NCBI GenBank assembly: GCA_963518445.1
Contig: CAUQIU010000001.1
Span: 774 to 64,773 of the forward strand
Direction of reading: 5' to 3'
Length of the DNA stretch: 64,000 nt
Origin: an uncultured Candidatus Saccharibacteria bacterium
GTDB taxonomy: Bacteria; Patescibacteriota; Saccharimonadia; Saccharimonadales; Saccharimonadaceae
Shown here: in pieces, positions 1-64,000 of the stretch
Position numbering within the stretch: position 1 is the first letter of the stretch
Layout: each line of letters starts with the position of its first letter
Made by a program: the position numbers and the translations under genes
The notes under the pieces: generated by a model
Seen by the model: only the letters and a program-made list of their open reading frames with translations
Told to the model about the DNA's origin: nothing
Databases searched by the model: none

Positions 1-218
1 AGCTGCCACTGCCGGTGAGTCAATTGTATCGAGACAAGATTCATGACATCGACGCGCGGTCGCGGCTGGACACGGTGCTCAGCCGATTTATCCAAACCCG
101 CAATCACTTGTTTGTGGTGATGGATGATGAAACTGAGTTAGGAATCATCACGCTGGAGGACGTGATCGAAGAGATTTTGGACCAGGAAATTGAGGACGAA
201 TACGACGAATTACGATGA
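1..218 (+). CDS. C-terminal fragment of a CBS-domain protein (CNNM/CorC/TlyC-like); the 5' end lies outside the window
   Basis: The frame is open from the window edge to the stop at 216-218. The tail ...LFVVMDDETELGIITLEDVIEEILDQEIEDEYD looks like the second CBS module and acidic tail of DUF21-CBS proteins. Confidence 0.5.
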   Translation, partial: LPLPVSQLYRDKIHDIDARSRLDTVLSRFIQTRNHLFVVMDDETELGIITLEDVIEEILDQEIEDEYDELR

Positions 219-811
219 GCTGTTGGGGCTAGCGGAATCTTCGCTCGCCGTGACGGCGGTCGTGAGCACAGTACCCAGTACTACTCTGACGGATACCGTC
301 TCTCACGAGACACCAGGCAGGGCGGTGACACGAACACTCACTGGACTAACCAGGGGTGTTAAATAAAACACACCCTCCCCACCGAACCTTAGGTTTACGA
401 GTCAATATCTTTAATTATAGATGTTATTCTTTGATATATTTTTTCTATATCGTTAACGGATGTCTGGCTGTTGGTTGCAAGCTGGTCAAATAGTGTCGCT
501 AAAAAATCCCAATCAATTACGGAGTTTTTTTTCAGTGAGGCGAGCCATGGCGAAGCAAATTACGTCTAACGATTCTGCGGTATCTGCTTTGTTTGGTGCG
601 AATTTGTAGATATCAATAATCTCACGAGCAATGATTGCCTGGTGTATTTGATGGTTTTGAATACTGTTCATGACGTTAGTGTAGCATGTAGTATCTATTA
701 AATGATAAGAATATATATTTCTAAACAATTTATTTCCTCAAAAGTACTTGACTTTTTATAGTACCTTGTATAACATAGTACTATGTACAAAGAAACTACA
801 AGGAGCAAGGT

Positions 812-2101
812 ATGAGAAGAATCGATATCATCAAGCGGGCGGGGCGGAATCTTCGCCAGTCGAAAGGTCGGACGATTTTGACGGCATTGGCGATTTCCGT
901 CGGGGCGTTTACGATTGGTCTAGCGCTGATGGCTGGCGAGGGTGGCCGTTTGTATACCAACAGCATAGTCGATGCGGCTGGCGATAAAAAAGTGATCATG
1001 GTTGGTAAAAAAATTGAAGCTGAAAAGAAAGATCAATTGCCAGAATACGGCAATTCAGAACAAGATGCTAGAAAAAATAAGGAATCAGCCATACGAAGCA
1101 AATATGTGCTCAATGACAAGGACTTAGAAAAAATCCGCCAAACGCCGCATGTAAAAACGGTAACACCGGCGTATTCAACTGATGGTGTCGCCTATGCTAA
1201 GAGCTCGGCGAATGGTAAGAAATTTGCGCTGACTGTGGCTGTTAAAATGGACAGGACTCGGGCAGAATTGGCGGCGGGGTCACTGGAAGATTTCATGCCA
1301 AAGCCGGGTGAGATTATCATCCCGGATGATTATGTGAAGCAGTTGGGCTTTAAGGATGCGCAGTCGGCAATTGGCCAGACGATAACCTTGGGTGTGCGCA
1401 GCGCAGGGCAGGGCGGAGATGTCGCCAAAGAGGTGTCGTTCAAAATTGCGGCGGTGGACAAAAAGTCAGACACTGTTTTGTTCTATGAACTAATGTTGAG
1501 AATTTCAACAGCTGACGCTAAGGCTATCTATGAATTTAGCCACGACAAGAGCCAACCACATCAGTACTCAACGGCGATTGCTATGGTGGATGACGAGAGC
1601 AATGTTGATACTGCTAAAGACGTGATCGGCAAAGATTATAATGCATACTCAATTCAGGATATTCGGAAGGCGCTACTAACGATGGTTAATGTAGCACAGG
1701 TGGCGCTGGCAGGATTTGGTGGCTTGGCGCTGCTCGCTAGTGTGTTTGGAATTGTGAATACTATGTATATTTCGGTACTGGAGCGAACTAGTCAAATTGG
1801 CTTAATGAAAGCGCTGGGGATGCGTGGTCGTGATATTGGTAAGTTGTTCCGGTATGAGGCAGCATGGGTTGGTCTGCTCGGCGGCTTGATTGGCGTTGGG
1901 CTGGCGAGTTTAGTGACGTTACTAAACCCAGTGATTACTAGCACCTTGGGTTTAAGTGCAGGGACGAACCTACTGGTCATCAATCCGCTGCAAATTGGAC
2001 TGTTGGTGTTTGGACTAGTAGTGATGGCAGTAATTTCTGGCTGGCTGCCGAGTCGCAAAGCAACAAAGCTGGACCCAATTGAGGCATTAAGGACGGAATA
2101 G
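812..2101 (+). CDS. ABC transporter permease, MacB/FtsX-like
   Basis: N-terminal TM helix, large extracytoplasmic domain and a C-terminal 3-TM FtsX-type domain (…GLMKALGMRGRDIGKLF…LPSRKATKLDPIEALR). AAGGAG Shine-Dalgarno upstream. The adjacent gene encodes an ABC ATPase. Confidence 0.8.
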   Translation: MRRIDIIKRAGRNLRQSKGRTILTALAISVGAFTIGLALMAGEGGRLYTNSIVDAAGDKKVIMVGKKIEAEKKDQLPEYGNSEQDARKNKESAIRSKYVLNDKDLEKIRQTPHVKTVTPAYSTDGVAYAKSSANGKKFALTVAVKMDRTRAELAAGSLEDFMPKPGEIIIPDDYVKQLGFKDAQSAIGQTITLGVRSAGQGGDVAKEVSFKIAAVDKKSDTVLFYELMLRISTADAKAIYEFSHDKSQPHQYSTAIAMVDDESNVDTAKDVIGKDYNAYSIQDIRKALLTMVNVAQVALAGFGGLALLASVFGIVNTMYISVLERTSQIGLMKALGMRGRDIGKLFRYEAAWVGLLGGLIGVGLASLVTLLNPVITSTLGLSAGTNLLVINPLQIGLLVFGLVVMAVISGWLPSRKATKLDPIEALRTE

Positions 2102-2111
2102 GAGAAAGGTC

Positions 2112-2810
2112 ATGATTGAACTAAAAAATGTGACAAAAGTTTACGGCAAAAAGAAGAACCAATTTACGGCGCTGAAAAATGTTAGCCTGACCATCCCAAC
2201 GGGAGCTAGTGTAGCTATCTTAGGTAAATCTGGTTCAGGAAAATCGACGCTGATGCACGCGATTTCCGGGCTGGACCGGCCACAACACGGCCAGGTGATC
2301 ATCGACGGGCAAGATATTTTACAGCTGAAGCCAAAGCGCGTCGATGAGTTTCGCGCCAAGAAAATCGGCTTTATCTTTCAGAGCTTTTTTGTCCAAGGCA
2401 ATGAGAGCGTGGTTGATAATGTTAGTTTACCGCTGGAAATTGCGCGGCTGCCACGGAAAAAGCGGGCGCACAAAATCAATGCGGCGCTTAAGGCGGTGGA
2501 TTTGTATGATAAGCGAAAAAACCGCGCTAAGGACTTGTCGGGCGGACAAAAACAGCGCCTGGCGATTGCCCGGGCAATTGTCAGTGATCCACAAATTATC
2601 TTTGCCGACGAACCGACGGGTAACTTGGACAGTGAAACAGGTGCGAAAGTGGAAGAATTGCTGTTTGATTATAACAAGCAAAAGGGTGTAACATTGATCG
2701 TGGTGACGCATGACGCTGATCTGGCGAAAAAATGTGATCATCAAATTATCATCAAAGATGGTCGGGTTGAGCAATCAACGGTGCCAGGAGGTATAAAGCA
2801 TGGACGTTAG
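2112..2810 (+). CDS. ABC transporter ATP-binding protein (MacB/LolD-type)
   Basis: Walker [10 protein letters not shown], signature LSGGQKQR, Walker [10 protein letters not shown]-loop VTHD. Confidence 0.9.
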
Positions 2811-3147
2811 TGCTTACGCGGAGAGCCTGGCGATTCAGCTCCGCAAAGGCTTTCTGGTGTACTGCGTACTGTTAGTGTGTGCTAAACAACCACAGTACGC
2901 TGGTGATATCGTCAAGCAACTGAGCGATTCGGACTTGATGGTAGTGGAAGGCACGATTTATCCACTACTGAGTCGTTTACAAAAATATGGCTACCTTAAG
3001 CACGAATGGCAGGAAAGCGAACAAGGACCACCGCGCAAATATTATTCACTTACTGACACTGGCGCGCAGCTAGTGGATGAGCTGACGGATCGTATCAAAA
3101 TGTTGAACACTTCGCTAAAAAATATCGAGAAAGGAGCAAAGCGATGA
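2800..3147 (+). CDS. PadR-family transcriptional regulator
   Basis: Winged-HTH pattern QYAGDIVKQL…EGTIYPLLSRLQKYGYLKHEW. Overlaps the upstream ATPase gene by 11 nt. Confidence 0.75.
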   Translation: MDVSAYAESLAIQLRKGFLVYCVLLVCAKQPQYAGDIVKQLSDSDLMVVEGTIYPLLSRLQKYGYLKHEWQESEQGPPRKYYSLTDTGAQLVDELTDRIKMLNTSLKNIEKGAKR

Positions 3148-4454
3148 AAGAAATAACCAGAATTCATTTGGCAAAAACGCCGTTTAGCGTGGAGGTTGAT
3201 GCCAAGAAATCATTGGAACAATATCTTGATTCAATTCAGAAAAATATGCACGCTGAGCCAGAAGCGATGCGCGAAATTGAGGCACGAATGGTGGAGCTTT
3301 TGGCGGAGCGCGGCGTGTCGAAGGACGGTGTCATTAGCCACGATGATATCTTGGTGGTGCAACAACAAATGGGCGAACCGCAGGACTTTGCTGACGGTGA
3401 AATGCCAGAGACGGTTGACACAGCTGAGACGAACGCGAGCAAGCCGACCAAGCGATTGATGCGCGATCCAGACAATGCAATTTTGGGTGGCGTGTGCGCT
3501 GGGATCGCTGCCTACTGGGGAATTAATCCTTTGTGGGTACGCTTGTTGTTCATTTTCTCGCCATTTATCACCTTTGGTACTTCGCTACTGATTTACATTG
3601 TATTGTGGATCAGTATGCCAGAAGCACAAACGGCAGCTGAAAAATTACAGATGCGGGGCGAGGAAGTGACGCTGGATAGCCTGAAAAATTTTTCTTTCAC
3701 CGATAATAAAAAAACGCAGGTTAAAAATACGTTCATTAAAATTGTACAAGTAATTACTTCGTTTGTATTGATCATGATTACCTTTGGTCTGCTGGTTGCT
3801 GTACCAGTAGGGCTCTTTGCTGGCGCAAGTGTCATCAGCTGGATGGACGGTTTTGCTGCACAGCCATGGGCTTTAGGCTTGCTGATCTCTTTGTTGATTG
3901 GTGGAGCTGCTGCGGTGACATTGTTTGGTGTGTTGACGTCCAGCGCAATAAAGTGGCATTTTACGCGAACGGCACTGATCGCAGTGATTATCAGTACGGT
4001 TATCGGAGCATTTTGCATATCGAGTTCGGCTATCTTTGGTACGCAAACTCTAAGAGAGCTGGCGCGGGATGAAGAACGCTTGACGAAAACAATGACTGTA
4101 GAGTTGCCAAAGAGCCTTGAGGGCGTTAAATACGCTGATGTGACCAGTAATGGTTTAGTTAGTAGGCAGGCTATACCATCTCAAGAGACCAAGATTGAGG
4201 TAAAATACTTCTCGCGTAAAGATGGTAAGGCGCCAAAAGTACAAGCTATCGTAGAGGGTGATACTCTTAAGATCAATATTGAACATGATTCACAGCTGTC
4301 TTGTCTCAATGAGTCATTCTTTTGGGGTGTTCACTGTGGCGGTATCACAAAGGTTACCGTGTACGGACCTTTGCAGCTGAAACCGTATAGTCAAGATATT
4401 GATGATTTTATCCCGTATCGGGGGTCATCGCGGACCAATGGCGCATTTTTGTAG
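3144..4454 (+). CDS. PspC-domain membrane protein
   Basis: PspC motif LMRDPDNAILGGVCAGIAAYWGINPLWVRLLFIF followed by several TM helices. 4-nt overlap with the padR-like gene. Confidence 0.75.
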   Translation: MKEITRIHLAKTPFSVEVDAKKSLEQYLDSIQKNMHAEPEAMREIEARMVELLAERGVSKDGVISHDDILVVQQQMGEPQDFADGEMPETVDTAETNASKPTKRLMRDPDNAILGGVCAGIAAYWGINPLWVRLLFIFSPFITFGTSLLIYIVLWISMPEAQTAAEKLQMRGEEVTLDSLKNFSFTDNKKTQVKNTFIKIVQVITSFVLIMITFGLLVAVPVGLFAGASVISWMDGFAAQPWALGLLISLLIGGAAAVTLFGVLTSSAIKWHFTRTALIAVIISTVIGAFCISSSAIFGTQTLRELARDEERLTKTMTVELPKSLEGVKYADVTSNGLVSRQAIPSQETKIEVKYFSRKDGKAPKVQAIVEGDTLKINIEHDSQLSCLNESFFWGVHCGGITKVTVYGPLQLKPYSQDIDDFIPYRGSSRTNGAFL

Positions 4455-4483
4455 AAAACTAGTGGTTTGATATAATAAGCTCT

Positions 4484-5326
4484 ATGAATATGAGTTGGTG
4501 GCAAGCAATTGTGCTAGGAATTATCGAAGGGATTACCGAATTCCTGCCTATTTCTAGCACAGGCCACCTGACGATTGCTGAGAAATTGATGGGTATGCCC
4601 CTTGATAACGAGGGGCTGATTGCGTTTACGGCGATTATTCAGATCGGGGCTATAGCAGCAGCGATTATTTATTTTTGGCAGGATATTCAGCGAGTACTAA
4701 TCGCGTGGTGGCGTGGTTTGTGGTGGAAGCGAGCGCGACGGCAATTTGACTACAAGTACGGGTGGGCGATCATCATCGGTTCAGTGCCGATTGCGGTAGT
4801 GGGACTGGTATTCAAGGATGAAATCGAAACAGTGCTGCGTAGTTTGTGGTTTGTGGCGGGTGCGTTGATCATCTGGAGTGGCGTGATGTGGCTGGCTGAT
4901 AAGTATGCTACTACCAAGCGCGTTGAAAAGGATACGACGTGGAGAGATACGCTGGTTATTGGTTTGGGTCAGTGCCTGTCGCTCGTTCCTGGAGTGAGCC
5001 GCTCTGGCGCTACGATATCAGTGGGGTTGCTGCGTGGTTTTGACCGGGTAACAGTGACCAAATTGAGTTTTTTCCTGGGGATTCCAGCGTTGGTGGCAGC
5101 GGGGCTGTTGGAAGTCGTGACTAAATACAAGCATATTTCTGGCGGCGTTGGCTGGACATCAACCATCATCGCGACGGTGGTTTCATTTGGCGTGGGGTAC
5201 GTGGCAGTGGCGTGGCTCTTGAAATTCATCCAGAACAATAATTTTCGCTCATTTATCATCTATCGATTTGCGTTGGGGCTGATATTGGTAGCACTACTGG
5301 GCGCTGGGATAATCTCTCACGTTTAA
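4484..5326 (+). CDS. uppP: Undecaprenyl-diphosphate phosphatase
   Basis: BacA/UppP motifs GIIEGITEFLPISSTGHL and PGVSRSGATI, with 8 TM helices. TGATATAAT box ends 7 nt before the ATG. Confidence 0.85.
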   Translation: MNMSWWQAIVLGIIEGITEFLPISSTGHLTIAEKLMGMPLDNEGLIAFTAIIQIGAIAAAIIYFWQDIQRVLIAWWRGLWWKRARRQFDYKYGWAIIIGSVPIAVVGLVFKDEIETVLRSLWFVAGALIIWSGVMWLADKYATTKRVEKDTTWRDTLVIGLGQCLSLVPGVSRSGATISVGLLRGFDRVTVTKLSFFLGIPALVAAGLLEVVTKYKHISGGVGWTSTIIATVVSFGVGYVAVAWLLKFIQNNNFRSFIIYRFALGLILVALLGAGIISHV

Positions 5327-5351
5327 GCCAAAATTGGTATATAATGAGGGC

Positions 5352-6593
5352 ATGCTAGACATCAAATTTATTCGAGAAAATGCTGATTTGGTGCAAAAAT
5401 CAGCACATGATAAGGGATACACCGTTGATATTGCGACATTGTTGCAATTGGATGACGAGCGCCGCAACCTGCAAAAGCAAGTTGAAACACTGCGTGAACA
5501 GCGAAATGCAATTTCAGCCAAGATGAAAGGCGGCCGTCCAGATCAGGAGCTGATCGACCAGGGAAAACAGCTAAAAATTGAGTTGGCGGAACGTGAAAGC
5601 TACTTAAAATCAACAGAGGAAAAAGTAGCTGCAATTCTGAAAAACGTGCCGAACATCACCTTTGATGATGTGCCGCTTGGCGGCGAGGAAGATTCGGTTG
5701 AGGTAAAGGCGTACGGTGAGCGTAAAACGGGCGCCAAGGATCATTTGGATTATGCCGTTAGTCGTGGTTGGGTGGACTTTGAGCGCGGCGCGAAAGTAGC
5801 TGGCGCAAAGTTTTATTATCTTAAGGGCGACTTGGCGCTGCTAGAAAATGCTGTGACGCAGTTTGCGCTGGATTATGTGACGAAGCAGGGCTTTACGTTC
5901 ATGACCGTGCCGCATATGGTGAATATGCGCACAGCGGAAGGCGCCGGCTTTGCGCCAAAAGGTGAAGGTAGTAATGAGTATGTGGTCGAGGGCGAGGATT
6001 TGACGCTGATTGGGACGGCGGAAATGCCGCTGACGGGTTATCACGCTGATGAGATTTTGGATGAGAAAGATTTGCCCCTGCTCTACGCTGGGTATAGCCC
6101 GTGCTACCGCAAGGAAGCGGGCACGTACGGCAAACACACCCGTGGACTATTCCGAGTACACCAATTTAACAAATTGGAAATGTACGCGTTCTGTCTGCCG
6201 GAGCAGTCCAAGGAAATTCATGAAAAAATCCTCAGCGTCGAGGAAGCATTGTGGCAGCAAATTGGTATTTCGTACCACGTGGTGAATATCGCGGCGGGCG
6301 ACTTGGGTGCGCCAGCTGCCAAAAAGTATGACATTGAATATTGGTCACCGGTCGATCAGACTTACCGCGAGCTGACGAGTTGCTCAAATTGTACGGATTA
6401 TCAAGCGCGCGGTTTGAATATTCGGGTGCGGCGAGCGGATGGCAACATTGAGACAGTTCACACCTTGAACGGTACGGCAGTCTCATTGGCGCGGTCATTG
6501 GTGGTGATTTTGGAAAACTTCCAGAACGAGGACGGCAGTTTGACAGTGCCAGAAGTGCTGCGACCATACATAGGCGGACGTGAGCGAATTTAA
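5352..6593 (+). CDS. serS: Seryl-tRNA synthetase
   Basis: Begins MLDIKFIRENADLV (coiled-coil arm). Class II motifs FRVHQFNKLE and GSGLAVSRL-like NGTAVSLARSLVVILEN. Start moved from the TTG at 5334 to the ATG at 5352, which lies 6 nt after TATAAT (5340-5345). Confidence 0.9.
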   Translation: MLDIKFIRENADLVQKSAHDKGYTVDIATLLQLDDERRNLQKQVETLREQRNAISAKMKGGRPDQELIDQGKQLKIELAERESYLKSTEEKVAAILKNVPNITFDDVPLGGEEDSVEVKAYGERKTGAKDHLDYAVSRGWVDFERGAKVAGAKFYYLKGDLALLENAVTQFALDYVTKQGFTFMTVPHMVNMRTAEGAGFAPKGEGSNEYVVEGEDLTLIGTAEMPLTGYHADEILDEKDLPLLYAGYSPCYRKEAGTYGKHTRGLFRVHQFNKLEMYAFCLPEQSKEIHEKILSVEEALWQQIGISYHVVNIAAGDLGAPAAKKYDIEYWSPVDQTYRELTSCSNCTDYQARGLNIRVRRADGNIETVHTLNGTAVSLARSLVVILENFQNEDGSLTVPEVLRPYIGGRERI

Positions 6594-6632
6594 CGAATGC
6601 ATGGTATAATGTAGGTATAACGAAGGAGGGAT

Positions 6633-7004
6633 ATGATTACCAATCTGACAATCACTGGTGTAAAGTACGAACTGAATGACACGACCAAACGGTATATTGA
6701 GAAAAAAATTGGCCCATTGGATCGGTTTTTGCCACGTCACGCTCGTAAAAGCGTTACGGCAGATGTGAAGATTAAGCAAATTGATAACCCTGGCGGCAAC
6801 AAATATGAGGTTGAAGTTATCATCAATGTCCCGGACAAGGTCATCACCGCTAAAGACTCAACAATGAACGTGTTGGCGGCTGTGGATATCGTCGAGACCA
6901 AATTGAACGGTCAATTGCGTCGCTACAAGGACGACACGTTGGCGCACGTTGGTCGTAGCCGTGGTGTGTTGGCACGGTTCAAGCGCAGTTTTCGTCGCGG
7001 GTAG
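6633..7004 (+). CDS. hpf: Ribosome hibernation promoting factor (short HPF/RaiA type)
   Basis: MITNLTITGVKYELNDTTKRYIEKKIGPLDRF… matches the sigma54-modulation/S30EA fold pattern. GAAGGAGGG Shine-Dalgarno at 6622-6630. Confidence 0.75.
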   Translation: MITNLTITGVKYELNDTTKRYIEKKIGPLDRFLPRHARKSVTADVKIKQIDNPGGNKYEVEVIINVPDKVITAKDSTMNVLAAVDIVETKLNGQLRRYKDDTLAHVGRSRGVLARFKRSFRRG

Positions 7005-7016
7005 TACAAACTACCC
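6999..7016. terminator. Hairpin spanning the two convergent stop codons (hpf and the 312-aa gene)
   Basis: GGGTAGT-ACAA-ACTACCC gives a 7-bp stem and 4-nt loop. There is no U tract, so its function is uncertain. Confidence 0.3.
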
Positions 7017-7949
7017 GACAGGTGAGCGGGTACCAGTGTCATTACCTGAATAGCCGGCTGGTAGTGTATAAAGGGCCAGCACGTGCCCTCTTGTAAAGGC
7101 AGGTGTATCCCAAGTGATTATTGGCGTCGAGTTACTAATAACATTTGCTGGTCGCCAACACCATGAATCACGATGCCTATCGATCAGCGGCGTATTGTTT
7201 CGTAGTGCAGCTAGGAGATTGTCAGTTAAGGCTTCGGCTACAGTTTGGTGCTCGAGAGGCGGGCTTTGTTGTTGGCTCTGTTCATATGACATACCCAGGT
7301 GTGCTGGCTCCTCTGTACCAGAAAGCAGACGAAGTGTCCAGGTAATAGTTTTGTCGCCATCCTTGATTTGATGAGTTGGTAGAGTCGATAATCCCGGAGT
7401 GGTTGTTGAAGTTGGCGCCTGGTTAAGGTATCTCCAAGTATTATTATCAATTATATTATCAATGTGCAACCCATAGTCTTTGTGGTCAATCCCCAGGGGA
7501 TTGTCTTGTATCGTCTTGTCCAAAGTCATTGCTTTGGCGATGTCTAACCAAGTTTCTTTACCAAGGCCGTGAGGAGCCAGGACGATGTGCGGGGTGACGC
7601 CATCTTCTTGCTCCATTCGCTCAAATTGCTCAGCCAAATAGCGAAAATTGACACCAGCTGATAGCATTTGTTCTGGTGTTGGTGCTGATAAGCCAGCATG
7701 CCCAACCAAACGTTCGGACAAGAGAAAAGCTTGTTCAAACGAGTGTTGAATCTCAAGATTGTCTATTTGCTCTAAGCCACCGAAGCCAGCTGTGCCTTGT
7801 TTCTGAGCTTCATCAACAGCGGTGTCAAGTACCCCAAAGAGGGCGGTGGCGCCAAAATCCTCAGAAATTTTTTGTTTTAATTGAGCTCTCTCCCACGCAG
7901 CTGCAGCGGCAGTATTGATATGTAGCGGGAGAAGATTAGGATTGGGCAT
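7011..7949 (-). CDS. Hypothetical protein, paralog A of the pair flanking the vWA/AAA module
   Basis: 312-aa ORF. Clear similarity to the 11830-12741 product: MPNPNLL/MANPNLL, AAAAWERAQ/AEAAWERAQ, QGTAGFGGL..NLE/QGVAGFNGL..NLE, and C-terminal SPVG/PPVG. Confidence 0.6.
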   Translation of the reverse strand: MPNPNLLPLHINTAAAAAWERAQLKQKISEDFGATALFGVLDTAVDEAQKQGTAGFGGLEQIDNLEIQHSFEQAFLLSERLVGHAGLSAPTPEQMLSAGVNFRYLAEQFERMEQEDGVTPHIVLAPHGLGKETWLDIAKAMTLDKTIQDNPLGIDHKDYGLHIDNIIDNNTWRYLNQAPTSTTTPGLSTLPTHQIKDGDKTITWTLRLLSGTEEPAHLGMSYEQSQQQSPPLEHQTVAEALTDNLLAALRNNTPLIDRHRDSWCWRPANVISNSTPIITWDTPAFTRGHVLALYTLPAGYSGNDTGTRSPVG

Positions 7950-7962
7950 AGAGTATATTCTT

Positions 7963-9897
7963 TTATGTTCGGATGGTTGTTTCTATAAATGATTGTAGCA
8001 CGTTTGGTAAATCTTTGGGGTCGTTGATACGTTTGGCGTTCGGAGCGTACAGTTGTTCAGCGTCGTCTGAGCTAATGGATACGCCGTATACTACAGTGTT
8101 CTGGTCACGGCGAAGCTGGCTGATAGCTGCCTGGGCGGCGCCATGGTCATTACTCTTACCGTCAGTCACGACAATGACAATTCGCTGGCGATCTTGGTCG
8201 TGGGGTAGATGAGCAATTTCCTGGAGGGCTAAATAATCCGCCGTACCGCCCGCATTGGCTGCAGTGATGGCTGCGTATGTATCAAGCCGTTGTTTGTCAT
8301 TTAGGTTACTACTGAGTGGTTTGTGACAGATTGCAGTATCATCAAATGTGTATAGTGAGGTACATACTGACAGGTCGGATAAATCAATACTTTGTTGTTG
8401 TTCTAGCTGTCGGATATCACGTTCCATACCAGCGAGCCCCTCTAGCATGATGACTGCACAACTGGCAGCGGCTTGTGCGGGCGTACCGCTCATGGAACCA
8501 GAGCAGTCGAACACAAAGAAATAGTCAGTCTTACATCTCAGCTCGGTTCGTCCGCGGACGGTTTCGTAACGCTGAAATGCCTCTGGGGTGACACTGCTTT
8601 TGATGTCGACCACAGTTTGTGCCAGGTGGTTGGGGTCGAGGATATCGCCGTCTTGGTGAGCGCGGCGACTGAGACCGCGGCGGGTAGCAACAACTTCATC
8701 CAAGACTGATTGAAAGACTTGGCGCATCTGATCAATCTGCCTATGGAGTCGCTTGATTTCATTATCATACTGCTGTTTTTCGCGTAGTGAATGTCCAGTT
8801 TGCTCTTGATAGCGGCGGTTGGCCGCTATCTGACGGGCGCGTTCTCGCTGTTCGGGTGTCATGGTTTCGTGACGTTTTTCTTGAGTAGCTTTGTCGATAG
8901 CGTCATGGATTTTTTCATGTTCTTTGGGACTGAACGGCTCGGGATGCTTGTTGTCGAAATAATCAGCGTAAGCGTCCGCGAATGGATTGTCGCCTTGTTT
9001 AGTGTCAGCGTTTTGTGATGGGTCGGCATCTTGCTGCTCGGTAGTGTTGTTGGTGGTCTGTTGATCGCCGTTTTGCTGCTGGGTTTGGGTGTTTTCTGCC
9101 TCTTGTTTGTCTAATTTTATGAGATTTTCGTATTTTGGCCAAATCTGCGTGAGCCAATAGTCAAAACGGTCACTGCCGGAGAGTTTCTTGCCATTAGCGC
9201 CCCTTGCACCAGGATCGGTCAAGAACGAGATGAGGTCAATCTGTCCACCCTGAAAGTTGCGCAGCTGGTCTATGGCTTCATCAACTTCTTGGCGAACAGG
9301 TGTTTTGCTGCCTGGTATCATCTCCTGGCGGATGATTTTGTAGAGAAATTGCAGGTGCATGGGGTTGCTAGCATAATCAACTGGTTCGCCGTCACGCTCC
9401 GCTGGAAACAGGCGACTGGCGTAAATATCGGCACCAACTTCTTGCATGGCGGGTAGCATGTTCATGATCTGTTTGTTACCGTGGATATCGGTCAGAATAT
9501 TATTGAAAATATGGCGTGCTTGTTGCTCCTGAGGGTCTTTGCTGCCCATGATGAATGCATTTTGCCGCGCTGAAAATACAGGATCTCGCTTGATGTCGCG
9601 CACATGGGCCATCAGTTCATGCAGGGTAGCAAATACACAGTGATCAGCTGAATAACCTTTTTCAATGAAGAATGACGGATCGATAGTGAATGAACCAGTT
9701 TTGGTATCTGTAGCCCAGCCTTCGCCAACCGCTACCTGTACGTTCATGCCAGTCAGTCGACACAGTGCTGGTATTTGGTCGTCCAGAAATGCCGCGGCTT
9801 TATCAAGCGAGGCCTGACGCTCTACTGCTGCCTCTTGCTCGGGCGTCACCGTCGGTGATTCTGAGTGATTTATTGATGGGTGTAATACTTCGGTCAT
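7963..9897 (-). CDS. von Willebrand factor A (MIDAS) domain protein with an N-terminal HExxxH-containing domain and an acidic/Q-rich linker
   Basis: C-terminal vWA domain with DxSxS MIDAS motif (FVFDCSGSMSG), later GGTADY and IVIVVTDGKSND. N-terminal LHELMAHVRD. Low-complexity stretch QEAENTQTQQQNGDQQTTNNTTEQQDADPSQNAD. Confidence 0.75.
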   Translation of the reverse strand: MTEVLHPSINHSESPTVTPEQEAAVERQASLDKAAAFLDDQIPALCRLTGMNVQVAVGEGWATDTKTGSFTIDPSFFIEKGYSADHCVFATLHELMAHVRDIKRDPVFSARQNAFIMGSKDPQEQQARHIFNNILTDIHGNKQIMNMLPAMQEVGADIYASRLFPAERDGEPVDYASNPMHLQFLYKIIRQEMIPGSKTPVRQEVDEAIDQLRNFQGGQIDLISFLTDPGARGANGKKLSGSDRFDYWLTQIWPKYENLIKLDKQEAENTQTQQQNGDQQTTNNTTEQQDADPSQNADTKQGDNPFADAYADYFDNKHPEPFSPKEHEKIHDAIDKATQEKRHETMTPEQRERARQIAANRRYQEQTGHSLREKQQYDNEIKRLHRQIDQMRQVFQSVLDEVVATRRGLSRRAHQDGDILDPNHLAQTVVDIKSSVTPEAFQRYETVRGRTELRCKTDYFFVFDCSGSMSGTPAQAAASCAVIMLEGLAGMERDIRQLEQQQSIDLSDLSVCTSLYTFDDTAICHKPLSSNLNDKQRLDTYAAITAANAGGTADYLALQEIAHLPHDQDRQRIVIVVTDGKSNDHGAAQAAISQLRRDQNTVVYGVSISSDDAEQLYAPNAKRINDPKDLPNVLQSFIETTIRT

Positions 9898-9964
9898 TTT
9901 CTTTACAAGCCTTATGCTTATAGTATATAATACGAGTCAGATATTATAAAACACCAACACGCTC

Positions 9965-11821
9965 ATGCATACAGCTGAAACAAAACCCGTCATTACTGAA
10001 CTCCATCTTGAACCTTCTGTTTTAGAGACGTATTATACTCCAGATGCGGCTGATCGAACCGTGGAAGGAGTTATGGAGTTGATGGCTGGTCTGCAGGAGA
10101 GTATGCAAGCGGTGAGATCTGATTGGCGGACAGCGGCCATGGGAGACCGACAACTCTTGGAGCAACTGGCGGCGCCGCACGTTGAACGCATCAATGTGTC
10201 GAGGCGTAAAGACCATCCAGAAGAGCCGGATATAGCAGTGAGCAAGATTAGCGAGAACTTTTTGCTGGGCTTGGCTGAACCTGACTGGGAGGGGCAGATG
10301 CCGCGCGACACAAGCGAAGAGGAGCTGCAGCGTTGGGAGGATTTTAAAAATGAGCATCCTGATGTGGCTGACAATCTGGAAGATTGGTACATGTACCATG
10401 CGAAATTACATGAGCTACGCAAAGACGCTGTGCTCATGAAGGAATTTGACGAGGAGTACCGCGGCGAACAGATGGCGGCAACTCGGGCGGCGGCTGAGTT
10501 CTTGCGTGCTCAGGACAGAAAAGATGAAATCAGTAGGCGGATGGCAAGTTTGCGTGCTAAGGCGGTAAAAATGGGGCGTCCTTTGACGGCAGGCGAAAGG
10601 CGGAAAATAACCGCATGGCAAAAGCAGTTGTCTGAGGTTGATGACAATATCGATATTCCGCCAAATAGCAGCAAGGAAAGGTTTTTAGAAGAAGTAACCC
10701 GTCTACAGGTCCGTGAATGGAAACGACAACTGGACAGCGGCCTGTTGATGACCGAGCAGATGCAGACAATCATTGACGAGACGCTGCCGGCTATGGTGCG
10801 GGGTGAGCCAACGTTGTTTGTGGGTGAGACAGGTGGTGCCAAAACTGCTCTGGCGGAGTACATGGTACAAACCTATTTTGGTGTTGATCCTGAGTTTGTC
10901 AGTGCATATGGCGATGTTAATAGCTACCAGTTGATGGGTAAGCAAGAGCTAAAGGCTGAGGGTGAAAAAATGGAATGGGATCAGATATTCCAGGAGCTCA
11001 AAGATCGTGATATTGACTGGGATAAGCTGAGTGACGAAACGAGAGCGCAGTTAGTTGTGCAAGGTATGCAGATGATTAATTTACCGGGCTCAACTGAATC
11101 CGTTTGGGTTCCAGGTCCAGTCGTGCGGGCTATAGAAGGTGGTAGGCCACTCATCCTTGATGAAATTAATGCCATGCCGCCAGAACTGTTGAAACGCTTG
11201 AATAAAATCATGCAGCTGCGTCCAGGTGATAGATTTACCGTTCAGGAAGATTCTGGGAAGGTTGTTGAGGTTCAGTCAGGTTTTTGTATCATCGCCACGG
11301 CGAATGAAAAGTCAAAACGCTACAAGGGCGTGGATGATTTGAGCGTTGAGTTCCAAAACCGTTTTGGCGCAAATATCAATCGCGTGCGTTACCCTGACTA
11401 CGACAAGGGCTATGACGAATATCCGCGTGAGAATGCTCAGCTGGCCATGGCGACTGTGGCAACGCAGCGAGGTGAGTTGCCGCCAGACATTGACGAAGGA
11501 GAATTTGAGAACTTTGTGAGAGCAGCTCGATTGAGTCAGCAGATATTTAGCGGTACCAACGGTGAAGGGTACAACCAGTTCATTGACACGGAAAAAATGG
11601 TGGATGATCGTCCTGGTCTGGAGGAAACAGTATTAGCACCACGCACCATGGTGGATATACTACATAAGGTTACTGGCAGTTACGGGACAGTGTCGCTGAA
11701 GCGAGCTTGTCAAACATTTTTGGATGGCATCAAAAACCCAAATGACCGCCAGGTGATGCATCATGTCCTTGAGTATCATGATTTGCTACCAGAGGAACTC
11801 CTTAACGATGAAAGGATATAG
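9965..11821 (+). CDS. AAA_5 (MoxR/midasin/McrB-like) ATPase with an N-terminal helical extension of about 270 aa
   Basis: P-loop LFVGETGGAKTALAEYM, Walker B RPLILDEINAMPPELLKRLNKIM, then FCIIATANEK. Transcribed divergently from the vWA gene. Confidence 0.7.
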   Translation: MHTAETKPVITELHLEPSVLETYYTPDAADRTVEGVMELMAGLQESMQAVRSDWRTAAMGDRQLLEQLAAPHVERINVSRRKDHPEEPDIAVSKISENFLLGLAEPDWEGQMPRDTSEEELQRWEDFKNEHPDVADNLEDWYMYHAKLHELRKDAVLMKEFDEEYRGEQMAATRAAAEFLRAQDRKDEISRRMASLRAKAVKMGRPLTAGERRKITAWQKQLSEVDDNIDIPPNSSKERFLEEVTRLQVREWKRQLDSGLLMTEQMQTIIDETLPAMVRGEPTLFVGETGGAKTALAEYMVQTYFGVDPEFVSAYGDVNSYQLMGKQELKAEGEKMEWDQIFQELKDRDIDWDKLSDETRAQLVVQGMQMINLPGSTESVWVPGPVVRAIEGGRPLILDEINAMPPELLKRLNKIMQLRPGDRFTVQEDSGKVVEVQSGFCIIATANEKSKRYKGVDDLSVEFQNRFGANINRVRYPDYDKGYDEYPRENAQLAMATVATQRGELPPDIDEGEFENFVRAARLSQQIFSGTNGEGYNQFIDTEKMVDDRPGLEETVLAPRTMVDILHKVTGSYGTVSLKRACQTFLDGIKNPNDRQVMHHVLEYHDLLPEELLNDERI

Positions 11822-11829
11822 ACTATTTC

Positions 11830-12741
11830 ATGGCTAACCCTAATCTTCTGTCGCCAAATAGTCGCATCGCTGCTGAGGCTGCGTGGGAACGCGCTCAGGA
11901 AAAGCGTGAAGCTTGGCCTTTTGGGAGCAGTGCAACCTATCAATCACTCGGGGCCGCTTCGCTCCATACGTTAGACGCTGCTGTTGTTAGAGCCAGGGAA
12001 CAAGGAGTGGCGGGATTTAATGGACTGGATGGAATTACCAACCTAGAGACTAGAGAGCTGTTTAAGCGAGACCTTGAAGATTATAAAACGATTTTTGCTG
12101 GAGCGGGTATCGATATGCCGACGCCAGCTGAGTTGGCACAGGGCGGTATTGATTTTAGGCATCTGGCGGAGTTGAAAGAAACATTACCAGAGTATGACTT
12201 GGTTGTGGCGCCACTGACATTGCCGTTGGATTCAGTGCGTCAACTCATATCTGCGGTTGCGCGAGATGAGACTGTGCCGAATAACCCCCTTCGTCTGGCA
12301 GAGGAAAATGATAGCACTAGAAGTGACGGATTACTCATACTGGCATTTGCGGTTAATTGGGATCAAGCCATGACAAGTACTGCGCAAAACTGGCAGCTAC
12401 CAACTATGGATGATGAGCACAGGTGGACGGCTTTTTTGCTACCGAACAATGATGCTACATGGCGTGACAGTCCTCAGAATACTCAGTCAGCACTAGAGGA
12501 AAAAATGACAGTTCCAGTTGTAAGTTATGTCACATATCAGATGTATCGCATTCGCCAGGGGGTACCGCCGCTAGATTTTGAGAGTAGTCGCACAAGGATG
12601 GCGGTATCTAGCGTATATAATAAGACAGATGTGTTGACTGCTTTTTGGGATGGTTCTGAGGGCGGTATAGGTATCAATTACCACATCTACTCGTATGATG
12701 GTCTCATGCAGAATGTGAGGCTCTGCCCTCCTGTTGGATAG
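11830..12741 (+). CDS. Hypothetical protein, paralog B of the pair flanking the vWA/AAA module
   Basis: 303-aa ORF starting 8 nt after the AAA gene. Shares the N-terminal, central and C-terminal motifs of the 7011-7949 product. Confidence 0.6.
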   Translation: MANPNLLSPNSRIAAEAAWERAQEKREAWPFGSSATYQSLGAASLHTLDAAVVRAREQGVAGFNGLDGITNLETRELFKRDLEDYKTIFAGAGIDMPTPAELAQGGIDFRHLAELKETLPEYDLVVAPLTLPLDSVRQLISAVARDETVPNNPLRLAEENDSTRSDGLLILAFAVNWDQAMTSTAQNWQLPTMDDEHRWTAFLLPNNDATWRDSPQNTQSALEEKMTVPVVSYVTYQMYRIRQGVPPLDFESSRTRMAVSSVYNKTDVLTAFWDGSEGGIGINYHIYSYDGLMQNVRLCPPVG

Positions 12742-12880
12742 GGCTATGATCATATATGTAATTTATCAAAATCAATGAGTATTAGGCTTTGTATCTTAAA
12801 ACACTCTTTAATTTTAGGATAAAACAGGGTACAATAGAAAGAGTTTTGAAAATGTCCGAAAGCGAGGGAGTTTTAAGGTT

Positions 12881-15511
12881 ATGGCAATGACACAACAAAA
12901 AGCGCTGAGTAAAGTTTTTGGTGATCCGCAGAAGAAGATTTTGAAGCGGTTGGAAAAGCGCGTTGCAGTAATTAACGGTCTGTCTGAAAAGTATGAAAAA
13001 CTGTCAGATGAGGAATTGCAGGCGCAGACAGAAGCGCTGAGAAAACGGCTGACGAAAAAGAATGTAACGCTGGATACGATTTTGCCAGATGCCTTTGCAG
13101 TGGTGCGTGAGGCAGCCAAACGCGTCATCGGTGAGCGTCCATATGATGTTCAGCTGATCGGTGGTATGGCGCTCCACGAAGGCAATGTGGCTGAGATGAA
13201 GACCGGTGAAGGTAAGACTCTGGTGGCGACACTGCCGACGTACCTCAATGCACTAGAAGGCAAGGGTGTTCACGTGGTGACCGTCAACGACTATCTGGCG
13301 CAGCGCGACGCTGGCTGGATGGGCCAGGTGTATGACTTTTTGGGTCTGACGACTGGTGTGATCATTAACGAAGCGTCATTTGTGTACGATAAGGATTATG
13401 ATAATGAGCATCATGACGATCCACGCATGCGTAAGCTCCGCCCGGTTACGCGTAAAGAGGCCTATGCGGCCGATATCACGTATGGGACGAACAACGAGTT
13501 TGGTTTTGACTATTTGCGCGATAACATGGTCAACGACATGGATTTGCTCAGGCAGCGCGAACTGAACTTTGCCATCGTTGACGAGGTAGACTCAATTTTG
13601 ATCGACGAAGCGCGTACGCCGCTAATCATCTCGGCACCAGCAGCGGAGAACCCAGACAATTACTACACCTTCGCTAAAGTTGCCAGCAAATTAGTGCCAG
13701 AGGACTACGTCCTAGACGAAAAGCGCCGCAGCGTAGCCCTGACCGACGAGGGTGTGGAAAAAGTCCAAAAACTGCTGGGTATAAAAAATTTGTACACGCC
13801 AGACCATGTGCGCAGTGTGTATCACATGGACCAGGCGCTGCGAGCACAAACATTGTTCAAGCGTGACAAAGATTACGTGGTGACCAATGACGGCGAGGTG
13901 ATCATCGTTGATGAGCACACCGGTCGTTTGATGCAAGGGCGCCGCTACAACGAAGGCTTACATCAGGCTATTGAGGCCAAAGAAGGCGTGCCCGTGCTGG
14001 AAGAAAGCATGACGCTGGCGACTATTTCGTTTCAGAATTATTTCCGTCTGTACAATAAACTTTCCGGTATGACTGGTACGGCGTTCACCGAAGCTGAGGA
14101 GTTTCAACAAATTTATTCACTGGACGTTATCCAGATTCCACCGAACAAGCCAGTGATTCGCGATGACAAAGAGGACCTGATTTTCAAGACTGAAAAAGGT
14201 AAGTTGAAGGCGGTGGCTGAAGCCATCAAAGAGTATCACAAGCAAGGCCGGCCGGTACTGGTTGGTTCTGGCTCAATTGCCAAGAATGAGCAGATTGCTA
14301 AATATCTGGAAAAAGAGGGCATCAAGTTTGAGATTTTGAACGCTAAGAATAATGAACGTGAGGCGGCTATCATTGAGAAGGCTGGTGAAAAGGGCGCCAT
14401 TACACTGGCGACAAACATTGCTGGACGTGGTACTGACATTAAGCTGGGTAAGGGAGTCAAGGAATTGGGCGGCCTGGTGGTGATCGGTTCGGAGCGCCAC
14501 GAATCACGACGCATTGACAATCAGCTGCGCGGTCGTGGCGGTCGTCAGGGCGACCCGGGTGAGACGCAGTTCTATGTGTCGACCGAGGATGATTTGATGC
14601 GAATTTTCCAAGGCGAGCGCATCGCGGCGTTGATGGATCGGCTGGGTGTCGACGAAGAAACGCCGATTCAAAACCGCGCGGTGTCAAAGACCTTGGAGGC
14701 AGCCCAGAAGCGCGTCGAAGGTTATAACTTTGATACGCGCAAAAATGTTGTTCAGTACGACAACGTCATCAACCGTCACCGCCGCGTGGTGTATGTCATG
14801 CGCCGCAAGATTTTGGAAGGCGATAACATTAAGCCGGAAATTGAACGCTTGCTCAAAGAAAAAGTGAACGATTCAATACAGCTGCCGCTCAAGAATAATC
14901 CTAATTTTGTGAAAGAATTTGCTGCAGTTATCCCAGTTGATGAGGATGCGCTTACAAAGGCCGGCTCAGAGAAGAAAGATAAATCTCGCGTCCAAAAGGT
15001 GATGAAACTGGCGCGTGAAGCATACGCAGCGAAAGAGGAAGAAATTGGTGATGAAAACTTGCGTGGTGTTGAGCGAGAAGTCTACATGGCAGTGCTCGAT
15101 ACCTTGTGGATGCAGCACTTGGAAAACATGCAGCATCTACGCGAAGGTATTCACTGGCGCAGTGTTGGTCAGCGTGATCCATTGGTTGAGTATCGGTCAG
15201 AGTCACAAAAATTGTTCACGAGTTTGCAGAACAATTTGCGCGACGAAGTCTTGAGCACCATCTTCCGTGTGCGTAAGGCTGACGCCACAGTGCAACAATC
15301 ACAGGATGATGAGTATGACACTGAGCTGACTCGACTCGCTGAAACTGCCGTCGAGAAGGGTGTTAACGAGATAACATCTGGCGAAAAGAATCGTGACGAT
15401 GATTTCTCAGTCAAAAAGGCAAAGACTGCTTCTGAGTCAAATCGTGCCAAAAACGCAGCACGCAAGAAGAAAAAGGCTCAGCGCCAAAACCGCAAAAAGA
15501 ATCGGAAATAA
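12881..15511 (+). CDS. secA: Preprotein translocase ATPase SecA
   Basis: MKTGEGKTLVATLP (Walker A), FAIVDEVDSILIDEARTPLIIS (DEAD-like), TNIAGRGTDIKLG, ESRRIDNQLRGRGGRQGDPG. Confidence 0.95.
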   Translation: MAMTQQKALSKVFGDPQKKILKRLEKRVAVINGLSEKYEKLSDEELQAQTEALRKRLTKKNVTLDTILPDAFAVVREAAKRVIGERPYDVQLIGGMALHEGNVAEMKTGEGKTLVATLPTYLNALEGKGVHVVTVNDYLAQRDAGWMGQVYDFLGLTTGVIINEASFVYDKDYDNEHHDDPRMRKLRPVTRKEAYAADITYGTNNEFGFDYLRDNMVNDMDLLRQRELNFAIVDEVDSILIDEARTPLIISAPAAENPDNYYTFAKVASKLVPEDYVLDEKRRSVALTDEGVEKVQKLLGIKNLYTPDHVRSVYHMDQALRAQTLFKRDKDYVVTNDGEVIIVDEHTGRLMQGRRYNEGLHQAIEAKEGVPVLEESMTLATISFQNYFRLYNKLSGMTGTAFTEAEEFQQIYSLDVIQIPPNKPVIRDDKEDLIFKTEKGKLKAVAEAIKEYHKQGRPVLVGSGSIAKNEQIAKYLEKEGIKFEILNAKNNEREAAIIEKAGEKGAITLATNIAGRGTDIKLGKGVKELGGLVVIGSERHESRRIDNQLRGRGGRQGDPGETQFYVSTEDDLMRIFQGERIAALMDRLGVDEETPIQNRAVSKTLEAAQKRVEGYNFDTRKNVVQYDNVINRHRRVVYVMRRKILEGDNIKPEIERLLKEKVNDSIQLPLKNNPNFVKEFAAVIPVDEDALTKAGSEKKDKSRVQKVMKLAREAYAAKEEEIGDENLRGVEREVYMAVLDTLWMQHLENMQHLREGIHWRSVGQRDPLVEYRSESQKLFTSLQNNLRDEVLSTIFRVRKADATVQQSQDDEYDTELTRLAETAVEKGVNEITSGEKNRDDDFSVKKAKTASESNRAKNAARKKKKAQRQNRKKNRK

Positions 15512-15514
15512 TCC

Positions 15515-16792
15515 ATGAAGCACACAGTTGAAGAAGTACGATTAAAGAACGGTGCTCGGGGGTTGTTGATAGACGTGCCAGATGCTACAGTAATGAGTTT
15601 TCAATTTCATTTTCGGGCGGGCAGTCGCTATGTACGCGACAAAGACATCTACGAAACAGCGCACATCATGGAGCATATGTCGTTTGGTGCTAATGAAAAA
15701 TTTCGTTCACAGGCACTGTATGACCAAGAATTCGTCAAAAACGGAGCGTATTATAACGCCTATACAACAGAATATTCCATGGGCTATGAAGCATTTTGTG
15801 CTGATTTTGAATGGGACAGGGTGTTGGAACTGCAGAGGCTGGCTATCACGGTACCGCGTTTTAATGCCGAAGAATTGGAGGCCGAGAAGGGTAATGTGCG
15901 CTCTGAGCTGACAGGCTATCTGAACAATCACAACCGAGTGATGTGGCCACGGGTACAACAGGCGTTGGGTGAAGATATTTTGACGTACAATCAGCGTCTG
16001 AAGACGATTGCCAACGTAACTTTGAAAGATATCAAAGAACATCACCGTCGAACGCACACTCTGAAGAATATGCGCTTTGTGATTGCTGGTAAAATGACAG
16101 GGCGCAAGTCACGCATCAAGGAAGCGTTGGAAGCCTGGCAATTGGAAGAAGGTGAACGTTTTGAGATTCCTAAGGACAATCTACACAGCGCCGGACCTTT
16201 GTTAATTAGGCGTAAAGAAGCTTCCAACCTGACATTTGGTTGGTCGATGATTGTGCCTCGTGAAATTAGTAATTCTGAAGCCGACGCTATGGGCTGCTTG
16301 AATCACATTTTGACTGGTACATTTAACTCTCGCATTTTTGGGGCAGCTCGCAAGCGAGGATTGGCGTATAGTATTTTTAGCGACACTTCTGTTGGGTTCT
16401 ATGATTCAGCGTGGGACTTCACTGGTCAGGTCAACTTGGAGACGGCCGAAGAGCTGTTTGATATCATCGTCAGTGAACTGAAGCGTGTGCTAAACGGCAA
16501 GATTTCTGCTGAAGACATTGAAAGCGCCAAGTCCTACTCTTTGGGGCGTTATCAAATGGGTGCGCAGACCGTTTCTCAGATCAGTAACTTCTATACCGGT
16601 CGCTATTTCTCAGATGATTTTGTAAAGGATTATACTGGGGTGCCAGCGGCGATTTTGGCAGTGACTGATGAAAAAATTGTGCAAGTGGCGCGTGAGTTTT
16701 TCCAGGCTAACACATGGGTACTAGCTGGAGTGAGCTGTGGCGAAAAAGAACTGCTGGAACGCATCCAAGAAAAGCTGGGAGTATTGTTCTAA
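15515..16792 (+). CDS. M16-family (insulinase/pitrilysin-like) zinc peptidase
   Basis: Inverted zinc motif HxxEH (AHIMEHMSFG) plus a downstream E in NAYTTEYS. Length is typical of M16B. Confidence 0.75.
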   Translation: MKHTVEEVRLKNGARGLLIDVPDATVMSFQFHFRAGSRYVRDKDIYETAHIMEHMSFGANEKFRSQALYDQEFVKNGAYYNAYTTEYSMGYEAFCADFEWDRVLELQRLAITVPRFNAEELEAEKGNVRSELTGYLNNHNRVMWPRVQQALGEDILTYNQRLKTIANVTLKDIKEHHRRTHTLKNMRFVIAGKMTGRKSRIKEALEAWQLEEGERFEIPKDNLHSAGPLLIRRKEASNLTFGWSMIVPREISNSEADAMGCLNHILTGTFNSRIFGAARKRGLAYSIFSDTSVGFYDSAWDFTGQVNLETAEELFDIIVSELKRVLNGKISAEDIESAKSYSLGRYQMGAQTVSQISNFYTGRYFSDDFVKDYTGVPAAILAVTDEKIVQVAREFFQANTWVLAGVSCGEKELLERIQEKLGVLF

Positions 16793-16793
16793 G

Positions 16794-18053
16794 ATGAACA
16801 TTGTCATAGCAGGATATGATGTAGAAGGTAAGTCGAGTTACGCGTATTTTCAGCGCAAATTTCCAGATGCACAATTGACGATAGTGGATGAACGAGAGCT
16901 GTCTGATGTGCCAGCAGGCACTGAGGTCCACACTGGCGCAGAGGTATTTTCTGATCAGTTTTATGACGTTGACATGGTAGTCAGAACGGCTGGACTACCG
17001 CCAAGTCGCATCAAGACCAGTGGCACTATATGGTCGGCGACCAATGAGTTTTTCGCACAGTGTTCAGCGCCCATCATCGGCGTGACGGGGACAAAAGGTA
17101 AAGGGACGACCTGTAGTTTGATCACTAGTATATTGCGCGCTGCTGGCAAAACGGTCCATCTTGTTGGAAATATTGGCGTGCCGTCATTGGACGTGCTGCC
17201 GCAGATTCAGCCGGATGATATCGTGGTGTATGAGTTGAGCAGTTTTCAGTTGTGGGATTTGGAAAAATCTCCGCACGTTGCAGTCGTCTTGATGATTGAG
17301 CCAGATCATCTGGACAGGCATGACGGTTTTGCTGATTATCTTGATGCAAAGGCGCATATTGCTCAGTTCCAGACGGACCAAGATATTATCATTTACAACA
17401 GGAATAATCAGTTCAGCCAGCAGATCGCTGCCAAGTCACCAGCGCGTCAGTTGTCATATCCGATTGATTTATCAGTGGAAATGCAGCACGCGCTCAAATT
17501 GCCAGGCGCGCACAATCAAGAGAATGCCAGTGCAGCAGTGCTAGTTGCCAAGACTGTGATGCCGGAGTTGTCAGATGACGTGATTTGTCAGGGGCTTGCC
17601 GGTTTTACGGGCTTGCCGCATCGGCTCAAATTTGTGGCAGAAAAACGAGGAGTGAAATTTTATGATGATAGCATCTCGACGACGCCAGGCAGTGCAGTGG
17701 CTGCGCTACGGTCATTTCAGCAGCCAAAGGTGATGCTCCTTGGTGGAGCAGACAAAGGCGGTGATTACACGGAGTTGGCCGAGGAATTAGCACGCTCACA
17801 GTCACTAAGAAGTGTGATCGTCAGTGGTGGCAATGCTGATAATATTGCAAAAGCGTTGCAAAAAGCTGGTTTGCCAGATGCGACAATAGTGCAAAAGGGT
17901 GTGATACCGATGACCGAAGTTGTGTGGCATGCCCTCGATATTGCCCAGCCAGGAGATGTTGTAATTTTGAGTCCAGCTGCCGCCAGCTTTGACCAGTACG
18001 CAAACTACACAGCCCGTGGCGAAGCCTTTGTTGAGGCTGTCGCGGAGTTATAA
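16794..18053 (+). CDS. murD: UDP-N-acetylmuramoylalanine--D-glutamate ligase-like Mur ligase
   Basis: GVTGTKGKGTT P-loop, GAHNQENASAA, LPHRLKFV…YDDSISTTPGSAVAAL. Start set to the ATG at 16794 (MNIVIAGYD…), directly after the M16 stop codon. Confidence 0.7.
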   Translation: MNIVIAGYDVEGKSSYAYFQRKFPDAQLTIVDERELSDVPAGTEVHTGAEVFSDQFYDVDMVVRTAGLPPSRIKTSGTIWSATNEFFAQCSAPIIGVTGTKGKGTTCSLITSILRAAGKTVHLVGNIGVPSLDVLPQIQPDDIVVYELSSFQLWDLEKSPHVAVVLMIEPDHLDRHDGFADYLDAKAHIAQFQTDQDIIIYNRNNQFSQQIAAKSPARQLSYPIDLSVEMQHALKLPGAHNQENASAAVLVAKTVMPELSDDVICQGLAGFTGLPHRLKFVAEKRGVKFYDDSISTTPGSAVAALRSFQQPKVMLLGGADKGGDYTELAEELARSQSLRSVIVSGGNADNIAKALQKAGLPDATIVQKGVIPMTEVVWHALDIAQPGDVVILSPAAASFDQYANYTARGEAFVEAVAEL

Positions 18054-18082
18054 GACACGGATCTGGTGGTATAATGGGTTCT

Positions 18083-19171
18083 ATGCAGCCATTGAAAAAA
18101 CGGGTCCAATCTCTTCGCAGTGAAGTCATGCACGCTAAACAAGCGTTACAGTTTGATGCGCTTGCTGAAGAATTGGCGGTACTAGAAGAGCAATTGAACC
18201 AGCCCGAAATTTGGAATAATCCTGACCACGCTCAGTCGGTCGCCAAAAAGGTAGCTGCGTTGCGTCAAACGGTGCAGCCGTGGCAGGTGCTAGGTGTTCA
18301 ACTGGATGATTTGTTGGAACTCATGGAGCTCGGGGATGATGATTTATTGGATGAGTTCACTAAGCAAATAGATGCCCTGGAGGCGGAATTCTCGGCTCGC
18401 AAAACAGACCTGCTATTTAGCGGGAAATATGATGGTCGTGAGGCAGTGGTGCGTATTTCGGCAGGTGTTGGCGGATTGGATGCCCAAGATTTTGCACAGA
18501 TGCTGGAGCGTATGTATTTGCGGTGGGCGGAACGATCTGGCATGAAAACTGATGTTTTGGAGCGGTCTGCGAATGATGATGGTGGTTTGAAAACCGTTGT
18601 GTTGGAAATATCGGGACCGTTTGCGTATGGTAAATTGCGTTCAGAAAATGGCGTGCATCGGCTGGTGCGGCTCAGCCCGTTTAATGCTGATAATTTGCGC
18701 CAGACCAGTTTCGTGCTGGTTGAGGTACTGCCAAAAATTGACACACCAGACGAAGTGGATATTGACCCGAGTGATTTGAAGATAGACGTTTACCGTAGTG
18801 GTGGCAAGGGCGGACAGGGGGTGAATACGACTGACTCAGCAGTTCGTGTCACGCACGTACCGACGGGAATTGTAGTGGCGATTCAAAATGAGCGCAGTCA
18901 GATTCAAAACAAAGAAACTGCGTTGAAAATTTTGCGCTCCAAGTTGTTGGCGATGCAACTCGAGCAGCATGCGGACAGCTTGTCAGATCTCAGGGCTGGT
19001 GAATCGGCTAACTGGGGCAGTCAAATACGAAATTATGTGTTGCATCCATATACACTAGTGAAAGATACTCGGACCAAACATGAAGACCGAGATACGCAGG
19101 GTGTGCTAGACGGTAAAATTGATGATTTTATGACGGCATTTCTTAGTCAAAATGCGTCGAAAGACGAATAA
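18083..19171 (+). CDS. prfB: Peptide chain release factor 2
   Basis: SPF tripeptide (RLSPFNA) and GGQ motif (SGGKGGQGVNTTDSAVRVTH). Uninterrupted ORF. The ATG at 18083 lies 7 nt after TATAAT (18070-18075). Confidence 0.9.
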   Translation: MQPLKKRVQSLRSEVMHAKQALQFDALAEELAVLEEQLNQPEIWNNPDHAQSVAKKVAALRQTVQPWQVLGVQLDDLLELMELGDDDLLDEFTKQIDALEAEFSARKTDLLFSGKYDGREAVVRISAGVGGLDAQDFAQMLERMYLRWAERSGMKTDVLERSANDDGGLKTVVLEISGPFAYGKLRSENGVHRLVRLSPFNADNLRQTSFVLVEVLPKIDTPDEVDIDPSDLKIDVYRSGGKGGQGVNTTDSAVRVTHVPTGIVVAIQNERSQIQNKETALKILRSKLLAMQLEQHADSLSDLRAGESANWGSQIRNYVLHPYTLVKDTRTKHEDRDTQGVLDGKIDDFMTAFLSQNASKDE

Positions 19172-19226
19172 TATTTAGCTACCAAATATCCTTGACTTTT
19201 TAGCAATCAAGTGCTATCATTTGAAT

Positions 19227-19442
19227 ATGAAGGTGTTGGATTTTCAAAAGGTTCAGGAAATTGATTCTCACATTCAAGATTTGCTGAGTGAGTTGAGCAC
19301 GCTCTACCGAGAGCGCAATGAGATTTTTTCTGGCGCAGACAAGGAAACCAAAGCAAAGAAGAATCATCGTATTACACAGCAGTCAACGAACACTTTGGAA
19401 AACCTGGATTTTTCGACATTTGACTTGAGCCTCAAAGACTAG
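19227..19442 (+). CDS. Small hypothetical protein (71 aa)
   Basis: ORF with TTGACT(19192-19197)-17 nt-TATCAT(19215-19220), then an ATG 6 nt downstream. No recognisable motif. Confidence 0.35.
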   Translation: MKVLDFQKVQEIDSHIQDLLSELSTLYRERNEIFSGADKETKAKKNHRITQQSTNTLENLDFSTFDLSLKD

Positions 19443-19500
19443 GTGAAAACAGAAGCATTATATTCGCGCTTTTTGATAAAAAGTGTTACACTAATACAGT

Positions 19501-20184
19501 ATGATTCTGTTGGATAGGGTTACAAAGAGTTACACCAAAACAGGCAAGCCTGCCATCAATCGCGTCAGCGTGCATGTGAAGGCTGGGGAGTTTGTCATTT
19601 TGGTTGGTACGAGCGGTGCTGGTAAATCAACATTGTTGAAATTATTAACACGTGAAGAAAAACCTTCAAGTGGCAAGATTGTTGTTGGTGGTATTGATTA
19701 TGACACGCTCAAAGACAAGCACATTCCGCTACTGCGTCGAAAAATTGGTGTTGTCTTTCAGGACTTTAAGCTTTTGCCAAACCGAACGGTGTTTGAAAAT
19801 GTAGCCTTTGCACTGGAGATTGCTGGGATGACCAACCGTGAGATTAAGTCGACCGTGCCAAAAGTCATTGAACTAGTCGGACTTAAAGGCAAAGAAAAGA
19901 ACTTCCCACATCAGTTGTCTGGTGGTGAGCGCCAGCGAGTGGCGATCGCTAGAGCAGTGGTTCGGCAGCCAAAGATTTTGATCGCTGATGAGCCAACTGG
20001 TAACCTGGACCCTAAGCACAGCTGGGATATCGTGCGGCTGCTGGAGAAGATTAATAAATATGGTACAACGGTGCTGCTGACGACACATAATGTTGATATT
20101 GTGAATAAGTTGAAACGACGGGTGATTACCATTGATCACGGTAAAATTACGTCTGACCAGGCGAGAGGAACATATAAGCAATAA
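19501..20184 (+). CDS. ftsE: Cell-division ABC ATPase FtsE
   Basis: [35 protein letters not shown]. Immediately followed by ftsX. Confidence 0.85.
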   Translation: MILLDRVTKSYTKTGKPAINRVSVHVKAGEFVILVGTSGAGKSTLLKLLTREEKPSSGKIVVGGIDYDTLKDKHIPLLRRKIGVVFQDFKLLPNRTVFENVAFALEIAGMTNREIKSTVPKVIELVGLKGKEKNFPHQLSGGERQRVAIARAVVRQPKILIADEPTGNLDPKHSWDIVRLLEKINKYGTTVLLTTHNVDIVNKLKRRVITIDHGKITSDQARGTYKQ

Positions 20185-21167
20185 TGGCCAAGAAAAAGAC
20201 AAACGCAAACGCAAAAGCGATGCAGCGCAACAAAATGAAACAGCGGCGAACGTTAGCTTTTGTTCGCATGTTGCGTTACGGTGTTAATAACTTTAGCCGT
20301 AATGCTTGGCTGACGGTTGCAGCGACGGCGGTCATGAGCGTGACTTTGCTGATTATCTTTGTGACTGTGGCGGCACAACGCATTTTAGTGAATACGACCG
20401 AAACCATCACCCAAAAGGCGAATATCTCAATTTACCTCAAGGGATCTGTTTCTGAAAAAACTGTTAACGAGTTGACGGACAAGATCAAAAAATTGGATAA
20501 CGTAACAGGGGTGACGTACATTTCTGCGGAGCAAGCGCGCCATGAGCAAGCCCAGCGCTACAAAGACAACGTAGAAGCACTGGAAGCGATTCGTGAAGCA
20601 AGTAATGAGCTGCCAGCGACCTTGCAGGTTTCAGTGAAAGATCTGAATAATTATTCTTCATTGAAGCATTTCGTTGGTTCTGATGAAACCTATCTTGCCA
20701 ACAAAGACCAGCGTCGACAACCGTCATTCACCGGTGATCGCCGTCAGGCCATTGAAACAATTGGTGGCTGGGTGCGTGTGGCAAGTATTGGTGGGTCGAT
20801 TGCGACGGTTGTGTTTGTGCTAATCTCCTCATTGGTGGTGTTTAACACTATTCGTATGGCTATTTTCAACCGTAAGAGCGAGATCCAGATGATGAAGCTC
20901 ATCGGTGCTGAGCGCAGTTTCATCCGCGGACCGTTTGTGGTTGAGGCGATTATGTACGGATTTATCGCTGCGGTGATTGCTACGGCAGGAGGTTATGGGC
21001 TGTTGGCGTTTGCTAAGGAACCGATGCGTAAATGGTTGCCGATTGATACCTTACTCCAAGACCTGATGCCGTATGTTGGACTCGTATTACTGGCCATGAT
21101 TATCATTGGCGGGTTAATTGGTACGATCTCGTCGTGGATTGCGACCCATAAATACCTCAAGATTTAA
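20184..21167 (+). CDS. ftsX: Cell-division permease FtsX
   Basis: One TM helix, an extracellular domain and a 3-TM FtsX domain (…EIQMMKLIGAERSFIRGPF…). Its start overlaps the ftsE stop codon. Confidence 0.8.
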   Translation: MAKKKTNANAKAMQRNKMKQRRTLAFVRMLRYGVNNFSRNAWLTVAATAVMSVTLLIIFVTVAAQRILVNTTETITQKANISIYLKGSVSEKTVNELTDKIKKLDNVTGVTYISAEQARHEQAQRYKDNVEALEAIREASNELPATLQVSVKDLNNYSSLKHFVGSDETYLANKDQRRQPSFTGDRRQAIETIGGWVRVASIGGSIATVVFVLISSLVVFNTIRMAIFNRKSEIQMMKLIGAERSFIRGPFVVEAIMYGFIAAVIATAGGYGLLAFAKEPMRKWLPIDTLLQDLMPYVGLVLLAMIIIGGLIGTISSWIATHKYLKI

Positions 21168-21222
21168 GGAATATAAAACTTGGTTGACACGTGGATAGTG
21201 CTTATGCTATTATGGTTATAGT

Positions 21223-22356
21223 ATGAAGCAACGGTCCACCACACCAGTTTCGCACAAACAAGCCACCAAAGTAGCCTTGGTGGTGATGGCTGCCGTCGTT
21301 GCCGGAGCAGGGATTTTTCAGACCGCTGGCACGGTTTTTGCGCGAGATTATGAGGCAGAAATTAAGGCTAAACAACAAGAGGCTAATAACTACAATTCAC
21401 AGGCAGCTCGCCTAGGCGAGATGGCGGCAACTCTGGGAGAGGAGCTGAACCGTTTGACTGCGCAGGTGAACGCGTTGCAATCTCAAATTATTGAAAGCCA
21501 AAATAAGATTGATTCCCTGAAGGAAGAGATCAAGAATAACGAAGCGGCGATCAACAGAAACCGTAAGACAATGGGTCAGATTTTGTCTGATATGTATGTT
21601 GATGATCAGATTTCTCCGCTGGAGATGCTGGCTAGTTCAGAAAACATCGGTGACTTTATCGACAAGCAGGAACAGCGCAGTAGCTTGCAGGGCTCACTGA
21701 ATGACAAAATCAAGGAAATTAAGCGTCTGCAAAAGAAATTGCAGGACAATAAGGCTGCAGTTGAGCGTACGCTGAAGGATCAAGAAACTCAGAAAGCCCA
21801 AATGGCCGCCAAGCAAGCTGAACAGGCGAAATTGGTGAATGATACAAAGAATGACCAAGCGGCATATTCATCTTTGGCGTCACAACGTAATGGTGAAATT
21901 GCGAAACTGCGTGAGCAACAGGCCGCAGAAAACTTGCGTAGTTTGCCACGAGGTAGTGTGCCATCTGGTACTCCTGGTGGTGGTGGCTACCCAGGTGTTT
22001 GGGCAAATGCGCCACTGGATGCTTATGTCGATCCATGGGGACTATACACTCGTCAGTGTGTGAGTTATGTTGCCTGGAAGGTTCACAGTACTGGTCGCTA
22101 CGTACCGCATTTTGGCGGGGCTGGTAACGCCAACCAATGGCCATCAACAACATCTCGCCATGGTATTCCAAACGGCAGCACTCCACGAGCAGGGGCGGCA
22201 GCGGTGATGATGGGTGGTTCATATGGTCACGTGATGTATGTTGAGTCGGTAAACGGCGACGGCACTATTACGGTTAGTGACTACAACTTGGGCTGGGACG
22301 GTCTGTACCGCAATTATAAGCGTTCATCGTCTGGACTTGTTTACATCTACTTTTAA
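21223..22356 (+). CDS. Secreted coiled-coil + CHAP-domain peptidoglycan hydrolase (PcsB-like architecture)
   Basis: Signal/TM segment, about 200 aa of heptad-rich sequence, then a C-terminal CHAP domain with catalytic Cys (TRQCVSYVAWKV) and His (YGHVMYVESV). Confidence 0.7.
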   Translation: MKQRSTTPVSHKQATKVALVVMAAVVAGAGIFQTAGTVFARDYEAEIKAKQQEANNYNSQAARLGEMAATLGEELNRLTAQVNALQSQIIESQNKIDSLKEEIKNNEAAINRNRKTMGQILSDMYVDDQISPLEMLASSENIGDFIDKQEQRSSLQGSLNDKIKEIKRLQKKLQDNKAAVERTLKDQETQKAQMAAKQAEQAKLVNDTKNDQAAYSSLASQRNGEIAKLREQQAAENLRSLPRGSVPSGTPGGGGYPGVWANAPLDAYVDPWGLYTRQCVSYVAWKVHSTGRYVPHFGGAGNANQWPSTTSRHGIPNGSTPRAGAAAVMMGGSYGHVMYVESVNGDGTITVSDYNLGWDGLYRNYKRSSSGLVYIYF

Positions 22357-22388
22357 GAATTTGATACCGCTCATGCTATAATGGTCTT

Positions 22389-23567
22389 ATGAGCAAGGAG
22401 AAAACACGAAACGCTCAGCTGTTTGCGTGGGCGGTAGTTATAGCAGTGGTTAGTTTTATCGCGGGTGCGCGGTCGGATCAGATATTTGCGGCGATTGCAC
22501 CAAAGCTTGGTGTGCGATATAGCGCCGAGCGGCTTGATACGGAGCGGATTCAGGAGACATATCGACAGCTAAAAGCGCAGTATGATGGAAATCTGGATAC
22601 TAATAAATTGATCAATGGCGCGAGTCGCGGTCTGGTGGCGGCTACTGGTGATCCGTACACGACGTTTATGGACGCTGAGGAAGCCAAAGAATTTGAGAAG
22701 AGTCTGAATGGTAATATTGGTGGTGGCATCGGCGCGGAGATTGGTTTGAGAAATAATCGGCCAACAGTCGTCAGGGTATTGCGAAATAGTCCAGCAGAGG
22801 AAGCTCAAGTCAAGGCTGGTGATATCATTACAGCGGTGAATGGCAACTCGGTGGTAGATGCTACGACTGAGCAGGTGGTGGAAAAGATACGCGGGGAAAT
22901 AAACACCACGGTGAAGCTGCAAGTACTTCGTAATTATCAGCGACTAGAAATGTCGATGACGCGTAAGCAAATCACTGCACCAGCCGTGGAACATGATATT
23001 GTTGACGGTGTTGGCATCTTGAAAGTGTACCGATTTGGTGAAGAAACGGGTACGTTGGCGCGTGCAGCGGCTGAGGCTTTCAAGCAAAATAATGTCCAGA
23101 GGGTTATTTTGGATCTTCGCAGCAATCCTGGTGGAACGGTAACGGCGGCTCAGGCGCTGGCTGGGCTGTGGCTGGATAACCAAGACATCATGACGGAGCG
23201 GCGTGGCGACAAGGTTGTCAAAACAGTCAAATCAACAGGCAAGCCACTACTGCAAGACATTAAAACAGTGGTGCTGATCGATAGGTCGAGTGCCAGTGCC
23301 AGTGAAATAGTAGCGGGTGCACTGCAAGAGTATGGCAAGGCGAAACTGCTGGGAGAGAAGAGCTACGGTAAGGGTAGTGTACAGCAATTGATCAAATTGC
23401 GTGATGGTGCACAGCTCAAAGTTACGGAAGCGCGTTGGTATACGCCAAAGGGTCACACTATTGACAAGACAGGTATTGAGCCAGACGAGAAGGTGGGTTT
23501 GACCACTAATGATATGAATTTTGGCAAAGATCCACAGATGGACGCCGCCAAAAAGCTGTCCTGGTAA
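22389..23567 (+). CDS. ctp: S41 carboxy-terminal processing protease with PDZ domain
   Basis: GGGIGAEIG, PDZ segment (SPAEEAQVKAGDIITAVNG), DLRSNPGGTV, SASASEIVAGALQ…KSYGKGSVQ. Confidence 0.85.
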   Translation: MSKEKTRNAQLFAWAVVIAVVSFIAGARSDQIFAAIAPKLGVRYSAERLDTERIQETYRQLKAQYDGNLDTNKLINGASRGLVAATGDPYTTFMDAEEAKEFEKSLNGNIGGGIGAEIGLRNNRPTVVRVLRNSPAEEAQVKAGDIITAVNGNSVVDATTEQVVEKIRGEINTTVKLQVLRNYQRLEMSMTRKQITAPAVEHDIVDGVGILKVYRFGEETGTLARAAAEAFKQNNVQRVILDLRSNPGGTVTAAQALAGLWLDNQDIMTERRGDKVVKTVKSTGKPLLQDIKTVVLIDRSSASASEIVAGALQEYGKAKLLGEKSYGKGSVQQLIKLRDGAQLKVTEARWYTPKGHTIDKTGIEPDEKVGLTTNDMNFGKDPQMDAAKKLSW

Positions 23568-23609
23568 ACGCTTGTGTTTTTTTGATGCGGGCGTTAGAAT
23601 AAAGATAGT

Positions 23610-23993
23610 ATGAACGCAAAGAGGAAAATATTATTAGTAGAGGACGACATGGCACTGGCAGCCGTGTATCGCGCCAGGCTGGAACTAGAAGGCTTTGATA
23701 TCAAGGAAGTGCACAATGGCGAGGATGCACTGTCCGCAACCGTTGAATATAAGCCAGATTTGATTTTGCTGGACGCCATGATGCCAAAAATCAGTGGTTT
23801 TGACGTGTTGGATATTTTGCGCAATACGCCAGAAACGGCTAATGTACGCATTATCATGTTGACAGCGCTGAGTCAGCCAAAAGATAAAGAACGGGCTGAA
23901 GGTTTGGGAGTTGACGAATACTTGGTGAAGTCTCAAGTTGTCATCGGTGATGTGGTTGCGCGGGTGAAGCACCACTTGGGGATGACAGAATAA
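23610..23993 (+). CDS. Stand-alone response-regulator receiver domain protein
   Basis: ILLVEDD…DLILLDAMMPKISG…MLTAL…K pattern (phospho-acceptor Asp, T/A, K). No output domain. Confidence 0.8.
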   Translation: MNAKRKILLVEDDMALAAVYRARLELEGFDIKEVHNGEDALSATVEYKPDLILLDAMMPKISGFDVLDILRNTPETANVRIIMLTALSQPKDKERAEGLGVDEYLVKSQVVIGDVVARVKHHLGMTE

Positions 23994-24008
23994 ACCTAGT
24001 TAGTATAT

Positions 24009-24038
24009 AAAATAGTCGCCATGGAAGCGACTATTTTT
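24009..24038. terminator. Bidirectional rho-independent terminator between the receiver gene and rpmA
   Basis: AATAGTCGC-CATGGAA-GCGACTATT gives a 9-bp stem, flanked by A-runs upstream and a T-run downstream. Confidence 0.7.
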
Positions 24039-24074
24039 ATGATGGTAGCCTGTAGTAGGCTGAGATTTTTAGGC

Positions 24075-24347
24075 TTAATCTACGCGAACTTGTGTGCGGC
24101 GTTCGGCCTTACCGGTAAATTTCTGCTTTTTGACTTTCTTAAAGCTAACCACGCCGTCTTTAGCTGCGTGAATAGTGTAGTTACGGCTCATGTACGTGCC
24201 GTCACCAGCGATCTTGGTAGCACCAGTTTGACGCACCAATACTGCACCAGCATTGACTTTTTGGCCGCCAAAGCGTTTCACGCCCAAACGCTGACCAGCA
24301 TTGTTGTGGATGTTCTTGCTTGAGCTACCAGCTTTAACCTTTGACAT
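24075..24347 (-). CDS. rpmA: 50S ribosomal protein L27
   Basis: MSKVKAGSSSKNIHNNAGQRLGVKRFGGQKV…VRQTGATK… is the canonical L27 pattern. Upstream are TTGACA/TATACT and an AAGGAG Shine-Dalgarno. Confidence 0.9.
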   Translation of the reverse strand: MSKVKAGSSSKNIHNNAGQRLGVKRFGGQKVNAGAVLVRQTGATKIAGDGTYMSRNYTIHAAKDGVVSFKKVKKQKFTGKAERRTQVRVD

Positions 24348-24419
24348 TTGCTAAACTCCTTATAGTTTCTGTAAACAATCCTTACTAGTATAGACCACTA
24401 CTAGTGTAATGTCAAGAAG

Positions 24420-25586
24420 CTAGGCGGTTTTTAGTAGCAATATTTCACGCACCACGACTTGGTCGGATCGGGAGTAGATGAGAGGCGGTTGCTGTAGGAT
24501 ATAGCCGAGTGTTTCTAGGTCTTTGATGAGTGGCAGATGGGTCAGGTTGCGACTAGCATCACGCCAAGCGGGTACGGCGACGCACAGTGTGGTATCGGGT
24601 GTCAGTTGACTGTAAATATTGCGTAAAAAGTTAGCGATGATGTGATTGCAATTGCCGGTTACTTCGTGGAGCTTTTTGGGACTTGGTGGCGCAGAGAAGG
24701 GTTGTCCAAGGTAGGTTTCACAGACCACGGCATCAAGCTGTTGGGCTTTTGGCCACTGATGAGTCATGGCATCGGCTTGTTCGAGGCTACGTACCGTGCC
24801 GGTGATATGGTACTTGCTTTGTAACCAGGCTAGATTTTCTGTTGTATAATCAATCATTTTTTGACTGAGGTCGCTACCACAGACGTCATACCCTTTGAGC
24901 AAGGCTTCTTGCAGTACGGTACCCGTACCGCAGAATGGGTCGAGAATGGTTGTTTTTGCGGCGTTGCCGACTGCTAAGTTCACCATGATTTGTGCCAATT
25001 TGGGTGGCAACATACCAACGAATGCGTCACGGCGTGGCCGGTTACGGTCACGGCGGGCGTAAGCAGTAATGTTTTGTGCGCCATTGCTTTCAGCGATGAG
25101 GATGGCACCGTCATCGGTCTTGATGATGAATAATTCACGTTTTTTGGGGCTAAGCCCAAGCTTATTGTTGTGTGAGGTGGCGGTCGATAGTTCTGTAGTG
25201 GTGTTTGGAATGAGCCGCAGACTGACGCCATGTTTTTTCATGGAAGTTTTGAGTAACAGGCCAATTTTCTGCAGCTGGCGAGGCGAGGTTGATAGTCCAT
25301 AGGCACTGATGCCAAGGGTGATTTTTCCGCCGACTGCCAGCAGTTGGTTGACATAAGTATGCGTAATCCAATGAGAAGCTTGCTCCAGGGTCGGGCGGTT
25401 GTCGGCTGGGAGAGTGTGGATGACTTTGCCGCATTTGAGTGATCCGCCAAGGGAATCGATTGACAGCCCATCAGTGTCAACAACAGCAGCGCTGTGGCTG
25501 ACGGCACGAACATGTGACTTCCCGAACATGGCTTCTAATTCTGCGATTGACAACTTCGGCAAGCGCCCTAATATTGCTACGAACAT
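24420..25586 (-). CDS. SAM-dependent RNA (guanine-N2-type) methyltransferase, UPF0020/Trm11-RlmL-like
   Basis: N-terminal ferredoxin/THUMP-like region, then SAM motif I ILDPFCGTGTVLQEALLKGYDVCGSD. The downstream motif IV region is CETYLGQPF. Confidence 0.55.
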   Translation of the reverse strand: MFVAILGRLPKLSIAELEAMFGKSHVRAVSHSAAVVDTDGLSIDSLGGSLKCGKVIHTLPADNRPTLEQASHWITHTYVNQLLAVGGKITLGISAYGLSTSPRQLQKIGLLLKTSMKKHGVSLRLIPNTTTELSTATSHNNKLGLSPKKRELFIIKTDDGAILIAESNGAQNITAYARRDRNRPRRDAFVGMLPPKLAQIMVNLAVGNAAKTTILDPFCGTGTVLQEALLKGYDVCGSDLSQKMIDYTTENLAWLQSKYHITGTVRSLEQADAMTHQWPKAQQLDAVVCETYLGQPFSAPPSPKKLHEVTGNCNHIIANFLRNIYSQLTPDTTLCVAVPAWRDASRNLTHLPLIKDLETLGYILQQPPLIYSRSDQVVVREILLLKTA

Positions 25587-25624
25587 ATCTATAGTATATC
25601 AGGCTCGTGGTATAATGGAGAGGT

Positions 25625-26701
25625 ATGTTTTCTGGGAAAATTTCGAAGGTGTTGAAAACGCTGAAATCGCCGCGCATAATCATAAGCTTCATTACCTTGT
25701 TGGTTTTAGCGGCAATTATCTACTTGTCGCGCCATGAACTGCTGCGAGCGTGGGAACTGTTGGGAACGGCCAATGTTGGGTTATTGGCCTTGCTGCTGCC
25801 GGCGCAGATCATCGTGTATTATGCTGGTGGCGAAATGATTTTTTCTTATCTGCGTGATAGGAAGCTTATCAAACATGTGTCGCGACTAGAGCAGGTGCGA
25901 ATTGCACTGGAGTTGAACTTGGTAAATCATATCTTTCCGTCAGGTGGGGTGAGTGGTATTTCCTACACGACATGGAGGATGAGTAAGCTCGGTGTGAGCT
26001 CGGCCCGCTCGACGTTTGCACAGCTGCTGAGATATGTGACAGGGTTTTTGTCAATGCTAGCCATGATGATTGTGGCGGTGGTGTTTTTGGCAGTAGACGG
26101 TCGCATCAACCGGTATATTGTGGCATCAAGTTTCCTGGTCGTGGTGGTTGTCCTGAGCCTAACATTTGCCATCATCTACATGTTTTCTTCTCGTCATAGG
26201 ATGCACAAGGCGGCGCGCCGAATTGCACGAGGGCTTAACGCCATCACCAAATGTGTGACGTTTGGTATGCAGCGCCAGTTGGTTCAGGCGGAGCAGATGG
26301 ATACCTTTTTCTCTGATATGCACGACGATTTCTCGGAATTGATGCAAGATAAACGCTTGATCGTCAAGCCGTTTTTGTGGGGAATTGTGTATGCGTCGTT
26401 TGATATTTTGATGTTTATGCTGGCTTTTTGGTCATTGGGTGCTTCGGTCAATCCAGCAGTGTTGCTGATTGGCTATATCGCGGCGGGCTTTGCTGGGATC
26501 ATCATCTTTACGCCGGGCGGTGCAGGTGTGTATGAGACGATCATGATTTTGTTTTTGAGTATGACTGGTACGCCGCCAGATATCGCTATCGCGGGCATCA
26601 TACTGACGCGTGTCATTTTGCTCATGGGAACAATCGTCCTTGGCTATATTTTCTACCAGCACGCGCTAATCAAATATGGTAAGCCTCGCCGTGACTCCTA
26701 A
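25625..26701 (+). CDS. Polytopic membrane protein, UPF0104/LPG-synthase-TM (flippase-like) type
   Basis: About 8 predicted TM helices with the topology and length typical of the family. No catalytic motif was checked. Confidence 0.4.
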   Translation: MFSGKISKVLKTLKSPRIIISFITLLVLAAIIYLSRHELLRAWELLGTANVGLLALLLPAQIIVYYAGGEMIFSYLRDRKLIKHVSRLEQVRIALELNLVNHIFPSGGVSGISYTTWRMSKLGVSSARSTFAQLLRYVTGFLSMLAMMIVAVVFLAVDGRINRYIVASSFLVVVVVLSLTFAIIYMFSSRHRMHKAARRIARGLNAITKCVTFGMQRQLVQAEQMDTFFSDMHDDFSELMQDKRLIVKPFLWGIVYASFDILMFMLAFWSLGASVNPAVLLIGYIAAGFAGIIIFTPGGAGVYETIMILFLSMTGTPPDIAIAGIILTRVILLMGTIVLGYIFYQHALIKYGKPRRDS

Positions 26702-27788
26702 ATTTAGCGTCAGTGAATTTTTGGCGGTCGTCAACCAATCGCTGGAGATGGCCTTTGGCTCAGTACAAATTGAAGGTGAGGTCAGCTCGTTTAAGGTCAA
26801 TCACCAAAAATACGTTTTCTTTGATCTGAAAGATGATGAGGGTACGGTCAATTGTTTTATGACGGTTTGGCAACTGAGAATGCCAATTCATGATGGTATG
26901 CGAGTGGTGGTACGGGCAGTGCCGAAGGTGACTGACTGGGGCAGATTTAGTTTGACAGTGCAATCAGTCCAACTAGTGGGTGAAGGAAATCTACGCAAAA
27001 GCTTTGAACTGCTGCGCAAAAAACTGTCAGACGAAGGATTGTTTGACGATGCTCGCAAACGATCGTTACCGTTCCGGCCGCAGCATGTGGCGGTTATCTC
27101 CAGTACTAACTCAGCAGGGTATGCTGACTTTATGAAAATCGCCAATGAACGCTGGGGCGGGGTTCGGTTTAGTGTGGTAAATGTGATGGTGCAGGGCGAA
27201 ACGGCGGCAGATCAGATCATCAGGGCGGTTGAGAAGATTGAAAGCTTGGCGGAGCTGCCAGAGGTAATAGTGCTGATTCGTGGCGGTGGTAGCACTGATG
27301 ATTTGAGTGTGTTCAATGACGAATTGCTAGTGCGAAAACTGGCGTCCAGCCGAGTGCCAGTTCTGACGGGAATTGGTCATGAAATTGACACGACATTGTG
27401 TGATCTTGCAGCTGATGTACGAGCGTCAACGCCAAGCAATGCGGCGCAGTTGCTACTGCCGGATAAGCAAGAGATGATCCGGTCGATCAAGCACCAGCTT
27501 CGTGGCGTGGCACTACAAACAGTACGAGCGATTGACACGGAACTGGAACTGGTGCAAACGGTGCGCAGTACCGCCTTGGACGGCTGGCGTCAGCGGGTTG
27601 ACGAGTTGCTGGGGGATGTGCAGTCGCGTATCAAATTGATCAGCGAATACGACCCAGAATTAGCGCTATCAAGAGGCTATGCCATGATCAGGGGTAATTG
27701 TGCGGTCGGGGAAGTGATTGAAATACAAACTAACAAAGCTTTGATGAAAGCGAGGATTGAAGAATATGCAAAACGAACCAACGATTAA
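26676..27788 (+). CDS. xseA: Exodeoxyribonuclease VII large subunit
   Basis: N-terminal OB fold (SVSEFLAVVNQSLEMAFGSVQIEGEVSSFK), then VISSTNSAGYADF, LIRGGGSTDDL and GIGHEIDTTLCDLAADVRASTPS. Confidence 0.85.
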   Translation: MVSLAVTPKFSVSEFLAVVNQSLEMAFGSVQIEGEVSSFKVNHQKYVFFDLKDDEGTVNCFMTVWQLRMPIHDGMRVVVRAVPKVTDWGRFSLTVQSVQLVGEGNLRKSFELLRKKLSDEGLFDDARKRSLPFRPQHVAVISSTNSAGYADFMKIANERWGGVRFSVVNVMVQGETAADQIIRAVEKIESLAELPEVIVLIRGGGSTDDLSVFNDELLVRKLASSRVPVLTGIGHEIDTTLCDLAADVRASTPSNAAQLLLPDKQEMIRSIKHQLRGVALQTVRAIDTELELVQTVRSTALDGWRQRVDELLGDVQSRIKLISEYDPELALSRGYAMIRGNCAVGEVIEIQTNKALMKARIEEYAKRTND

Positions 27789-27951
27789 CGAACTATTGGA
27801 GCAGCTGGACAAAGAAATGGCGTGGTTTCACAGTGATGAGTTTCGGCTAGAAGAGGCGCGTGAGCGATTTCTGGCTGTCAAAAAACTGGCAGAGCAGGCA
27901 GAAGAGCGGCTGCTGAATATGAAAAATGAAATTGAAATGTTGGGTGAGTAG
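27757..27951 (+). CDS. xseB: Exodeoxyribonuclease VII small subunit
   Basis: Helical ORF of about 60 aa overlapping the xseA 3' end (…LEQLDKEM…LEEARERFLAVKKLAEQAEERL). Call rests on position and size. Confidence 0.6.
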   Translation: MKNMQNEPTINELLEQLDKEMAWFHSDEFRLEEARERFLAVKKLAEQAEERLLNMKNEIEMLGE

Positions 27952-27957
27952 TCCATC

Positions 27958-28494
27958 ATGGAAGTAGTGATTGTTTGTGCGCTGATAGTATTTTTGATAT
28001 TTGGACTGACGGCGTTCATCGGTGCACCGTATGTGCCGACGCGCCATACTGATATCCAGAAACTGTTGAGGGATGAATTGAGGCTGACCAACGATGACGT
28101 CGTGCTAGATGTGGGGTCAGGTGATGGCGCTGTACTGCAAGAGGTGGCGAGGACTGGTGCTCAAGCTATCGGCTATGAGATTAACCCATTTTTAGTGCTG
28201 GCGTCTCGTTGGTGGCTAAGAAAACATGCCAAGAACGTGCGCATCAAATGGACGAATGCGTGGACGACGCAGCCTGCCAAACACATCACGGTGATATACG
28301 CGTTTGGTGCAGGGCTGCATTTGAAGAAAATTTATCAATTGGCTCGGCAACAGGCGACCCACCAGGGCAGATCGTTACGATTGGTCAGTTATGGCTATCG
28401 GCTAGATACCACGAAGAACGACCGACTACTGAAAGAAGCTGGTCCGTATTTTCTGTATGAAATACGCCCTGACTTTACAGGAGACAAAGCATAA
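27958..28494 (+). CDS. Class I SAM-dependent methyltransferase with an N-terminal TM helix
   Basis: Motif I VLDVGSGDGAVLQEVA, motif II IGYEINP. Confidence 0.6.
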   Translation: MEVVIVCALIVFLIFGLTAFIGAPYVPTRHTDIQKLLRDELRLTNDDVVLDVGSGDGAVLQEVARTGAQAIGYEINPFLVLASRWWLRKHAKNVRIKWTNAWTTQPAKHITVIYAFGAGLHLKKIYQLARQQATHQGRSLRLVSYGYRLDTTKNDRLLKEAGPYFLYEIRPDFTGDKA

Positions 28495-28509
28495 GCTATA
28501 ATGCAAGAT

Positions 28510-29166
28510 ATGAAAAGAAGACAATTTGAACAGGGGTCAATCAACGGCTGGATGGTCGGTACGATTGGTTTTTTGGTGTTAACGTTAATCGCTGGAGCTG
28601 TGGCGGCTTGGATGTTCGTGGAGTACACACGAGAGAAGACTGGTGTTGACGCAAAGGTTGCCAGTGCGGTTGCCAAAGGCAAAAATGAGCAGGCAGAGCT
28701 TGACCAGAAACGATTTTCTGAAGAAGCTAAGAATCCACGTGTTGAGTTTGTTGGGCCAAATGAATTTGGTCGAGTTTCATTTATGTATCCAAAGACCTGG
28801 AGTGCATATGTCGATCAAGACGGTACTGACCGCGGTGACTACAAAGCGTACCTACATCCGGGCACTGTGCCGCCAGCACGCTCAAACACCAGCCGCTTTG
28901 CTGTTCGCTTGGAAGTGCTAAACAGCGACTTTGATAAGGTGCTGAGCCAATACGCTAACCAGTTGAAGAAGGGTGAATTGACCTCAAGCAGCGTTGAATT
29001 TAATGGTAACGCAGCTACTCGCTTGGACGGTGCTTTCTCTAAAGAATTGCGCGGTTCAGTGGTCCTGATGCGAGTACGAGACAAAACGATTCGTTTCTCT
29101 ACTGACGCTGACGTCTTCAAGCCAGATTTTCAGGCAGTTCTTGACACGGTTAAGTTTGTTCAGTAA
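28510..29166 (+). CDS. Membrane-anchored hypothetical protein
   Basis: Single N-terminal TM helix (GWMVGTIGFLVLTLIAGAVAAWMF) and a soluble domain. The ATG at 28510 lies 7 nt after TATAAT (28497-28502). Confidence 0.5.
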   Translation: MKRRQFEQGSINGWMVGTIGFLVLTLIAGAVAAWMFVEYTREKTGVDAKVASAVAKGKNEQAELDQKRFSEEAKNPRVEFVGPNEFGRVSFMYPKTWSAYVDQDGTDRGDYKAYLHPGTVPPARSNTSRFAVRLEVLNSDFDKVLSQYANQLKKGELTSSSVEFNGNAATRLDGAFSKELRGSVVLMRVRDKTIRFSTDADVFKPDFQAVLDTVKFVQ

Positions 29167-29194
29167 CACGCCAATTGCTATACTGTAAGCAGGT

Positions 29195-29911
29195 ATGGCG
29201 GAGGTAAGATGGAATAATGCTGAATTTGGGCAGCTGCCAAGTGTAGCGGTGGCTGCGCATGAATTGAAATCTCCGCTGGCGCTCATCAGACAACTCAGTC
29301 TGCTCCTGGAAGAGGGGCTGCTAGATGCAGCTGAAACGCATCGGATTGTCCGGCAATTGTCGAATATCAGCGATCAGTCGTTGGCGTTGGTACAAGATCT
29401 GGCGCAAACGGCTCACTTGTCGCCGACGTTGTTTCCTCTGGAGCCTATCAATCCATTAGCCTTGTGTCAGCAAATGGCCATGGAATTACACCCGATGTTG
29501 CGTTTGTACGGTCAATCAATCGACTGGCCAAAAAAACAGTCAGCAAAGCATTTGGTGGTGGCAAACAGGGCGTTATTGTCGCGGATTTTAGCTAACTTTT
29601 TGAATAATTCGCTCAAATACAGCGAAAAAGATATGCCCATACGGGTGACAATTCGCCAAATTGGCTCGACGTTGAGGATTTTGATTCGTGACCACGGCCC
29701 GATGATGAGCCGTGCGGATTATGCGCGACTTATTGACGAGATGGAGCAACGAAAATCAGTTCGAACACGCCCTGACAGCAGCGGTTTGGGCGTATATGTG
29801 GCGTCGCAATTTGCAAAAGCCATGGGCGGAACCATTGGCCTGATCAGGCATCGTGACGGACTGACATTTTATGTAGAATTACCCATAAGTCAACAGATGA
29901 GTTTGCTATGA
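29195..29911 (+). CDS. Soluble sensor histidine kinase (HisKA + HATPase_c only)
   Basis: H-box AAHELKSPLA, N-box NFLNNSLKYS, G1 IRDHGPMM, G2 SGLGVYVASQFAKAMGG. No TM or sensor domain. Confidence 0.8.
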   Translation: MAEVRWNNAEFGQLPSVAVAAHELKSPLALIRQLSLLLEEGLLDAAETHRIVRQLSNISDQSLALVQDLAQTAHLSPTLFPLEPINPLALCQQMAMELHPMLRLYGQSIDWPKKQSAKHLVVANRALLSRILANFLNNSLKYSEKDMPIRVTIRQIGSTLRILIRDHGPMMSRADYARLIDEMEQRKSVRTRPDSSGLGVYVASQFAKAMGGTIGLIRHRDGLTFYVELPISQQMSLL

Positions 29912-30267
29912 AAAAAGTGCTGATTGTTGAGGACGATCCAGTGTGGGCGAAGCTGATTCGGCACTATGTTTCAGAAGCTGGCGCTGATTCGCGGGTTGTT
30001 ATTGCTCCGGGGCAGGCGCTGGAAATGATCGATGATTGGCACCCAGATGCGTTGGTGTTGGATATGCTCTTGGCGAGTGAAACGGGCATGGCGCTGCTGA
30101 ACGAATTGAAAAGCCATGAGGACTTGGCTAATTTGCCGATCATCGTGTGTAGCAATGTTGGTATCACTCATGACGACATGGAGCCGTTTGGCGTGCGGGC
30201 GGTGCTTGACAAATCAACCATGACGCCAGCGCAGGTGCGACAGGCGTTGACGGAGGTGCTGCTGTGA
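29908..30267 (+). CDS. Stand-alone response-regulator receiver domain protein
   Basis: VLIVEDD…ALVLDMLL…VCSN…K. 4-nt overlap with the kinase gene. Confidence 0.8.
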   Translation: MKKVLIVEDDPVWAKLIRHYVSEAGADSRVVIAPGQALEMIDDWHPDALVLDMLLASETGMALLNELKSHEDLANLPIIVCSNVGITHDDMEPFGVRAVLDKSTMTPAQVRQALTEVLL

Positions 30268-30941
30268 GTCAAAGTGAACGCCTGCAAGCCATCGTCCTGA
30301 GAAGAACCGATTACGGCGAGGCGGATCGAATTTTACATCTATTGACTTCGGCGGGGCGACGCAACGTAATTGCCAAAGGTGTGCGACGCGAAAAAAGTAA
30401 ATTGGCAGGCGGTATTGAACTATTTGCGCTGTGCGACGTGGTGGTGCGACGTGGGCGCGGCGAGTTGGGGATTTTGACCAGTGCGCAGCTGCAGCAATTT
30501 TATCGGCATATTCTGGACAGTTATGAGCGGATGCAATTTGGTTATGAGATGCTGAAATTGGTCAATCGAGCGAGTGAACAGGTTGACGAGCCGGCCTGGT
30601 TTTCGGTGGCACAGCAAGTGTTGGCGCAATTGAACAATGTGAAGGTTGAGCAAAAACTGATTGAAACCTGGTTTTACTTGCAATACGCTGGGTTGCTGGG
30701 TGATGAGCTCAATCTACGCACTGATGTGACAGCCCATACTTTGTCACCTGACAAAACATATATGTACGACAGTACGGAAAAGGGGCTGCGACTGGCGGAG
30801 CAGGGCGACTTGTCAGCGGACGCTATCAAACTGCTTCGGCTCATCCAAGCGAAGCCGCTGGCGACTGTGGCGCAAATTGGCGGGATAACTGAGGTGATCA
30901 GTGTTTGCTGGCTGGTCGCGCGGCAGCACGCGGCGGTGTAA
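30264..30941 (+). CDS. recO: DNA repair protein RecO
   Basis: N-terminal OB pattern LQAIVLRRTDYGEADRILHLLT…GRRNVIAKGVRREKSKL. Confidence 0.8.
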   Translation: MSQSERLQAIVLRRTDYGEADRILHLLTSAGRRNVIAKGVRREKSKLAGGIELFALCDVVVRRGRGELGILTSAQLQQFYRHILDSYERMQFGYEMLKLVNRASEQVDEPAWFSVAQQVLAQLNNVKVEQKLIETWFYLQYAGLLGDELNLRTDVTAHTLSPDKTYMYDSTEKGLRLAEQGDLSADAIKLLRLIQAKPLATVAQIGGITEVISVCWLVARQHAAV

Positions 30942-31017
30942 AATTGCCTATAAAAATGGTATAATTTAAGCAGTAATTGTGAATCGCCATGTTGCCAACA
31001 TGGAGAAAGGTTTTTTG

Positions 31018-32364
31018 ATGAGTCAAGCAAAAATGGAAGATATTATCAGCCTGTGCAAGCGCCGCGGTTTTATTTATCAGGGGTCGGATGTGTATGGCGG
31101 TCTTTCTGGCACCTGGGATTACGGCCCACTGGGCGTGCAGCTGAAGCGTAATATCATGAATTTGTGGTGGCGTCGGTTTGTTGACGAGCGCGATGATATG
31201 TATGGCGTCGATGCGGCGATTTTGATGAATCAGAAAGTATGGCGGGCGAGTGGGCATGTGGATACCTTTGTCGATCCGCTGTGCGAAGATACGGTCAATC
31301 ACCGCCGTTTTCGCACCGATCATATTCTCAAGGACAACGGCGTTGACGCCGATGGTATGACCATGGAACAGATGGATGCGGTAATTGCTGAGCTCGGCAT
31401 CAAAAGTCCTGATGGCAATCCGCTGAGTAAGTCACGGACGTTTAATATGATGTTCAAAACGCACGTTGGCGCGACCGAGAGCGAGGACAGTATTTCTTAT
31501 CTCCGCCCGGAAACCGCCCAAGGTATCTTCACCAATTTCAAAAACGTCGTCGACAGTTTCTACCCGAACTTGCCGTTTGGTATCGCTCAGCAGGGCAAGG
31601 CGTTTCGCAATGAAATTGCGCCGCGCGACTTCGTCTTCCGTTCCCGCGAGTTTGAGCAGATGGAGATCGAATATTTCGTCGACCCTGAGCATTGGCAGGA
31701 GGCGTTTGATGAGCTGCTCGCTAGCACGCATGAGTTTTTGGCAGAACTGGGCCTTAGACAAGAGCACATTCACGAGCTGGACGTGCCGGCGGAGGATCGG
31801 GCGCACTATAGCAAAAAGACGATCGACATTGAGTACGATTATCCAATCGGTCGCGAGGAGTTGATGGGTATTGCGTATCGGACCGATTTTGACCTGATGA
31901 ACATCCAGCGCGCCAGTGGTAAGAGCATGGAGTATACCGTCAAAGGAACGAACACAAAATTTGTTCCGCACGTCATCGAGCCGTCGTTTGGTGTCGAGCG
32001 GGCGCTGATGGCGGTACTGTCGGGCGCGTACCGTGAGGACGAGCAAAACGGTGAAAAGCGGGTGTATTTGGCGCTGCCAGAGCATTTGGCGCCGGTCAAA
32101 TTTGCCGTCTCACCGCTGCTCAAAAATAAGCCAGAATTGGTAGAAAAAGCCCGCGAAGTCTACGCCGCACTTGCCAAAGCCAACCCTGGCCGAGTGATGT
32201 GGGACGACAACGGCAACATCGGCAAGCGCTACCGCCGCCAAGACGAAATCGGCACCCCGCACTGCGTGGTCATCGACTTCCAGACGCTGGAGGACGACAC
32301 CGTTACCGTGCGCGAGCGGGATACGACGGAGCAGCGGCGGGTAGATGTGTCAAAGCTGGTCTAG
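31018..32364 (+). CDS. glyQS: Glycyl-tRNA synthetase (alpha2 type)
   Basis: IISLCKRRGFIYQGSDVYGGLSGTWDYGPLG, FRNEIAPRDFVFRSREFEQMEIEYF, EPSFGVERA. Start moved to the ATG at 31018, which has a GGAGAAAGG Shine-Dalgarno. Confidence 0.9.
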   Translation: MSQAKMEDIISLCKRRGFIYQGSDVYGGLSGTWDYGPLGVQLKRNIMNLWWRRFVDERDDMYGVDAAILMNQKVWRASGHVDTFVDPLCEDTVNHRRFRTDHILKDNGVDADGMTMEQMDAVIAELGIKSPDGNPLSKSRTFNMMFKTHVGATESEDSISYLRPETAQGIFTNFKNVVDSFYPNLPFGIAQQGKAFRNEIAPRDFVFRSREFEQMEIEYFVDPEHWQEAFDELLASTHEFLAELGLRQEHIHELDVPAEDRAHYSKKTIDIEYDYPIGREELMGIAYRTDFDLMNIQRASGKSMEYTVKGTNTKFVPHVIEPSFGVERALMAVLSGAYREDEQNGEKRVYLALPEHLAPVKFAVSPLLKNKPELVEKAREVYAALAKANPGRVMWDDNGNIGKRYRRQDEIGTPHCVVIDFQTLEDDTVTVRERDTTEQRRVDVSKLV

Positions 32365-32379
32365 GGTTCAGAGGCGGCT

Positions 32380-32994
32380 ATGGAGGCAAGGAATAGGGAG
32401 AAGTTGGTTGAGATATTTCGGTTTAAGGTTCAGGAGTTGGAAAGACACTTAAGCAGTCCTACAAAGTCATCGCTTATAGAGTGTTCGAGTATCTTAAGGT
32501 TATTGCTTTTATCTGATGAGTGTGGTCTTTTTGGTGATCTTGCACGTAAGATTCCACGTTTTCGTACAAGAAAACGTGGAAGGAAAATAGTTATGTTTAA
32601 CGCTCAACTACAAGCAGACTCTCACATACGAGACCTGCCGTCAGGAGAATATGTTCATGCTGTAGTTAGGGGTGATGCGATACCTGAAAATAGTTCAGGG
32701 GTATATAATAGGGATGATTTTCTTAAACTTTCAGTTATAGATGTTCAGCTTTCAGATGGCAAAGTAATAACTATGACCGTTAGGGATGTTATTAAATTTA
32801 TTGCTAATAAATTAGGGGGCGTTCACGTTGATTATAGTTCTCGTGAGGAGAAAAATCAGATATTGTATCAACTTGATGATAAATACCAGCTACAGATTGC
32901 AGGATCTGTCATATTTTCTATTAAAGGTTTGTCCGAAATTGTTCTAGCAACTTGCAAGAGGGTGGACGAGAGATTAGTTGGGTTGGGATATTAG
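32380..32994 (+). CDS. Hypothetical protein in a low-GC insert
   Basis: 204-aa ORF. A sampled line gives about 32% GC against about 50% in the flanking genes. No motif recognised. Confidence 0.45.
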   Translation: MEARNREKLVEIFRFKVQELERHLSSPTKSSLIECSSILRLLLLSDECGLFGDLARKIPRFRTRKRGRKIVMFNAQLQADSHIRDLPSGEYVHAVVRGDAIPENSSGVYNRDDFLKLSVIDVQLSDGKVITMTVRDVIKFIANKLGGVHVDYSSREEKNQILYQLDDKYQLQIAGSVIFSIKGLSEIVLATCKRVDERLVGLGY

Positions 32995-33065
32995 CCCGTG
33001 TTTTCGTTCTAACTGCTAGGAATATTCTCGTGCCAAAATGTCAGGTATAAAGTATAATTACTCTC

Positions 33066-33548
33066 ATGACAAAAATCACCAAAGGACATATCATTACACA
33101 GAATCTAGATGGCACGGATCATTTGGATTGTCTGTATCGCATCTCGCTCAAAGCGTTGATTTATAACGATGCTGGGCAGATTTTGGTCGTCAAAGAAATT
33201 GATCGGACGTATTGGGATTTGCCTGGTGGTGGTATGGATTTTGGCGAGACGATTGAGTCGTCACTGAAACGCGAGCTATATGAAGAAGTTGGCTACAAGG
33301 GCGGTTTGCGCTATCAGCTTTTTGACGCGTCGGATGAGATGTACATTGAGCGGATTGACGCTAATCAAATCTGTTTTTATTGCCGTGTCTGGCCGGAGAA
33401 TTTTGATTTTATACCAGGTGAAGAGGGCGATGAGGTAGTGTTTATTGACCCGGAGGAATTGCCGCTTCAGAAGAGCGAGGTTGACGCACCAGCTCGGGCA
33501 TATGCGGCGCATGTGAAATGGCAAGAAATCAGTGGCTGCATGAAATGA
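33066..33548 (+). CDS. NUDIX hydrolase
   Basis: Nudix box GGGMDFGETIESSLKRELYEEVG. Confidence 0.85.
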   Translation: MTKITKGHIITQNLDGTDHLDCLYRISLKALIYNDAGQILVVKEIDRTYWDLPGGGMDFGETIESSLKRELYEEVGYKGGLRYQLFDASDEMYIERIDANQICFYCRVWPENFDFIPGEEGDEVVFIDPEELPLQKSEVDAPARAYAAHVKWQEISGCMK

Positions 33549-33560
33549 TATAATTATGCT

Positions 33561-34290
33561 ATGACGAAACCGTTTTTACTGCTACAATCGCGCCCTGAGG
33601 CTGAAGCATCAGATGATGAATATCAAGCGTTTTTGAAATTTGGTGGGCTGGAGGCCGATCAATTAGTGCGGCTGAGGCTAGAATGCGGTGATGAGCCAGC
33701 GGTGAATTTGGATGATTATGCTGGGATCATCATGGGCGGTGGTCCGGCTAATTTCGCGTACGACGAAGCGCAAAAATCGCCTGAACAGAAACAATTTGAA
33801 AGCTATATCTTGCCGTTGATGCGTCGAATCATTGAGGCAGATGCGCCATTTTTTGGGAGCGTGTTTAGGTGTTGGCGCGGTGGTGACGGCCATGGGTGGA
33901 CGGATGAGCTTTGAATATCCTGAGGCGGTTGGCGCGGTGGATATTACTGCAACGCGCGAAGGCGAACAGGACGACTTATGTAAAGATTTTCCAGCAGTTT
34001 TCCGCGGTTTTGTCGGACATAAAGAGGGTGTAATTGACCCGCCAAGCGGTTGCACGGTACTGGCTCGCTCAAGCACTTGTGTGCAAATGCTGCGCGCTGG
34101 CAATAATGTTTACGCCACACAATTTCACCCTGAACTTGATGCTGACGGTCTGGCATTACGCATCAATATCTATAAACACGCTGGCTATTTTGCCCCCGAA
34201 GAAGCCGACTTGTTAATAGCCAATGCTCAGCAAGAATCTATTACCTGGCCAGAGCTGGTGCTGCGGCGGTTTGTGGAGCGATATCGTTAA
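33561..34290 (+). pseudogene. Class I glutamine amidotransferase, interrupted by a +1 frameshift in a T6 run (33849-33854)
   Basis: The N-terminal half (IIMGGGP…) is in frame 33561. The nucleophile elbow FLGACLGVG and ATQFHPE are in frame 33832. A T5 run would fuse them as …DAPFLGACLGVG…. Confidence 0.6.
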
Positions 34291-34318
34291 AAAAGTAAAT
34301 CTGAGATATAATAAAATC

Positions 34319-34876
34319 ATGCGTATAATTCGTAGCGTTCAAGCCACAAGGTTTCGTCATATTGGGGTATTGCTTGTGCTTTTTCTCCTTGGTATGATGG
34401 CGATGCGGTTCGCGGCTAGTTATGTGTCGTCGGTTGCCAGTGGTGCGGGGATATTTGATCTTAATTTTGGTAATGATGGTATTTATGTTCACGATAACCT
34501 TTTGGCGCTAGGCGATGCTGGTAGAAACGTCTATCTGTACACTTTTCTACCTATTGACACTATTTATGCGGCGATATATGCGGTATTTTATGTCTATACT
34601 TCGGCGTTTTTCCTGCGGTGTACTGTGCCTAATTGGTGGAACCATACTCGATGGCTAGTATTGCTTCCTGTTCTAGGTGCTATATGTGACTGGTTGGAAA
34701 ATATGTGTTTTGCTTTCATGCTTATCCAGCCTTCAACATCCGTAAACCCGTTATTAGTAACAAGCACTTCGCTACTAACTAAAGCAAAATTTGTCTTGGT
34801 GTATTTGTCGTTATCAATTGTGTTAGGGCTAGTACTAAGCTGGTTAGTGTGTTGTGCTCGTGTCAAGCGACGCTAG
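34319..34876 (+). CDS. Hypothetical integral membrane protein
   Basis: About 5 TM helices. The ATG at 34319 lies 6 nt after TATAAT (34307-34312). Confidence 0.45.
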   Translation: MRIIRSVQATRFRHIGVLLVLFLLGMMAMRFAASYVSSVASGAGIFDLNFGNDGIYVHDNLLALGDAGRNVYLYTFLPIDTIYAAIYAVFYVYTSAFFLRCTVPNWWNHTRWLVLLPVLGAICDWLENMCFAFMLIQPSTSVNPLLVTSTSLLTKAKFVLVYLSLSIVLGLVLSWLVCCARVKRR

Positions 34877-34946
34877 GAATAGTAGGTGTTTTAAGTTTAC
34901 ATATTGTTAAGCGTACAGCTGGAGCCTTGTGTGCTATAATAACCAT

Positions 34947-35615
34947 ATGCATATTATTCTTGGTGGGACGAGCGGACTCGGCCTGGAAATGGCGCGGCAG
35001 CTCAGGAAAAATAGTAAACGCGTGTTGGTACTGGGAAAGACGCATAATACCCAGGAGCACGGCGAGGGATTCCCGTTGGATGTATACTATCCCGAGCAGG
35101 TTGAAGCAGCGCCAGCGCGGATTGAGCAGATTTTGGGCAGTGACGCCATTGAACAATTTGTGTGGGCAGCGGGCTATGGCTGGCGTGGTAATTTCGAGGA
35201 TCAGCCTGACGCGCGCTCCATGGCTGAGGTGAACTTCGCTGGTGCGTTGCCGTTGGTACAGTGGGCGTGGCGTAAGATGGCTCGTCAAAACCAGAAGTCG
35301 GTGCTAACCATCATCGGCTCAACCAGCAGCGTCAAAGCTCGCGGGGATGAAGCGGTATATGTGGCGACCAAGCACGCCCAAGCAGGACTGGCGCGCAGTT
35401 TGGGAATGCAGGCGGATGAACAGAAATTGCCAGTGAAAGTTGCACTATTTTTACCAGGCGCCATGAAAACGCCGTTCTGGAATGGCCGAGAGCTACCAGT
35501 TGATTATTTGTTCTTCAATGACCCAGCCAAAGTGGCCGCGCATATCATCACTGCGGTTAATCACCAGCAGCAACCATTCCTGGAATGGGCGCTGCCAAAG
35601 GGTACGTTGACGTAA
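34947..35615 (+). CDS. Short-chain dehydrogenase/reductase (SDR) family oxidoreductase
   Basis: ILGGTSGLGLEMA (TGxxxGxG-like), SS…YVATKHA (S…YxxxK). The ATG lies 6 nt after TGCTATAAT. Confidence 0.75.
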   Translation: MHIILGGTSGLGLEMARQLRKNSKRVLVLGKTHNTQEHGEGFPLDVYYPEQVEAAPARIEQILGSDAIEQFVWAAGYGWRGNFEDQPDARSMAEVNFAGALPLVQWAWRKMARQNQKSVLTIIGSTSSVKARGDEAVYVATKHAQAGLARSLGMQADEQKLPVKVALFLPGAMKTPFWNGRELPVDYLFFNDPAKVAAHIITAVNHQQQPFLEWALPKGTLT

Positions 35616-35640
35616 GTTTTTTTCGTGATATAGTCAAGCT

Positions 35641-36639
35641 ATGGAACTGATGGGTATAAACATTGTCGTTATCGGCGGCGGTACGGGTAGCTTCACATTA
35701 CTGAGTGGATTAAAAAATTATACACACAACATTACCGCCTTGGTTAATATGGTGGATGATGGTGGATCAACAGGACAGCTGAGGGACGAATTGGGGGTTT
35801 TGCCGGCTGGTGATGTCCGGCAGTGCTTGGTGGCGTTGAGTACCTCACCAAAGGTGAGAGACCTGTTTAACTACCGTTTTGATGAAGGTAGTATGAAAGG
35901 CCACGCGTTTGGCAATTTATTCATGGCAGCCTTGGAAAAAATGACCGGTAATTTTACGGAGGCTGTCAAAGTTGCCGGAGAAGTGCTCAATATCCGAGGA
36001 CGAGTAGAGCCCATCACATTTGACAATATAACGCTTGTTACGCGGCTGTCTGACGGTACGGTTGTGAGAGGTCAACATGAGGCTGAATCATTGATTATCC
36101 CTGTTGGTGAGCGCCCGTGGTTGGACCTGGAGCCGACCGCTCGCATCAATCCTCAGGCACGGCAGGCGATATTGAGTGCGGATTTGGTGGTGATTGCGCC
36201 GGGGTTGCTGTATGGTAGTCTGGCGCCGGCTTTGTTGGTCAGTGGCGTAACGCGCGCCCTCGCTGAGACCAAGGCTAAAAAGGTGTATGTTTGTAACCTG
36301 GTGAACAAGCCTGGTCAGACTGATGAGTTTACGGTTGCGGATTATGCCAGTGAAATTGAACGCTTTGCAGGTGTCAAATTGGACCATGTGCTATACAATA
36401 ACCATCGCCCGTCGCAAGAATTGATCGACCGGTATGCCAAAGACGGCGAGATGTTGGTCGAATGGAACAAAGAAGAGCTAAAAAAGAAGCATTTTTACGC
36501 TTCGGGAAAACGATTGATCGCTGATGAAGTTTGGGAGAACACCAACGCTACTAGTGACCCGCTGGCAGCGCAACGCAGTTTGATTCGACACGACGCTGAC
36601 AGAGTAGCACGCGAGTTGATGCGAATTTATTTTGCCTAG
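35641..36639 (+). CDS. YvcK/CofD-like (UPF0052, gluconeogenesis factor) protein
   Basis: VVIGGGTGSFTLLSGLK…NMVDDGGSTGQLR…LPAGDVRQC. TTGACG-17 nt-TATAGT promoter, with the ATG 6 nt after the -10 box. Confidence 0.75.
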   Translation: MELMGINIVVIGGGTGSFTLLSGLKNYTHNITALVNMVDDGGSTGQLRDELGVLPAGDVRQCLVALSTSPKVRDLFNYRFDEGSMKGHAFGNLFMAALEKMTGNFTEAVKVAGEVLNIRGRVEPITFDNITLVTRLSDGTVVRGQHEAESLIIPVGERPWLDLEPTARINPQARQAILSADLVVIAPGLLYGSLAPALLVSGVTRALAETKAKKVYVCNLVNKPGQTDEFTVADYASEIERFAGVKLDHVLYNNHRPSQELIDRYAKDGEMLVEWNKEELKKKHFYASGKRLIADEVWENTNATSDPLAAQRSLIRHDADRVARELMRIYFA

Positions 36640-36707
36640 ATGAATTGAAGATGCAAGGGAAGCGCTGTACTTGCAAAATATTATATTTTGTGATATAGTG
36701 TAAGCTG

Positions 36708-38417
36708 TTGATTATGACAAATAATACACAAAAGTCAGAAAAGATGATTGATAATTCTGGTAATCCCTCTCGGAGAGGCGAGATATTCTTTCATTCTGAA
36801 GCCTTATCTAAGGAGCTAGTGGAGACGTTTGGTGGTCATCATATGACGCCAGCGCGTCGTTCGGCAGCAAAGCTCATCATAGAGATGCCGACGGATATCG
36901 AAGAGAACGAACGTATTGAATACATCACGTCGGCACTTGACAATGATGAAACCATAACCACCGAGTCTCACCGAGATGTGGTGATTGGTATTCTTGAGGA
37001 TTACGAAGTCTTACAAGGTTTGTTTGAATCATATATTGAAGGAGTTGACGAGACAACACTGCAAGGTAAAGCATTGCGGCTGGAGGATGGTCAGCAAATC
37101 CCTGGTGATTTAGGAGAGGACAATACACAAAGTCCGTGGTCTGAGAATCCGCCAATCCCGGCGCCACGTATTGATGATTTGATCAAAGCCTTTTCGACAA
37201 AAGGTGAGGGTGCTCAGGGTGTTGGGCTGGAGACGGCGATGATCGTTGGGGCGGTAACACTCGCTAAATTAAAGACTACGCCGTATCACGACGCAGCAGT
37301 TTACAAACAGGCAGTGTTTGCAAAAAACTTTTTGATCCCGGTATGTAGTATTGTTGGGCTTGATAACCTAGAGTCTGAGTTGAATGACGAAGTAGATATC
37401 ATTACTGGGCGAAATATTGGCGATGGCATGGATGGCAGCGATTTGAGTAATGATATTGATTCGCTTTTGAACGAGGTAGACAGAGTGATATCGCTGCATT
37501 TTGGCCCTAAGGACTCGGTTGATCCTGAGCGATTTAATTTTGCTATGAATAATATCAATCAAATCTTTACTCGGTTGCTTGGTAAGCCAGATTTGCGGCC
37601 AGCTGTGGAGACAACCTCACCTCACAACACGTTGTTTGCAGTTGGTACTGTGACAGCGCGAAACGGTATTAAGGCAGAGGCACGAGCTCGTGGTAAGGGA
37701 CGAGGCTCGTACCTTATAAAGTTTTTACGATCCATAGGATACTATGAGCCGCACTCTCAGCCACTGAAGGATGAAGGTGATCTTCACCCGATTGATCTGT
37801 ATGGCATGACGGTAATTGCCGAGGATGATAAGCAGATGGCTGATTTGTATGTTGAGGCAGTGATCAATGCCCTGAATGATGAGAATATTACGCCATATCC
37901 GGCGCCCGGACGCGATAAGGAATGCTTTGTCATCAAGGGATCTCCAGAATTTCAGGAGAATATTCGCAGGGCAGTCCTTGAGAGGATTCCTGACGCCGAC
38001 ATGGAATTATTTAGTTTTAAAGACAGCGGCAGGGACTTTACCGATGCAAAAATTACTGGTTTTTCTGAGACGGGTGACAAGCGTGTGCCATTTGCACCAT
38101 TTGAGATGCAGTTCTCGACGCCAGATGCTCGTTTGGTGGCGCGCACTGGTAAAGAAGCGGCACACTTCTTCTTTAAGCTGCGCAAGATATATGGTGATTT
38201 GGTGAGTATGACTGACGAGACAGCTGATGCGATAATCGATATTTGGCAGCGTAAGCAGGATTACTTTACGAGCGCTGATGATAGTGCCAAGGAATATCAC
38301 CTGACAAACCAGAGTCGTGAACGAGTAGCGCACTTTAAGGAGCAGGCATTAGATAGACGTAAATCCTTGCTTAAACACGTTCGCGATATGGCGAGACGAG
38401 CACTGGATAGTATATAA
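36708..38417 (+). CDS. Divergent RelA/SpoT-homologue (RSH) nucleotidyltransferase-fold protein
   Basis: The C-terminal half aligns by eye to the Rel synthetase core. GRGSYLIKFLRS matches GRPKHIYSIYRK, PIDLYGMTVIAED matches IFDLIAIRCV, and FEMQFSTPDARLVARTGKEAAHFFFK matches IEIQIRT…VAEYGVAAHWAYK. Confidence 0.45.
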   Translation: MIMTNNTQKSEKMIDNSGNPSRRGEIFFHSEALSKELVETFGGHHMTPARRSAAKLIIEMPTDIEENERIEYITSALDNDETITTESHRDVVIGILEDYEVLQGLFESYIEGVDETTLQGKALRLEDGQQIPGDLGEDNTQSPWSENPPIPAPRIDDLIKAFSTKGEGAQGVGLETAMIVGAVTLAKLKTTPYHDAAVYKQAVFAKNFLIPVCSIVGLDNLESELNDEVDIITGRNIGDGMDGSDLSNDIDSLLNEVDRVISLHFGPKDSVDPERFNFAMNNINQIFTRLLGKPDLRPAVETTSPHNTLFAVGTVTARNGIKAEARARGKGRGSYLIKFLRSIGYYEPHSQPLKDEGDLHPIDLYGMTVIAEDDKQMADLYVEAVINALNDENITPYPAPGRDKECFVIKGSPEFQENIRRAVLERIPDADMELFSFKDSGRDFTDAKITGFSETGDKRVPFAPFEMQFSTPDARLVARTGKEAAHFFFKLRKIYGDLVSMTDETADAIIDIWQRKQDYFTSADDSAKEYHLTNQSRERVAHFKEQALDRRKSLLKHVRDMARRALDSI

Positions 38418-38425
38418 TTACCTAT

Positions 38426-38851
38426 ATGACGATTTACTACACTGACGGTTCTGCTTCGCCAAATCCCGGTCCGGGTGGCTTTGCGGTCATTCGCGATCTC
38501 CAGCCGTGGATCTTGGGTTCCGAGGACGGCGAGACGACCAATATTCGCATGGAAGGCAAGGCACTGATTGCGGCGCTTCGGGACGCTGACGGCGCGCCAT
38601 GCGTGATTTATACTGATAGCGAGTTTTGGATCAACGTAGTAACTAAGTGGGCTCCAGGCTGGCAGCAGCGCGGCTGGACAAAGAAGGGTGGCGAGATCAA
38701 AAATCTGGACATCGTGCGTGAGCTATATGAGCTGTACTCAAATTCGCAGGCGGAACTCCGCTGGGTGCGCGGCCATGAAGGCGACGAGGGCAATGAGCTG
38801 GCGGACACCTGGGCCAACCGAGCTCGTGAAGGTGAAAGATTGACTAGATAA
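38426..38851 (+). CDS. rnhA: Ribonuclease HI
   Basis: YTDGSASPNPGPGGFAV, TNIRMEGKALIAAL, YTDSEF, GHEGDEGNELADTWAN (DEDD residues). Confidence 0.85.
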   Translation: MTIYYTDGSASPNPGPGGFAVIRDLQPWILGSEDGETTNIRMEGKALIAALRDADGAPCVIYTDSEFWINVVTKWAPGWQQRGWTKKGGEIKNLDIVRELYELYSNSQAELRWVRGHEGDEGNELADTWANRAREGERLTR

Positions 38852-38874
38852 CGCATTCATGATATAATGTAAAC

Positions 38875-39390
38875 ATGAGCGAATTGCATTTGCCAAAGCA
38901 CGTGCAGCTGGATTTACATCCATTTTACGACTCTTCAAATACGGCCGATCAGCTGTACGTACGCATTGGTGTTGCCACGGCGGTTGATATTTGTGGTGAT
39001 GTGCTATATGTCAGGGCAGGTGTTGGTGACAGTAAGGATCACAATGAACTAGCCAGCAAGGTTGATCCAGGTAGTGATAAAAATATAGTGCTACCGTCTG
39101 AGATGTATGCAAAGCAGGGAATAGCGACTACGTGGTATTATCCTAACTTGGGAGACAGGTTTGAAGGGCTGGCTGGTCCGATGGTGAAGGAAGGTCTTAA
39201 CCCAGAGGCTAAACTGACATGGGAAGAGACGAAAAAATGTTTAAGGATGGCGGCGCTGGCGATTGGTTTGTTTATGATCAAATCGCCGTCCGATGTGGTA
39301 GAACGGACTGATCTCCATGCTATTGCGGTTAGTGAAAAAGATTTAACTGCAGCAAAAGAGCAATTTGGTAAGTGTATAATCTCAACTTAG
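38875..39390 (+). CDS. Hypothetical protein (171 aa)
   Basis: ORF with TGATATAAT ending 6 nt before the ATG. No recognisable motif. Confidence 0.45.
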   Translation: MSELHLPKHVQLDLHPFYDSSNTADQLYVRIGVATAVDICGDVLYVRAGVGDSKDHNELASKVDPGSDKNIVLPSEMYAKQGIATTWYYPNLGDRFEGLAGPMVKEGLNPEAKLTWEETKKCLRMAALAIGLFMIKSPSDVVERTDLHAIAVSEKDLTAAKEQFGKCIIST

Positions 39391-39426
39391 CTGGTAGTGC
39401 CTAGTAAAAATTGCTATACTAAAGTA

Positions 39427-40404
39427 ATGGAAGAAGTGAGGGAAACGACTGATATTTTTTTGTGGGCAAATCAAACTGACGCAAAAAAGAATGATCTACA
39501 GATTGAACTATTTTTGTTTAATAAAAATTACACGCCGTATTTCATGCCCCTGAAGGGCGATGTTGAGCAGCAGCTGCGGCCACTATTTTTGTTTGATTAT
39601 ATCAATCAAGTTAATTTGGGCGCCGGCACTGGCCTTAGCATGCGGGATTATGAGTTGAGTGAAGCAGAAGATAACGTACTGCTGCGAACAGACCTCGTCA
39701 AGGTTGGCCGAGCGGAAACCTTGATTCATTTGATCGAGCATGAGCGTGGTGATATCGTGGAGTTTTCGGAAACTGAGCATGAGTTTAAGCGAATGAAGGG
39801 AGTGATAGCGCGGTTTACTGATCCGAATGATCCAGAAAAAATCTTTTACACCGCCAAGTTAATTCAGCAGGGACAGACGCTCAAAAGCGCGCTGGCGTGG
39901 GAGTTTTCTGACGGCAAGTTTGGCGCATTTAAGGCGGAAGTCGGTTTTAAGGTACCGGATGATAACCAGGTGCTGATCATCGGTCAGGATATTTTCGCCT
40001 TTAATCCAGGCAAGTTTGAGCGGATGTTTGGCTATGAGTACAAGAAGCAGGTGATTGCTGACAAGAAAGTGGCGGAGATCGAAAAGCAATATAAGTTGAG
40101 TTTCCCAGAAGGCTTGGATCTGAATGCGCTGGTCAAGGAGCGCAAAAAGACCATCAATAAGTTGCAGAAATTGGAGATCGGCGAGGTCAAGCAAGAGCAG
40201 GTGCTGGATTATGCTGATGAGATGCAGCTGGAGCTGATGAGCGATGATAACGGCGCGATTATCATTATGGACGGCAATGATCTGGATATGTTTGTGAACT
40301 TGATCAATGAGGACTACATCGAGAGCAAAATTACTGGTAAACGCTACGAAATTAAATCGAAAAAACTGCTGGGTGAGCCTGAGGGTGAACCGCCGCGAGG
40401 TTAA
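39427..40404 (+). CDS. Hypothetical protein (325 aa), translationally coupled to the downstream helicase
   Basis: ORF starting at an ATG 6 nt after TGCTATACT (39415-39420). Its stop is 2 nt before the helicase ATG. No family assigned by eye. Confidence 0.5.
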   Translation: MEEVRETTDIFLWANQTDAKKNDLQIELFLFNKNYTPYFMPLKGDVEQQLRPLFLFDYINQVNLGAGTGLSMRDYELSEAEDNVLLRTDLVKVGRAETLIHLIEHERGDIVEFSETEHEFKRMKGVIARFTDPNDPEKIFYTAKLIQQGQTLKSALAWEFSDGKFGAFKAEVGFKVPDDNQVLIIGQDIFAFNPGKFERMFGYEYKKQVIADKKVAEIEKQYKLSFPEGLDLNALVKERKKTINKLQKLEIGEVKQEQVLDYADEMQLELMSDDNGAIIIMDGNDLDMFVNLINEDYIESKITGKRYEIKSKKLLGEPEGEPPRG

Positions 40405-40406
40405 GT

Positions 40407-41927
40407 ATGGACCAGGAGTTGGCGCTGGCGATTTTGATGAGCGGTCGGTCGGCGCTGCTGACGGGTGCGGCTGGTACGGGCAAAACGCACCTGCTGAATA
40501 CTTTTATTGCACAGGCGCGTGACCAGGGTAAAAAGGTGTCGGTAACAGCGACGACGGGCTTGGCAGCGACGTATTTGGGCGGCAATACCATTCACAGTTG
40601 GAGTGGTATTGGTGTCAGTGATCACTTAGCGAACAACTTTTTTGATCGGCTGTCAAAAACGCGACGTGAGGTAATTACTAAGACTGATGTGCTGGTGATT
40701 GACGAGATTTCCATGCTGCATGATTTTCGGCTGGACATGGTCGATCGGGTGTTGCGTGGTGTCCGGGAGAATGACCAGCCATTTGGCGGTATTCAGCTAG
40801 TGATGAGTGGTGACTTTTTCCAATTACCGCCGATCAATCGTCCGGGTGAGCAGGGCGGTGGTTTTGTGGTGTATTCGGAAGCGTGGCAGGAGTTACAGCC
40901 GGCGGTGCTATATCTGGAGCGGCAATATCGGCAAAATGACGAGCAGCTCCTCGAGATTTTGACGGCACTGAGGAATGACGATATCAGGCGGCATCATGCC
41001 GAGACGCTGCTGGCGCGGACGGAGGTCGAGTTGCCTGATGGTGACATCACCGAGCTACACACCGTCAATGTTGACGTTGACGCCATCAATAGCCAGAAGC
41101 TGGCGGAACTGCCGGGCGAGGAGCGAACGTATCAGCAGACGACGACAGGCTCAAAGGTGTATGTCGAGAGTCTGCAGCGGTCGGTGCTGGCACCGAGTGA
41201 GCTGGTGTTGAAACTGGGTGCGTTGGTGATGGCGGTGAAAAATTCGCCGCAGAAATTGTATGCCAATGGTAGTATCGGCACGGTGGTGGATTTCGAGCCG
41301 CTGACGGACTATCCAATTGTGGAGTTTCGCAGTGGCCAGCAGGTGACCATGGTGCCGGATGTGTGGGAATTGCGTGATGGTGAGCGTAAGCGCGCTAGCA
41401 TTTCCCAGGTACCACTGCGCCTGGCGTGGGCTATCACCGTGCATAAAAGCCAGGGCATGACGCTTGACGCAGCAAAAATTGACCTGAGAAAAGCGTTTGT
41501 TGAAGGTATGGGCTACGTGGCCCTCAGTCGGGTGCGAGATCTTGAAAATCTATATCTTTACGGCATTAACCGCAAAGCGCTGGAAGTCTCGCCTGACGCG
41601 CTGGCAATTGATGAAGTGTTGCAGCGGACAAGTAGTGAGGCGGCCAAGCACTATCGTCCGATGCTGGAGGAAATGAAGCGAAAACAGTCAGTGCCGAAAA
41701 AATCAGGCAGGAAATCTCAGTCTGGCAGCTGGCAGCAAAAAATTGCCAAAATGCGCGAAACCTATCCCAAAGCCTATATGCCATGGGAAAAAGCTGACGA
41801 TGACATCCTCAAACAGGAGTTTCTGCAGGGAGCAACCATCCAGCAGCTTAGTCAACAACTTGGCCGGCATGAAGGCTCAATTCGCATGCGACTACAGAAG
41901 CATTTTGGGGAGGATACCGTAGCGTAA
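40407..41927 (+). CDS. Pif1/RecD-family (SF1B) ATP-dependent DNA helicase with a C-terminal HTH-like tail
   Basis: Walker A LTGAAGTGKTHLL, Walker B VLVIDEISML, GDFFQLPPI, and ITVHKSQGMTLD with VALSRVR. Confidence 0.75.
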   Translation: MDQELALAILMSGRSALLTGAAGTGKTHLLNTFIAQARDQGKKVSVTATTGLAATYLGGNTIHSWSGIGVSDHLANNFFDRLSKTRREVITKTDVLVIDEISMLHDFRLDMVDRVLRGVRENDQPFGGIQLVMSGDFFQLPPINRPGEQGGGFVVYSEAWQELQPAVLYLERQYRQNDEQLLEILTALRNDDIRRHHAETLLARTEVELPDGDITELHTVNVDVDAINSQKLAELPGEERTYQQTTTGSKVYVESLQRSVLAPSELVLKLGALVMAVKNSPQKLYANGSIGTVVDFEPLTDYPIVEFRSGQQVTMVPDVWELRDGERKRASISQVPLRLAWAITVHKSQGMTLDAAKIDLRKAFVEGMGYVALSRVRDLENLYLYGINRKALEVSPDALAIDEVLQRTSSEAAKHYRPMLEEMKRKQSVPKKSGRKSQSGSWQQKIAKMRETYPKAYMPWEKADDDILKQEFLQGATIQQLSQQLGRHEGSIRMRLQKHFGEDTVA

Positions 41928-41953
41928 GCAGAATATACGGTATAATGATAGAT

Positions 41954-43216
41954 ATGACGGAGACAAAACGATCGAATCCAAGTTTTCCAAAACGATTTTT
42001 ATGGGGTGCGGCTATTTCGGCGCACCAGACGGAAGGAGGCTTGAGCAATCAGTGGACCGCCTGGGAACTGGAAAATGCCAAAAAGCTAGCCACGCAGGCG
42101 CCGTACGGCTTTGGACGAACTGCCATGTGGTCACATGTGGAAAAAGAGGCTACGAATCCTGATAGTTACGTTTCAGGTACCGCTGTTGAGCACTATTCAC
42201 GCTATGAGGAAGATTTCCAGCTATTAGCGCAGATGGGGCTTAATTCATTTCGGTTTGGAATTGAATGGGCTCGTGTGGAGCCAGAAGAGGGCGCGTGGGA
42301 TGCATCGGTGATTGATCATTATCGCACCTATTTGAAACGGTTGAAAGAATTGGAAATCAATCCTGTAGTAACACTGTTTCATTTTACCTTGCCAGTTTGG
42401 TTTGCCGAGAAAGGTGGCTTTGAGAGGCGAAGTAATGTAGCTTATTTTGTGCGATTTGTGGAAAAAATTCTGGATGAATTGGGCCGTGATCTGGAGTGGA
42501 TTATTAGTATCAATGAGCCGCTAGTATATGTCGGGGAAAGTTATTTTCAGGGGGCGTGGCCACCAAATCAAACTAAAAAATTACTTGGATTTAAGGTGTT
42601 ACTAAATCTGATACGGGCGCACAAGAAGGTTTATCAGCTTGCGTGCAAAAATCGCCGCCACAAGGTGTCGATGGCGCATAATCTATCGTACATTTACGCT
42701 GGGGACGACGCTTGGGTGTCGCGGCTGAGTGCTCGAGTGGCTGACTACTTTATCAATCAGTGGATCGTTCGGCGAGTGCGCAAGCATAGTAATTTTCTGG
42801 CGGTCAATTATTACTTTGCGCAACGGTTTTTTGGGTATCGAGTGCATAATTCTGAGAAGAATCCAGAGAGCGACTTAGGCTGGGATATGCAGCCAGACAA
42901 ATTGTATGAGTTGCTAGTCGAGACGTACAAAAAGCACCAATTGCCAATTTTTATCACAGAGAATGGGTTGGCTGATGCGACAGATCAACACCGTAAATGG
43001 TGGCTGATGGAAACGATTCGAGCTATGGACAGGGCACTCAAAGAAGACGTCAAGATTATCGGCTATCTGCACTGGAGTCTGCTCGATAACTTTGAGTGGG
43101 ACAAGGGATACTGGCCGAAGTTTGGTCTGGCAAGGGTTGATAGAAAAACCATGGAACGTACGTTGCGGGCAAGTGGTAAATGGTATGGCATGGTCGTGAA
43201 GCGATTGCGATCATAG
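41954..43216 (+). CDS. Glycoside hydrolase family 1 (beta-glucosidase-like)
   Basis: FLWGAAISAHQTEG, acid/base NEP (ISINEPLVY), nucleophile ITENG (IFITENGLAD). The ATG lies 7 nt after TATAAT (41941-41946). Confidence 0.8.
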   Translation: MTETKRSNPSFPKRFLWGAAISAHQTEGGLSNQWTAWELENAKKLATQAPYGFGRTAMWSHVEKEATNPDSYVSGTAVEHYSRYEEDFQLLAQMGLNSFRFGIEWARVEPEEGAWDASVIDHYRTYLKRLKELEINPVVTLFHFTLPVWFAEKGGFERRSNVAYFVRFVEKILDELGRDLEWIISINEPLVYVGESYFQGAWPPNQTKKLLGFKVLLNLIRAHKKVYQLACKNRRHKVSMAHNLSYIYAGDDAWVSRLSARVADYFINQWIVRRVRKHSNFLAVNYYFAQRFFGYRVHNSEKNPESDLGWDMQPDKLYELLVETYKKHQLPIFITENGLADATDQHRKWWLMETIRAMDRALKEDVKIIGYLHWSLLDNFEWDKGYWPKFGLARVDRKTMERTLRASGKWYGMVVKRLRS

Positions 43217-43244
43217 TGTTTAGCTAGCCACACAGTACACTAGA

Positions 43245-43272
43245 CTTTTCCACAATTTTGTGGAAAAGTTTT
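43245..43272 (+). terminator. Rho-independent terminator after the GH1 gene
   Basis: CTTTTCCACAA-TT-TTGTGGAAAAG is an 11-bp perfect stem, followed by TTTTCGTTT. Confidence 0.75.
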
Positions 43273-43275
43273 CGT

Positions 43276-43341
43276 TTGGGGATAAAATGGGTAAAAAGTA
43301 CTAAAAAAGACTTGCAAGTGGGTAGTTGTGGGTAGTATTAT
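43276..43341 (+). promoter_or_regulatory. mraZ/dcw promoter with phased (G/T)TGGG direct repeats (putative MraZ operator)
   Basis: TTGCAA (43312-43317), 18-nt spacer, TATTAT (43336-43341). GTGGGTAG repeated at 43318 and 43328 inside the spacer. TGGG also at 43277 and 43288. Confidence 0.55.
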
Positions 43342-43434
43342 GAAGTCAGTGGTAACGGCAACGAGCCGTTGAACAATAACAAACAACCACTAACATTAAA
43401 AAATCAATCTAATTCCGTCAGGGAAGGAGCCTCA

Positions 43435-43809
43435 GTGCAAGTAGATTACTTTGAGCGAAAGCTGGACGACAAGCGTCGTTTGACGATGCCAGCTGAACTC
43501 AGGGAGGAATTTGCATCTGGTGTGGTCCTGACCAGAGGGTTTGGCAAATACCTCCACCTATATCCGCGGCGGGTCTGGGATAAAGAAGTCGAGAGCGCTT
43601 TGCAGGGTAGTATCCTGGATGAGCGAATTGCCGACCTGAACGTTAAGTTCCGACGGGGTAAAACGGCATCCACGCTTGACCAAAAACAAGGTCGGGTGAC
43701 AGTAGAACAGCATTTGCTGGACTATGCTGGCATTGACCGGGAAATTGTGGCGGTTCGCGCCGGAGCATATTTCCGAGTGATGGCAGCGGATGTGGCTGAT
43801 GCGGATTGA
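43435..43809 (+). CDS. mraZ: Transcriptional regulator MraZ
   Basis: Two SpoVT/AbrB-like halves with DDKRRLTMP and DQKQGRVTV (DxxxR motifs). GTG start 5 nt after AAGGAG (43424-43429). Confidence 0.75.
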   Translation: MQVDYFERKLDDKRRLTMPAELREEFASGVVLTRGFGKYLHLYPRRVWDKEVESALQGSILDERIADLNVKFRRGKTASTLDQKQGRVTVEQHLLDYAGIDREIVAVRAGAYFRVMAADVADAD

Positions 43810-44084
43810 TGAATTGTACGCACATTAACAATTAGGAAACCTCTCGAGATCAACTACCTGGGTATTTGAGAAGAGCACTCGTGGCTATTTGCTCCACAAT
43901 AAAAACGGCAATGCACCTTCCTTAAAACACCTCCCAAAAAAACTCCACCTCACACATAAGTCTCTTTTGGAAAACACGCTTTTCCTCTCTTAAAGACATA
44001 AAAAACAAACACAAAACAAACACAAAAGCTCAAATTAAATATCCAGATAGGTGATCTCGAGCATTATTCCGTTATAATGGAGTA

Positions 44085-45002
44085 ATGATGAGTATTAAAG
44101 AACATCCACCACAGCCGGATTTGTCGAATGACGCTCCGGTTCATGTTCCCGTACTCTTAGAGGAGACCGTGCGTGCGCTCGCCCCTCGTCGGGGTGAAGC
44201 GTACCTTGATTTGACTGCTGGCTATGGCGGTCATGCGCGAGAGATTCTCAAGAGGACAGATAACTATTTGAACGCTGTATTGGTTGATCGTGATAGCAAC
44301 GCGATTCAAACATTAGGCGATTTGACAGAAAAAGGTGTCAGATTGATGCATCAAGATTTTGCGTCAGCGGCACGTGATTTGGTCAAGCTTGGGCGAAAAT
44401 TTGACGTGATTTTGGCTGATTTGGGGGTGTCGTCACCGCAGCTTGACAGAGCAGAGAGGGGTTTTTCATTTCGTTTTGATGGTCCGTTGGATATGAGAAT
44501 GGACGATACGACGGAGATGACAGCAGCTGATATCATCAATCATGCTTCAGTGGATGAGTTGGTTCGGCTGATAACCCTGTACGGCGAGGAGACTCGTTCG
44601 CGCGCTATGCATATTGCGAAAGCGATTGTAGCGCATCGTCCGATGACGCGAACGTCTGAGCTGGCTGAACTGATTGAGCGGGCTGTTGGTCGCGGTGGAC
44701 TAAAAAGACATCCAGCGACTCGCACCTTTCAAGCCCTCAGAATTGAAGTTAACCAAGAACTTCAGCAGGTAGAGCAGGTATTGCCATTATTACCTCAGCT
44801 GCTCAATCCAGGCGGCCGTGTCGGTATCATTAGCTTTCACAGTCTGGAAGATCGATTGGTTAAACGGTTTTTTAAGGAGCAATCAGAAGCAGGGTATGAA
44901 GCCGAGCTGATGATTCCTGATAAAAAATTGATTCTAGGGACTACAGATGTTCACAATCCGCGCAGTCGGAGCGCTAAGCTTCGCTGGGCCGTAAAAACAT
45001 AA
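44085..45002 (+). CDS. rsmH: 16S rRNA (cytosine1402-N4)-methyltransferase
   Basis: HVPVLLEE, YLDLTAGYGGH, ADLGVSSPQLD, RGFSFRFDGPLDMRM, SFHSLEDRLVK. Confidence 0.9.
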   Translation: MMSIKEHPPQPDLSNDAPVHVPVLLEETVRALAPRRGEAYLDLTAGYGGHAREILKRTDNYLNAVLVDRDSNAIQTLGDLTEKGVRLMHQDFASAARDLVKLGRKFDVILADLGVSSPQLDRAERGFSFRFDGPLDMRMDDTTEMTAADIINHASVDELVRLITLYGEETRSRAMHIAKAIVAHRPMTRTSELAELIERAVGRGGLKRHPATRTFQALRIEVNQELQQVEQVLPLLPQLLNPGGRVGIISFHSLEDRLVKRFFKEQSEAGYEAELMIPDKKLILGTTDVHNPRSRSAKLRWAVKT

Positions 45003-45237
45003 CACAAAAAGGAGGCAATTATGCCAGTACACATCAAAGTTCAGTTCCAAGACGCAGACCACTCCGAGAGCGTTGCTGTTCGCCGCGGCTAATTAGTCGG
45101 TAGTAGAATAGCTGACGCACTATCCGGACAGTGTATCAGTTGATGATCTGGTCCGTCCTTGTGTTTTGAGACGGGCCAGGTTATCTTGGAATGTCACAAT
45201 TGTAGAAATTATATACCAACATAACATAGAAAACAGA

Positions 45238-45582
45238 ATGTACGCACGATCCACCACTTTCACACCTCGACGGCAGCAACAGATGCGCCGCAATCAAAAT
45301 GCAACTCGTTTTCGGTCTAATGTCAAACTCGGCCCAGTGGCTCATACAGTACTGGTCGCGCTGATGGTTGCTGTGCTTGGCTTGATTTACTTGACGCAGG
45401 CGACTAAAACGTCCGCGTACAGTAGAGAGTCTCAGGGCTTGGATAAACAGATTAGTGAACTCCATGCTAAAAAATCTGAACTTGAAGTGCAAAATGCTCG
45501 ATTGACGGCTCTTGATAAAGTGAAAAATAGCAACGTGGCATCAGCCATGAGCAAGCCGTCACAAACTGATTACGCTAATTAG
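45238..45582 (+). CDS. ftsL: FtsL/DivIC-like cell-division protein
   Basis: Basic N-terminus, single TM helix (VAHTVLVALMVAVLGLIYL), then a coiled coil (ISELHAKKSELEVQNARL). Canonical position between rsmH and ftsI. The start is uncertain. Confidence 0.55.
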   Translation: MYARSTTFTPRRQQQMRRNQNATRFRSNVKLGPVAHTVLVALMVAVLGLIYLTQATKTSAYSRESQGLDKQISELHAKKSELEVQNARLTALDKVKNSNVASAMSKPSQTDYAN

Positions 45583-45610
45583 ATAAAAGTGGTATAATTT
45601 AAGAAGCACT

Positions 45611-47356
45611 ATGAAGGGGCGACTTGCGCAATCACGAACGAGTCTACTCGCCATTATTCTGCTGGGGATAATGGCAGTTTTTGTGTTGAGATTATTTCAA
45701 TTGCAGGTGCTGCAGCACGGCAAATATGTTGAACTAGCAGCGCGCAATCAGCAGCGCACGTTGGTGATTCCGGCCACGCGGGGCGAAATTTACATGATGG
45801 ACGGCAAGACGCCGGCTCCGGTGGTGCTGAACCGTATGATATTTAATGTGGTGGCTGATCCACAAACCGTCTCTGACGGTCAGCGCCATGAGATCATTCA
45901 AGCGCTGCGTCAGACAGCTGGCGATAAGCTCATGGAGAATGCTGAGGGACGACTTGCTAACAAAAAATCGCGCTATGAGGTTTTGGCTCGGGGTTTGACG
46001 CTAGACCAGGCTGAGCAGATGAAAAAGAAGGATTTTTCAGGCGTATTGTACCAGCTCAATTCGGTTCGGAATTATCCAGAAGGAGCTTTAGGTGCACAAG
46101 TATTGGGCTTTGTAAATGCGAATGGTGAAGGTCAGTATGGCGTAGAGGGCGCGTTGGACAAGCGACTCAAAGGTAGTGATGGGCTGCTACGAGCAGTGAC
46201 TGACGTGCGAAATGTGCCGCTGATGATAGGTAAGAATGACGTGAATATTGAGGCGAAGGCGGGTGAGGATTTGGTGCTGTCAATTGACCGCAATGTCCAG
46301 AGTTATGCCGAAGAAGCTCTCAAACGTGGCCTGCAAAAAGCTGGTGGTACAGAGGGTAGTGTTGTGGTGATGAATCCCAACAATGGCCGAGTGTTAGCTA
46401 TGGCGAATTATCCAACGTTCAATCCTGCCGAGTATAACAAGGTGCAAAATGCAGCTGCGTTCATTAACGCCGCAACCATGACACCACAAGAGCCAGGGTC
46501 AATCATGAAATCATTTACCATGGCGATGGGAATTGACAAGGGTGCGATTACGCCAAATACCACCTATCAGAACACTGATTGTACCCAAGTTGGTGACCGT
46601 AAGATTTGTAATGCAGTGCGCGGTTTAACTGGTACAACCACCATGCAGCAAGCACTAAACAACTCTCACAACGTTGGTACAGTGACGGTTGGGCGAAAAT
46701 TAGGTGACGGTTCGTATATCAATAACGCCGCGCGGCAAACGATTTACCAATACTTTCATGATAAATATGGCTTTGGTGAGAAAACAGGAATTGAGCTGTC
46801 AGAAGCACAAGGGTTGATCACTAGTCCGACTGAACAAGAGGGAAATGAAGTTCGGTATGCAAATATGACGTTCGGGCAGGGAATGAACCTAACGCCAATC
46901 CAAGTCGCCTCGGCCTTTTGCTCAATCATCAATGGAGGAGTGTACTACCGTCCAACGGTCATCGCTGGAGTGAAAAAAGGCGATGCTGTCGAGTGGTCAA
47001 AGCCGCAGCCACTACGCCACACGGTGAGTGCGGAGACGTCTACCCAGATGCGCACAATGTTGGATACAACGCGCCATTCATTTTGGGTAGGCAAGGACGA
47101 TAAGCCAGGCTATCTTGTCGGTGGTAAAACGGGTACGGTAGAGCTTTTGGTGAACGGTGCATACAGTATGAAAGAAACGGCTGGTACCTACGTTGGTTTT
47201 GGTGGCACAGATAAGCCAGAATATGTCATAATGATAAGGGTATCGGCGCCAAACAAGCACGCTGCGCTGGAAGGTAGTGTTCATGCGTCGCCAATTTTTA
47301 CTGATATTTCGAACTGGATGATTGAGTATTTGAAATTATCACCGAGGAGATCCTAA
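45611..47356 (+). CDS. ftsI: Class B penicillin-binding protein (FtsI-type transpeptidase)
   Basis: TM anchor, PBP dimerisation region, SxxK (GSIMKSF), SxN (NSHNVG), KTG (GGKTGTV). Confidence 0.85.
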   Translation: MKGRLAQSRTSLLAIILLGIMAVFVLRLFQLQVLQHGKYVELAARNQQRTLVIPATRGEIYMMDGKTPAPVVLNRMIFNVVADPQTVSDGQRHEIIQALRQTAGDKLMENAEGRLANKKSRYEVLARGLTLDQAEQMKKKDFSGVLYQLNSVRNYPEGALGAQVLGFVNANGEGQYGVEGALDKRLKGSDGLLRAVTDVRNVPLMIGKNDVNIEAKAGEDLVLSIDRNVQSYAEEALKRGLQKAGGTEGSVVVMNPNNGRVLAMANYPTFNPAEYNKVQNAAAFINAATMTPQEPGSIMKSFTMAMGIDKGAITPNTTYQNTDCTQVGDRKICNAVRGLTGTTTMQQALNNSHNVGTVTVGRKLGDGSYINNAARQTIYQYFHDKYGFGEKTGIELSEAQGLITSPTEQEGNEVRYANMTFGQGMNLTPIQVASAFCSIINGGVYYRPTVIAGVKKGDAVEWSKPQPLRHTVSAETSTQMRTMLDTTRHSFWVGKDDKPGYLVGGKTGTVELLVNGAYSMKETAGTYVGFGGTDKPEYVIMIRVSAPNKHAALEGSVHASPIFTDISNWMIEYLKLSPRRS

Positions 47357-48394
47357 ATGAAAAGCTATATACAAACGGTAACAAACGAAATGACCTATAT
47401 CTTTGTGTTGAGTCTGGCGGCGTTCTTACTGGCAATGTTCTTGACGCCAATTTACACATTCTTTGCTTATAGATATCAATTCTGGAAACGACAACGTACC
47501 TCTGCGGTGACCGGGGAAAAGCTTCAGGTATTTGATAAGCTTCACGAGGAGAAATTGCGTCGTCATATCCCAACGATGGCCGGCATCATTGGCGTAGTTT
47601 CCATCGTCTTGATCACGCTGCTATTTAACCTAGACCGTCGGCAAACATGGTTACCGCTGGCGGCTTTTGTTGGTGGTGCGGCTGTGGGGCTGATAGATGA
47701 TTATTTGAATATCTTTGGTAGCAATAAAAAAGACGCTGGCATGCGGGCGCCTGTCAAATTTGCGCTGATTACATTAATTGGTTTGGTACTGGGATGGTTC
47801 TTTTTTGCCAAACTGGGCGTTAGTAGCTTTCATGTGCCGTTTTATGGTGATTTATCAGTCGGCTGGCTGATCATACCATTGTTTGCGTTTGCGGTCGTCG
47901 CGACGGGTAATGCGGTTAATATTTCAGATGGCCTGGATGGCCTGGCAGGCGGACTGCTGGCTATCAGTTTTGTGATGTTTGGCGTGATTGCGCTGCTGCA
48001 GGGAAACTTCTTATTGGCTAGCTTCTGTTTTACGGTGGTTGGCGCATTGCTCAGCTACCTGTGGTTCAATATCTATCCAGCGAGGTTCTTCATGGGTGAC
48101 GTTGGTGCTTTTGCCTATGGAGCAAGCTTGGGCGTGGTGGCGATGCTAACAAACTCGTTGTTGCTTCTGCCGATCATCGGTTTGTTATTTGTGGTCGAAG
48201 CAGGCTCTAGCGCGTTACAAATTGCCAGCAAGCGATTGTTTGGCCGAAAAATCTTCAAATCTGCACCAATTCACCATCACTTGGAGGCTAGTGGTTGGCC
48301 GGAGACCAAGATTACCATGCGTTTTTGGGTAATTGGCTGCGTGATGGCATTTATCGGTTTTCTCGTAGCCTTGGCAGGAGGGAATATTGCGTAA
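47357..48394 (+). CDS. mraY: Phospho-N-acetylmuramoyl-pentapeptide transferase
   Basis: PTMAGI, DDYLNI, NAVNISDGLDGLA, MGDVGAFAYG, APIHHHLE. Confidence 0.9.
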   Translation: MKSYIQTVTNEMTYIFVLSLAAFLLAMFLTPIYTFFAYRYQFWKRQRTSAVTGEKLQVFDKLHEEKLRRHIPTMAGIIGVVSIVLITLLFNLDRRQTWLPLAAFVGGAAVGLIDDYLNIFGSNKKDAGMRAPVKFALITLIGLVLGWFFFAKLGVSSFHVPFYGDLSVGWLIIPLFAFAVVATGNAVNISDGLDGLAGGLLAISFVMFGVIALLQGNFLLASFCFTVVGALLSYLWFNIYPARFFMGDVGAFAYGASLGVVAMLTNSLLLLPIIGLLFVVEAGSSALQIASKRLFGRKIFKSAPIHHHLEASGWPETKITMRFWVIGCVMAFIGFLVALAGGNIA

Positions 48395-49673
48395 TACTAT
48401 GCCTAGTGTGCCAGCCGGGACGATTCGTAAGCATCGGCCGGTCTATCAGGTGGCGTTATATGTCAGTCTGTTGTTGCTGTTGGGTTTGGTGGTGATGTAT
48501 GCGCTGGGGCCGCAACGAGCCAATGTTATGAATTTTGCATACGGCACGAACTACAGCGATATGTTTTTCTTTAACAAGCAGCTTATCTCCGTTGTGATTT
48601 CCTTTGCAGCGTTTGCTGCTTGTGCTATTATTCCATATAAAATTTTCACTGAAAAATACGCAAATTGGCTATTTGTCGGTGGCTTGTTTTTCTGTTTTTT
48701 GCTGGTGGCGTTGGGTATGCTGGGCGTTTCGTTTGCGCAGGAAACCAATGGTGCGTACCGCTGGTTCTATCTTGGCGGACTGGGAAGTTTTCAGCCGGCT
48801 GAATTATTAAAATTTGGTATTTTGGTGTTTATCGCTGGATTTTTGGGCAAGCGTATGCGGCAGGGTAAGATCAATGACGTGGAAGAGACGCTCATCCCGC
48901 TTGGTATTGCCGCAGCGATAGCCATGTTCATTGTGGTGGTGCTACAAAAAGACTTGGGAACTGGTTTGGCGCTGGTTGCTATCGTCCTGTCCATGCTGGT
49001 GGTTTCAGGCATGCGGTCAGATATTCTCTGGAAAATATTGGGTGTTTTACTGGCGGCAGGTGTCATGTTGATTCTCATTGCGCCGCACCGTCTGGAGCGC
49101 GTCATGACATTCTTTCAGGGTGATCATTCAAATGCCTCGTCTATGGACAGCAGCAGTAACACCTATCACGTGCAGCAGGCGCGTATCGCCATCGGCTCGG
49201 GTGGCATCTTAGGCCTGGGTATTGGTAAGAGTGTGCAGGTGTCAGGCTATTTGCCCGAAGCCATCAACGACTCGATTTTTGCCATCATGGGTGAGACATT
49301 TGGTTTTGTTGGACTACTGATCATTTTGGGGCTATTTACAGCTTTGCTGCTTGGTATTTTGCACATTGCTGCGCGACTGCCTGACCCGAGGCTTCGATTA
49401 GTGGCAGCTGGTGTGTTTGGTTGGGTTGCTTCTCATGTGATATTGAATGTGGCGGCTATGACAGGGGTGGCGCCACTGACTGGTATTCCATTGCCGCTGC
49501 TGAGTTATGGTGGCACCAGCATGTTATTCATCGCTGCGGCCCTTGGATTAGTTTTTCAGCTGTCTTGCTATACATCACACAAGCCATTAACAGAAGGGAA
49601 GGATAGCCATGCGGATCTTAGCGGTCGGCGGCGGTTCGGGCGGACACGTTACGCCCGTGGTCGCCGTGTTTAA
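48387..49673 (+). CDS. ftsW: SEDS-family peptidoglycan polymerase FtsW/RodA
   Basis: About 10 TM helices, FQPAELLKF, SGYLPEAINDSIFAIMGETFGF, PLTGIPLPLLSYGGTS. The 3' end overlaps murG by 65 nt. Confidence 0.8.
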   Translation: MRNTMPSVPAGTIRKHRPVYQVALYVSLLLLLGLVVMYALGPQRANVMNFAYGTNYSDMFFFNKQLISVVISFAAFAACAIIPYKIFTEKYANWLFVGGLFFCFLLVALGMLGVSFAQETNGAYRWFYLGGLGSFQPAELLKFGILVFIAGFLGKRMRQGKINDVEETLIPLGIAAAIAMFIVVVLQKDLGTGLALVAIVLSMLVVSGMRSDILWKILGVLLAAGVMLILIAPHRLERVMTFFQGDHSNASSMDSSSNTYHVQQARIAIGSGGILGLGIGKSVQVSGYLPEAINDSIFAIMGETFGFVGLLIILGLFTALLLGILHIAARLPDPRLRLVAAGVFGWVASHVILNVAAMTGVAPLTGIPLPLLSYGGTSMLFIAAALGLVFQLSCYTSHKPLTEGKDSHADLSGRRRFGRTRYARGRRV

Positions 49674-50772
49674 GGAATTGAAGAACAGGGGAGAGCACGA
49701 GTTGCGATTTTGGTGTGACCGTAAATTTGGACCAACAGCAAAGAAGGTGGTTGCAGAATCCGGCTACGATATTCCAGTTTCATTCATCACTGCTGGCAAA
49801 TTACGTCGCTATCACGGTGAGAGCAAATTGCAGCATTTAGCGCCCTCGATCCTATTTCCTAACTTGTACGACTTGTGCAAAGTGATCGTTGGCTTTGTAC
49901 AAAGTTTTTGCAAGCTGCTGATGTGGCGCCCTGATGTCATCTTCATCAAAGGAGGCTACGTTTGCTTGCCAGTTGGCTATGCCGCACGACTACTGAGAAT
50001 CCCATTGGTGCTGCATGACTCTGACGCTCATCCAGGGTTGACCAACAGGCTGCTGTCGCCATTTGCTAGGCGCATCGGTACTGGAGCGCCGCTCGAGTAT
50101 TATCGCTACTCTCCTGAGATAGCAACATATGTTGGGGTGCCGATTTCAGATAAGTTCCGACCATATACTGAAGCAGAAAAGCGGGAAATTAAGACGCAGT
50201 TGGGCTTTGATCCATCACGACCACTGGTTGTTATCACCGGTGGTGGCTTGGGTGCCGTGCGCATCAATAATGCAGTGGCGAAGAATCGTGATAGACTTCT
50301 GGAGGCTGCCTCGGTGTTTCTGATATCAGGCCAACATCAATACAACGAGCTGAGCAAAGCATTGGACCATCGTGATGGTTGGCGGCTGGAGTCATTTTTG
50401 CACGGACCGCAAATGGCGCAGGCATTAGCGGCTGCGGATGTAGTTGTAGCTCGAGCTGGGGCAACAACACTATTAGAATTGGCAGCGCTGGGTATGCCAA
50501 CAGTTATCATCCCAAATGGCAGGCTGACAGCCGGCCACCAGCTGAAAAACGCTAAGGTCTATCAAGACGCCCTGGCTGCCGTGATTGTGAACGAAGATCA
50601 ACTAGACAAGAACCCTGATTTACTGGGCGATACACTAATCAAACTACTCAGATCTCCGAAGATTCGTCATGATTTGGGTAATAATTTCCTCAAATTTGCC
50701 AAGCCGAATGCTGCTGGCGATATGGCTGAAATGATTTTGGAAGCTGCTAGCAAACGGGGGAGGCGACAGTAA
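49609..50772 (+). CDS. murG: UDP-GlcNAc:lipid I N-acetylglucosaminyltransferase
   Basis: MRILAVGGGSGGHVTP, ITGGGLGA, ARAGATTLLELAALGMPTVIIP. Confidence 0.9.
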   Translation: MRILAVGGGSGGHVTPVVAVFKELKNRGEHELRFWCDRKFGPTAKKVVAESGYDIPVSFITAGKLRRYHGESKLQHLAPSILFPNLYDLCKVIVGFVQSFCKLLMWRPDVIFIKGGYVCLPVGYAARLLRIPLVLHDSDAHPGLTNRLLSPFARRIGTGAPLEYYRYSPEIATYVGVPISDKFRPYTEAEKREIKTQLGFDPSRPLVVITGGGLGAVRINNAVAKNRDRLLEAASVFLISGQHQYNELSKALDHRDGWRLESFLHGPQMAQALAAADVVVARAGATTLLELAALGMPTVIIPNGRLTAGHQLKNAKVYQDALAAVIVNEDQLDKNPDLLGDTLIKLLRSPKIRHDLGNNFLKFAKPNAAGDMAEMILEAASKRGRRQ

Positions 50773-51675
50773 ATGTCACTGTTTGGCAGGAAAAAAACAA
50801 AACAGCGGTCGCCGGCCAACAACGGCCCACGCCGGATGCGTGATGATATCATCAAAGAATCGTCCGCCTTCCAGCTCAACCGTACCATTAGTAGCTTTCG
50901 AAAGCAGCAAGATGAAGTTTCTGAGCGCTCTATCCACCATAAACGTCAGGATCTGAAAAAAGCTTTCATTCAGCGAATAGGTATGATCTTGGCTGCCTTG
51001 GTGGTGTTGATTCTATTGTCTTTCCAGCTGTCACTATCAATCTCCATACAAACGCCTGACACAGCCAGTGGGCAGCAAGCTGTGACCTACAAGAAGGTTT
51101 TAACTGATTATTATGCTTCACGCCCTGCTGAGCGATTCAAGCCATTCCTCAACCAAGACGCATTGCATCAATATTTCCTTTCTCACGCGCCAGAGGTCAA
51201 AACCGTGCGCATAGAGACATTTGGCGCTGGTATGGCGACCGCTAAACTCACGTTTCGCCAGCCGCTTGCGCAGTGGTCTTCTGGTGAAAAGACATATTTT
51301 GTTGATGAATCGGGCGTAACGTTTGAACGTAATTATTTTGCACCACCAAAGCTGACTGTTAAAGACCAAAGTGGTGCACCGCTTTCTGGTGGGCAAGAGG
51401 TGGTCAATCAACGTTTTTTGAGCTTTTTGGGGCAGGCTGTTTCGCAATTTACCAAGAACAAGCTATCTGTTTCAGAGATTGTCTTGCCGCAAGATACCGT
51501 TCGTCAAGTGCTGTTCTTGATTGAAGGTAAGGGCTATGCAGTCAAGATGACCGTCGACAGGGCAGCAGTGGCACAAGTTGAGCAAACCATTAAAGCTATG
51601 CGCTTCATCGACGAGAGGCGACTGCGACCAGAATATCTCGACGTGCGGGTAGACCAACGAGTTTTTTATAAATAG
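50773..51675 (+). CDS. ftsQ: FtsQ/DivIB-like cell-division protein
   Basis: Basic N-terminus, single TM helix (IGMILAALVVLILLSF) and an extracytoplasmic POTRA-like domain. Positioned directly after murG. Confidence 0.55.
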   Translation: MSLFGRKKTKQRSPANNGPRRMRDDIIKESSAFQLNRTISSFRKQQDEVSERSIHHKRQDLKKAFIQRIGMILAALVVLILLSFQLSLSISIQTPDTASGQQAVTYKKVLTDYYASRPAERFKPFLNQDALHQYFLSHAPEVKTVRIETFGAGMATAKLTFRQPLAQWSSGEKTYFVDESGVTFERNYFAPPKLTVKDQSGAPLSGGQEVVNQRFLSFLGQAVSQFTKNKLSVSEIVLPQDTVRQVLFLIEGKGYAVKMTVDRAAVAQVEQTIKAMRFIDERRLRPEYLDVRVDQRVFYK

Positions 51676-52579
51676 GGGATATAGGTTAGTGAGGTGGGGT
51701 ATCACCCAGCCTGATACTTTGTTCTCTTTTTGTTCTAAAATGAGAATGGCAAAAAATATATATTACAATATGCAAAAAACAAAAAGTCAAATGTAGGGAA
51801 TCCACAAAAAAACAGAGCGGGGGAATAAAAAAAGAAAAAAGTCAAATACAGGTCGATCATCCAAGATGTTATAATGTGGAAAACTTATCACGGTATAATG
51901 TAGTAAATACTACGTTAGGTGCTTATAGTTCTGCTGTATGAGTTCTTTCAGAAACCATACAAGCGGTGTGGTATATACTTATATTTCAAGACACAGTGTG
52001 TGATGAGTAATGATAAGAGCAAAAGTTACAATTTGTTCGCGCAGTAGAAGATGGTAGACTCCAAAGCCCCTGCTTAGTTAGCTGGATATATCCTTATGTA
52101 GCTATGTGTGCCGCACTCATTATCATACATGGCTATCTCCTATACAGTTCGTAAAACATACATTGTGCGACATTAAGAATATTTCTCTTTTATGAATACA
52201 CACTCATTGATTTTGATATCTTATAATTGGATTTTAGTTGCCTGTACCGTTTGGTCGGTTAAAAATTACTTAGCTTGCCCTTTGCCATATGTCTGTCGAT
52301 CATTTTGTCTATATCGTGAATTTCTAGCTTCTGGATCTTGAGCCTTGAGGCTCCTTGTTTACCGAGCCATAGCAATATATCAGGATGTTATGGCTATGTG
52401 CTGGCGTATGGTATATGCTAATATTTTAAGTTCCCTTTTTGTTCTATAATCCTTTAGTGACCAACGCATGTGAGGTTTGACGGAAGGCGAGGTTGGTGCC
52501 GTGTCAGCTGGGCAGGGATCACTTCTCTGCCGCCTTAGATACGGTTGCTGTTTTTGCTGGATGATATTATCATAGGGAT

Positions 52580-53035
52580 ATGAGAGTTATTTCACCTGAC
52601 AATAGGGGTTTGCACGAGATAGTACCGTCGGTAGATTTGTTTTTGGCGGGAGGTATTACCAATTGTCCAGACTGGCAGGCGGAGGCGCTAGCCCTATTGA
52701 GTAATCAAGATATAGCAGTGGCCAATCCACGTCGTAAGAGAGCACTAGCCCTTCAAGGCAAAGGAGCAACGCATCAGATAGAGTGGGAGTATGAATATCT
52801 CAGGCGGGCGCGAGTGGTGTTGTTTTGGTTTCCAAAGGAATCCCTCTGCCCTATCGCACTGTTCGAATTGGGTAAGGAGCTTGAGAGCGGATCGCGCGTA
52901 GTGATTGGTGTGCATCCAGAGTATGCACGGCGGTTTGACATCATCACGCAGGTGCGTTGTTATGATCCTGATTTTCCAATATATAGTGAGCTTGCTGATG
53001 TGGTGGCAGCGGCTGTGGGTGCGCTTAGAGCCTGA
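52580..53035 (+). CDS. Nucleoside 2-deoxyribosyltransferase-like (Nuc_deoxyri_tr2-type) protein
   Basis: VDLFLAGGITNCPDWQ…VANPRR…WEYEYLRRARVVLFWFP…PIALFELG fits the Rossmann-like NDT-family layout. GC is core-like, while the flanks are AT-rich. Confidence 0.45.
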   Translation: MRVISPDNRGLHEIVPSVDLFLAGGITNCPDWQAEALALLSNQDIAVANPRRKRALALQGKGATHQIEWEYEYLRRARVVLFWFPKESLCPIALFELGKELESGSRVVIGVHPEYARRFDIITQVRCYDPDFPIYSELADVVAAAVGALRA

Positions 53036-53247
53036 GTTGGAGGTAGTATATTTAAGTACTCTGCCCTGTTAAGAGTTCTGGGCTAGTTTCATAATTTGAG
53101 CATTGACAGCTTGATATATATCCTTGGTCACCTGTTGTTTGCTATACTATCATTAGGATTCGTGGACTGTAATTGCCCCGTTTCGGACGTATCATCAAGC
53201 CTCGACATATTATATGCAGGATTGGTGCGGCCAGATGACGAATCATT

Positions 53248-53283
53248 AAAGTAGGTAACCACGTTCAGTGTGTTACCTACTTT
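53248..53283. terminator. Strong hairpin at the leader-distal end of the CRISPR array
   Basis: AAAGTAGGTAAC-(12-nt loop)-GTTACCTACTTT is a 12-bp perfect stem, followed by TTTT on the + strand and abutting the degenerate terminal repeat. Confidence 0.5.
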
Positions 53284-53649
53284 TAACTGACTTTAGCAAT
53301 ATAACAACTACTGTAAAACCTTATATAGCCAATTAGCAACACCAGGTGTATTTCAGTACCATTCAATATAACACTACTGTAAAACCACACAACCCAGCTT
53401 GAGCTATCAATCCCAGTTTCAGTACCATTCAATATAACACTACTGTAAAACTTTGATAAGTACATACTAGAATTTTCATCTGTTTCAGTACCATTCAATA
53501 TAACACTACTGTAAAACCTGTACAAACGCCTCTTGCTCTTGATCCTCGTTTCAGTACCATTCAATATAACACTACTGTAAAACTTTCTGTCTTAATAATA
53601 CCAAATTTGTTTAGTTTCAGTACCATTCAATATAACACTACTGTAAAAC
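53284..53649 (-). CRISPR. Type II-A CRISPR array: 5 intact 36-nt repeats, 1 degenerate terminal repeat and 5 spacers of 30 nt
   Basis: Repeat on the transcribed (-) strand is GTTTTACAGTAGTGTTATATTGAATGGTACTGAAAC. + strand repeat positions are 53614-53649, 53548-53583, 53482-53517, 53416-53451 and 53350-53385 (1 mismatch). The degenerate copy ends at 53319 (about 53284-53319, with one inserted base). Spacers are exactly 30 nt. Confidence 0.95.
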
Positions 53650-53702
53650 CTCAATTGTGAAGTTTTACAGGGGTGAACGTGATAGCGCTTACCCTGTCGT
53701 TA

Positions 53703-54392
53703 TTATGAATTGGTACTAAAATCATACAAATCGTCATCAATAACGAGAATGTTCTCCTCGTTTAACTTATCTTTACAGTTTTTCTCAATAAAAAGTACTG
53801 AAAAATGATTGTTTTGTACGTATTGTAAAAGAGCCTGCAGCTCGCTGTGCGACAATAATTGGCGCTGATTTATTAAAATCACTAAACGTTTTGATAGTAA
53901 TTGCTGCGCTGAGTCTATAATACCATAAAGCTTATCAAGATAGTTGTTCCCCGCGCTGGCTTCTAGTACTACGTGAGCCATCTTCATAATGTCATTGATA
54001 GATATCTCTGTTTGATAGTTTATACTTTGTGAGAAATTAGTATTTATAGCGCTAAGAACATCCAAAACGTCTGCTTCTATTTGCGCTAGTTTGGCCATGT
54101 CGATGTCGCTATTATCTTGGATGTTTTTATATAGGGCTGCTGTGATAGTTCGATTGGCTAGATCGTAGGAGTATATATCTGTGATGACTAGGACATCTTT
54201 TGTAAAATTCAGTGGATTGTGATCACTGTCGTGAACAACAGTATGGTTATTTTCATCCCTTTTAGCATAGGCGTCAAGAATGTCTTCAACAACCCTCCTG
54301 AAGAACAGGTCATTACGAACAGCCAAGGTCGCGATGCCGCCGTCATCTGGTATTGATAGCGTATTATCAAATCCTGAAATGTTGATTTTCAT
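53703..54392 (-). CDS. csn2: CRISPR-associated protein Csn2 (type II-A marker)
   Basis: 229 aa. Colinear with S. pyogenes Csn2: LVITDIYSYD…, KRLVILINQRQLLSHSELQALLQYVQNNHFSVLFIE, ILVIDDDLYDF. Confidence 0.85.
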   Translation of the reverse strand: MKINISGFDNTLSIPDDGGIATLAVRNDLFFRRVVEDILDAYAKRDENNHTVVHDSDHNPLNFTKDVLVITDIYSYDLANRTITAALYKNIQDNSDIDMAKLAQIEADVLDVLSAINTNFSQSINYQTEISINDIMKMAHVVLEASAGNNYLDKLYGIIDSAQQLLSKRLVILINQRQLLSHSELQALLQYVQNNHFSVLFIEKNCKDKLNEENILVIDDDLYDFSTNS

Positions 54393-54709
54393 AAAACAAC
54401 TGTCCTATCGGTAGTTTGAATTGATAATTCCTCATAATCCCCTACTAAGTATTCCATTGAGGCGAATTGCCGCTCAGTTATCGTTAATAGTTGGACGATA
54501 CCATTGTCGGGTATAATTTTCTTGAGTCTGTCGTGGGTTAATTTTTCGTTCGTGGAATTAAGGACTAGTTTACTATAGACTGATTGTTGCATCATGACAA
54601 ACCCTTCTTGGGTGAGTTGCTTGCGGAATGTTGCATATATTTTGCGTTCGCGAGCACTCACCATTGGTAAGTCAAAAAATAATATCATTCTCATATATCT
54701 TACCTTCAT
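54389..54709 (-). CDS. cas2: CRISPR-associated endoribonuclease Cas2
   Basis: YMRMILFFDLP…ERKIYATFRKQLTQEGFVMMQQSVYSKL…LLTITERQFASM closely parallels streptococcal Cas2. Confidence 0.9.
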   Translation of the reverse strand: MKVRYMRMILFFDLPMVSARERKIYATFRKQLTQEGFVMMQQSVYSKLVLNSTNEKLTHDRLKKIIPDNGIVQLLTITERQFASMEYLVGDYEELSIQTTDRTVVL

Positions 54710-54711
54710 AC

Positions 54712-55590
54712 TTACATTAGCTCGTATTCGGGCAGATCTTTGTCACTGCCCTCTTCCATTACTCTAAAAAATAACTTTACGTAGATGTTGATCGCGTTTG
54801 ATAGGAACTGTTCTTTATCAAGAATAACGACTTTGTGGTTGAGAATATCAATGAGGCGACTCTTGAAGAAGTCATCAAACGCGAAACTTCGACACTTATA
54901 CACTTCACGGTCAACGATAGGGCGGAATGGCTCCATGAGATCGCAGGTGAGGTTAAAAGGGTTGTATTCATTGCAGTGGTTAACACCCATGGTGGTTGAG
55001 TAGCCGGCTGAAGTAATTTCCCTGTTGAAAGCTGAAAGGAGAATTGCATAACCATAGTTAAGCGCTGCGTTTATGTCGCTGGAGCTGTCGCGTGAAAATT
55101 GCGGACCAAACAATTCTTTCAAGTATAGTTTCGCAGCATGCGCTTCGCGATTGGTAGTATCTCCGGGCAATACCGATGCGGCGAAATTCATGAGCATTTC
55201 GCAGGAGGTCTGGTTGGCGGTCTCTCTATAGATTACTTGAGCTTGCTTGATGATTTTTTGAGCAACGATTCTCTGCCAGATTTTATCTTTGCTAGCCTGA
55301 GGCCATTGGCTTTGGCGGTGCATTTGCTTGCTGGCATTATGCGCGCCGTAATACGGTATTATCTCGCTGTATGGATTGCGCTGATGATCGCAGAATATGA
55401 TCTTCACCTTGTAGCGAGCCAGCTCACAAAGCAAATAGGCAGTGATGTTGACGGCGGTATCTTCGATAATTAAAGTGCCGATTTCGCTGATATGGAGAGC
55501 TTTTTCCTTGCCGTCGCTGATGATAAGCATATAGTCATTTTTATAGCTCAGTTTGCAACGATTCTTGACGATGACAGTTCGCCAAGACAT
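54712..55590 (-). CDS. cas1: CRISPR-associated endonuclease Cas1
   Basis: SWRTVIVKNRCKLSYKN…IIFCDHQRNP…NREAHAAKLYLKELFG…NAALNYGYAILLS…DLMEPFRPIVD. Confidence 0.95.
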   Translation of the reverse strand: MSWRTVIVKNRCKLSYKNDYMLIISDGKEKALHISEIGTLIIEDTAVNITAYLLCELARYKVKIIFCDHQRNPYSEIIPYYGAHNASKQMHRQSQWPQASKDKIWQRIVAQKIIKQAQVIYRETANQTSCEMLMNFAASVLPGDTTNREAHAAKLYLKELFGPQFSRDSSSDINAALNYGYAILLSAFNREITSAGYSTTMGVNHCNEYNPFNLTCDLMEPFRPIVDREVYKCRSFAFDDFFKSRLIDILNHKVVILDKEQFLSNAINIYVKLFFRVMEEGSDKDLPEYELM

Positions 55591-55591
55591 G

Positions 55592-58500
55592 CTAACGGTC
55601 CTGCTCTAATGTTTTTCCGTCTAATTTTCGGCGGTGCAGCCCGGTGATAGATTCGTAAACGAAGGTTAATTTAGTTGGATCAAGGGCTTTGTTATCCATT
55701 CGTCCGAACCTACTTGACAACCCCAGCTGCGGGAATTCATTGCTCATATCTACTCTGCTAGATCCAGCGTGTGTAGCCTTCAAAACCAGGCCAATAACTT
55801 TGATTTTATCATTCAATGACAGTCTAGTATACTCAGCTAACGCATTCCGGGCGCTATCGCCAGCATTTCCGAACTGCTGGTATTGATTAGTGAGCTTATC
55901 GGCATAAATTCCCCAAAACTTCTCTACTCCGCTAATAACTTTATTTCTTTTTTCTATTTGTCTATTGCGCTCGCGTTGTAGTTTATTGTCGTCGGCAACC
56001 TGTTCTTCTGAAATTGTCACACGTGGAATCCCTTGTTTCAATGCTATTGCTATAGCGTATTCAATGCCATAGGGTAATTTTAGTTGTTTGGCATTAGCAA
56101 CCTCTTTGCTGCCAACGATGAATTGCTCATTGCCGTCATATTCAATTTTTTGATTGATTGGTATTTTGGACAGAAGAACTGTAGCTTGCTTATAGTTGTT
56201 GTGGAGATATTCATTGATTGAGCCTGGCTTGGTCTTTTCTAGCGTGTAAACTTGGGCTGGTATGCTTATGATTTCATTGACTAGAGCATCTTTCTTTGAA
56301 TATCTTATTACCATGAAATGCGCTGCGTTCTCGCCTGAGTAGCCACCATATTTATTGACCGGTAGATTTACTTTCCTAGGAATCGCAGGTTTAGGATTAG
56401 TGGAGTTCGTGCTGTAAATAGTCTGCTTATAAAATTGATTATCGCCAATTTCGGTTTTTCGCGTAATTAGGCAATCGTTGTAGTGCATCGTCCGATCGAT
56501 GACATCTTGCGCGGTTTTGCCCTGCCAGATAATTTCACCAGTCTCTGTGTTGGTAAAATCGTACTTCATTGAGGATAGAATAAAACTACTGCGATCTGCG
56601 TTGGTTTGTTTTTTAGGTTTGAACTTCATATATTCGCCGTAAATAAATGCTTTATCTAATCTAGGATAACGAACCTTTATATACTGAGCTAGAGCTGCAG
56701 CCAAATAAGCATCTTTAGCGTGATGTAGGTCATTGACTTCGCGGCATTTCGGCAAGTCATGAATGCGGCGATATTCAGAGCTCATGCCAGCGCGAATAGT
56801 AAACACTTCTGTCAATGAATCATGGTATTTTTCGGTCAGCATTCTGGCGAGATGTTTGGTGATCTGTCGTGTCTCGACGAGCTGACGGTTCACAAATCCA
56901 GCGATACGGTCTTCAGACAGCTGTCTTTGACTTGTTAGGCGTTGGAACTTAAGCTGCGACATAAGTTTGGCGCTCTTCAGAGACATCCAGATCGGTCTCA
57001 TGTGATCTTGGATGTCGGGTGCAATAGGATAATCATCAAGCTTTTGCTGATTCTCTTTGCGTAGTACTAGGACGGTGTTATCTAGCGAGTCATCTTTGGT
57101 TAGTGATCGTGGTAAGATGTGGTCGATTTCACTGTCTCTGAGATCATTCTCGATGTCAAGCGGTTCGCCTGTGTAAGCGCACTTGCCGTTCTGCAGGAAG
57201 TATAGGTAATATTTTTTCTTATCTAGCCTATCTTTGTACTCGGCTAATTGCGATTTTATATCAGACTTGTTGTATTCTTTGCCGTAAAGATCTTTATACA
57301 TTTTCTCCAATTGGCTGTAGCGGCTTTTGGTTCTGATCTTTTCGTCCTCGTTGCGCGCCATCTCGATGCTAATCAATTTTGGCTCGTAGCCAATCGTATC
57401 GACAATCTCGTCAATAATCCTAACGCTTCGCCACAAAGCGCGTTTGATGCCGGGAGAGCCAGCAAGTTTCTTGATATCCTCGTAGGTTATCTCGGTGTGC
57501 TGGTTGGTCGATAGGATATTATCAATAATTTTCTTAAATTCGTATCGATCACTTTGAATAATTTGCATGAAGTTATCTTTTGAGTGGCGCATTGTCTCTA
57601 TGACGGTCAGCTCGCCGTAAGGTGTATGTGCGATAATACCGTCAAGAAGCTCACGAGACAGCCGTCCCCAGCCGTTATAATTTAGCTTCAAGATAGTACG
57701 AAGTTGGTCCTCGCTAAAAATATCGCTATACTTTTGTAGCTTCTTGGCTAGAATCTTTTTATCTTCAAACAAAGTAATCCATTTGATGATCTCTTCGATT
57801 GCCCGTTGGTTTTTTGGTGTAATTGAGATGCCAACTTTTTGCGTGAAGTCGATATATGATTTTCGCGACGAAGTAAATGATTTATCTTTGGCGGTTCCAG
57901 AAATAACAAGAGAGTCAGTGTTGTATATTTGATTGTCGTAGAGATATTTAATAAACTTTTTGTAAGTAACTGAATACTCTTTGGTGAATAACTCGTCAAC
58001 TATGCGGTTCTGGATGTCGGAACTCAGTCTTTCGCCGTTGACGGTCACGTTCTTCAATTCGTTGCGAACTTCGTATTCTTGATAAAGCAGCGAATTTTTA
58101 GGGAGGACTTCTTCGTCTGGTAAATACGTACAATGGTTGCGCATTCGGTCGATGAACTGCTCGGCAGAAGCTTCATCGTCTATCATCTCGTCGAAGTTCC
58201 AAGGATAAATCACGCCATCTTTCTTTTTGACTGACCAGGCAAAATCACCGCCAGTTTTGAGTGGCCCGATGTAATACGGCAGTTTGAATGTGAATATACT
58301 AATGATTTTATCGCGATTTTGGGCTAAGAACGGGTAATATTGCGCTTGGTTGTCGATGATTCTTTCAAGTTCGTATTGGTGGATTTGATGCGGAATGGCG
58401 CCGTTGTCACGGATGCGTTGCCTGGCTAAGAACTCGCCTAGCTCGGCACGCTTTTCGAAGCGTTGGTATCGCGGATCTTCCTTAGCTGTATTGCCCAGGT

Positions 58501-59593
58501 ATTTTTTGATTGACTTATATAAATCTTCTAGACTGTATTTGTGTTTATTGTATCGTTCAAATTCAGCAGCGTCGCCGTGAAAAAATGATTTATAGCTTTC
58601 TTTAGGTAGGAACTCATGGAATAGCGATTTGAGATCAGATAAATCTTGGCGGTAATCATCGTATTTCTCAACCATAATGTCAGATAGACAGCTATCTTTC
58701 CTGATGAATTGACTGAAAATTGTCCATTGGTAGACTGATTCTAAAGTCTCTACGATCCCATAGCGATCGTCGCCGATTGCGGTTGCAATTTCATCGCGTT
58801 GCTCCTCGTAATTTTTATTCGAGAACTCCCCTTTTGCTTCGAGAGAGTCATCCTCGAATAGTTTATTGGCGTTCCATTTTAGACCGATAGCTGCACCGAC
58901 AGCTTCGCTGACGGCTCTCTTCTTGTCAGAAGATGGCTGTAGTAGATTGATGATGTCTGATTTTCTGGCGCTACGTGATAGGGAGCGGTCAAGCAAAATT
59001 GCCTTAATCTTTTGGGCCGTAGAGCCGTCCGCGCCGATAAATTCCATGAAGATTTGCAGGTTTTGGCTGTCGAACGATGAAATTACATTGCCTACCCCTC
59101 CCTCGATCAAGAAATTGCCGCGATATTTAATAATATGATGAAGTGCTAGATAGACTAAGCGAATATCCTGCTTTTCGGAGTCGTGAAACAGGCTGCTTCG
59201 CAAATGATAAATTGTTGGATATTTCTCTCTATATGATTTGTCGGTGAAAGAGTGGTCGGCAAATAGGATGTTAGCATCTAGTTCTAGTGCGGAGTTTTTG
59301 TCGCCAAGGTGAAGCATTGATTCGGATAAGCGGAGGTAGAAATGCGGATCGACTTTTTGTATCTCATCGTCAAATATTTGCTGGAGGAGCGTAATACGCC
59401 GTTTTCGCCTAGCAAGCCGTCGGCGCGATGAGCGGAACGAGCGTCTGGTGGCGGCGTCATCTGCCTTATCAAACAGGTTCGCGCCCCACATATTTTGATG
59501 TTTATATTTACACAGACTAAAGTCTTCGTTGATAACTGCCCAGCCAACGCTGTTCGTACCAATATCTAATCCAATAGAATACGGTTGTTTCAT
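55592..59593 (-). CDS. cas9: Cas9 (type II-A, 1333 aa)
   Basis: RuvC-I YSIGLDIGTNSVGWAV, arginine-rich bridge helix RRSFRSSRRRLARRKRR, HNH EIDHILPRS…DNTVLV, RuvC-III HHAKDAYL. Confidence 0.97.
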   Translation of the reverse strand: MKQPYSIGLDIGTNSVGWAVINEDFSLCKYKHQNMWGANLFDKADDAATRRSFRSSRRRLARRKRRITLLQQIFDDEIQKVDPHFYLRLSESMLHLGDKNSALELDANILFADHSFTDKSYREKYPTIYHLRSSLFHDSEKQDIRLVYLALHHIIKYRGNFLIEGGVGNVISSFDSQNLQIFMEFIGADGSTAQKIKAILLDRSLSRSARKSDIINLLQPSSDKKRAVSEAVGAAIGLKWNANKLFEDDSLEAKGEFSNKNYEEQRDEIATAIGDDRYGIVETLESVYQWTIFSQFIRKDSCLSDIMVEKYDDYRQDLSDLKSLFHEFLPKESYKSFFHGDAAEFERYNKHKYSLEDLYKSIKKYLGNTAKEDPRYQRFEKRAELGEFLARQRIRDNGAIPHQIHQYELERIIDNQAQYYPFLAQNRDKIISIFTFKLPYYIGPLKTGGDFAWSVKKKDGVIYPWNFDEMIDDEASAEQFIDRMRNHCTYLPDEEVLPKNSLLYQEYEVRNELKNVTVNGERLSSDIQNRIVDELFTKEYSVTYKKFIKYLYDNQIYNTDSLVISGTAKDKSFTSSRKSYIDFTQKVGISITPKNQRAIEEIIKWITLFEDKKILAKKLQKYSDIFSEDQLRTILKLNYNGWGRLSRELLDGIIAHTPYGELTVIETMRHSKDNFMQIIQSDRYEFKKIIDNILSTNQHTEITYEDIKKLAGSPGIKRALWRSVRIIDEIVDTIGYEPKLISIEMARNEDEKIRTKSRYSQLEKMYKDLYGKEYNKSDIKSQLAEYKDRLDKKKYYLYFLQNGKCAYTGEPLDIENDLRDSEIDHILPRSLTKDDSLDNTVLVLRKENQQKLDDYPIAPDIQDHMRPIWMSLKSAKLMSQLKFQRLTSQRQLSEDRIAGFVNRQLVETRQITKHLARMLTEKYHDSLTEVFTIRAGMSSEYRRIHDLPKCREVNDLHHAKDAYLAAALAQYIKVRYPRLDKAFIYGEYMKFKPKKQTNADRSSFILSSMKYDFTNTETGEIIWQGKTAQDVIDRTMHYNDCLITRKTEIGDNQFYKQTIYSTNSTNPKPAIPRKVNLPVNKYGGYSGENAAHFMVIRYSKKDALVNEIISIPAQVYTLEKTKPGSINEYLHNNYKQATVLLSKIPINQKIEYDGNEQFIVGSKEVANAKQLKLPYGIEYAIAIALKQGIPRVTISEEQVADDNKLQRERNRQIEKRNKVISGVEKFWGIYADKLTNQYQQFGNAGDSARNALAEYTRLSLNDKIKVIGLVLKATHAGSSRVDMSNEFPQLGLSSRFGRMDNKALDPTKLTFVYESITGLHRRKLDGKTLEQDR

Positions 59594-59618
59594 CGTAAAT
59601 CCCCTTTTAATTATTTTT

Positions 59619-59647
59619 AGTATATCGCTTATTTTTAGGGTTTACAA
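59619..59647 (-). promoter_or_regulatory. Putative cas9 promoter
   Basis: On the - strand: TTGTAA (59647-59642), 17-nt spacer, TATACT (59624-59619). An AAAGGGGA Shine-Dalgarno lies before the cas9 ATG at 59593. Confidence 0.4.
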
Positions 59648-59669
59648 TGTTGTTTTAATTGGCTATAAT
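59641..59669 (+). promoter_or_regulatory. Putative tracrRNA promoter
   Basis: TTTACA (59641-59646), 17-nt spacer, TATAAT (59664-59669). The predicted TSS is about 59676. Confidence 0.5.
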
Positions 59670-59675
59670 TCTTAT

Positions 59676-59770
59676 TGTACCGTTTCGGTACCTCAATATA
59701 ACACTACAGGTTAAAATAAAGCATTAGCTAAAATGTTTCTACAACGATCCGGGCGGTAGGCCCGTTTTTT
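59676..59770 (+). ncRNA. tracrRNA: tracrRNA (about 95 nt), divergent from cas9
   Basis: The anti-repeat at 59682-59717 pairs with the crRNA repeat as 6 + 15 + 11 bp with two internal loops. It is followed by the nexus-like GGTTAAAATAAAGC and a CGGGC-GGTAG-GCCCG-T6 terminator (59750-59770). Confidence 0.85.
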
Positions 59771-59785
59771 GTTGGGCTCATATAA

Positions 59786-62428
59786 TTACTGTGTACTCTT
59801 CTTCCGTCTTCGCCGCCGCTTTTTTGGTGCGGTAGCTGAGTCGGATGTAGTGTTAGTGTTTGTGTTATTGCCGCGGATTTGGAGAACGACTTCATTATTG
59901 TTTGGAGCTGGTTGTGGTTGGGCTGGACGAGTGTTAGCAGTAGTAATAGGCTGCTGAGCTGGCTGTCTGGTGATTGGCTGAGCGGCAGGTCGAGGTGGCT
60001 GCTTCTGTGGCTGGGGTTGCGGCATGATGGCGGCATTGATTTCTTTTTCGACATCCTCCCTGCTCCGTGAGTACATGCGTCGTGAATGCTCGATGATGTG
60101 CAGGGTATTATCGGCCTGGCTTGGCGGAAGTTCGAGGGTGCGTGCGGAGAAGGCTGGCGTCTTCTCTCCCCCGATGACCATGTTGATGACGAAGTTACGA
60201 TTGTGCATCTGTAAGAGGTCGACGGCTTCGAAATTCGGCTCAAATTGTTTGGCGAGAATTGGTGCGTCGTCGGCAGACACGCGGAACGAAATCATGGTGC
60301 CGACATTGCCGAAGACTGCGTCGCGGACGGTGTCGTTCATCTGTGAAATGTACTGATTGGCGACGGTTAGATTAAGACCGTATTTGCGGGCTTCGGACAG
60401 GATGGTGGCAAATGAGTCGGTGGCAAAGTTCTGGAACTCGTCAACGTAGAGATAGAATGGGCGGCGGTCGCGGATGTCTGGGATGTCCGAGCGGCTCATA
60501 GCAGCCAGCTGAATCTTGGTGACCAGAAACGAGCCGAGGATGGCGGCGTTGTCCTCGCCGATGAGGCCCTTGGATAGATTAACGATGAGGATTTTGCCCT
60601 CGTCCATGATTTGGCGGATGTTGAAGGTGGATTTGGGCTGGCCAATGATGTTACGGATGATGGGGTTGGCGGTAAAGGCGCCGACCTTGTTGAGGACTGG
60701 TGCGACCGCCTCGGCGACGAATTTGTCGTTCCAGCTGGCGAATTCGACGTTCCAGAACTGCAAGACCACGGTGTCGCGGCAATAGCCCAGCGTTTCTTTG
60801 CGGAAATTTTTATCAGTTAGCATGCGGGTGATGTCGAGCATGGTCGTCTCTGGCCGGTCGAGCAGTGCCAGGATAGTGTAACGCAAAATGTACTCCAGCC
60901 GCGGTCCCCAACTCTCGCCGAACATACGCTTCAGAACGCCGATGACCTCTGATGAAATGTTAGTTTTTTGGTTCGGGTTGGTGACTTCCAGCGGGTTGAA
61001 GCCGAGTGGATAGGCGGTGTCGGCCGGGTTGAAATAGACGACATCGTTCAGCCGTGAGCCGGGGATGAATTTCATGTTGTTGATGGCGAAGTCGCCGTGC
61101 GGGTCGATGATGGCGTAGCCTTGGTTGTGAAAGATATCACTGAGCGCGAATAATTCAAGCAACCCAGACTTACCTGCTCCGGTCTGACCGATGATGTAAA
61201 CGTGGCGCGAGCGGTCGTAGCGCAGCATGCCGAATTGGTGGTTGATGCCGCGGAAATTGGTCACACCAAAGGCGGAAATTTGGTCGTCATTAGTGTCGCT
61301 GCCGGTCAGAACAGGCAGCTTGGATGGCGGTTCGGCGGTTTTAGCGCTGGCCCAGACGATGTTTGGTGTCTCAACATTGGTGTGTGGCAAGTGGAAGACA
61401 GAGGCCAGTTCTTCGATATTGAGGATGAAGCCATCGCCAAAAAATGCACGACGACGATATTTTTCTAAAAATTCTTTGCCGTAGGCGGCTTTGATGGGCT
61501 TAAAGCCGTTTAGGTTTGTAGAATTAAACTGTTTGAAGGTTCCCACCAGGGCTTGCATGCGCAGCTTGGCGTTGGTTTGGTTCTCTCCCAGATATGCTAA
61601 GCGGATTTTTACTTCATAGCCCAGTTTGGTGGCTTTCTTTTCAGCTTCAGCGATGCGAGTTTTATTGCGCTCAGATATTTCTGGACCTTTGCCGCCAGCC
61701 AATCCCTCCTCTGGTGGTCGCCACAAAGCCGCGAACAAGCCGCCGAGCCAGCGCATGCTACCGCCAACGCTTGGTAAGATGCTGGCAGAGCCTTCGCGTA
61801 AGCGGGAGATCCAATGGTCGGCTTCCACTTGCCATGAGTCTTCAATTGGTTTGGCTAGCACCTGAATCCATAGTTCCTCACCGGTTGATTCTAGTTTTGC
61901 CAACGTCCCTGTGATGCCAGCCAGCGGGTCAACTTCAAAGGTTTGGAAGGTTTTGATTGGTAAAAATTCAGACGCCGTCAAAGTCATCTCAGTAGTGTAT
62001 GTTACTGAATGATCACGTTCGTGCTCAGTATAATCTTCACTAGCCTGGTGAATTTGGACGGTTGGATATTGGGCGTAGATTTGCCCCTCGACGAAGCTCT
62101 GCAGAGACCGCGGCGTCCAGACATAGAACCGAATTTGTCCATTGACCGAAGCCACTTCAAAACTCAAATGTTCCTGCGCTCCCCTGCTCAGTTTGAGTTC
62201 GCGTTTATCACGCAGGATGCCGTGCAGGCTGGCGAATAATTGCTCGGCGGCAAGCTCTTTCTTGTCATTGGTTTTTGGGATTTCCAAAATAAGCAACACA
62301 TTGTCGCTCGAGATGAATTCATTGAGCTGTTGATAATTGCGCCACGTCAAAAAAGATAACAAAATAACCAGCGGTAACCAAACGTACCACTGCATCAATA
62401 ACGTTATAGTCCAGGAAAATATTTCCAT
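59786..62428 (-). CDS. Membrane-anchored FtsK/HerA-superfamily P-loop ATPase, VirD4/TraD (coupling-protein)-like
   Basis: N-terminal TM helices, Walker A IIGQTGAGKSG, Walker B RPFYLYVDEFQNF, ARKYGLNLTVANQY. C-terminal P/Q-rich tail ends in KKRRRRRKK. Confidence 0.55.
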   Translation of the reverse strand: MEIFSWTITLLMQWYVWLPLVILLSFLTWRNYQQLNEFISSDNVLLILEIPKTNDKKELAAEQLFASLHGILRDKRELKLSRGAQEHLSFEVASVNGQIRFYVWTPRSLQSFVEGQIYAQYPTVQIHQASEDYTEHERDHSVTYTTEMTLTASEFLPIKTFQTFEVDPLAGITGTLAKLESTGEELWIQVLAKPIEDSWQVEADHWISRLREGSASILPSVGGSMRWLGGLFAALWRPPEEGLAGGKGPEISERNKTRIAEAEKKATKLGYEVKIRLAYLGENQTNAKLRMQALVGTFKQFNSTNLNGFKPIKAAYGKEFLEKYRRRAFFGDGFILNIEELASVFHLPHTNVETPNIVWASAKTAEPPSKLPVLTGSDTNDDQISAFGVTNFRGINHQFGMLRYDRSRHVYIIGQTGAGKSGLLELFALSDIFHNQGYAIIDPHGDFAINNMKFIPGSRLNDVVYFNPADTAYPLGFNPLEVTNPNQKTNISSEVIGVLKRMFGESWGPRLEYILRYTILALLDRPETTMLDITRMLTDKNFRKETLGYCRDTVVLQFWNVEFASWNDKFVAEAVAPVLNKVGAFTANPIIRNIIGQPKSTFNIRQIMDEGKILIVNLSKGLIGEDNAAILGSFLVTKIQLAAMSRSDIPDIRDRRPFYLYVDEFQNFATDSFATILSEARKYGLNLTVANQYISQMNDTVRDAVFGNVGTMISFRVSADDAPILAKQFEPNFEAVDLLQMHNRNFVINMVIGGEKTPAFSARTLELPPSQADNTLHIIEHSRRMYSRSREDVEKEINAAIMPQPQPQKQPPRPAAQPITRQPAQQPITTANTRPAQPQPAPNNNEVVLQIRGNNTNTNTTSDSATAPKKRRRRRKKSTQ

Positions 62429-62465
62429 GCTATTAAATTATCCCATATTTGATGTAACAATACAA

Positions 62466-63521
62466 TCAGGCTTGTTGCTGTTCAAACACGTAGGTAGCCT
62501 TGGCGACACGCTTGAACTGTGACTTTGACTGCAAGTTTAGTAAAATAGTCGTTTCTTTGACTTGACGTTTGTCCAAAACTCGTTTGATGATTTCGTCGCG
62601 GTGGAGCGGCTCGTCAGCTTCTTTGAGGATGTCGGTGATGATGTCGGCAACAGTGCCGCGGCTGTAGCCCCATGAGTCCAGCGCATAGATACCGCGACCG
62701 ATCAGCACAAAGCGGCTATCTTTGATGAGTTCGTTGTGAATCGCCTGCGTGGTAACGTTTTTACGTTTGAAATCGCTGTCTTTGATAGCCTTGGCGATCT
62801 CTGAAAAGTGCATTGGTTTGCCGTTGTCATCCAGGATGACAAAAATTTTGTCGCGAATATTTTTCGGATTGACGGTTGGCCACTTGATGAGTCCCCAGTT
62901 CCCTTTCAGCTCAGCCAGCTTCTTGCTGATGGAGGCCAGCGCTGCGATATTCTGTGGATGCTCATAGTCCATGGACTCGTGAATTGCTTCAGCGGTAATC
63001 GGCTGGCCGTGTTTTTTGATGAATTTAACGATCTCTTCAACTTGCTTTTTTACTGACTTTTCGTCGCCAACAGATGAGATGACCGCGGACTGATAGAAAT
63101 CGTCATTTTCATTGATAACGGTCAAGCCTGGTGCTAATTCTGCCAAGAAAGCGACTGCTGAACGTTCCAAAAGTGTTGCATCACGACCTAAAATGTGGGA
63201 TGTCAAGTTCTGCATGCGAGCGCCACGACCCATCTCTGACAAGTGCGACACAACAAGCTTCTCAGCGGAATTGACAGATGGCAATTTGTTATCTGCTACC
63301 GACGCACGCAGTTTAGTGAGGATGGCTTTTTCCAATTGACGAACACGTTCACGAGTGATGCCCAGCATTTCACCGATTTGCTCCAATGTCTCTTTCCTGT
63401 CTTCCAGTCCAAAGCGCCGTGAAATGATTTCACGCTCACGCTCCTGAGAAATGCTACCAAGAATATCCGCAACCGCTGTATTCAAACTCTCTGCCGCGTC
63501 AGCTATTTCTGGTTTGCTCAT
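62466..63521 (-). CDS. Sigma-70 region-4 HTH plus HARE-HTH domain DNA-binding protein
   Basis: EIISRRFGLEDRKETLEQIGEMLGITRERVRQLEKAILTKLR (region 4.2). Later …MHFSEIAKAIKD…IHNELIKDSRFVLIGRGIYALDSWGY (HARE-HTH pattern). Start set to MSKPEIAD. Confidence 0.6.
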   Translation of the reverse strand: MSKPEIADAAESLNTAVADILGSISQEREREIISRRFGLEDRKETLEQIGEMLGITRERVRQLEKAILTKLRASVADNKLPSVNSAEKLVVSHLSEMGRGARMQNLTSHILGRDATLLERSAVAFLAELAPGLTVINENDDFYQSAVISSVGDEKSVKKQVEEIVKFIKKHGQPITAEAIHESMDYEHPQNIAALASISKKLAELKGNWGLIKWPTVNPKNIRDKIFVILDDNGKPMHFSEIAKAIKDSDFKRKNVTTQAIHNELIKDSRFVLIGRGIYALDSWGYSRGTVADIITDILKEADEPLHRDEIIKRVLDKRQVKETTILLNLQSKSQFKRVAKATYVFEQQQA

Positions 63522-63765
63522 GGTATATTCCAAGTATCCTCTCTGCCACACCCTGCATATATTTTTATCATTTCTATGTGCTTGATTATACAACAATATG
63601 TAACTCAAGTCAAATATTTGTGCTGCTTTTACAAATTATAGCACGTTCTTTACGATTTTTGCAATGGGTTGTTTGATGTATATACAGTAAGCGGTTTATA
63701 TGGTATAGCACTAGTGATTGTGGCTATGCTTTGTAAAATATGAGCTATATTATATAGTTATCATT

Positions 63766-64000
63766 ATGAATGAATTAGGAAAAACCTCGATGGAAACAAC
63801 AGCGTCTCCAGAAGACTTGAAAGCGGTGCAAGATTTCATCATTGGCTGCTTGGCAGATGGGCAATCAATGACGGTACCGCAGCTATCTCAGCAGTGGTGC
63901 GAAGCTCACGGAATTAAGTCCCGTATTACAGCCGACCTATTTAATGAAACAACTCGGCAAGCATTAGGGGCGATCAAAGCCGAGGAAGACGGGCCGTTTG
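63766..64000 (+). CDS. Hypothetical protein, N-terminal fragment (runs off the window)
   Basis: ATG 7 nt after TATAGT (63753-63758). The frame stays open to the window end (MNELGKTSMETTASPEDLKAVQDF…). Confidence 0.35.
   Translation, partial: MNELGKTSMETTASPEDLKAVQDFIIGCLADGQSMTVPQLSQQWCEAHGIKSRITADLFNETTRQALGAIKAEEDGPF

Follow-up and report, generated by a model that had tools for sequence, protein, structure and literature searches.

A predicted midasin-type AAA_5/vWA module with polymorphic partner proteins in Saccharibacteria

Midasin (Rea1) is a eukaryotic remodeller in ribosome biogenesis in which AAA_5 modules work with a MIDAS/vWA domain: six AAA modules and the MIDAS lie on one chain of ~5000 aa, with a low-complexity acidic/polar linker ahead of the MIDAS/vWA domain, and the MIDAS captures specific partner proteins, i.e. 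the UBL domains of Rsa4 and Ytm1. The NorQ/NorD, CbbQ/CbbO and CoxD/CoxE systems are bacterial two-gene maturation couples of an AAA_5 ATPase and a vWA protein, encoded co-directionally and acting on a fixed metalloenzyme client; NorD (69 kDa) has the order N-domain, linker, C-terminal vWA domain, and a finger-in-pore, MIDAS-to-target mechanism was described for NorQ/NorD (PMC13036017). CobS/CobT and BchI/BchD (including phage CobS-like proteins) have an acidic linker before the vWA domain. Finally, the vWA-MoxR ternary (VMAP) systems (Kaur, Burroughs, Iyer, Aravind 2020) and the Esr pathway of Actinomycetales (2026 preprint) combine a conserved AAA+/vWA core with a divergent 'sensor', a variable third component that is specific to each family and lacks a recognisable catalytic site.

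Here we describe a four-gene module in a 64,000-nucleotide stretch of DNA (the window) from an uncultured Candidatus Saccharibacteria bacterium, in which an AAA_5/vWA core is accompanied by two proteins (A and B) of a previously undescribed family. The locus had earlier been read as an uncharacterised native system, and this reading is supported; new here are the midasin-type ATPase, the NorD/CobT-like architecture of the vWA protein and its HExxxH motif, the fast evolution of the partners, their polymorphic C-terminal halves and their concerted N-termini. The module has so far been seen only in Saccharibacteria (TM7), which are tiny epibionts, and no literature on it was found.

Gene layout and the AAA_5/vWA core

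The genes for the vWA/MIDAS protein (644 aa; 7963-9897, - strand) and for the AAA_5 ATPase (618 aa; 9965-11821, + strand) diverge from an AT-rich promoter region of 67 bp (9898-9964, no strand assigned; 31% GC). They are followed, after 13 nt and 8 nt, by the genes for partner A (312 aa; 7011-7949, - strand) and partner B (303 aa, on the AAA arm; 11830-12741, + strand), respectively; all of these ORFs, gaps and lengths are exactly as originally predicted. Gaps of 8-13 nt or stop/start overlaps across loci suggest co-translation of the genes of each arm. On its + strand, the divergent region contains a sigma-70-like promoter close to consensus (9902-9931; TTTACA-18-TATAAT, 11/12 positions) and a weaker one overlapping it on the - strand (9950-9922; TTTATA-17-TATACT). 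It is 92-95% identical in close relatives, and is deleted together with both N-termini in locus L017. The GC content of the module (0.48-0.50) is core-like relative to the window mean (~0.47), and visibly lower for the genuine defence locus of the window, CRISPR-Cas9. A VirD4/TraG-like coupling protein is also encoded in the window (59786-62428).

The ATPase comprises an N-domain (aa 1-270), the AAA+ core (aa 271-480) and a C-domain (aa 481-618), with Walker A at aa 287-294 (GETGGAKT) and Walker B at aa 396-400 (LILDE). Walker A is unusual in that Ala precedes Lys; it is kept as GE(T/M)GGAKT down to 33% identity, with T everywhere except in L023. The Pfam match is AAA_5 (aa 356-467, E=1e-14). 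Among PDB entries, midasin/Rea1 was the best match with the single sequence (E=3e-24) and with a profile (E=5e-35), whereas NorQ reached E=3e-5 with the profile; the CbbQ_C domain is lacking, and the match to phrog_249 (CobS-like; E=8e-16) is far below the family cut-off. On these sequence comparisons the ATPase is assigned to the midasin-type AAA_5 branch, as a single-module member. The AAA_5 and vWA identities of the core had been recognised correctly, and the MoxR-like label is refined: the ATPase falls in neither the classical MoxR nor the CbbQ/NorQ branch.

The vWA protein has an N-domain, a low-complexity and helical linker, and a C-terminal vWA domain, a predicted architecture of the NorD/CbbO/CobT type, and is similar to NorD in size. 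Its relatives (154 clusters down to 43% identity, Saccharibacteria) bear 'VWA domain-containing protein' as the only name. The vWA domain (aa 451-644; 7966-8547, - strand), located by Pfam (VWA, aa 460-617, E=6e-10) and motif scan, contains an intact MIDAS, with DxSxS represented by DCSGS (aa 464-468; 8494-8508, - strand) plus the conserved T and D (D464, S466, S468 and D579 invariant, T552 at least 90% conserved); the profile of the protein matched integrin I-domains and PTMP1 in the PDB. As in midasin and the chelatase couples, the linker is acidic/polar and precedes the vWA domain. The match of the vWA protein to CobT is faint and far below the cut-off (TIGR01651, over the linker, E=0.002; CobT in the PDB, E=0.06), as are all scores of the module against the CobS/CobT and BchI/BchD families, and there is no CobN/BchH-like large subunit. 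To our knowledge, Saccharibacteria make no corrins or chlorophyll.

The N-terminal domain of the vWA protein (aa 1-260; 9118-9897, - strand) is without a Pfam match and carries HELMAH (aa 93-98; 9604-9621, - strand), a candidate metal site. None of 21 vWA-protein sequences, down to 28% identity, departs from H93, E94 and H98, and HExxxH is also found in L022, L023, L024 and L026; the motif differs from the canonical zincin HExxH. The model of this domain (pLDDT 80, pTM 0.76) gave no significant Foldseek match (best E=0.4), with zincin peptidases as seven of the nine top matches; judged from the model, the domain possibly holds a zincin-like metal site, and may be a zincin-like peptidase.

The core thus differs from midasin in having one AAA module per 618-aa chain, the vWA domain on a separate protein, an extra HExxxH domain, and partners that are not UBL proteins. 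It differs from the NorQ/NorD group in its divergent gene order and in a polymorphic, dedicated partner family in place of a fixed metalloenzyme client; NOR, Rubisco or CODH genes were found beside the module in none of the loci read (oral-type genomes).

Partner proteins A and B

The partner family comprises 245 clusters at 50% identity; relatives of A form 53 clusters at 90% identity, none of them named, and those of B 29. A and B had been predicted to be paralogs, with a series of shared motifs, all of which are present. The BLASTP alignment of A and B is significant (E=4e-27; 34% identity across the first 175 aa), with no alignment of the C-terminal halves, and in a 24-sequence family alignment the homology is full-length, including an invariant W-T (WTLRLL/WTAFLL) and a terminal R..PVG. 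The view that the partners belong to no known family also holds, as no match was obtained in Pfam, NCBIfam, PHROGs, PADLOC, PDB or BFVD. A confident AlphaFold2 model of A (pLDDT 82.3, pTM 0.78) found no counterpart in the PDB or BFVD by Foldseek, and the modelled fold is unrecognised. The partners are predicted to be soluble; no transmembrane segment was found in A, and no Sec signals in the partners. W204 is the sole residue invariant family-wide, and no catalytic constellation was seen among the conserved residues. Both extreme termini are conserved across the family, with an NPF/NPN-type N-terminus throughout and the C-terminal Arg kept in 94%. The acidic residue E107 is invariant in the clade of the window and not conserved family-wide, so that the MIDAS ligand cannot be pinned to a particular residue.

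These features bear on the vWA-MoxR 'ternary' conflict systems (Kaur et al. 2020), of which A and B might be divergent VMAP-like third components. The logic would be the same (AAA+ chaperone, vWA co-chaperone and a lineage-specific third protein), the third protein is likewise alpha+beta, not unifiable with known domains and without evident catalytic residues, and the variable component diversifies in a like manner. However, none of 62 partners matched any Pfam model, VMAP models included, PADLOC was silent on the module, and the ATPase is of the midasin-type AAA_5 rather than the classical MoxR subfamily. The vWA domain is C-terminal here, behind the HExxxH domain, whereas vWA proteins of VMAP systems bear C-terminal effector domains; no effector, EAD, caspase, trypsin or TIR domain, and no kinase, FHA or beta-propeller part as in these systems and Esr, is found in the module. 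With a unicellular host of sub-1-Mb genome, and a clade other than those of VMAP systems and Esr, the module also lies outside the reported phyletic pattern, and we consider membership very improbable.

Each partner is divided by a boundary motif, D-x-T-x-x-(D/N)-NPL. In A this is DKTIQDNPL (aa 144-152; 7494-7520, - strand), which separates the conserved handle from a C-terminal half (aa 153-312; 7014-7493, - strand) that is polymorphic, with variable surfaces on a scaffold that includes WTLRLL and a terminal RSPVG; in B it is DETVPNNPL (aa 146-154; 12265-12291, + strand), followed by the polymorphic half (12292-12738, + strand). The breakpoint after the motif is sharp. Identity between A of the window and of L005 is 95-100% before the motif and 30-65% right after it, and dS of the partner C-terminal half is >2 or saturated, versus 0.14-0.31 in the adjoining segment. 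For A of the window against L005, L006, L009 and L010, the C-terminal half gave dS 2.0-2.4 and dN 0.36-0.39, and aa 41-145 gave dS 0.14-0.20; the same C-terminal half is identical in L003. Deeply divergent C-terminal allele classes occur among genomes with 97-100% identical flanking proteins, and the variable halves keep one scaffold, with W204 invariant and the same secondary-structure pattern.

The partners (omega 0.30-0.34; A ~0.30, B 0.34 overall) evolve ~10 times faster than the flanking genes (0.03-0.04), with the core genes at 0.10-0.12 (vWA protein, 0.12) and the AAA+ core of the ATPase at 0.04. In the C-terminal half of B, omega is 0.63-0.81 among members of one allele class, and comparisons across classes are saturated. 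Since the whole-gene omega of the partners is <1, positive selection is not demonstrated, and weak constraint could partly account for their fast evolution.

The first 25 residues (MPNPNLL...AAWERAQ in A; 7875-7949, - strand), the tip of the shared handle, evolve in concert in the two arms. They are 64% identical between A and B of the window (remainder, 21-35%) and 44-72% identical between the arms of each genome (remainder, 14-37%, except in L020, where it is 42-91% because of a conversion tract). They are closer between paralogues inside one genome than between cross-species orthologues (40-52%), and are the only stretch with A/B similarity at the nucleotide level. Gene-conversion tracts were found in three lineages, L023 and L024 (100% identical, inverted) and L020 (480 nt).

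A conserved N-part, a variable C-part exchanged by recombination and a short motif between them, as in polymorphic toxin/CDI cassettes (there VENN or PT-motifs), raise the question of effectors. The partners could be polymorphic effectors delivered into the actinobacterial host or competitors, with the AAA_5/vWA core as unfoldase, chaperone or loading factor and the R-x-P-V-(G/W) tail as an export signal, e.g. for a type IV secretion-like apparatus. The conserved termini with their C-terminal Arg, the lack of Sec signals, the coupling protein in the same window, and the defences that hosts mount against Saccharibacteria (PMC13622651) would fit. We nevertheless regard this as quite unlikely: the variable halves stay on one scaffold without switching among unrelated toxin folds, no conserved catalytic residues, secretion/delivery domain or toxin domain matches were seen, there are no immunity-like small ORFs behind the partners in the window, and none of 26 loci is linked to secretion genes. 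We also know of no AAA_5/vWA pairs that act as secretion chaperones.

Distribution and inheritance

In all 26 informative neighbourhoods the partner genes directly adjoin the divergent vWA/AAA_5 pair, over a range of core identity that extends from 95% to 22-33%, and no unlinked homologue was seen among those with a readable neighbourhood. The mirror symmetry noted originally holds as an exact 1+1 layout in the clade of the window only; elsewhere, 0-3 copies lie behind the vWA gene and 1-4 behind the AAA_5 gene (1-5 per locus). The module is syntenic, next to serS, hpf and secA, even in deeply diverged genomes, with hpf adjoining again in L019 and L025, and was not found in phage, plasmid or viral collections. 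As predicted, it is by gene order and composition native, i.e. chromosomal and vertically inherited; this synteny, the core GC, the vertical inheritance and the lack of mobile-element presence are atypical of defence islands. It is also, as judged from the genomes, dispensable in at least two lineages: Southlakia epibionticum ML1 has three small ORFs at the syntenic site in place of the module, and PF00092 appears nowhere in its Table S2, and in the complete genome CP128407.1 the module is broken by a 1.2-kb deletion.

Such stable inheritance could also indicate a housekeeping chaperone. The AAA_5/vWA pair, like NorQD, CbbQO, CoxDE or CobST, would then mature or remodel one fixed complex of the cell, with A and B as accessory or adaptor subunits under weak constraint. 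Given the recurrent hpf neighbourhood and the role of midasin in ribosome biogenesis, this complex could be the ribosome, also in its hibernating form. The strong conservation of the core, its GC content, the synteny, midasin as best sequence relative and the NorD-like architecture are all consistent with this. A fixed client, however, fails to explain recombining, divergent C-terminal alleles between near-identical flanks, or a partner copy number that varies from locus to locus; the absence in ML1 and the deletion in CP128407.1 show that the module is not essential, and the hpf adjacency may be mere conserved gene order of a tiny genome. We therefore consider a housekeeping role unlikely.

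Proposed role of the module

We propose, with a probability of roughly 55%, that the locus is a chromosomally inherited, ATP-driven remodelling module of Saccharibacteria, a 'split midasin' with the partners as dedicated ligands, and with a role in conflict or specificity. On the model of NorQ/NorD, CbbQ/CbbO and Rea1, a midasin-type AAA_5 ring would be supplied by the 618-aa protein, the vWA domain of the 644-aa co-factor would dock on or in this ring, and the MIDAS metal site would take hold of the target by a peptide or an acidic side chain; the mechanism described for NorQ/NorD (PMC13036017) is expected to apply. From gene linkage we infer that the partners interact physically with the core. 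Their front part, which is made up of an NPN/NPF peptide without structure at the N-terminus, a bundle of helices and the first beta-alpha unit, would be the handle through which the shared core recognises them, and the C-terminal half, with strain-variable, recombined surfaces on a common scaffold, most likely has a variable target. In the most probable reading, the partners are putative clients or adaptors that engage the MIDAS and whose recognition surfaces vary.

The original prediction had left the choice between a chaperone couple and a conflict system; polymorphic and recombining partners shift the reading towards conflict or recognition, and away from a plain chaperone. A conserved front joined to a strain-swapped back half suggests that the module is a machine for recognition or conflict, driven by ATP, and not a routine housekeeping device. 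For the Saccharibacteria, the sequence evidence points to a role in fending off phage or other invaders, or in how the cells interact with their actinobacterial host, rather than in the assembly of a fixed housekeeping complex.

Gene layout and core proteins

The module is built around a divergent pair of core genes, each followed by a partner gene. The gene of the vWA/MIDAS protein (7963-9897, - strand, 644 aa; Pfam VWA, E=6e-10) is followed by partner A (7011-7949, - strand, 312 aa), and the gene of the AAA_5 ATPase (9965-11821, + strand, 618 aa; Pfam AAA_5, E=1e-14) by partner B (11830-12741, + strand, 303 aa). The four ORFs lie exactly where the original prediction had placed them, with the claimed gaps of 13 nt and 8 nt between core gene and partner, and the spacer between the vWA and AAA_5 genes is indeed 67 bp long and AT-rich (31% GC); on the + strand it has a promoter close to consensus (TTTACA-18-TATAAT), overlapped by a weaker one on the - strand. 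The module is flanked by pspC, uppP, serS and hpf on one side and by secA on the other. Its GC content is that of the surrounding core genome, as the prediction had held. No signal peptide or TM-compatible hydrophobic segment was found in the four module proteins, and no additional partner paralogue in the window.

The core-like GC content of the module contrasts with that of a type II-A CRISPR-Cas locus in the same window (52500-59600), which is low (0.41-0.44 versus about 0.47-0.49); its Cas9 (55592-59593), Cas1 (54712-55590) and Csn2 (53703-54392) genes, all on the - strand, were identified by Pfam. An 880-aa coupling protein with TrwB/TraG/VirD4-type domains (59786-62428, - strand) adjoins this locus. 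Saccharibacteria are known to possess a type IV secretion-like apparatus, of which the coupling protein may be a part.

At 54.9 bits (E=1.2e-14), the ATPase lies above the PF07728 (AAA_5) cut-off of 22 bits, and its orthologues match this family as well. It contains a single AAA+ core (aa 271-480) between a 270-aa N-domain and a 140-aa C-domain, neither of which matched Pfam when isolated. Walker B is canonical (LILDE, 396-400), and Walker A (GETGGAKT, 287-294) has Ala where Gly is usual before Lys; the G, GG and AKT positions of this putative ATP site are invariant in nine sequences, down to 33% identity. The best-scoring relatives are midasin/Rea1 AAA modules (E=3e-24 with the single sequence; 124 bits and E=5e-35 with a profile against the PDB); NorQ reached 26 bits (E=3e-5) in the profile search, and no CbbQ_C domain was found by Pfam. 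By these scores the ATPase is far closer to midasin/Rea1 than to NorQ and is placed in the midasin-type branch of AAA_5. Midasin forms its ring from six tandem AAA modules on one polypeptide; with one AAA core in 618 aa, the protein is thus a single-module midasin relative, and not a midasin orthologue. The scores do not make the pair an aerobic cobaltochelatase CobS/CobT: TIGR01651 (CobT) scored 17 bits against the NCBIfam cut-off of 759, and for CobS no equivalog match was obtained for the module, with a phrog_249 match (E=8e-16) across the AAA core.

The vWA protein (PF00092, 40 bits against a cut-off of 23.8) is composed of an N-domain, a low-complexity and helical linker, and a C-terminal vWA domain. 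The MIDAS signature of this domain is intact: DCSGS lies at 464-468, and in 21 sequences D464, S466, S468 and D579 are invariant and the conservation of T552 reaches at least 90%. In size and in the order of its domains the protein agrees with NorD and CbbO (order of NorD from PMC13036017), co-factors whose C-terminal vWA domain docks on the AAA_5 ring through a finger and the C-terminus; PDB searches gave no sequence match to either of the two.

The N-domain carries HELMAH (93-98), with H93, E94 and H98 invariant in the 21 sequences. A reading as the canonical zincin motif HExxH, which in zincins sits on the active-site helix and is joined by a third metal ligand, was dropped when a regular-expression check returned the non-canonical spacing HExxxH; the M49 DPP III family has the motif HExxGH. 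Neither the full protein nor the isolated N-domain matched a peptidase family in Pfam. A model of residues 1-330 (pLDDT 80, pTM 0.76) gave no significant match in Foldseek (best E=0.4, TM at most 0.2), and zincin peptidases made up seven of the nine best matches (E=0.4-2.8; ArdC, PprI/IrrE, abylysin, selecase and anthrax lethal factor). This likeness is a resemblance and falls short of zincin membership, and a zincin-like metal site in the N-domain is a lead rather than a finding.

The partner family and its distribution

The predicted paralogy of A and B was borne out by BLASTP (E=4e-27 across the first 175 residues), and a 24-sequence alignment of both families extends the homology over the full length, with an invariant W-T in WTLRLL/WTAFLL and a terminal R..PVG. 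The two proteins had been described as impossible to place, and they matched nothing in Pfam, NCBIfam, PHROGs or PADLOC; likewise, none of 62 diverse members, scanned singly, had a consistent Pfam match (VMAP included) at E<=1. Across the family W204 alone is invariant, P90, P126, Q244 and R308 are more than 90% conserved, and no catalytic-looking constellation was found. Both termini are conserved, as an NPN/NPF-type peptide at the N-terminus and an LGxRxPV(W/G) tail at the C-terminus. E107 was discarded as a universal candidate for a MIDAS ligand, being invariant in the window's clade only and not family-wide.

In the confident AlphaFold2 model of A (pLDDT 82.3, pTM 0.78), a helical bundle that ends near aa 116 follows a poorly ordered peptide at the N-terminus and precedes an alpha/beta region (121-312). 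Structure searches had been proposed for both paralogues; that for A, run with Foldseek, returned no significant match, with a best E of 1.7 (TM about 0.1) in the PDB and of 0.15 in BFVD, and a profile search of the PDB with the A+B alignment was empty. ADP-ribosyltransferase toxins among the PDB matches of A (ranks 1 and 28; rmsd 17 A) were regarded as noise, since there is no conserved R-S-E or other catalytic pattern. Judged from the model, the partner fold appears previously unrecognised among PDB and BFVD structures.

A similar logic connects the module with the vWA-MoxR ternary conflict systems, which are defined by a VMAP-C third component and by effector domains fused either to VMAP or to the C-terminus of the vWA protein (Kaur et al. 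2020). Membership in these systems fails at every defining feature that can be tested: 0 of the 62 partner members matched VMAP, none of the VMAP effector domains (trypsin, caspase, TIR, EADs) was found in the four module proteins, and the C-terminal position is here taken by the vWA domain itself.

Named homologues all belong to Candidatus Saccharibacteria (oral taxon 488, Nanogingivalaceae, Microsaccharimonas), and a scan of one genome per GTDB species, with an A-only alignment as query, yielded 16 loci, all in Saccharibacteria. A profile of the A+B alignment searched against 1.84 billion representative proteins gave 245 clusters at E<=1e-3, nearly all of single-domain proteins of 270-355 aa. 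By its named homologues and the GTDB scan, the partner family has so far been found only in Saccharibacteria; the most divergent loci (L021-L026) are metagenomic. Every sufficiently long locus in a tblastn survey has the window's architecture and chromosomal place, with B and AAA_5 towards secA, vWA and A in the opposite direction, and hpf and serS beside them. The original prediction had asked whether partner homologues always accompany the core, and they adjoin a divergent AAA_5/vWA pair in 26 of 26 informative neighbourhoods, including all distant members with a readable contig (L021-L026). Among 50,697 phage genomes and 72,556 plasmids none had a homologue of the partners, and IMG/VR contigs had none of the vWA N-domain; a phage, plasmid or viral origin was therefore rejected.

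The number of partners varies. Among loci with distant vWA orthologues, L020 (56% identity) has a divergent core with one partner per arm, and L019 (43% identity) has one in the AAA arm and three in the vWA arm; the counts (vWA arm + AAA arm) are 1+4 in L022 and 0+4 in L025, and L026 has three or more partners. A rule of at least one partner in each arm is ruled out by L025, the vWA arm of which has none. Altogether, the partners are a new family of soluble proteins with a conserved front and a polymorphic back, and with one to five members per module.

Several loci show further peculiarities. In L025 the most divergent module (156-3671) has core proteins 22-24% identical to those of the window, with HExxxH and GxxGGxK[ST] absent by regular expression, and keeps four tandem partners and the adjacent hpf; this module may have degenerated or shifted in function. 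In L024, from a very divergent lineage, the module lies directly beside a Replic_Relax protein and a large serine recombinase (Resolvase; 5232-8112), the only context seen with mobile-element genes nearby. Two loci of oral taxon 488 (L001, 11214-13037; L002, 8707-10680) have between serS and uppP an extra ORF of 607-657 aa that the window lacks and that in L002 encodes collagen-like repeats; their serS is 45% identical to that of the window, against 74-92% for the neighbouring genes, which suggests that serS was replaced.

Allele replacement, gene conversion and loss

Among close relatives, dN/dS (NG86) is 0.03-0.04 for uppP, serS and hpf, 0.10 for the ATPase (0.04 for its core), 0.12 for the vWA protein, and 0.30 and 0.34 for A and B, respectively. 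The divergence of the partners has sharp borders: when the window is compared with L005, the identity of A stays at 95-100% as far as DKTIQDNPL (aa 144-152) and then falls at once to 30-65%, with a like drop in B directly after DETVPNNPL (aa 146-154); between the window and L003, the C-terminal half of A is identical and the first 35 residues differ. In the C-terminal half of A dS is 2.0-2.4, against 0.14-0.20 in the adjacent segment, and in that of B it is saturated between allele classes; within an allele class, omega of B is 0.63-0.81 in the C-terminal half and about 0.11-0.19 in the N-half. Pure relaxed constraint does not account for the C-terminal divergence, since dS is saturated there and 0.1-0.6 in adjacent segments and flanks. 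The pattern is best described as recombinational allele replacement with elevated non-synonymous change, probably beyond weak constraint.

As an observation on the wider region, dS between the window and L003 is 0.07 for A, 0.76 for vWA, 0.25 for AAA_5 and 0.58 for serS, and dS is strongly uneven from gene to gene, from uppP to secA, within single genome pairs (window versus L003, L005, L006 and L010); this suggests that related oral species of Saccharibacteria often exchange DNA by homologous recombination, outside the module as well.

In the conserved front part of the partners (the handle), the first 25 residues are 44-72% identical between the arms within each genome and the remainder 14-37%; L020 is the exception, its remainder reaching 42-91% through a conversion tract. 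In the window these handle tips are 64% identical between A and B, against 40-52% for orthologues of other species, and the tips of the two arms are read as evolving in concert. The partner genes of L020 (5111-6202, - strand; 9959-11062, + strand) share a perfect inverted tract of about 480 nt, and perfectly identical inverted stretches, each cut by the contig end, lie at the partner 5' ends in L023 (1-117 and 4091-4207; at least 117 nt) and L024 (2-112 and 4137-4247; at least 111 nt). These tracts indicate ongoing gene conversion between the arms; with such inverted repeats, inversion of the core segment could occur, too. In a neighbour-joining tree, the A-type and B-type proteins of the window's clade form two separate orthologous groups and the two partners of L020 group together; L019, L022, L025 and L026 have lineage-specific tandem expansions.

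The possibility that the partners are polymorphic effectors is weakened by two observations, namely that their variable halves keep one scaffold and that immunity-like genes are absent behind them.

When set against its sister L018, the complete genome of oral taxon 488 strain 106.1.1 (CP128407.1; L017) proves to have lost 1,196 bp in one clean deletion (junction at L017 5353-5357; absent segment, L018 4157-5352). The lost segment comprises the divergent promoter and the beginnings of both core genes (~273 codons of the ATPase, ~101 codons of the vWA protein); with both partners left whole, the locus is a natural knock-out of the core. Southlakia epibionticum ML1 lacks a PF00092 protein and has three small ORFs at the syntenic site (PMC10633639, Tables S1 and S2). 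From this deletion and this absence, the module is dispensable in at least two lineages.

A fixed housekeeping client of the AAA_5/vWA core would agree with the conserved synteny and the core GC content; it leaves the allele classes, the copy-number change and the natural losses unexplained. All three are accounted for by a role in defence or at the host interface, with which the vertical, island-free inheritance fits uneasily and for which PADLOC-DB v2 offers no match to known defence models (noise level for the ATPase, E>=0.015; none for the vWA protein, A or B).

Proposed function and significance

The comparisons establish, at the level of sequence, a tight linkage of a midasin-type AAA_5 ATPase, a MIDAS-competent vWA protein with an HExxxH N-domain, and the partners. 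By analogy with AAA_5/vWA couples, the ATPase would form a ring on which the vWA protein would dock; the MIDAS site, perhaps together with the HExxxH cleft, would engage the partners via the conserved handle, and their variable half would contact something variable. This proposal is modelled on the behaviour of NorQD (finger-in-pore, MIDAS-to-target binding; PMC13036017) and on the general model of AAA_5/vWA couples (Kaur et al. 2020). We propose tentatively, with a probability of roughly three in ten, that Patescibacteria have in this module a new kind of intracellular system for recognition or immunity, in which a midasin-like ring and a MIDAS/HExxxH protein use interchangeable polymorphic readers of previously unseen fold for the detection of variable foreign proteins from phage or host. 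Its output would be ATP-driven remodelling and possibly proteolysis, and the inverted, gene-converting copies would let the recognition halves diversify and at the same time preserve a uniform docking handle.

AAA_5/vWA couples as such are already known. The module differs from them in its single-module midasin-type ATPase, in the HExxxH N-domain of its vWA protein, in its divergent, roughly mirror-symmetric layout and, above all, in its dedicated polymorphic partner family of apparently unrecognised fold. A prior description was not found in the literature searched, which yielded only host-side MoxR-vWA systems.

In genomes of roughly 0.7-1 Mb, Saccharibacteria maintain a module of 5.7 kb (up to about 8 kb with expanded partners) at an almost unchanged chromosomal position in deeply diverged lineages, with a partner family that lies outside the domain and structure libraries searched. 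Its core is strongly conserved and putatively ATP-driven, and its partners, with their allele classes, cassette-like breakpoints, changing copy number and gene conversion, have features typical of conflict or specificity genes; there is a substantial chance that the module represents a new mechanism of recognition or conflict in Patescibacteria. Now that Saccharibacteria can be transformed (PMC10633639), and with natural loss-of-function variants available (CP128407.1 and Southlakia ML1), the hypothesis is directly testable. If the partners are recognition modules, the module would provide a simple, genetically tractable 'split midasin' for the study of MIDAS-ligand recognition, and would represent, for the candidate phyla radiation, a new mechanism of immunity or host specificity.
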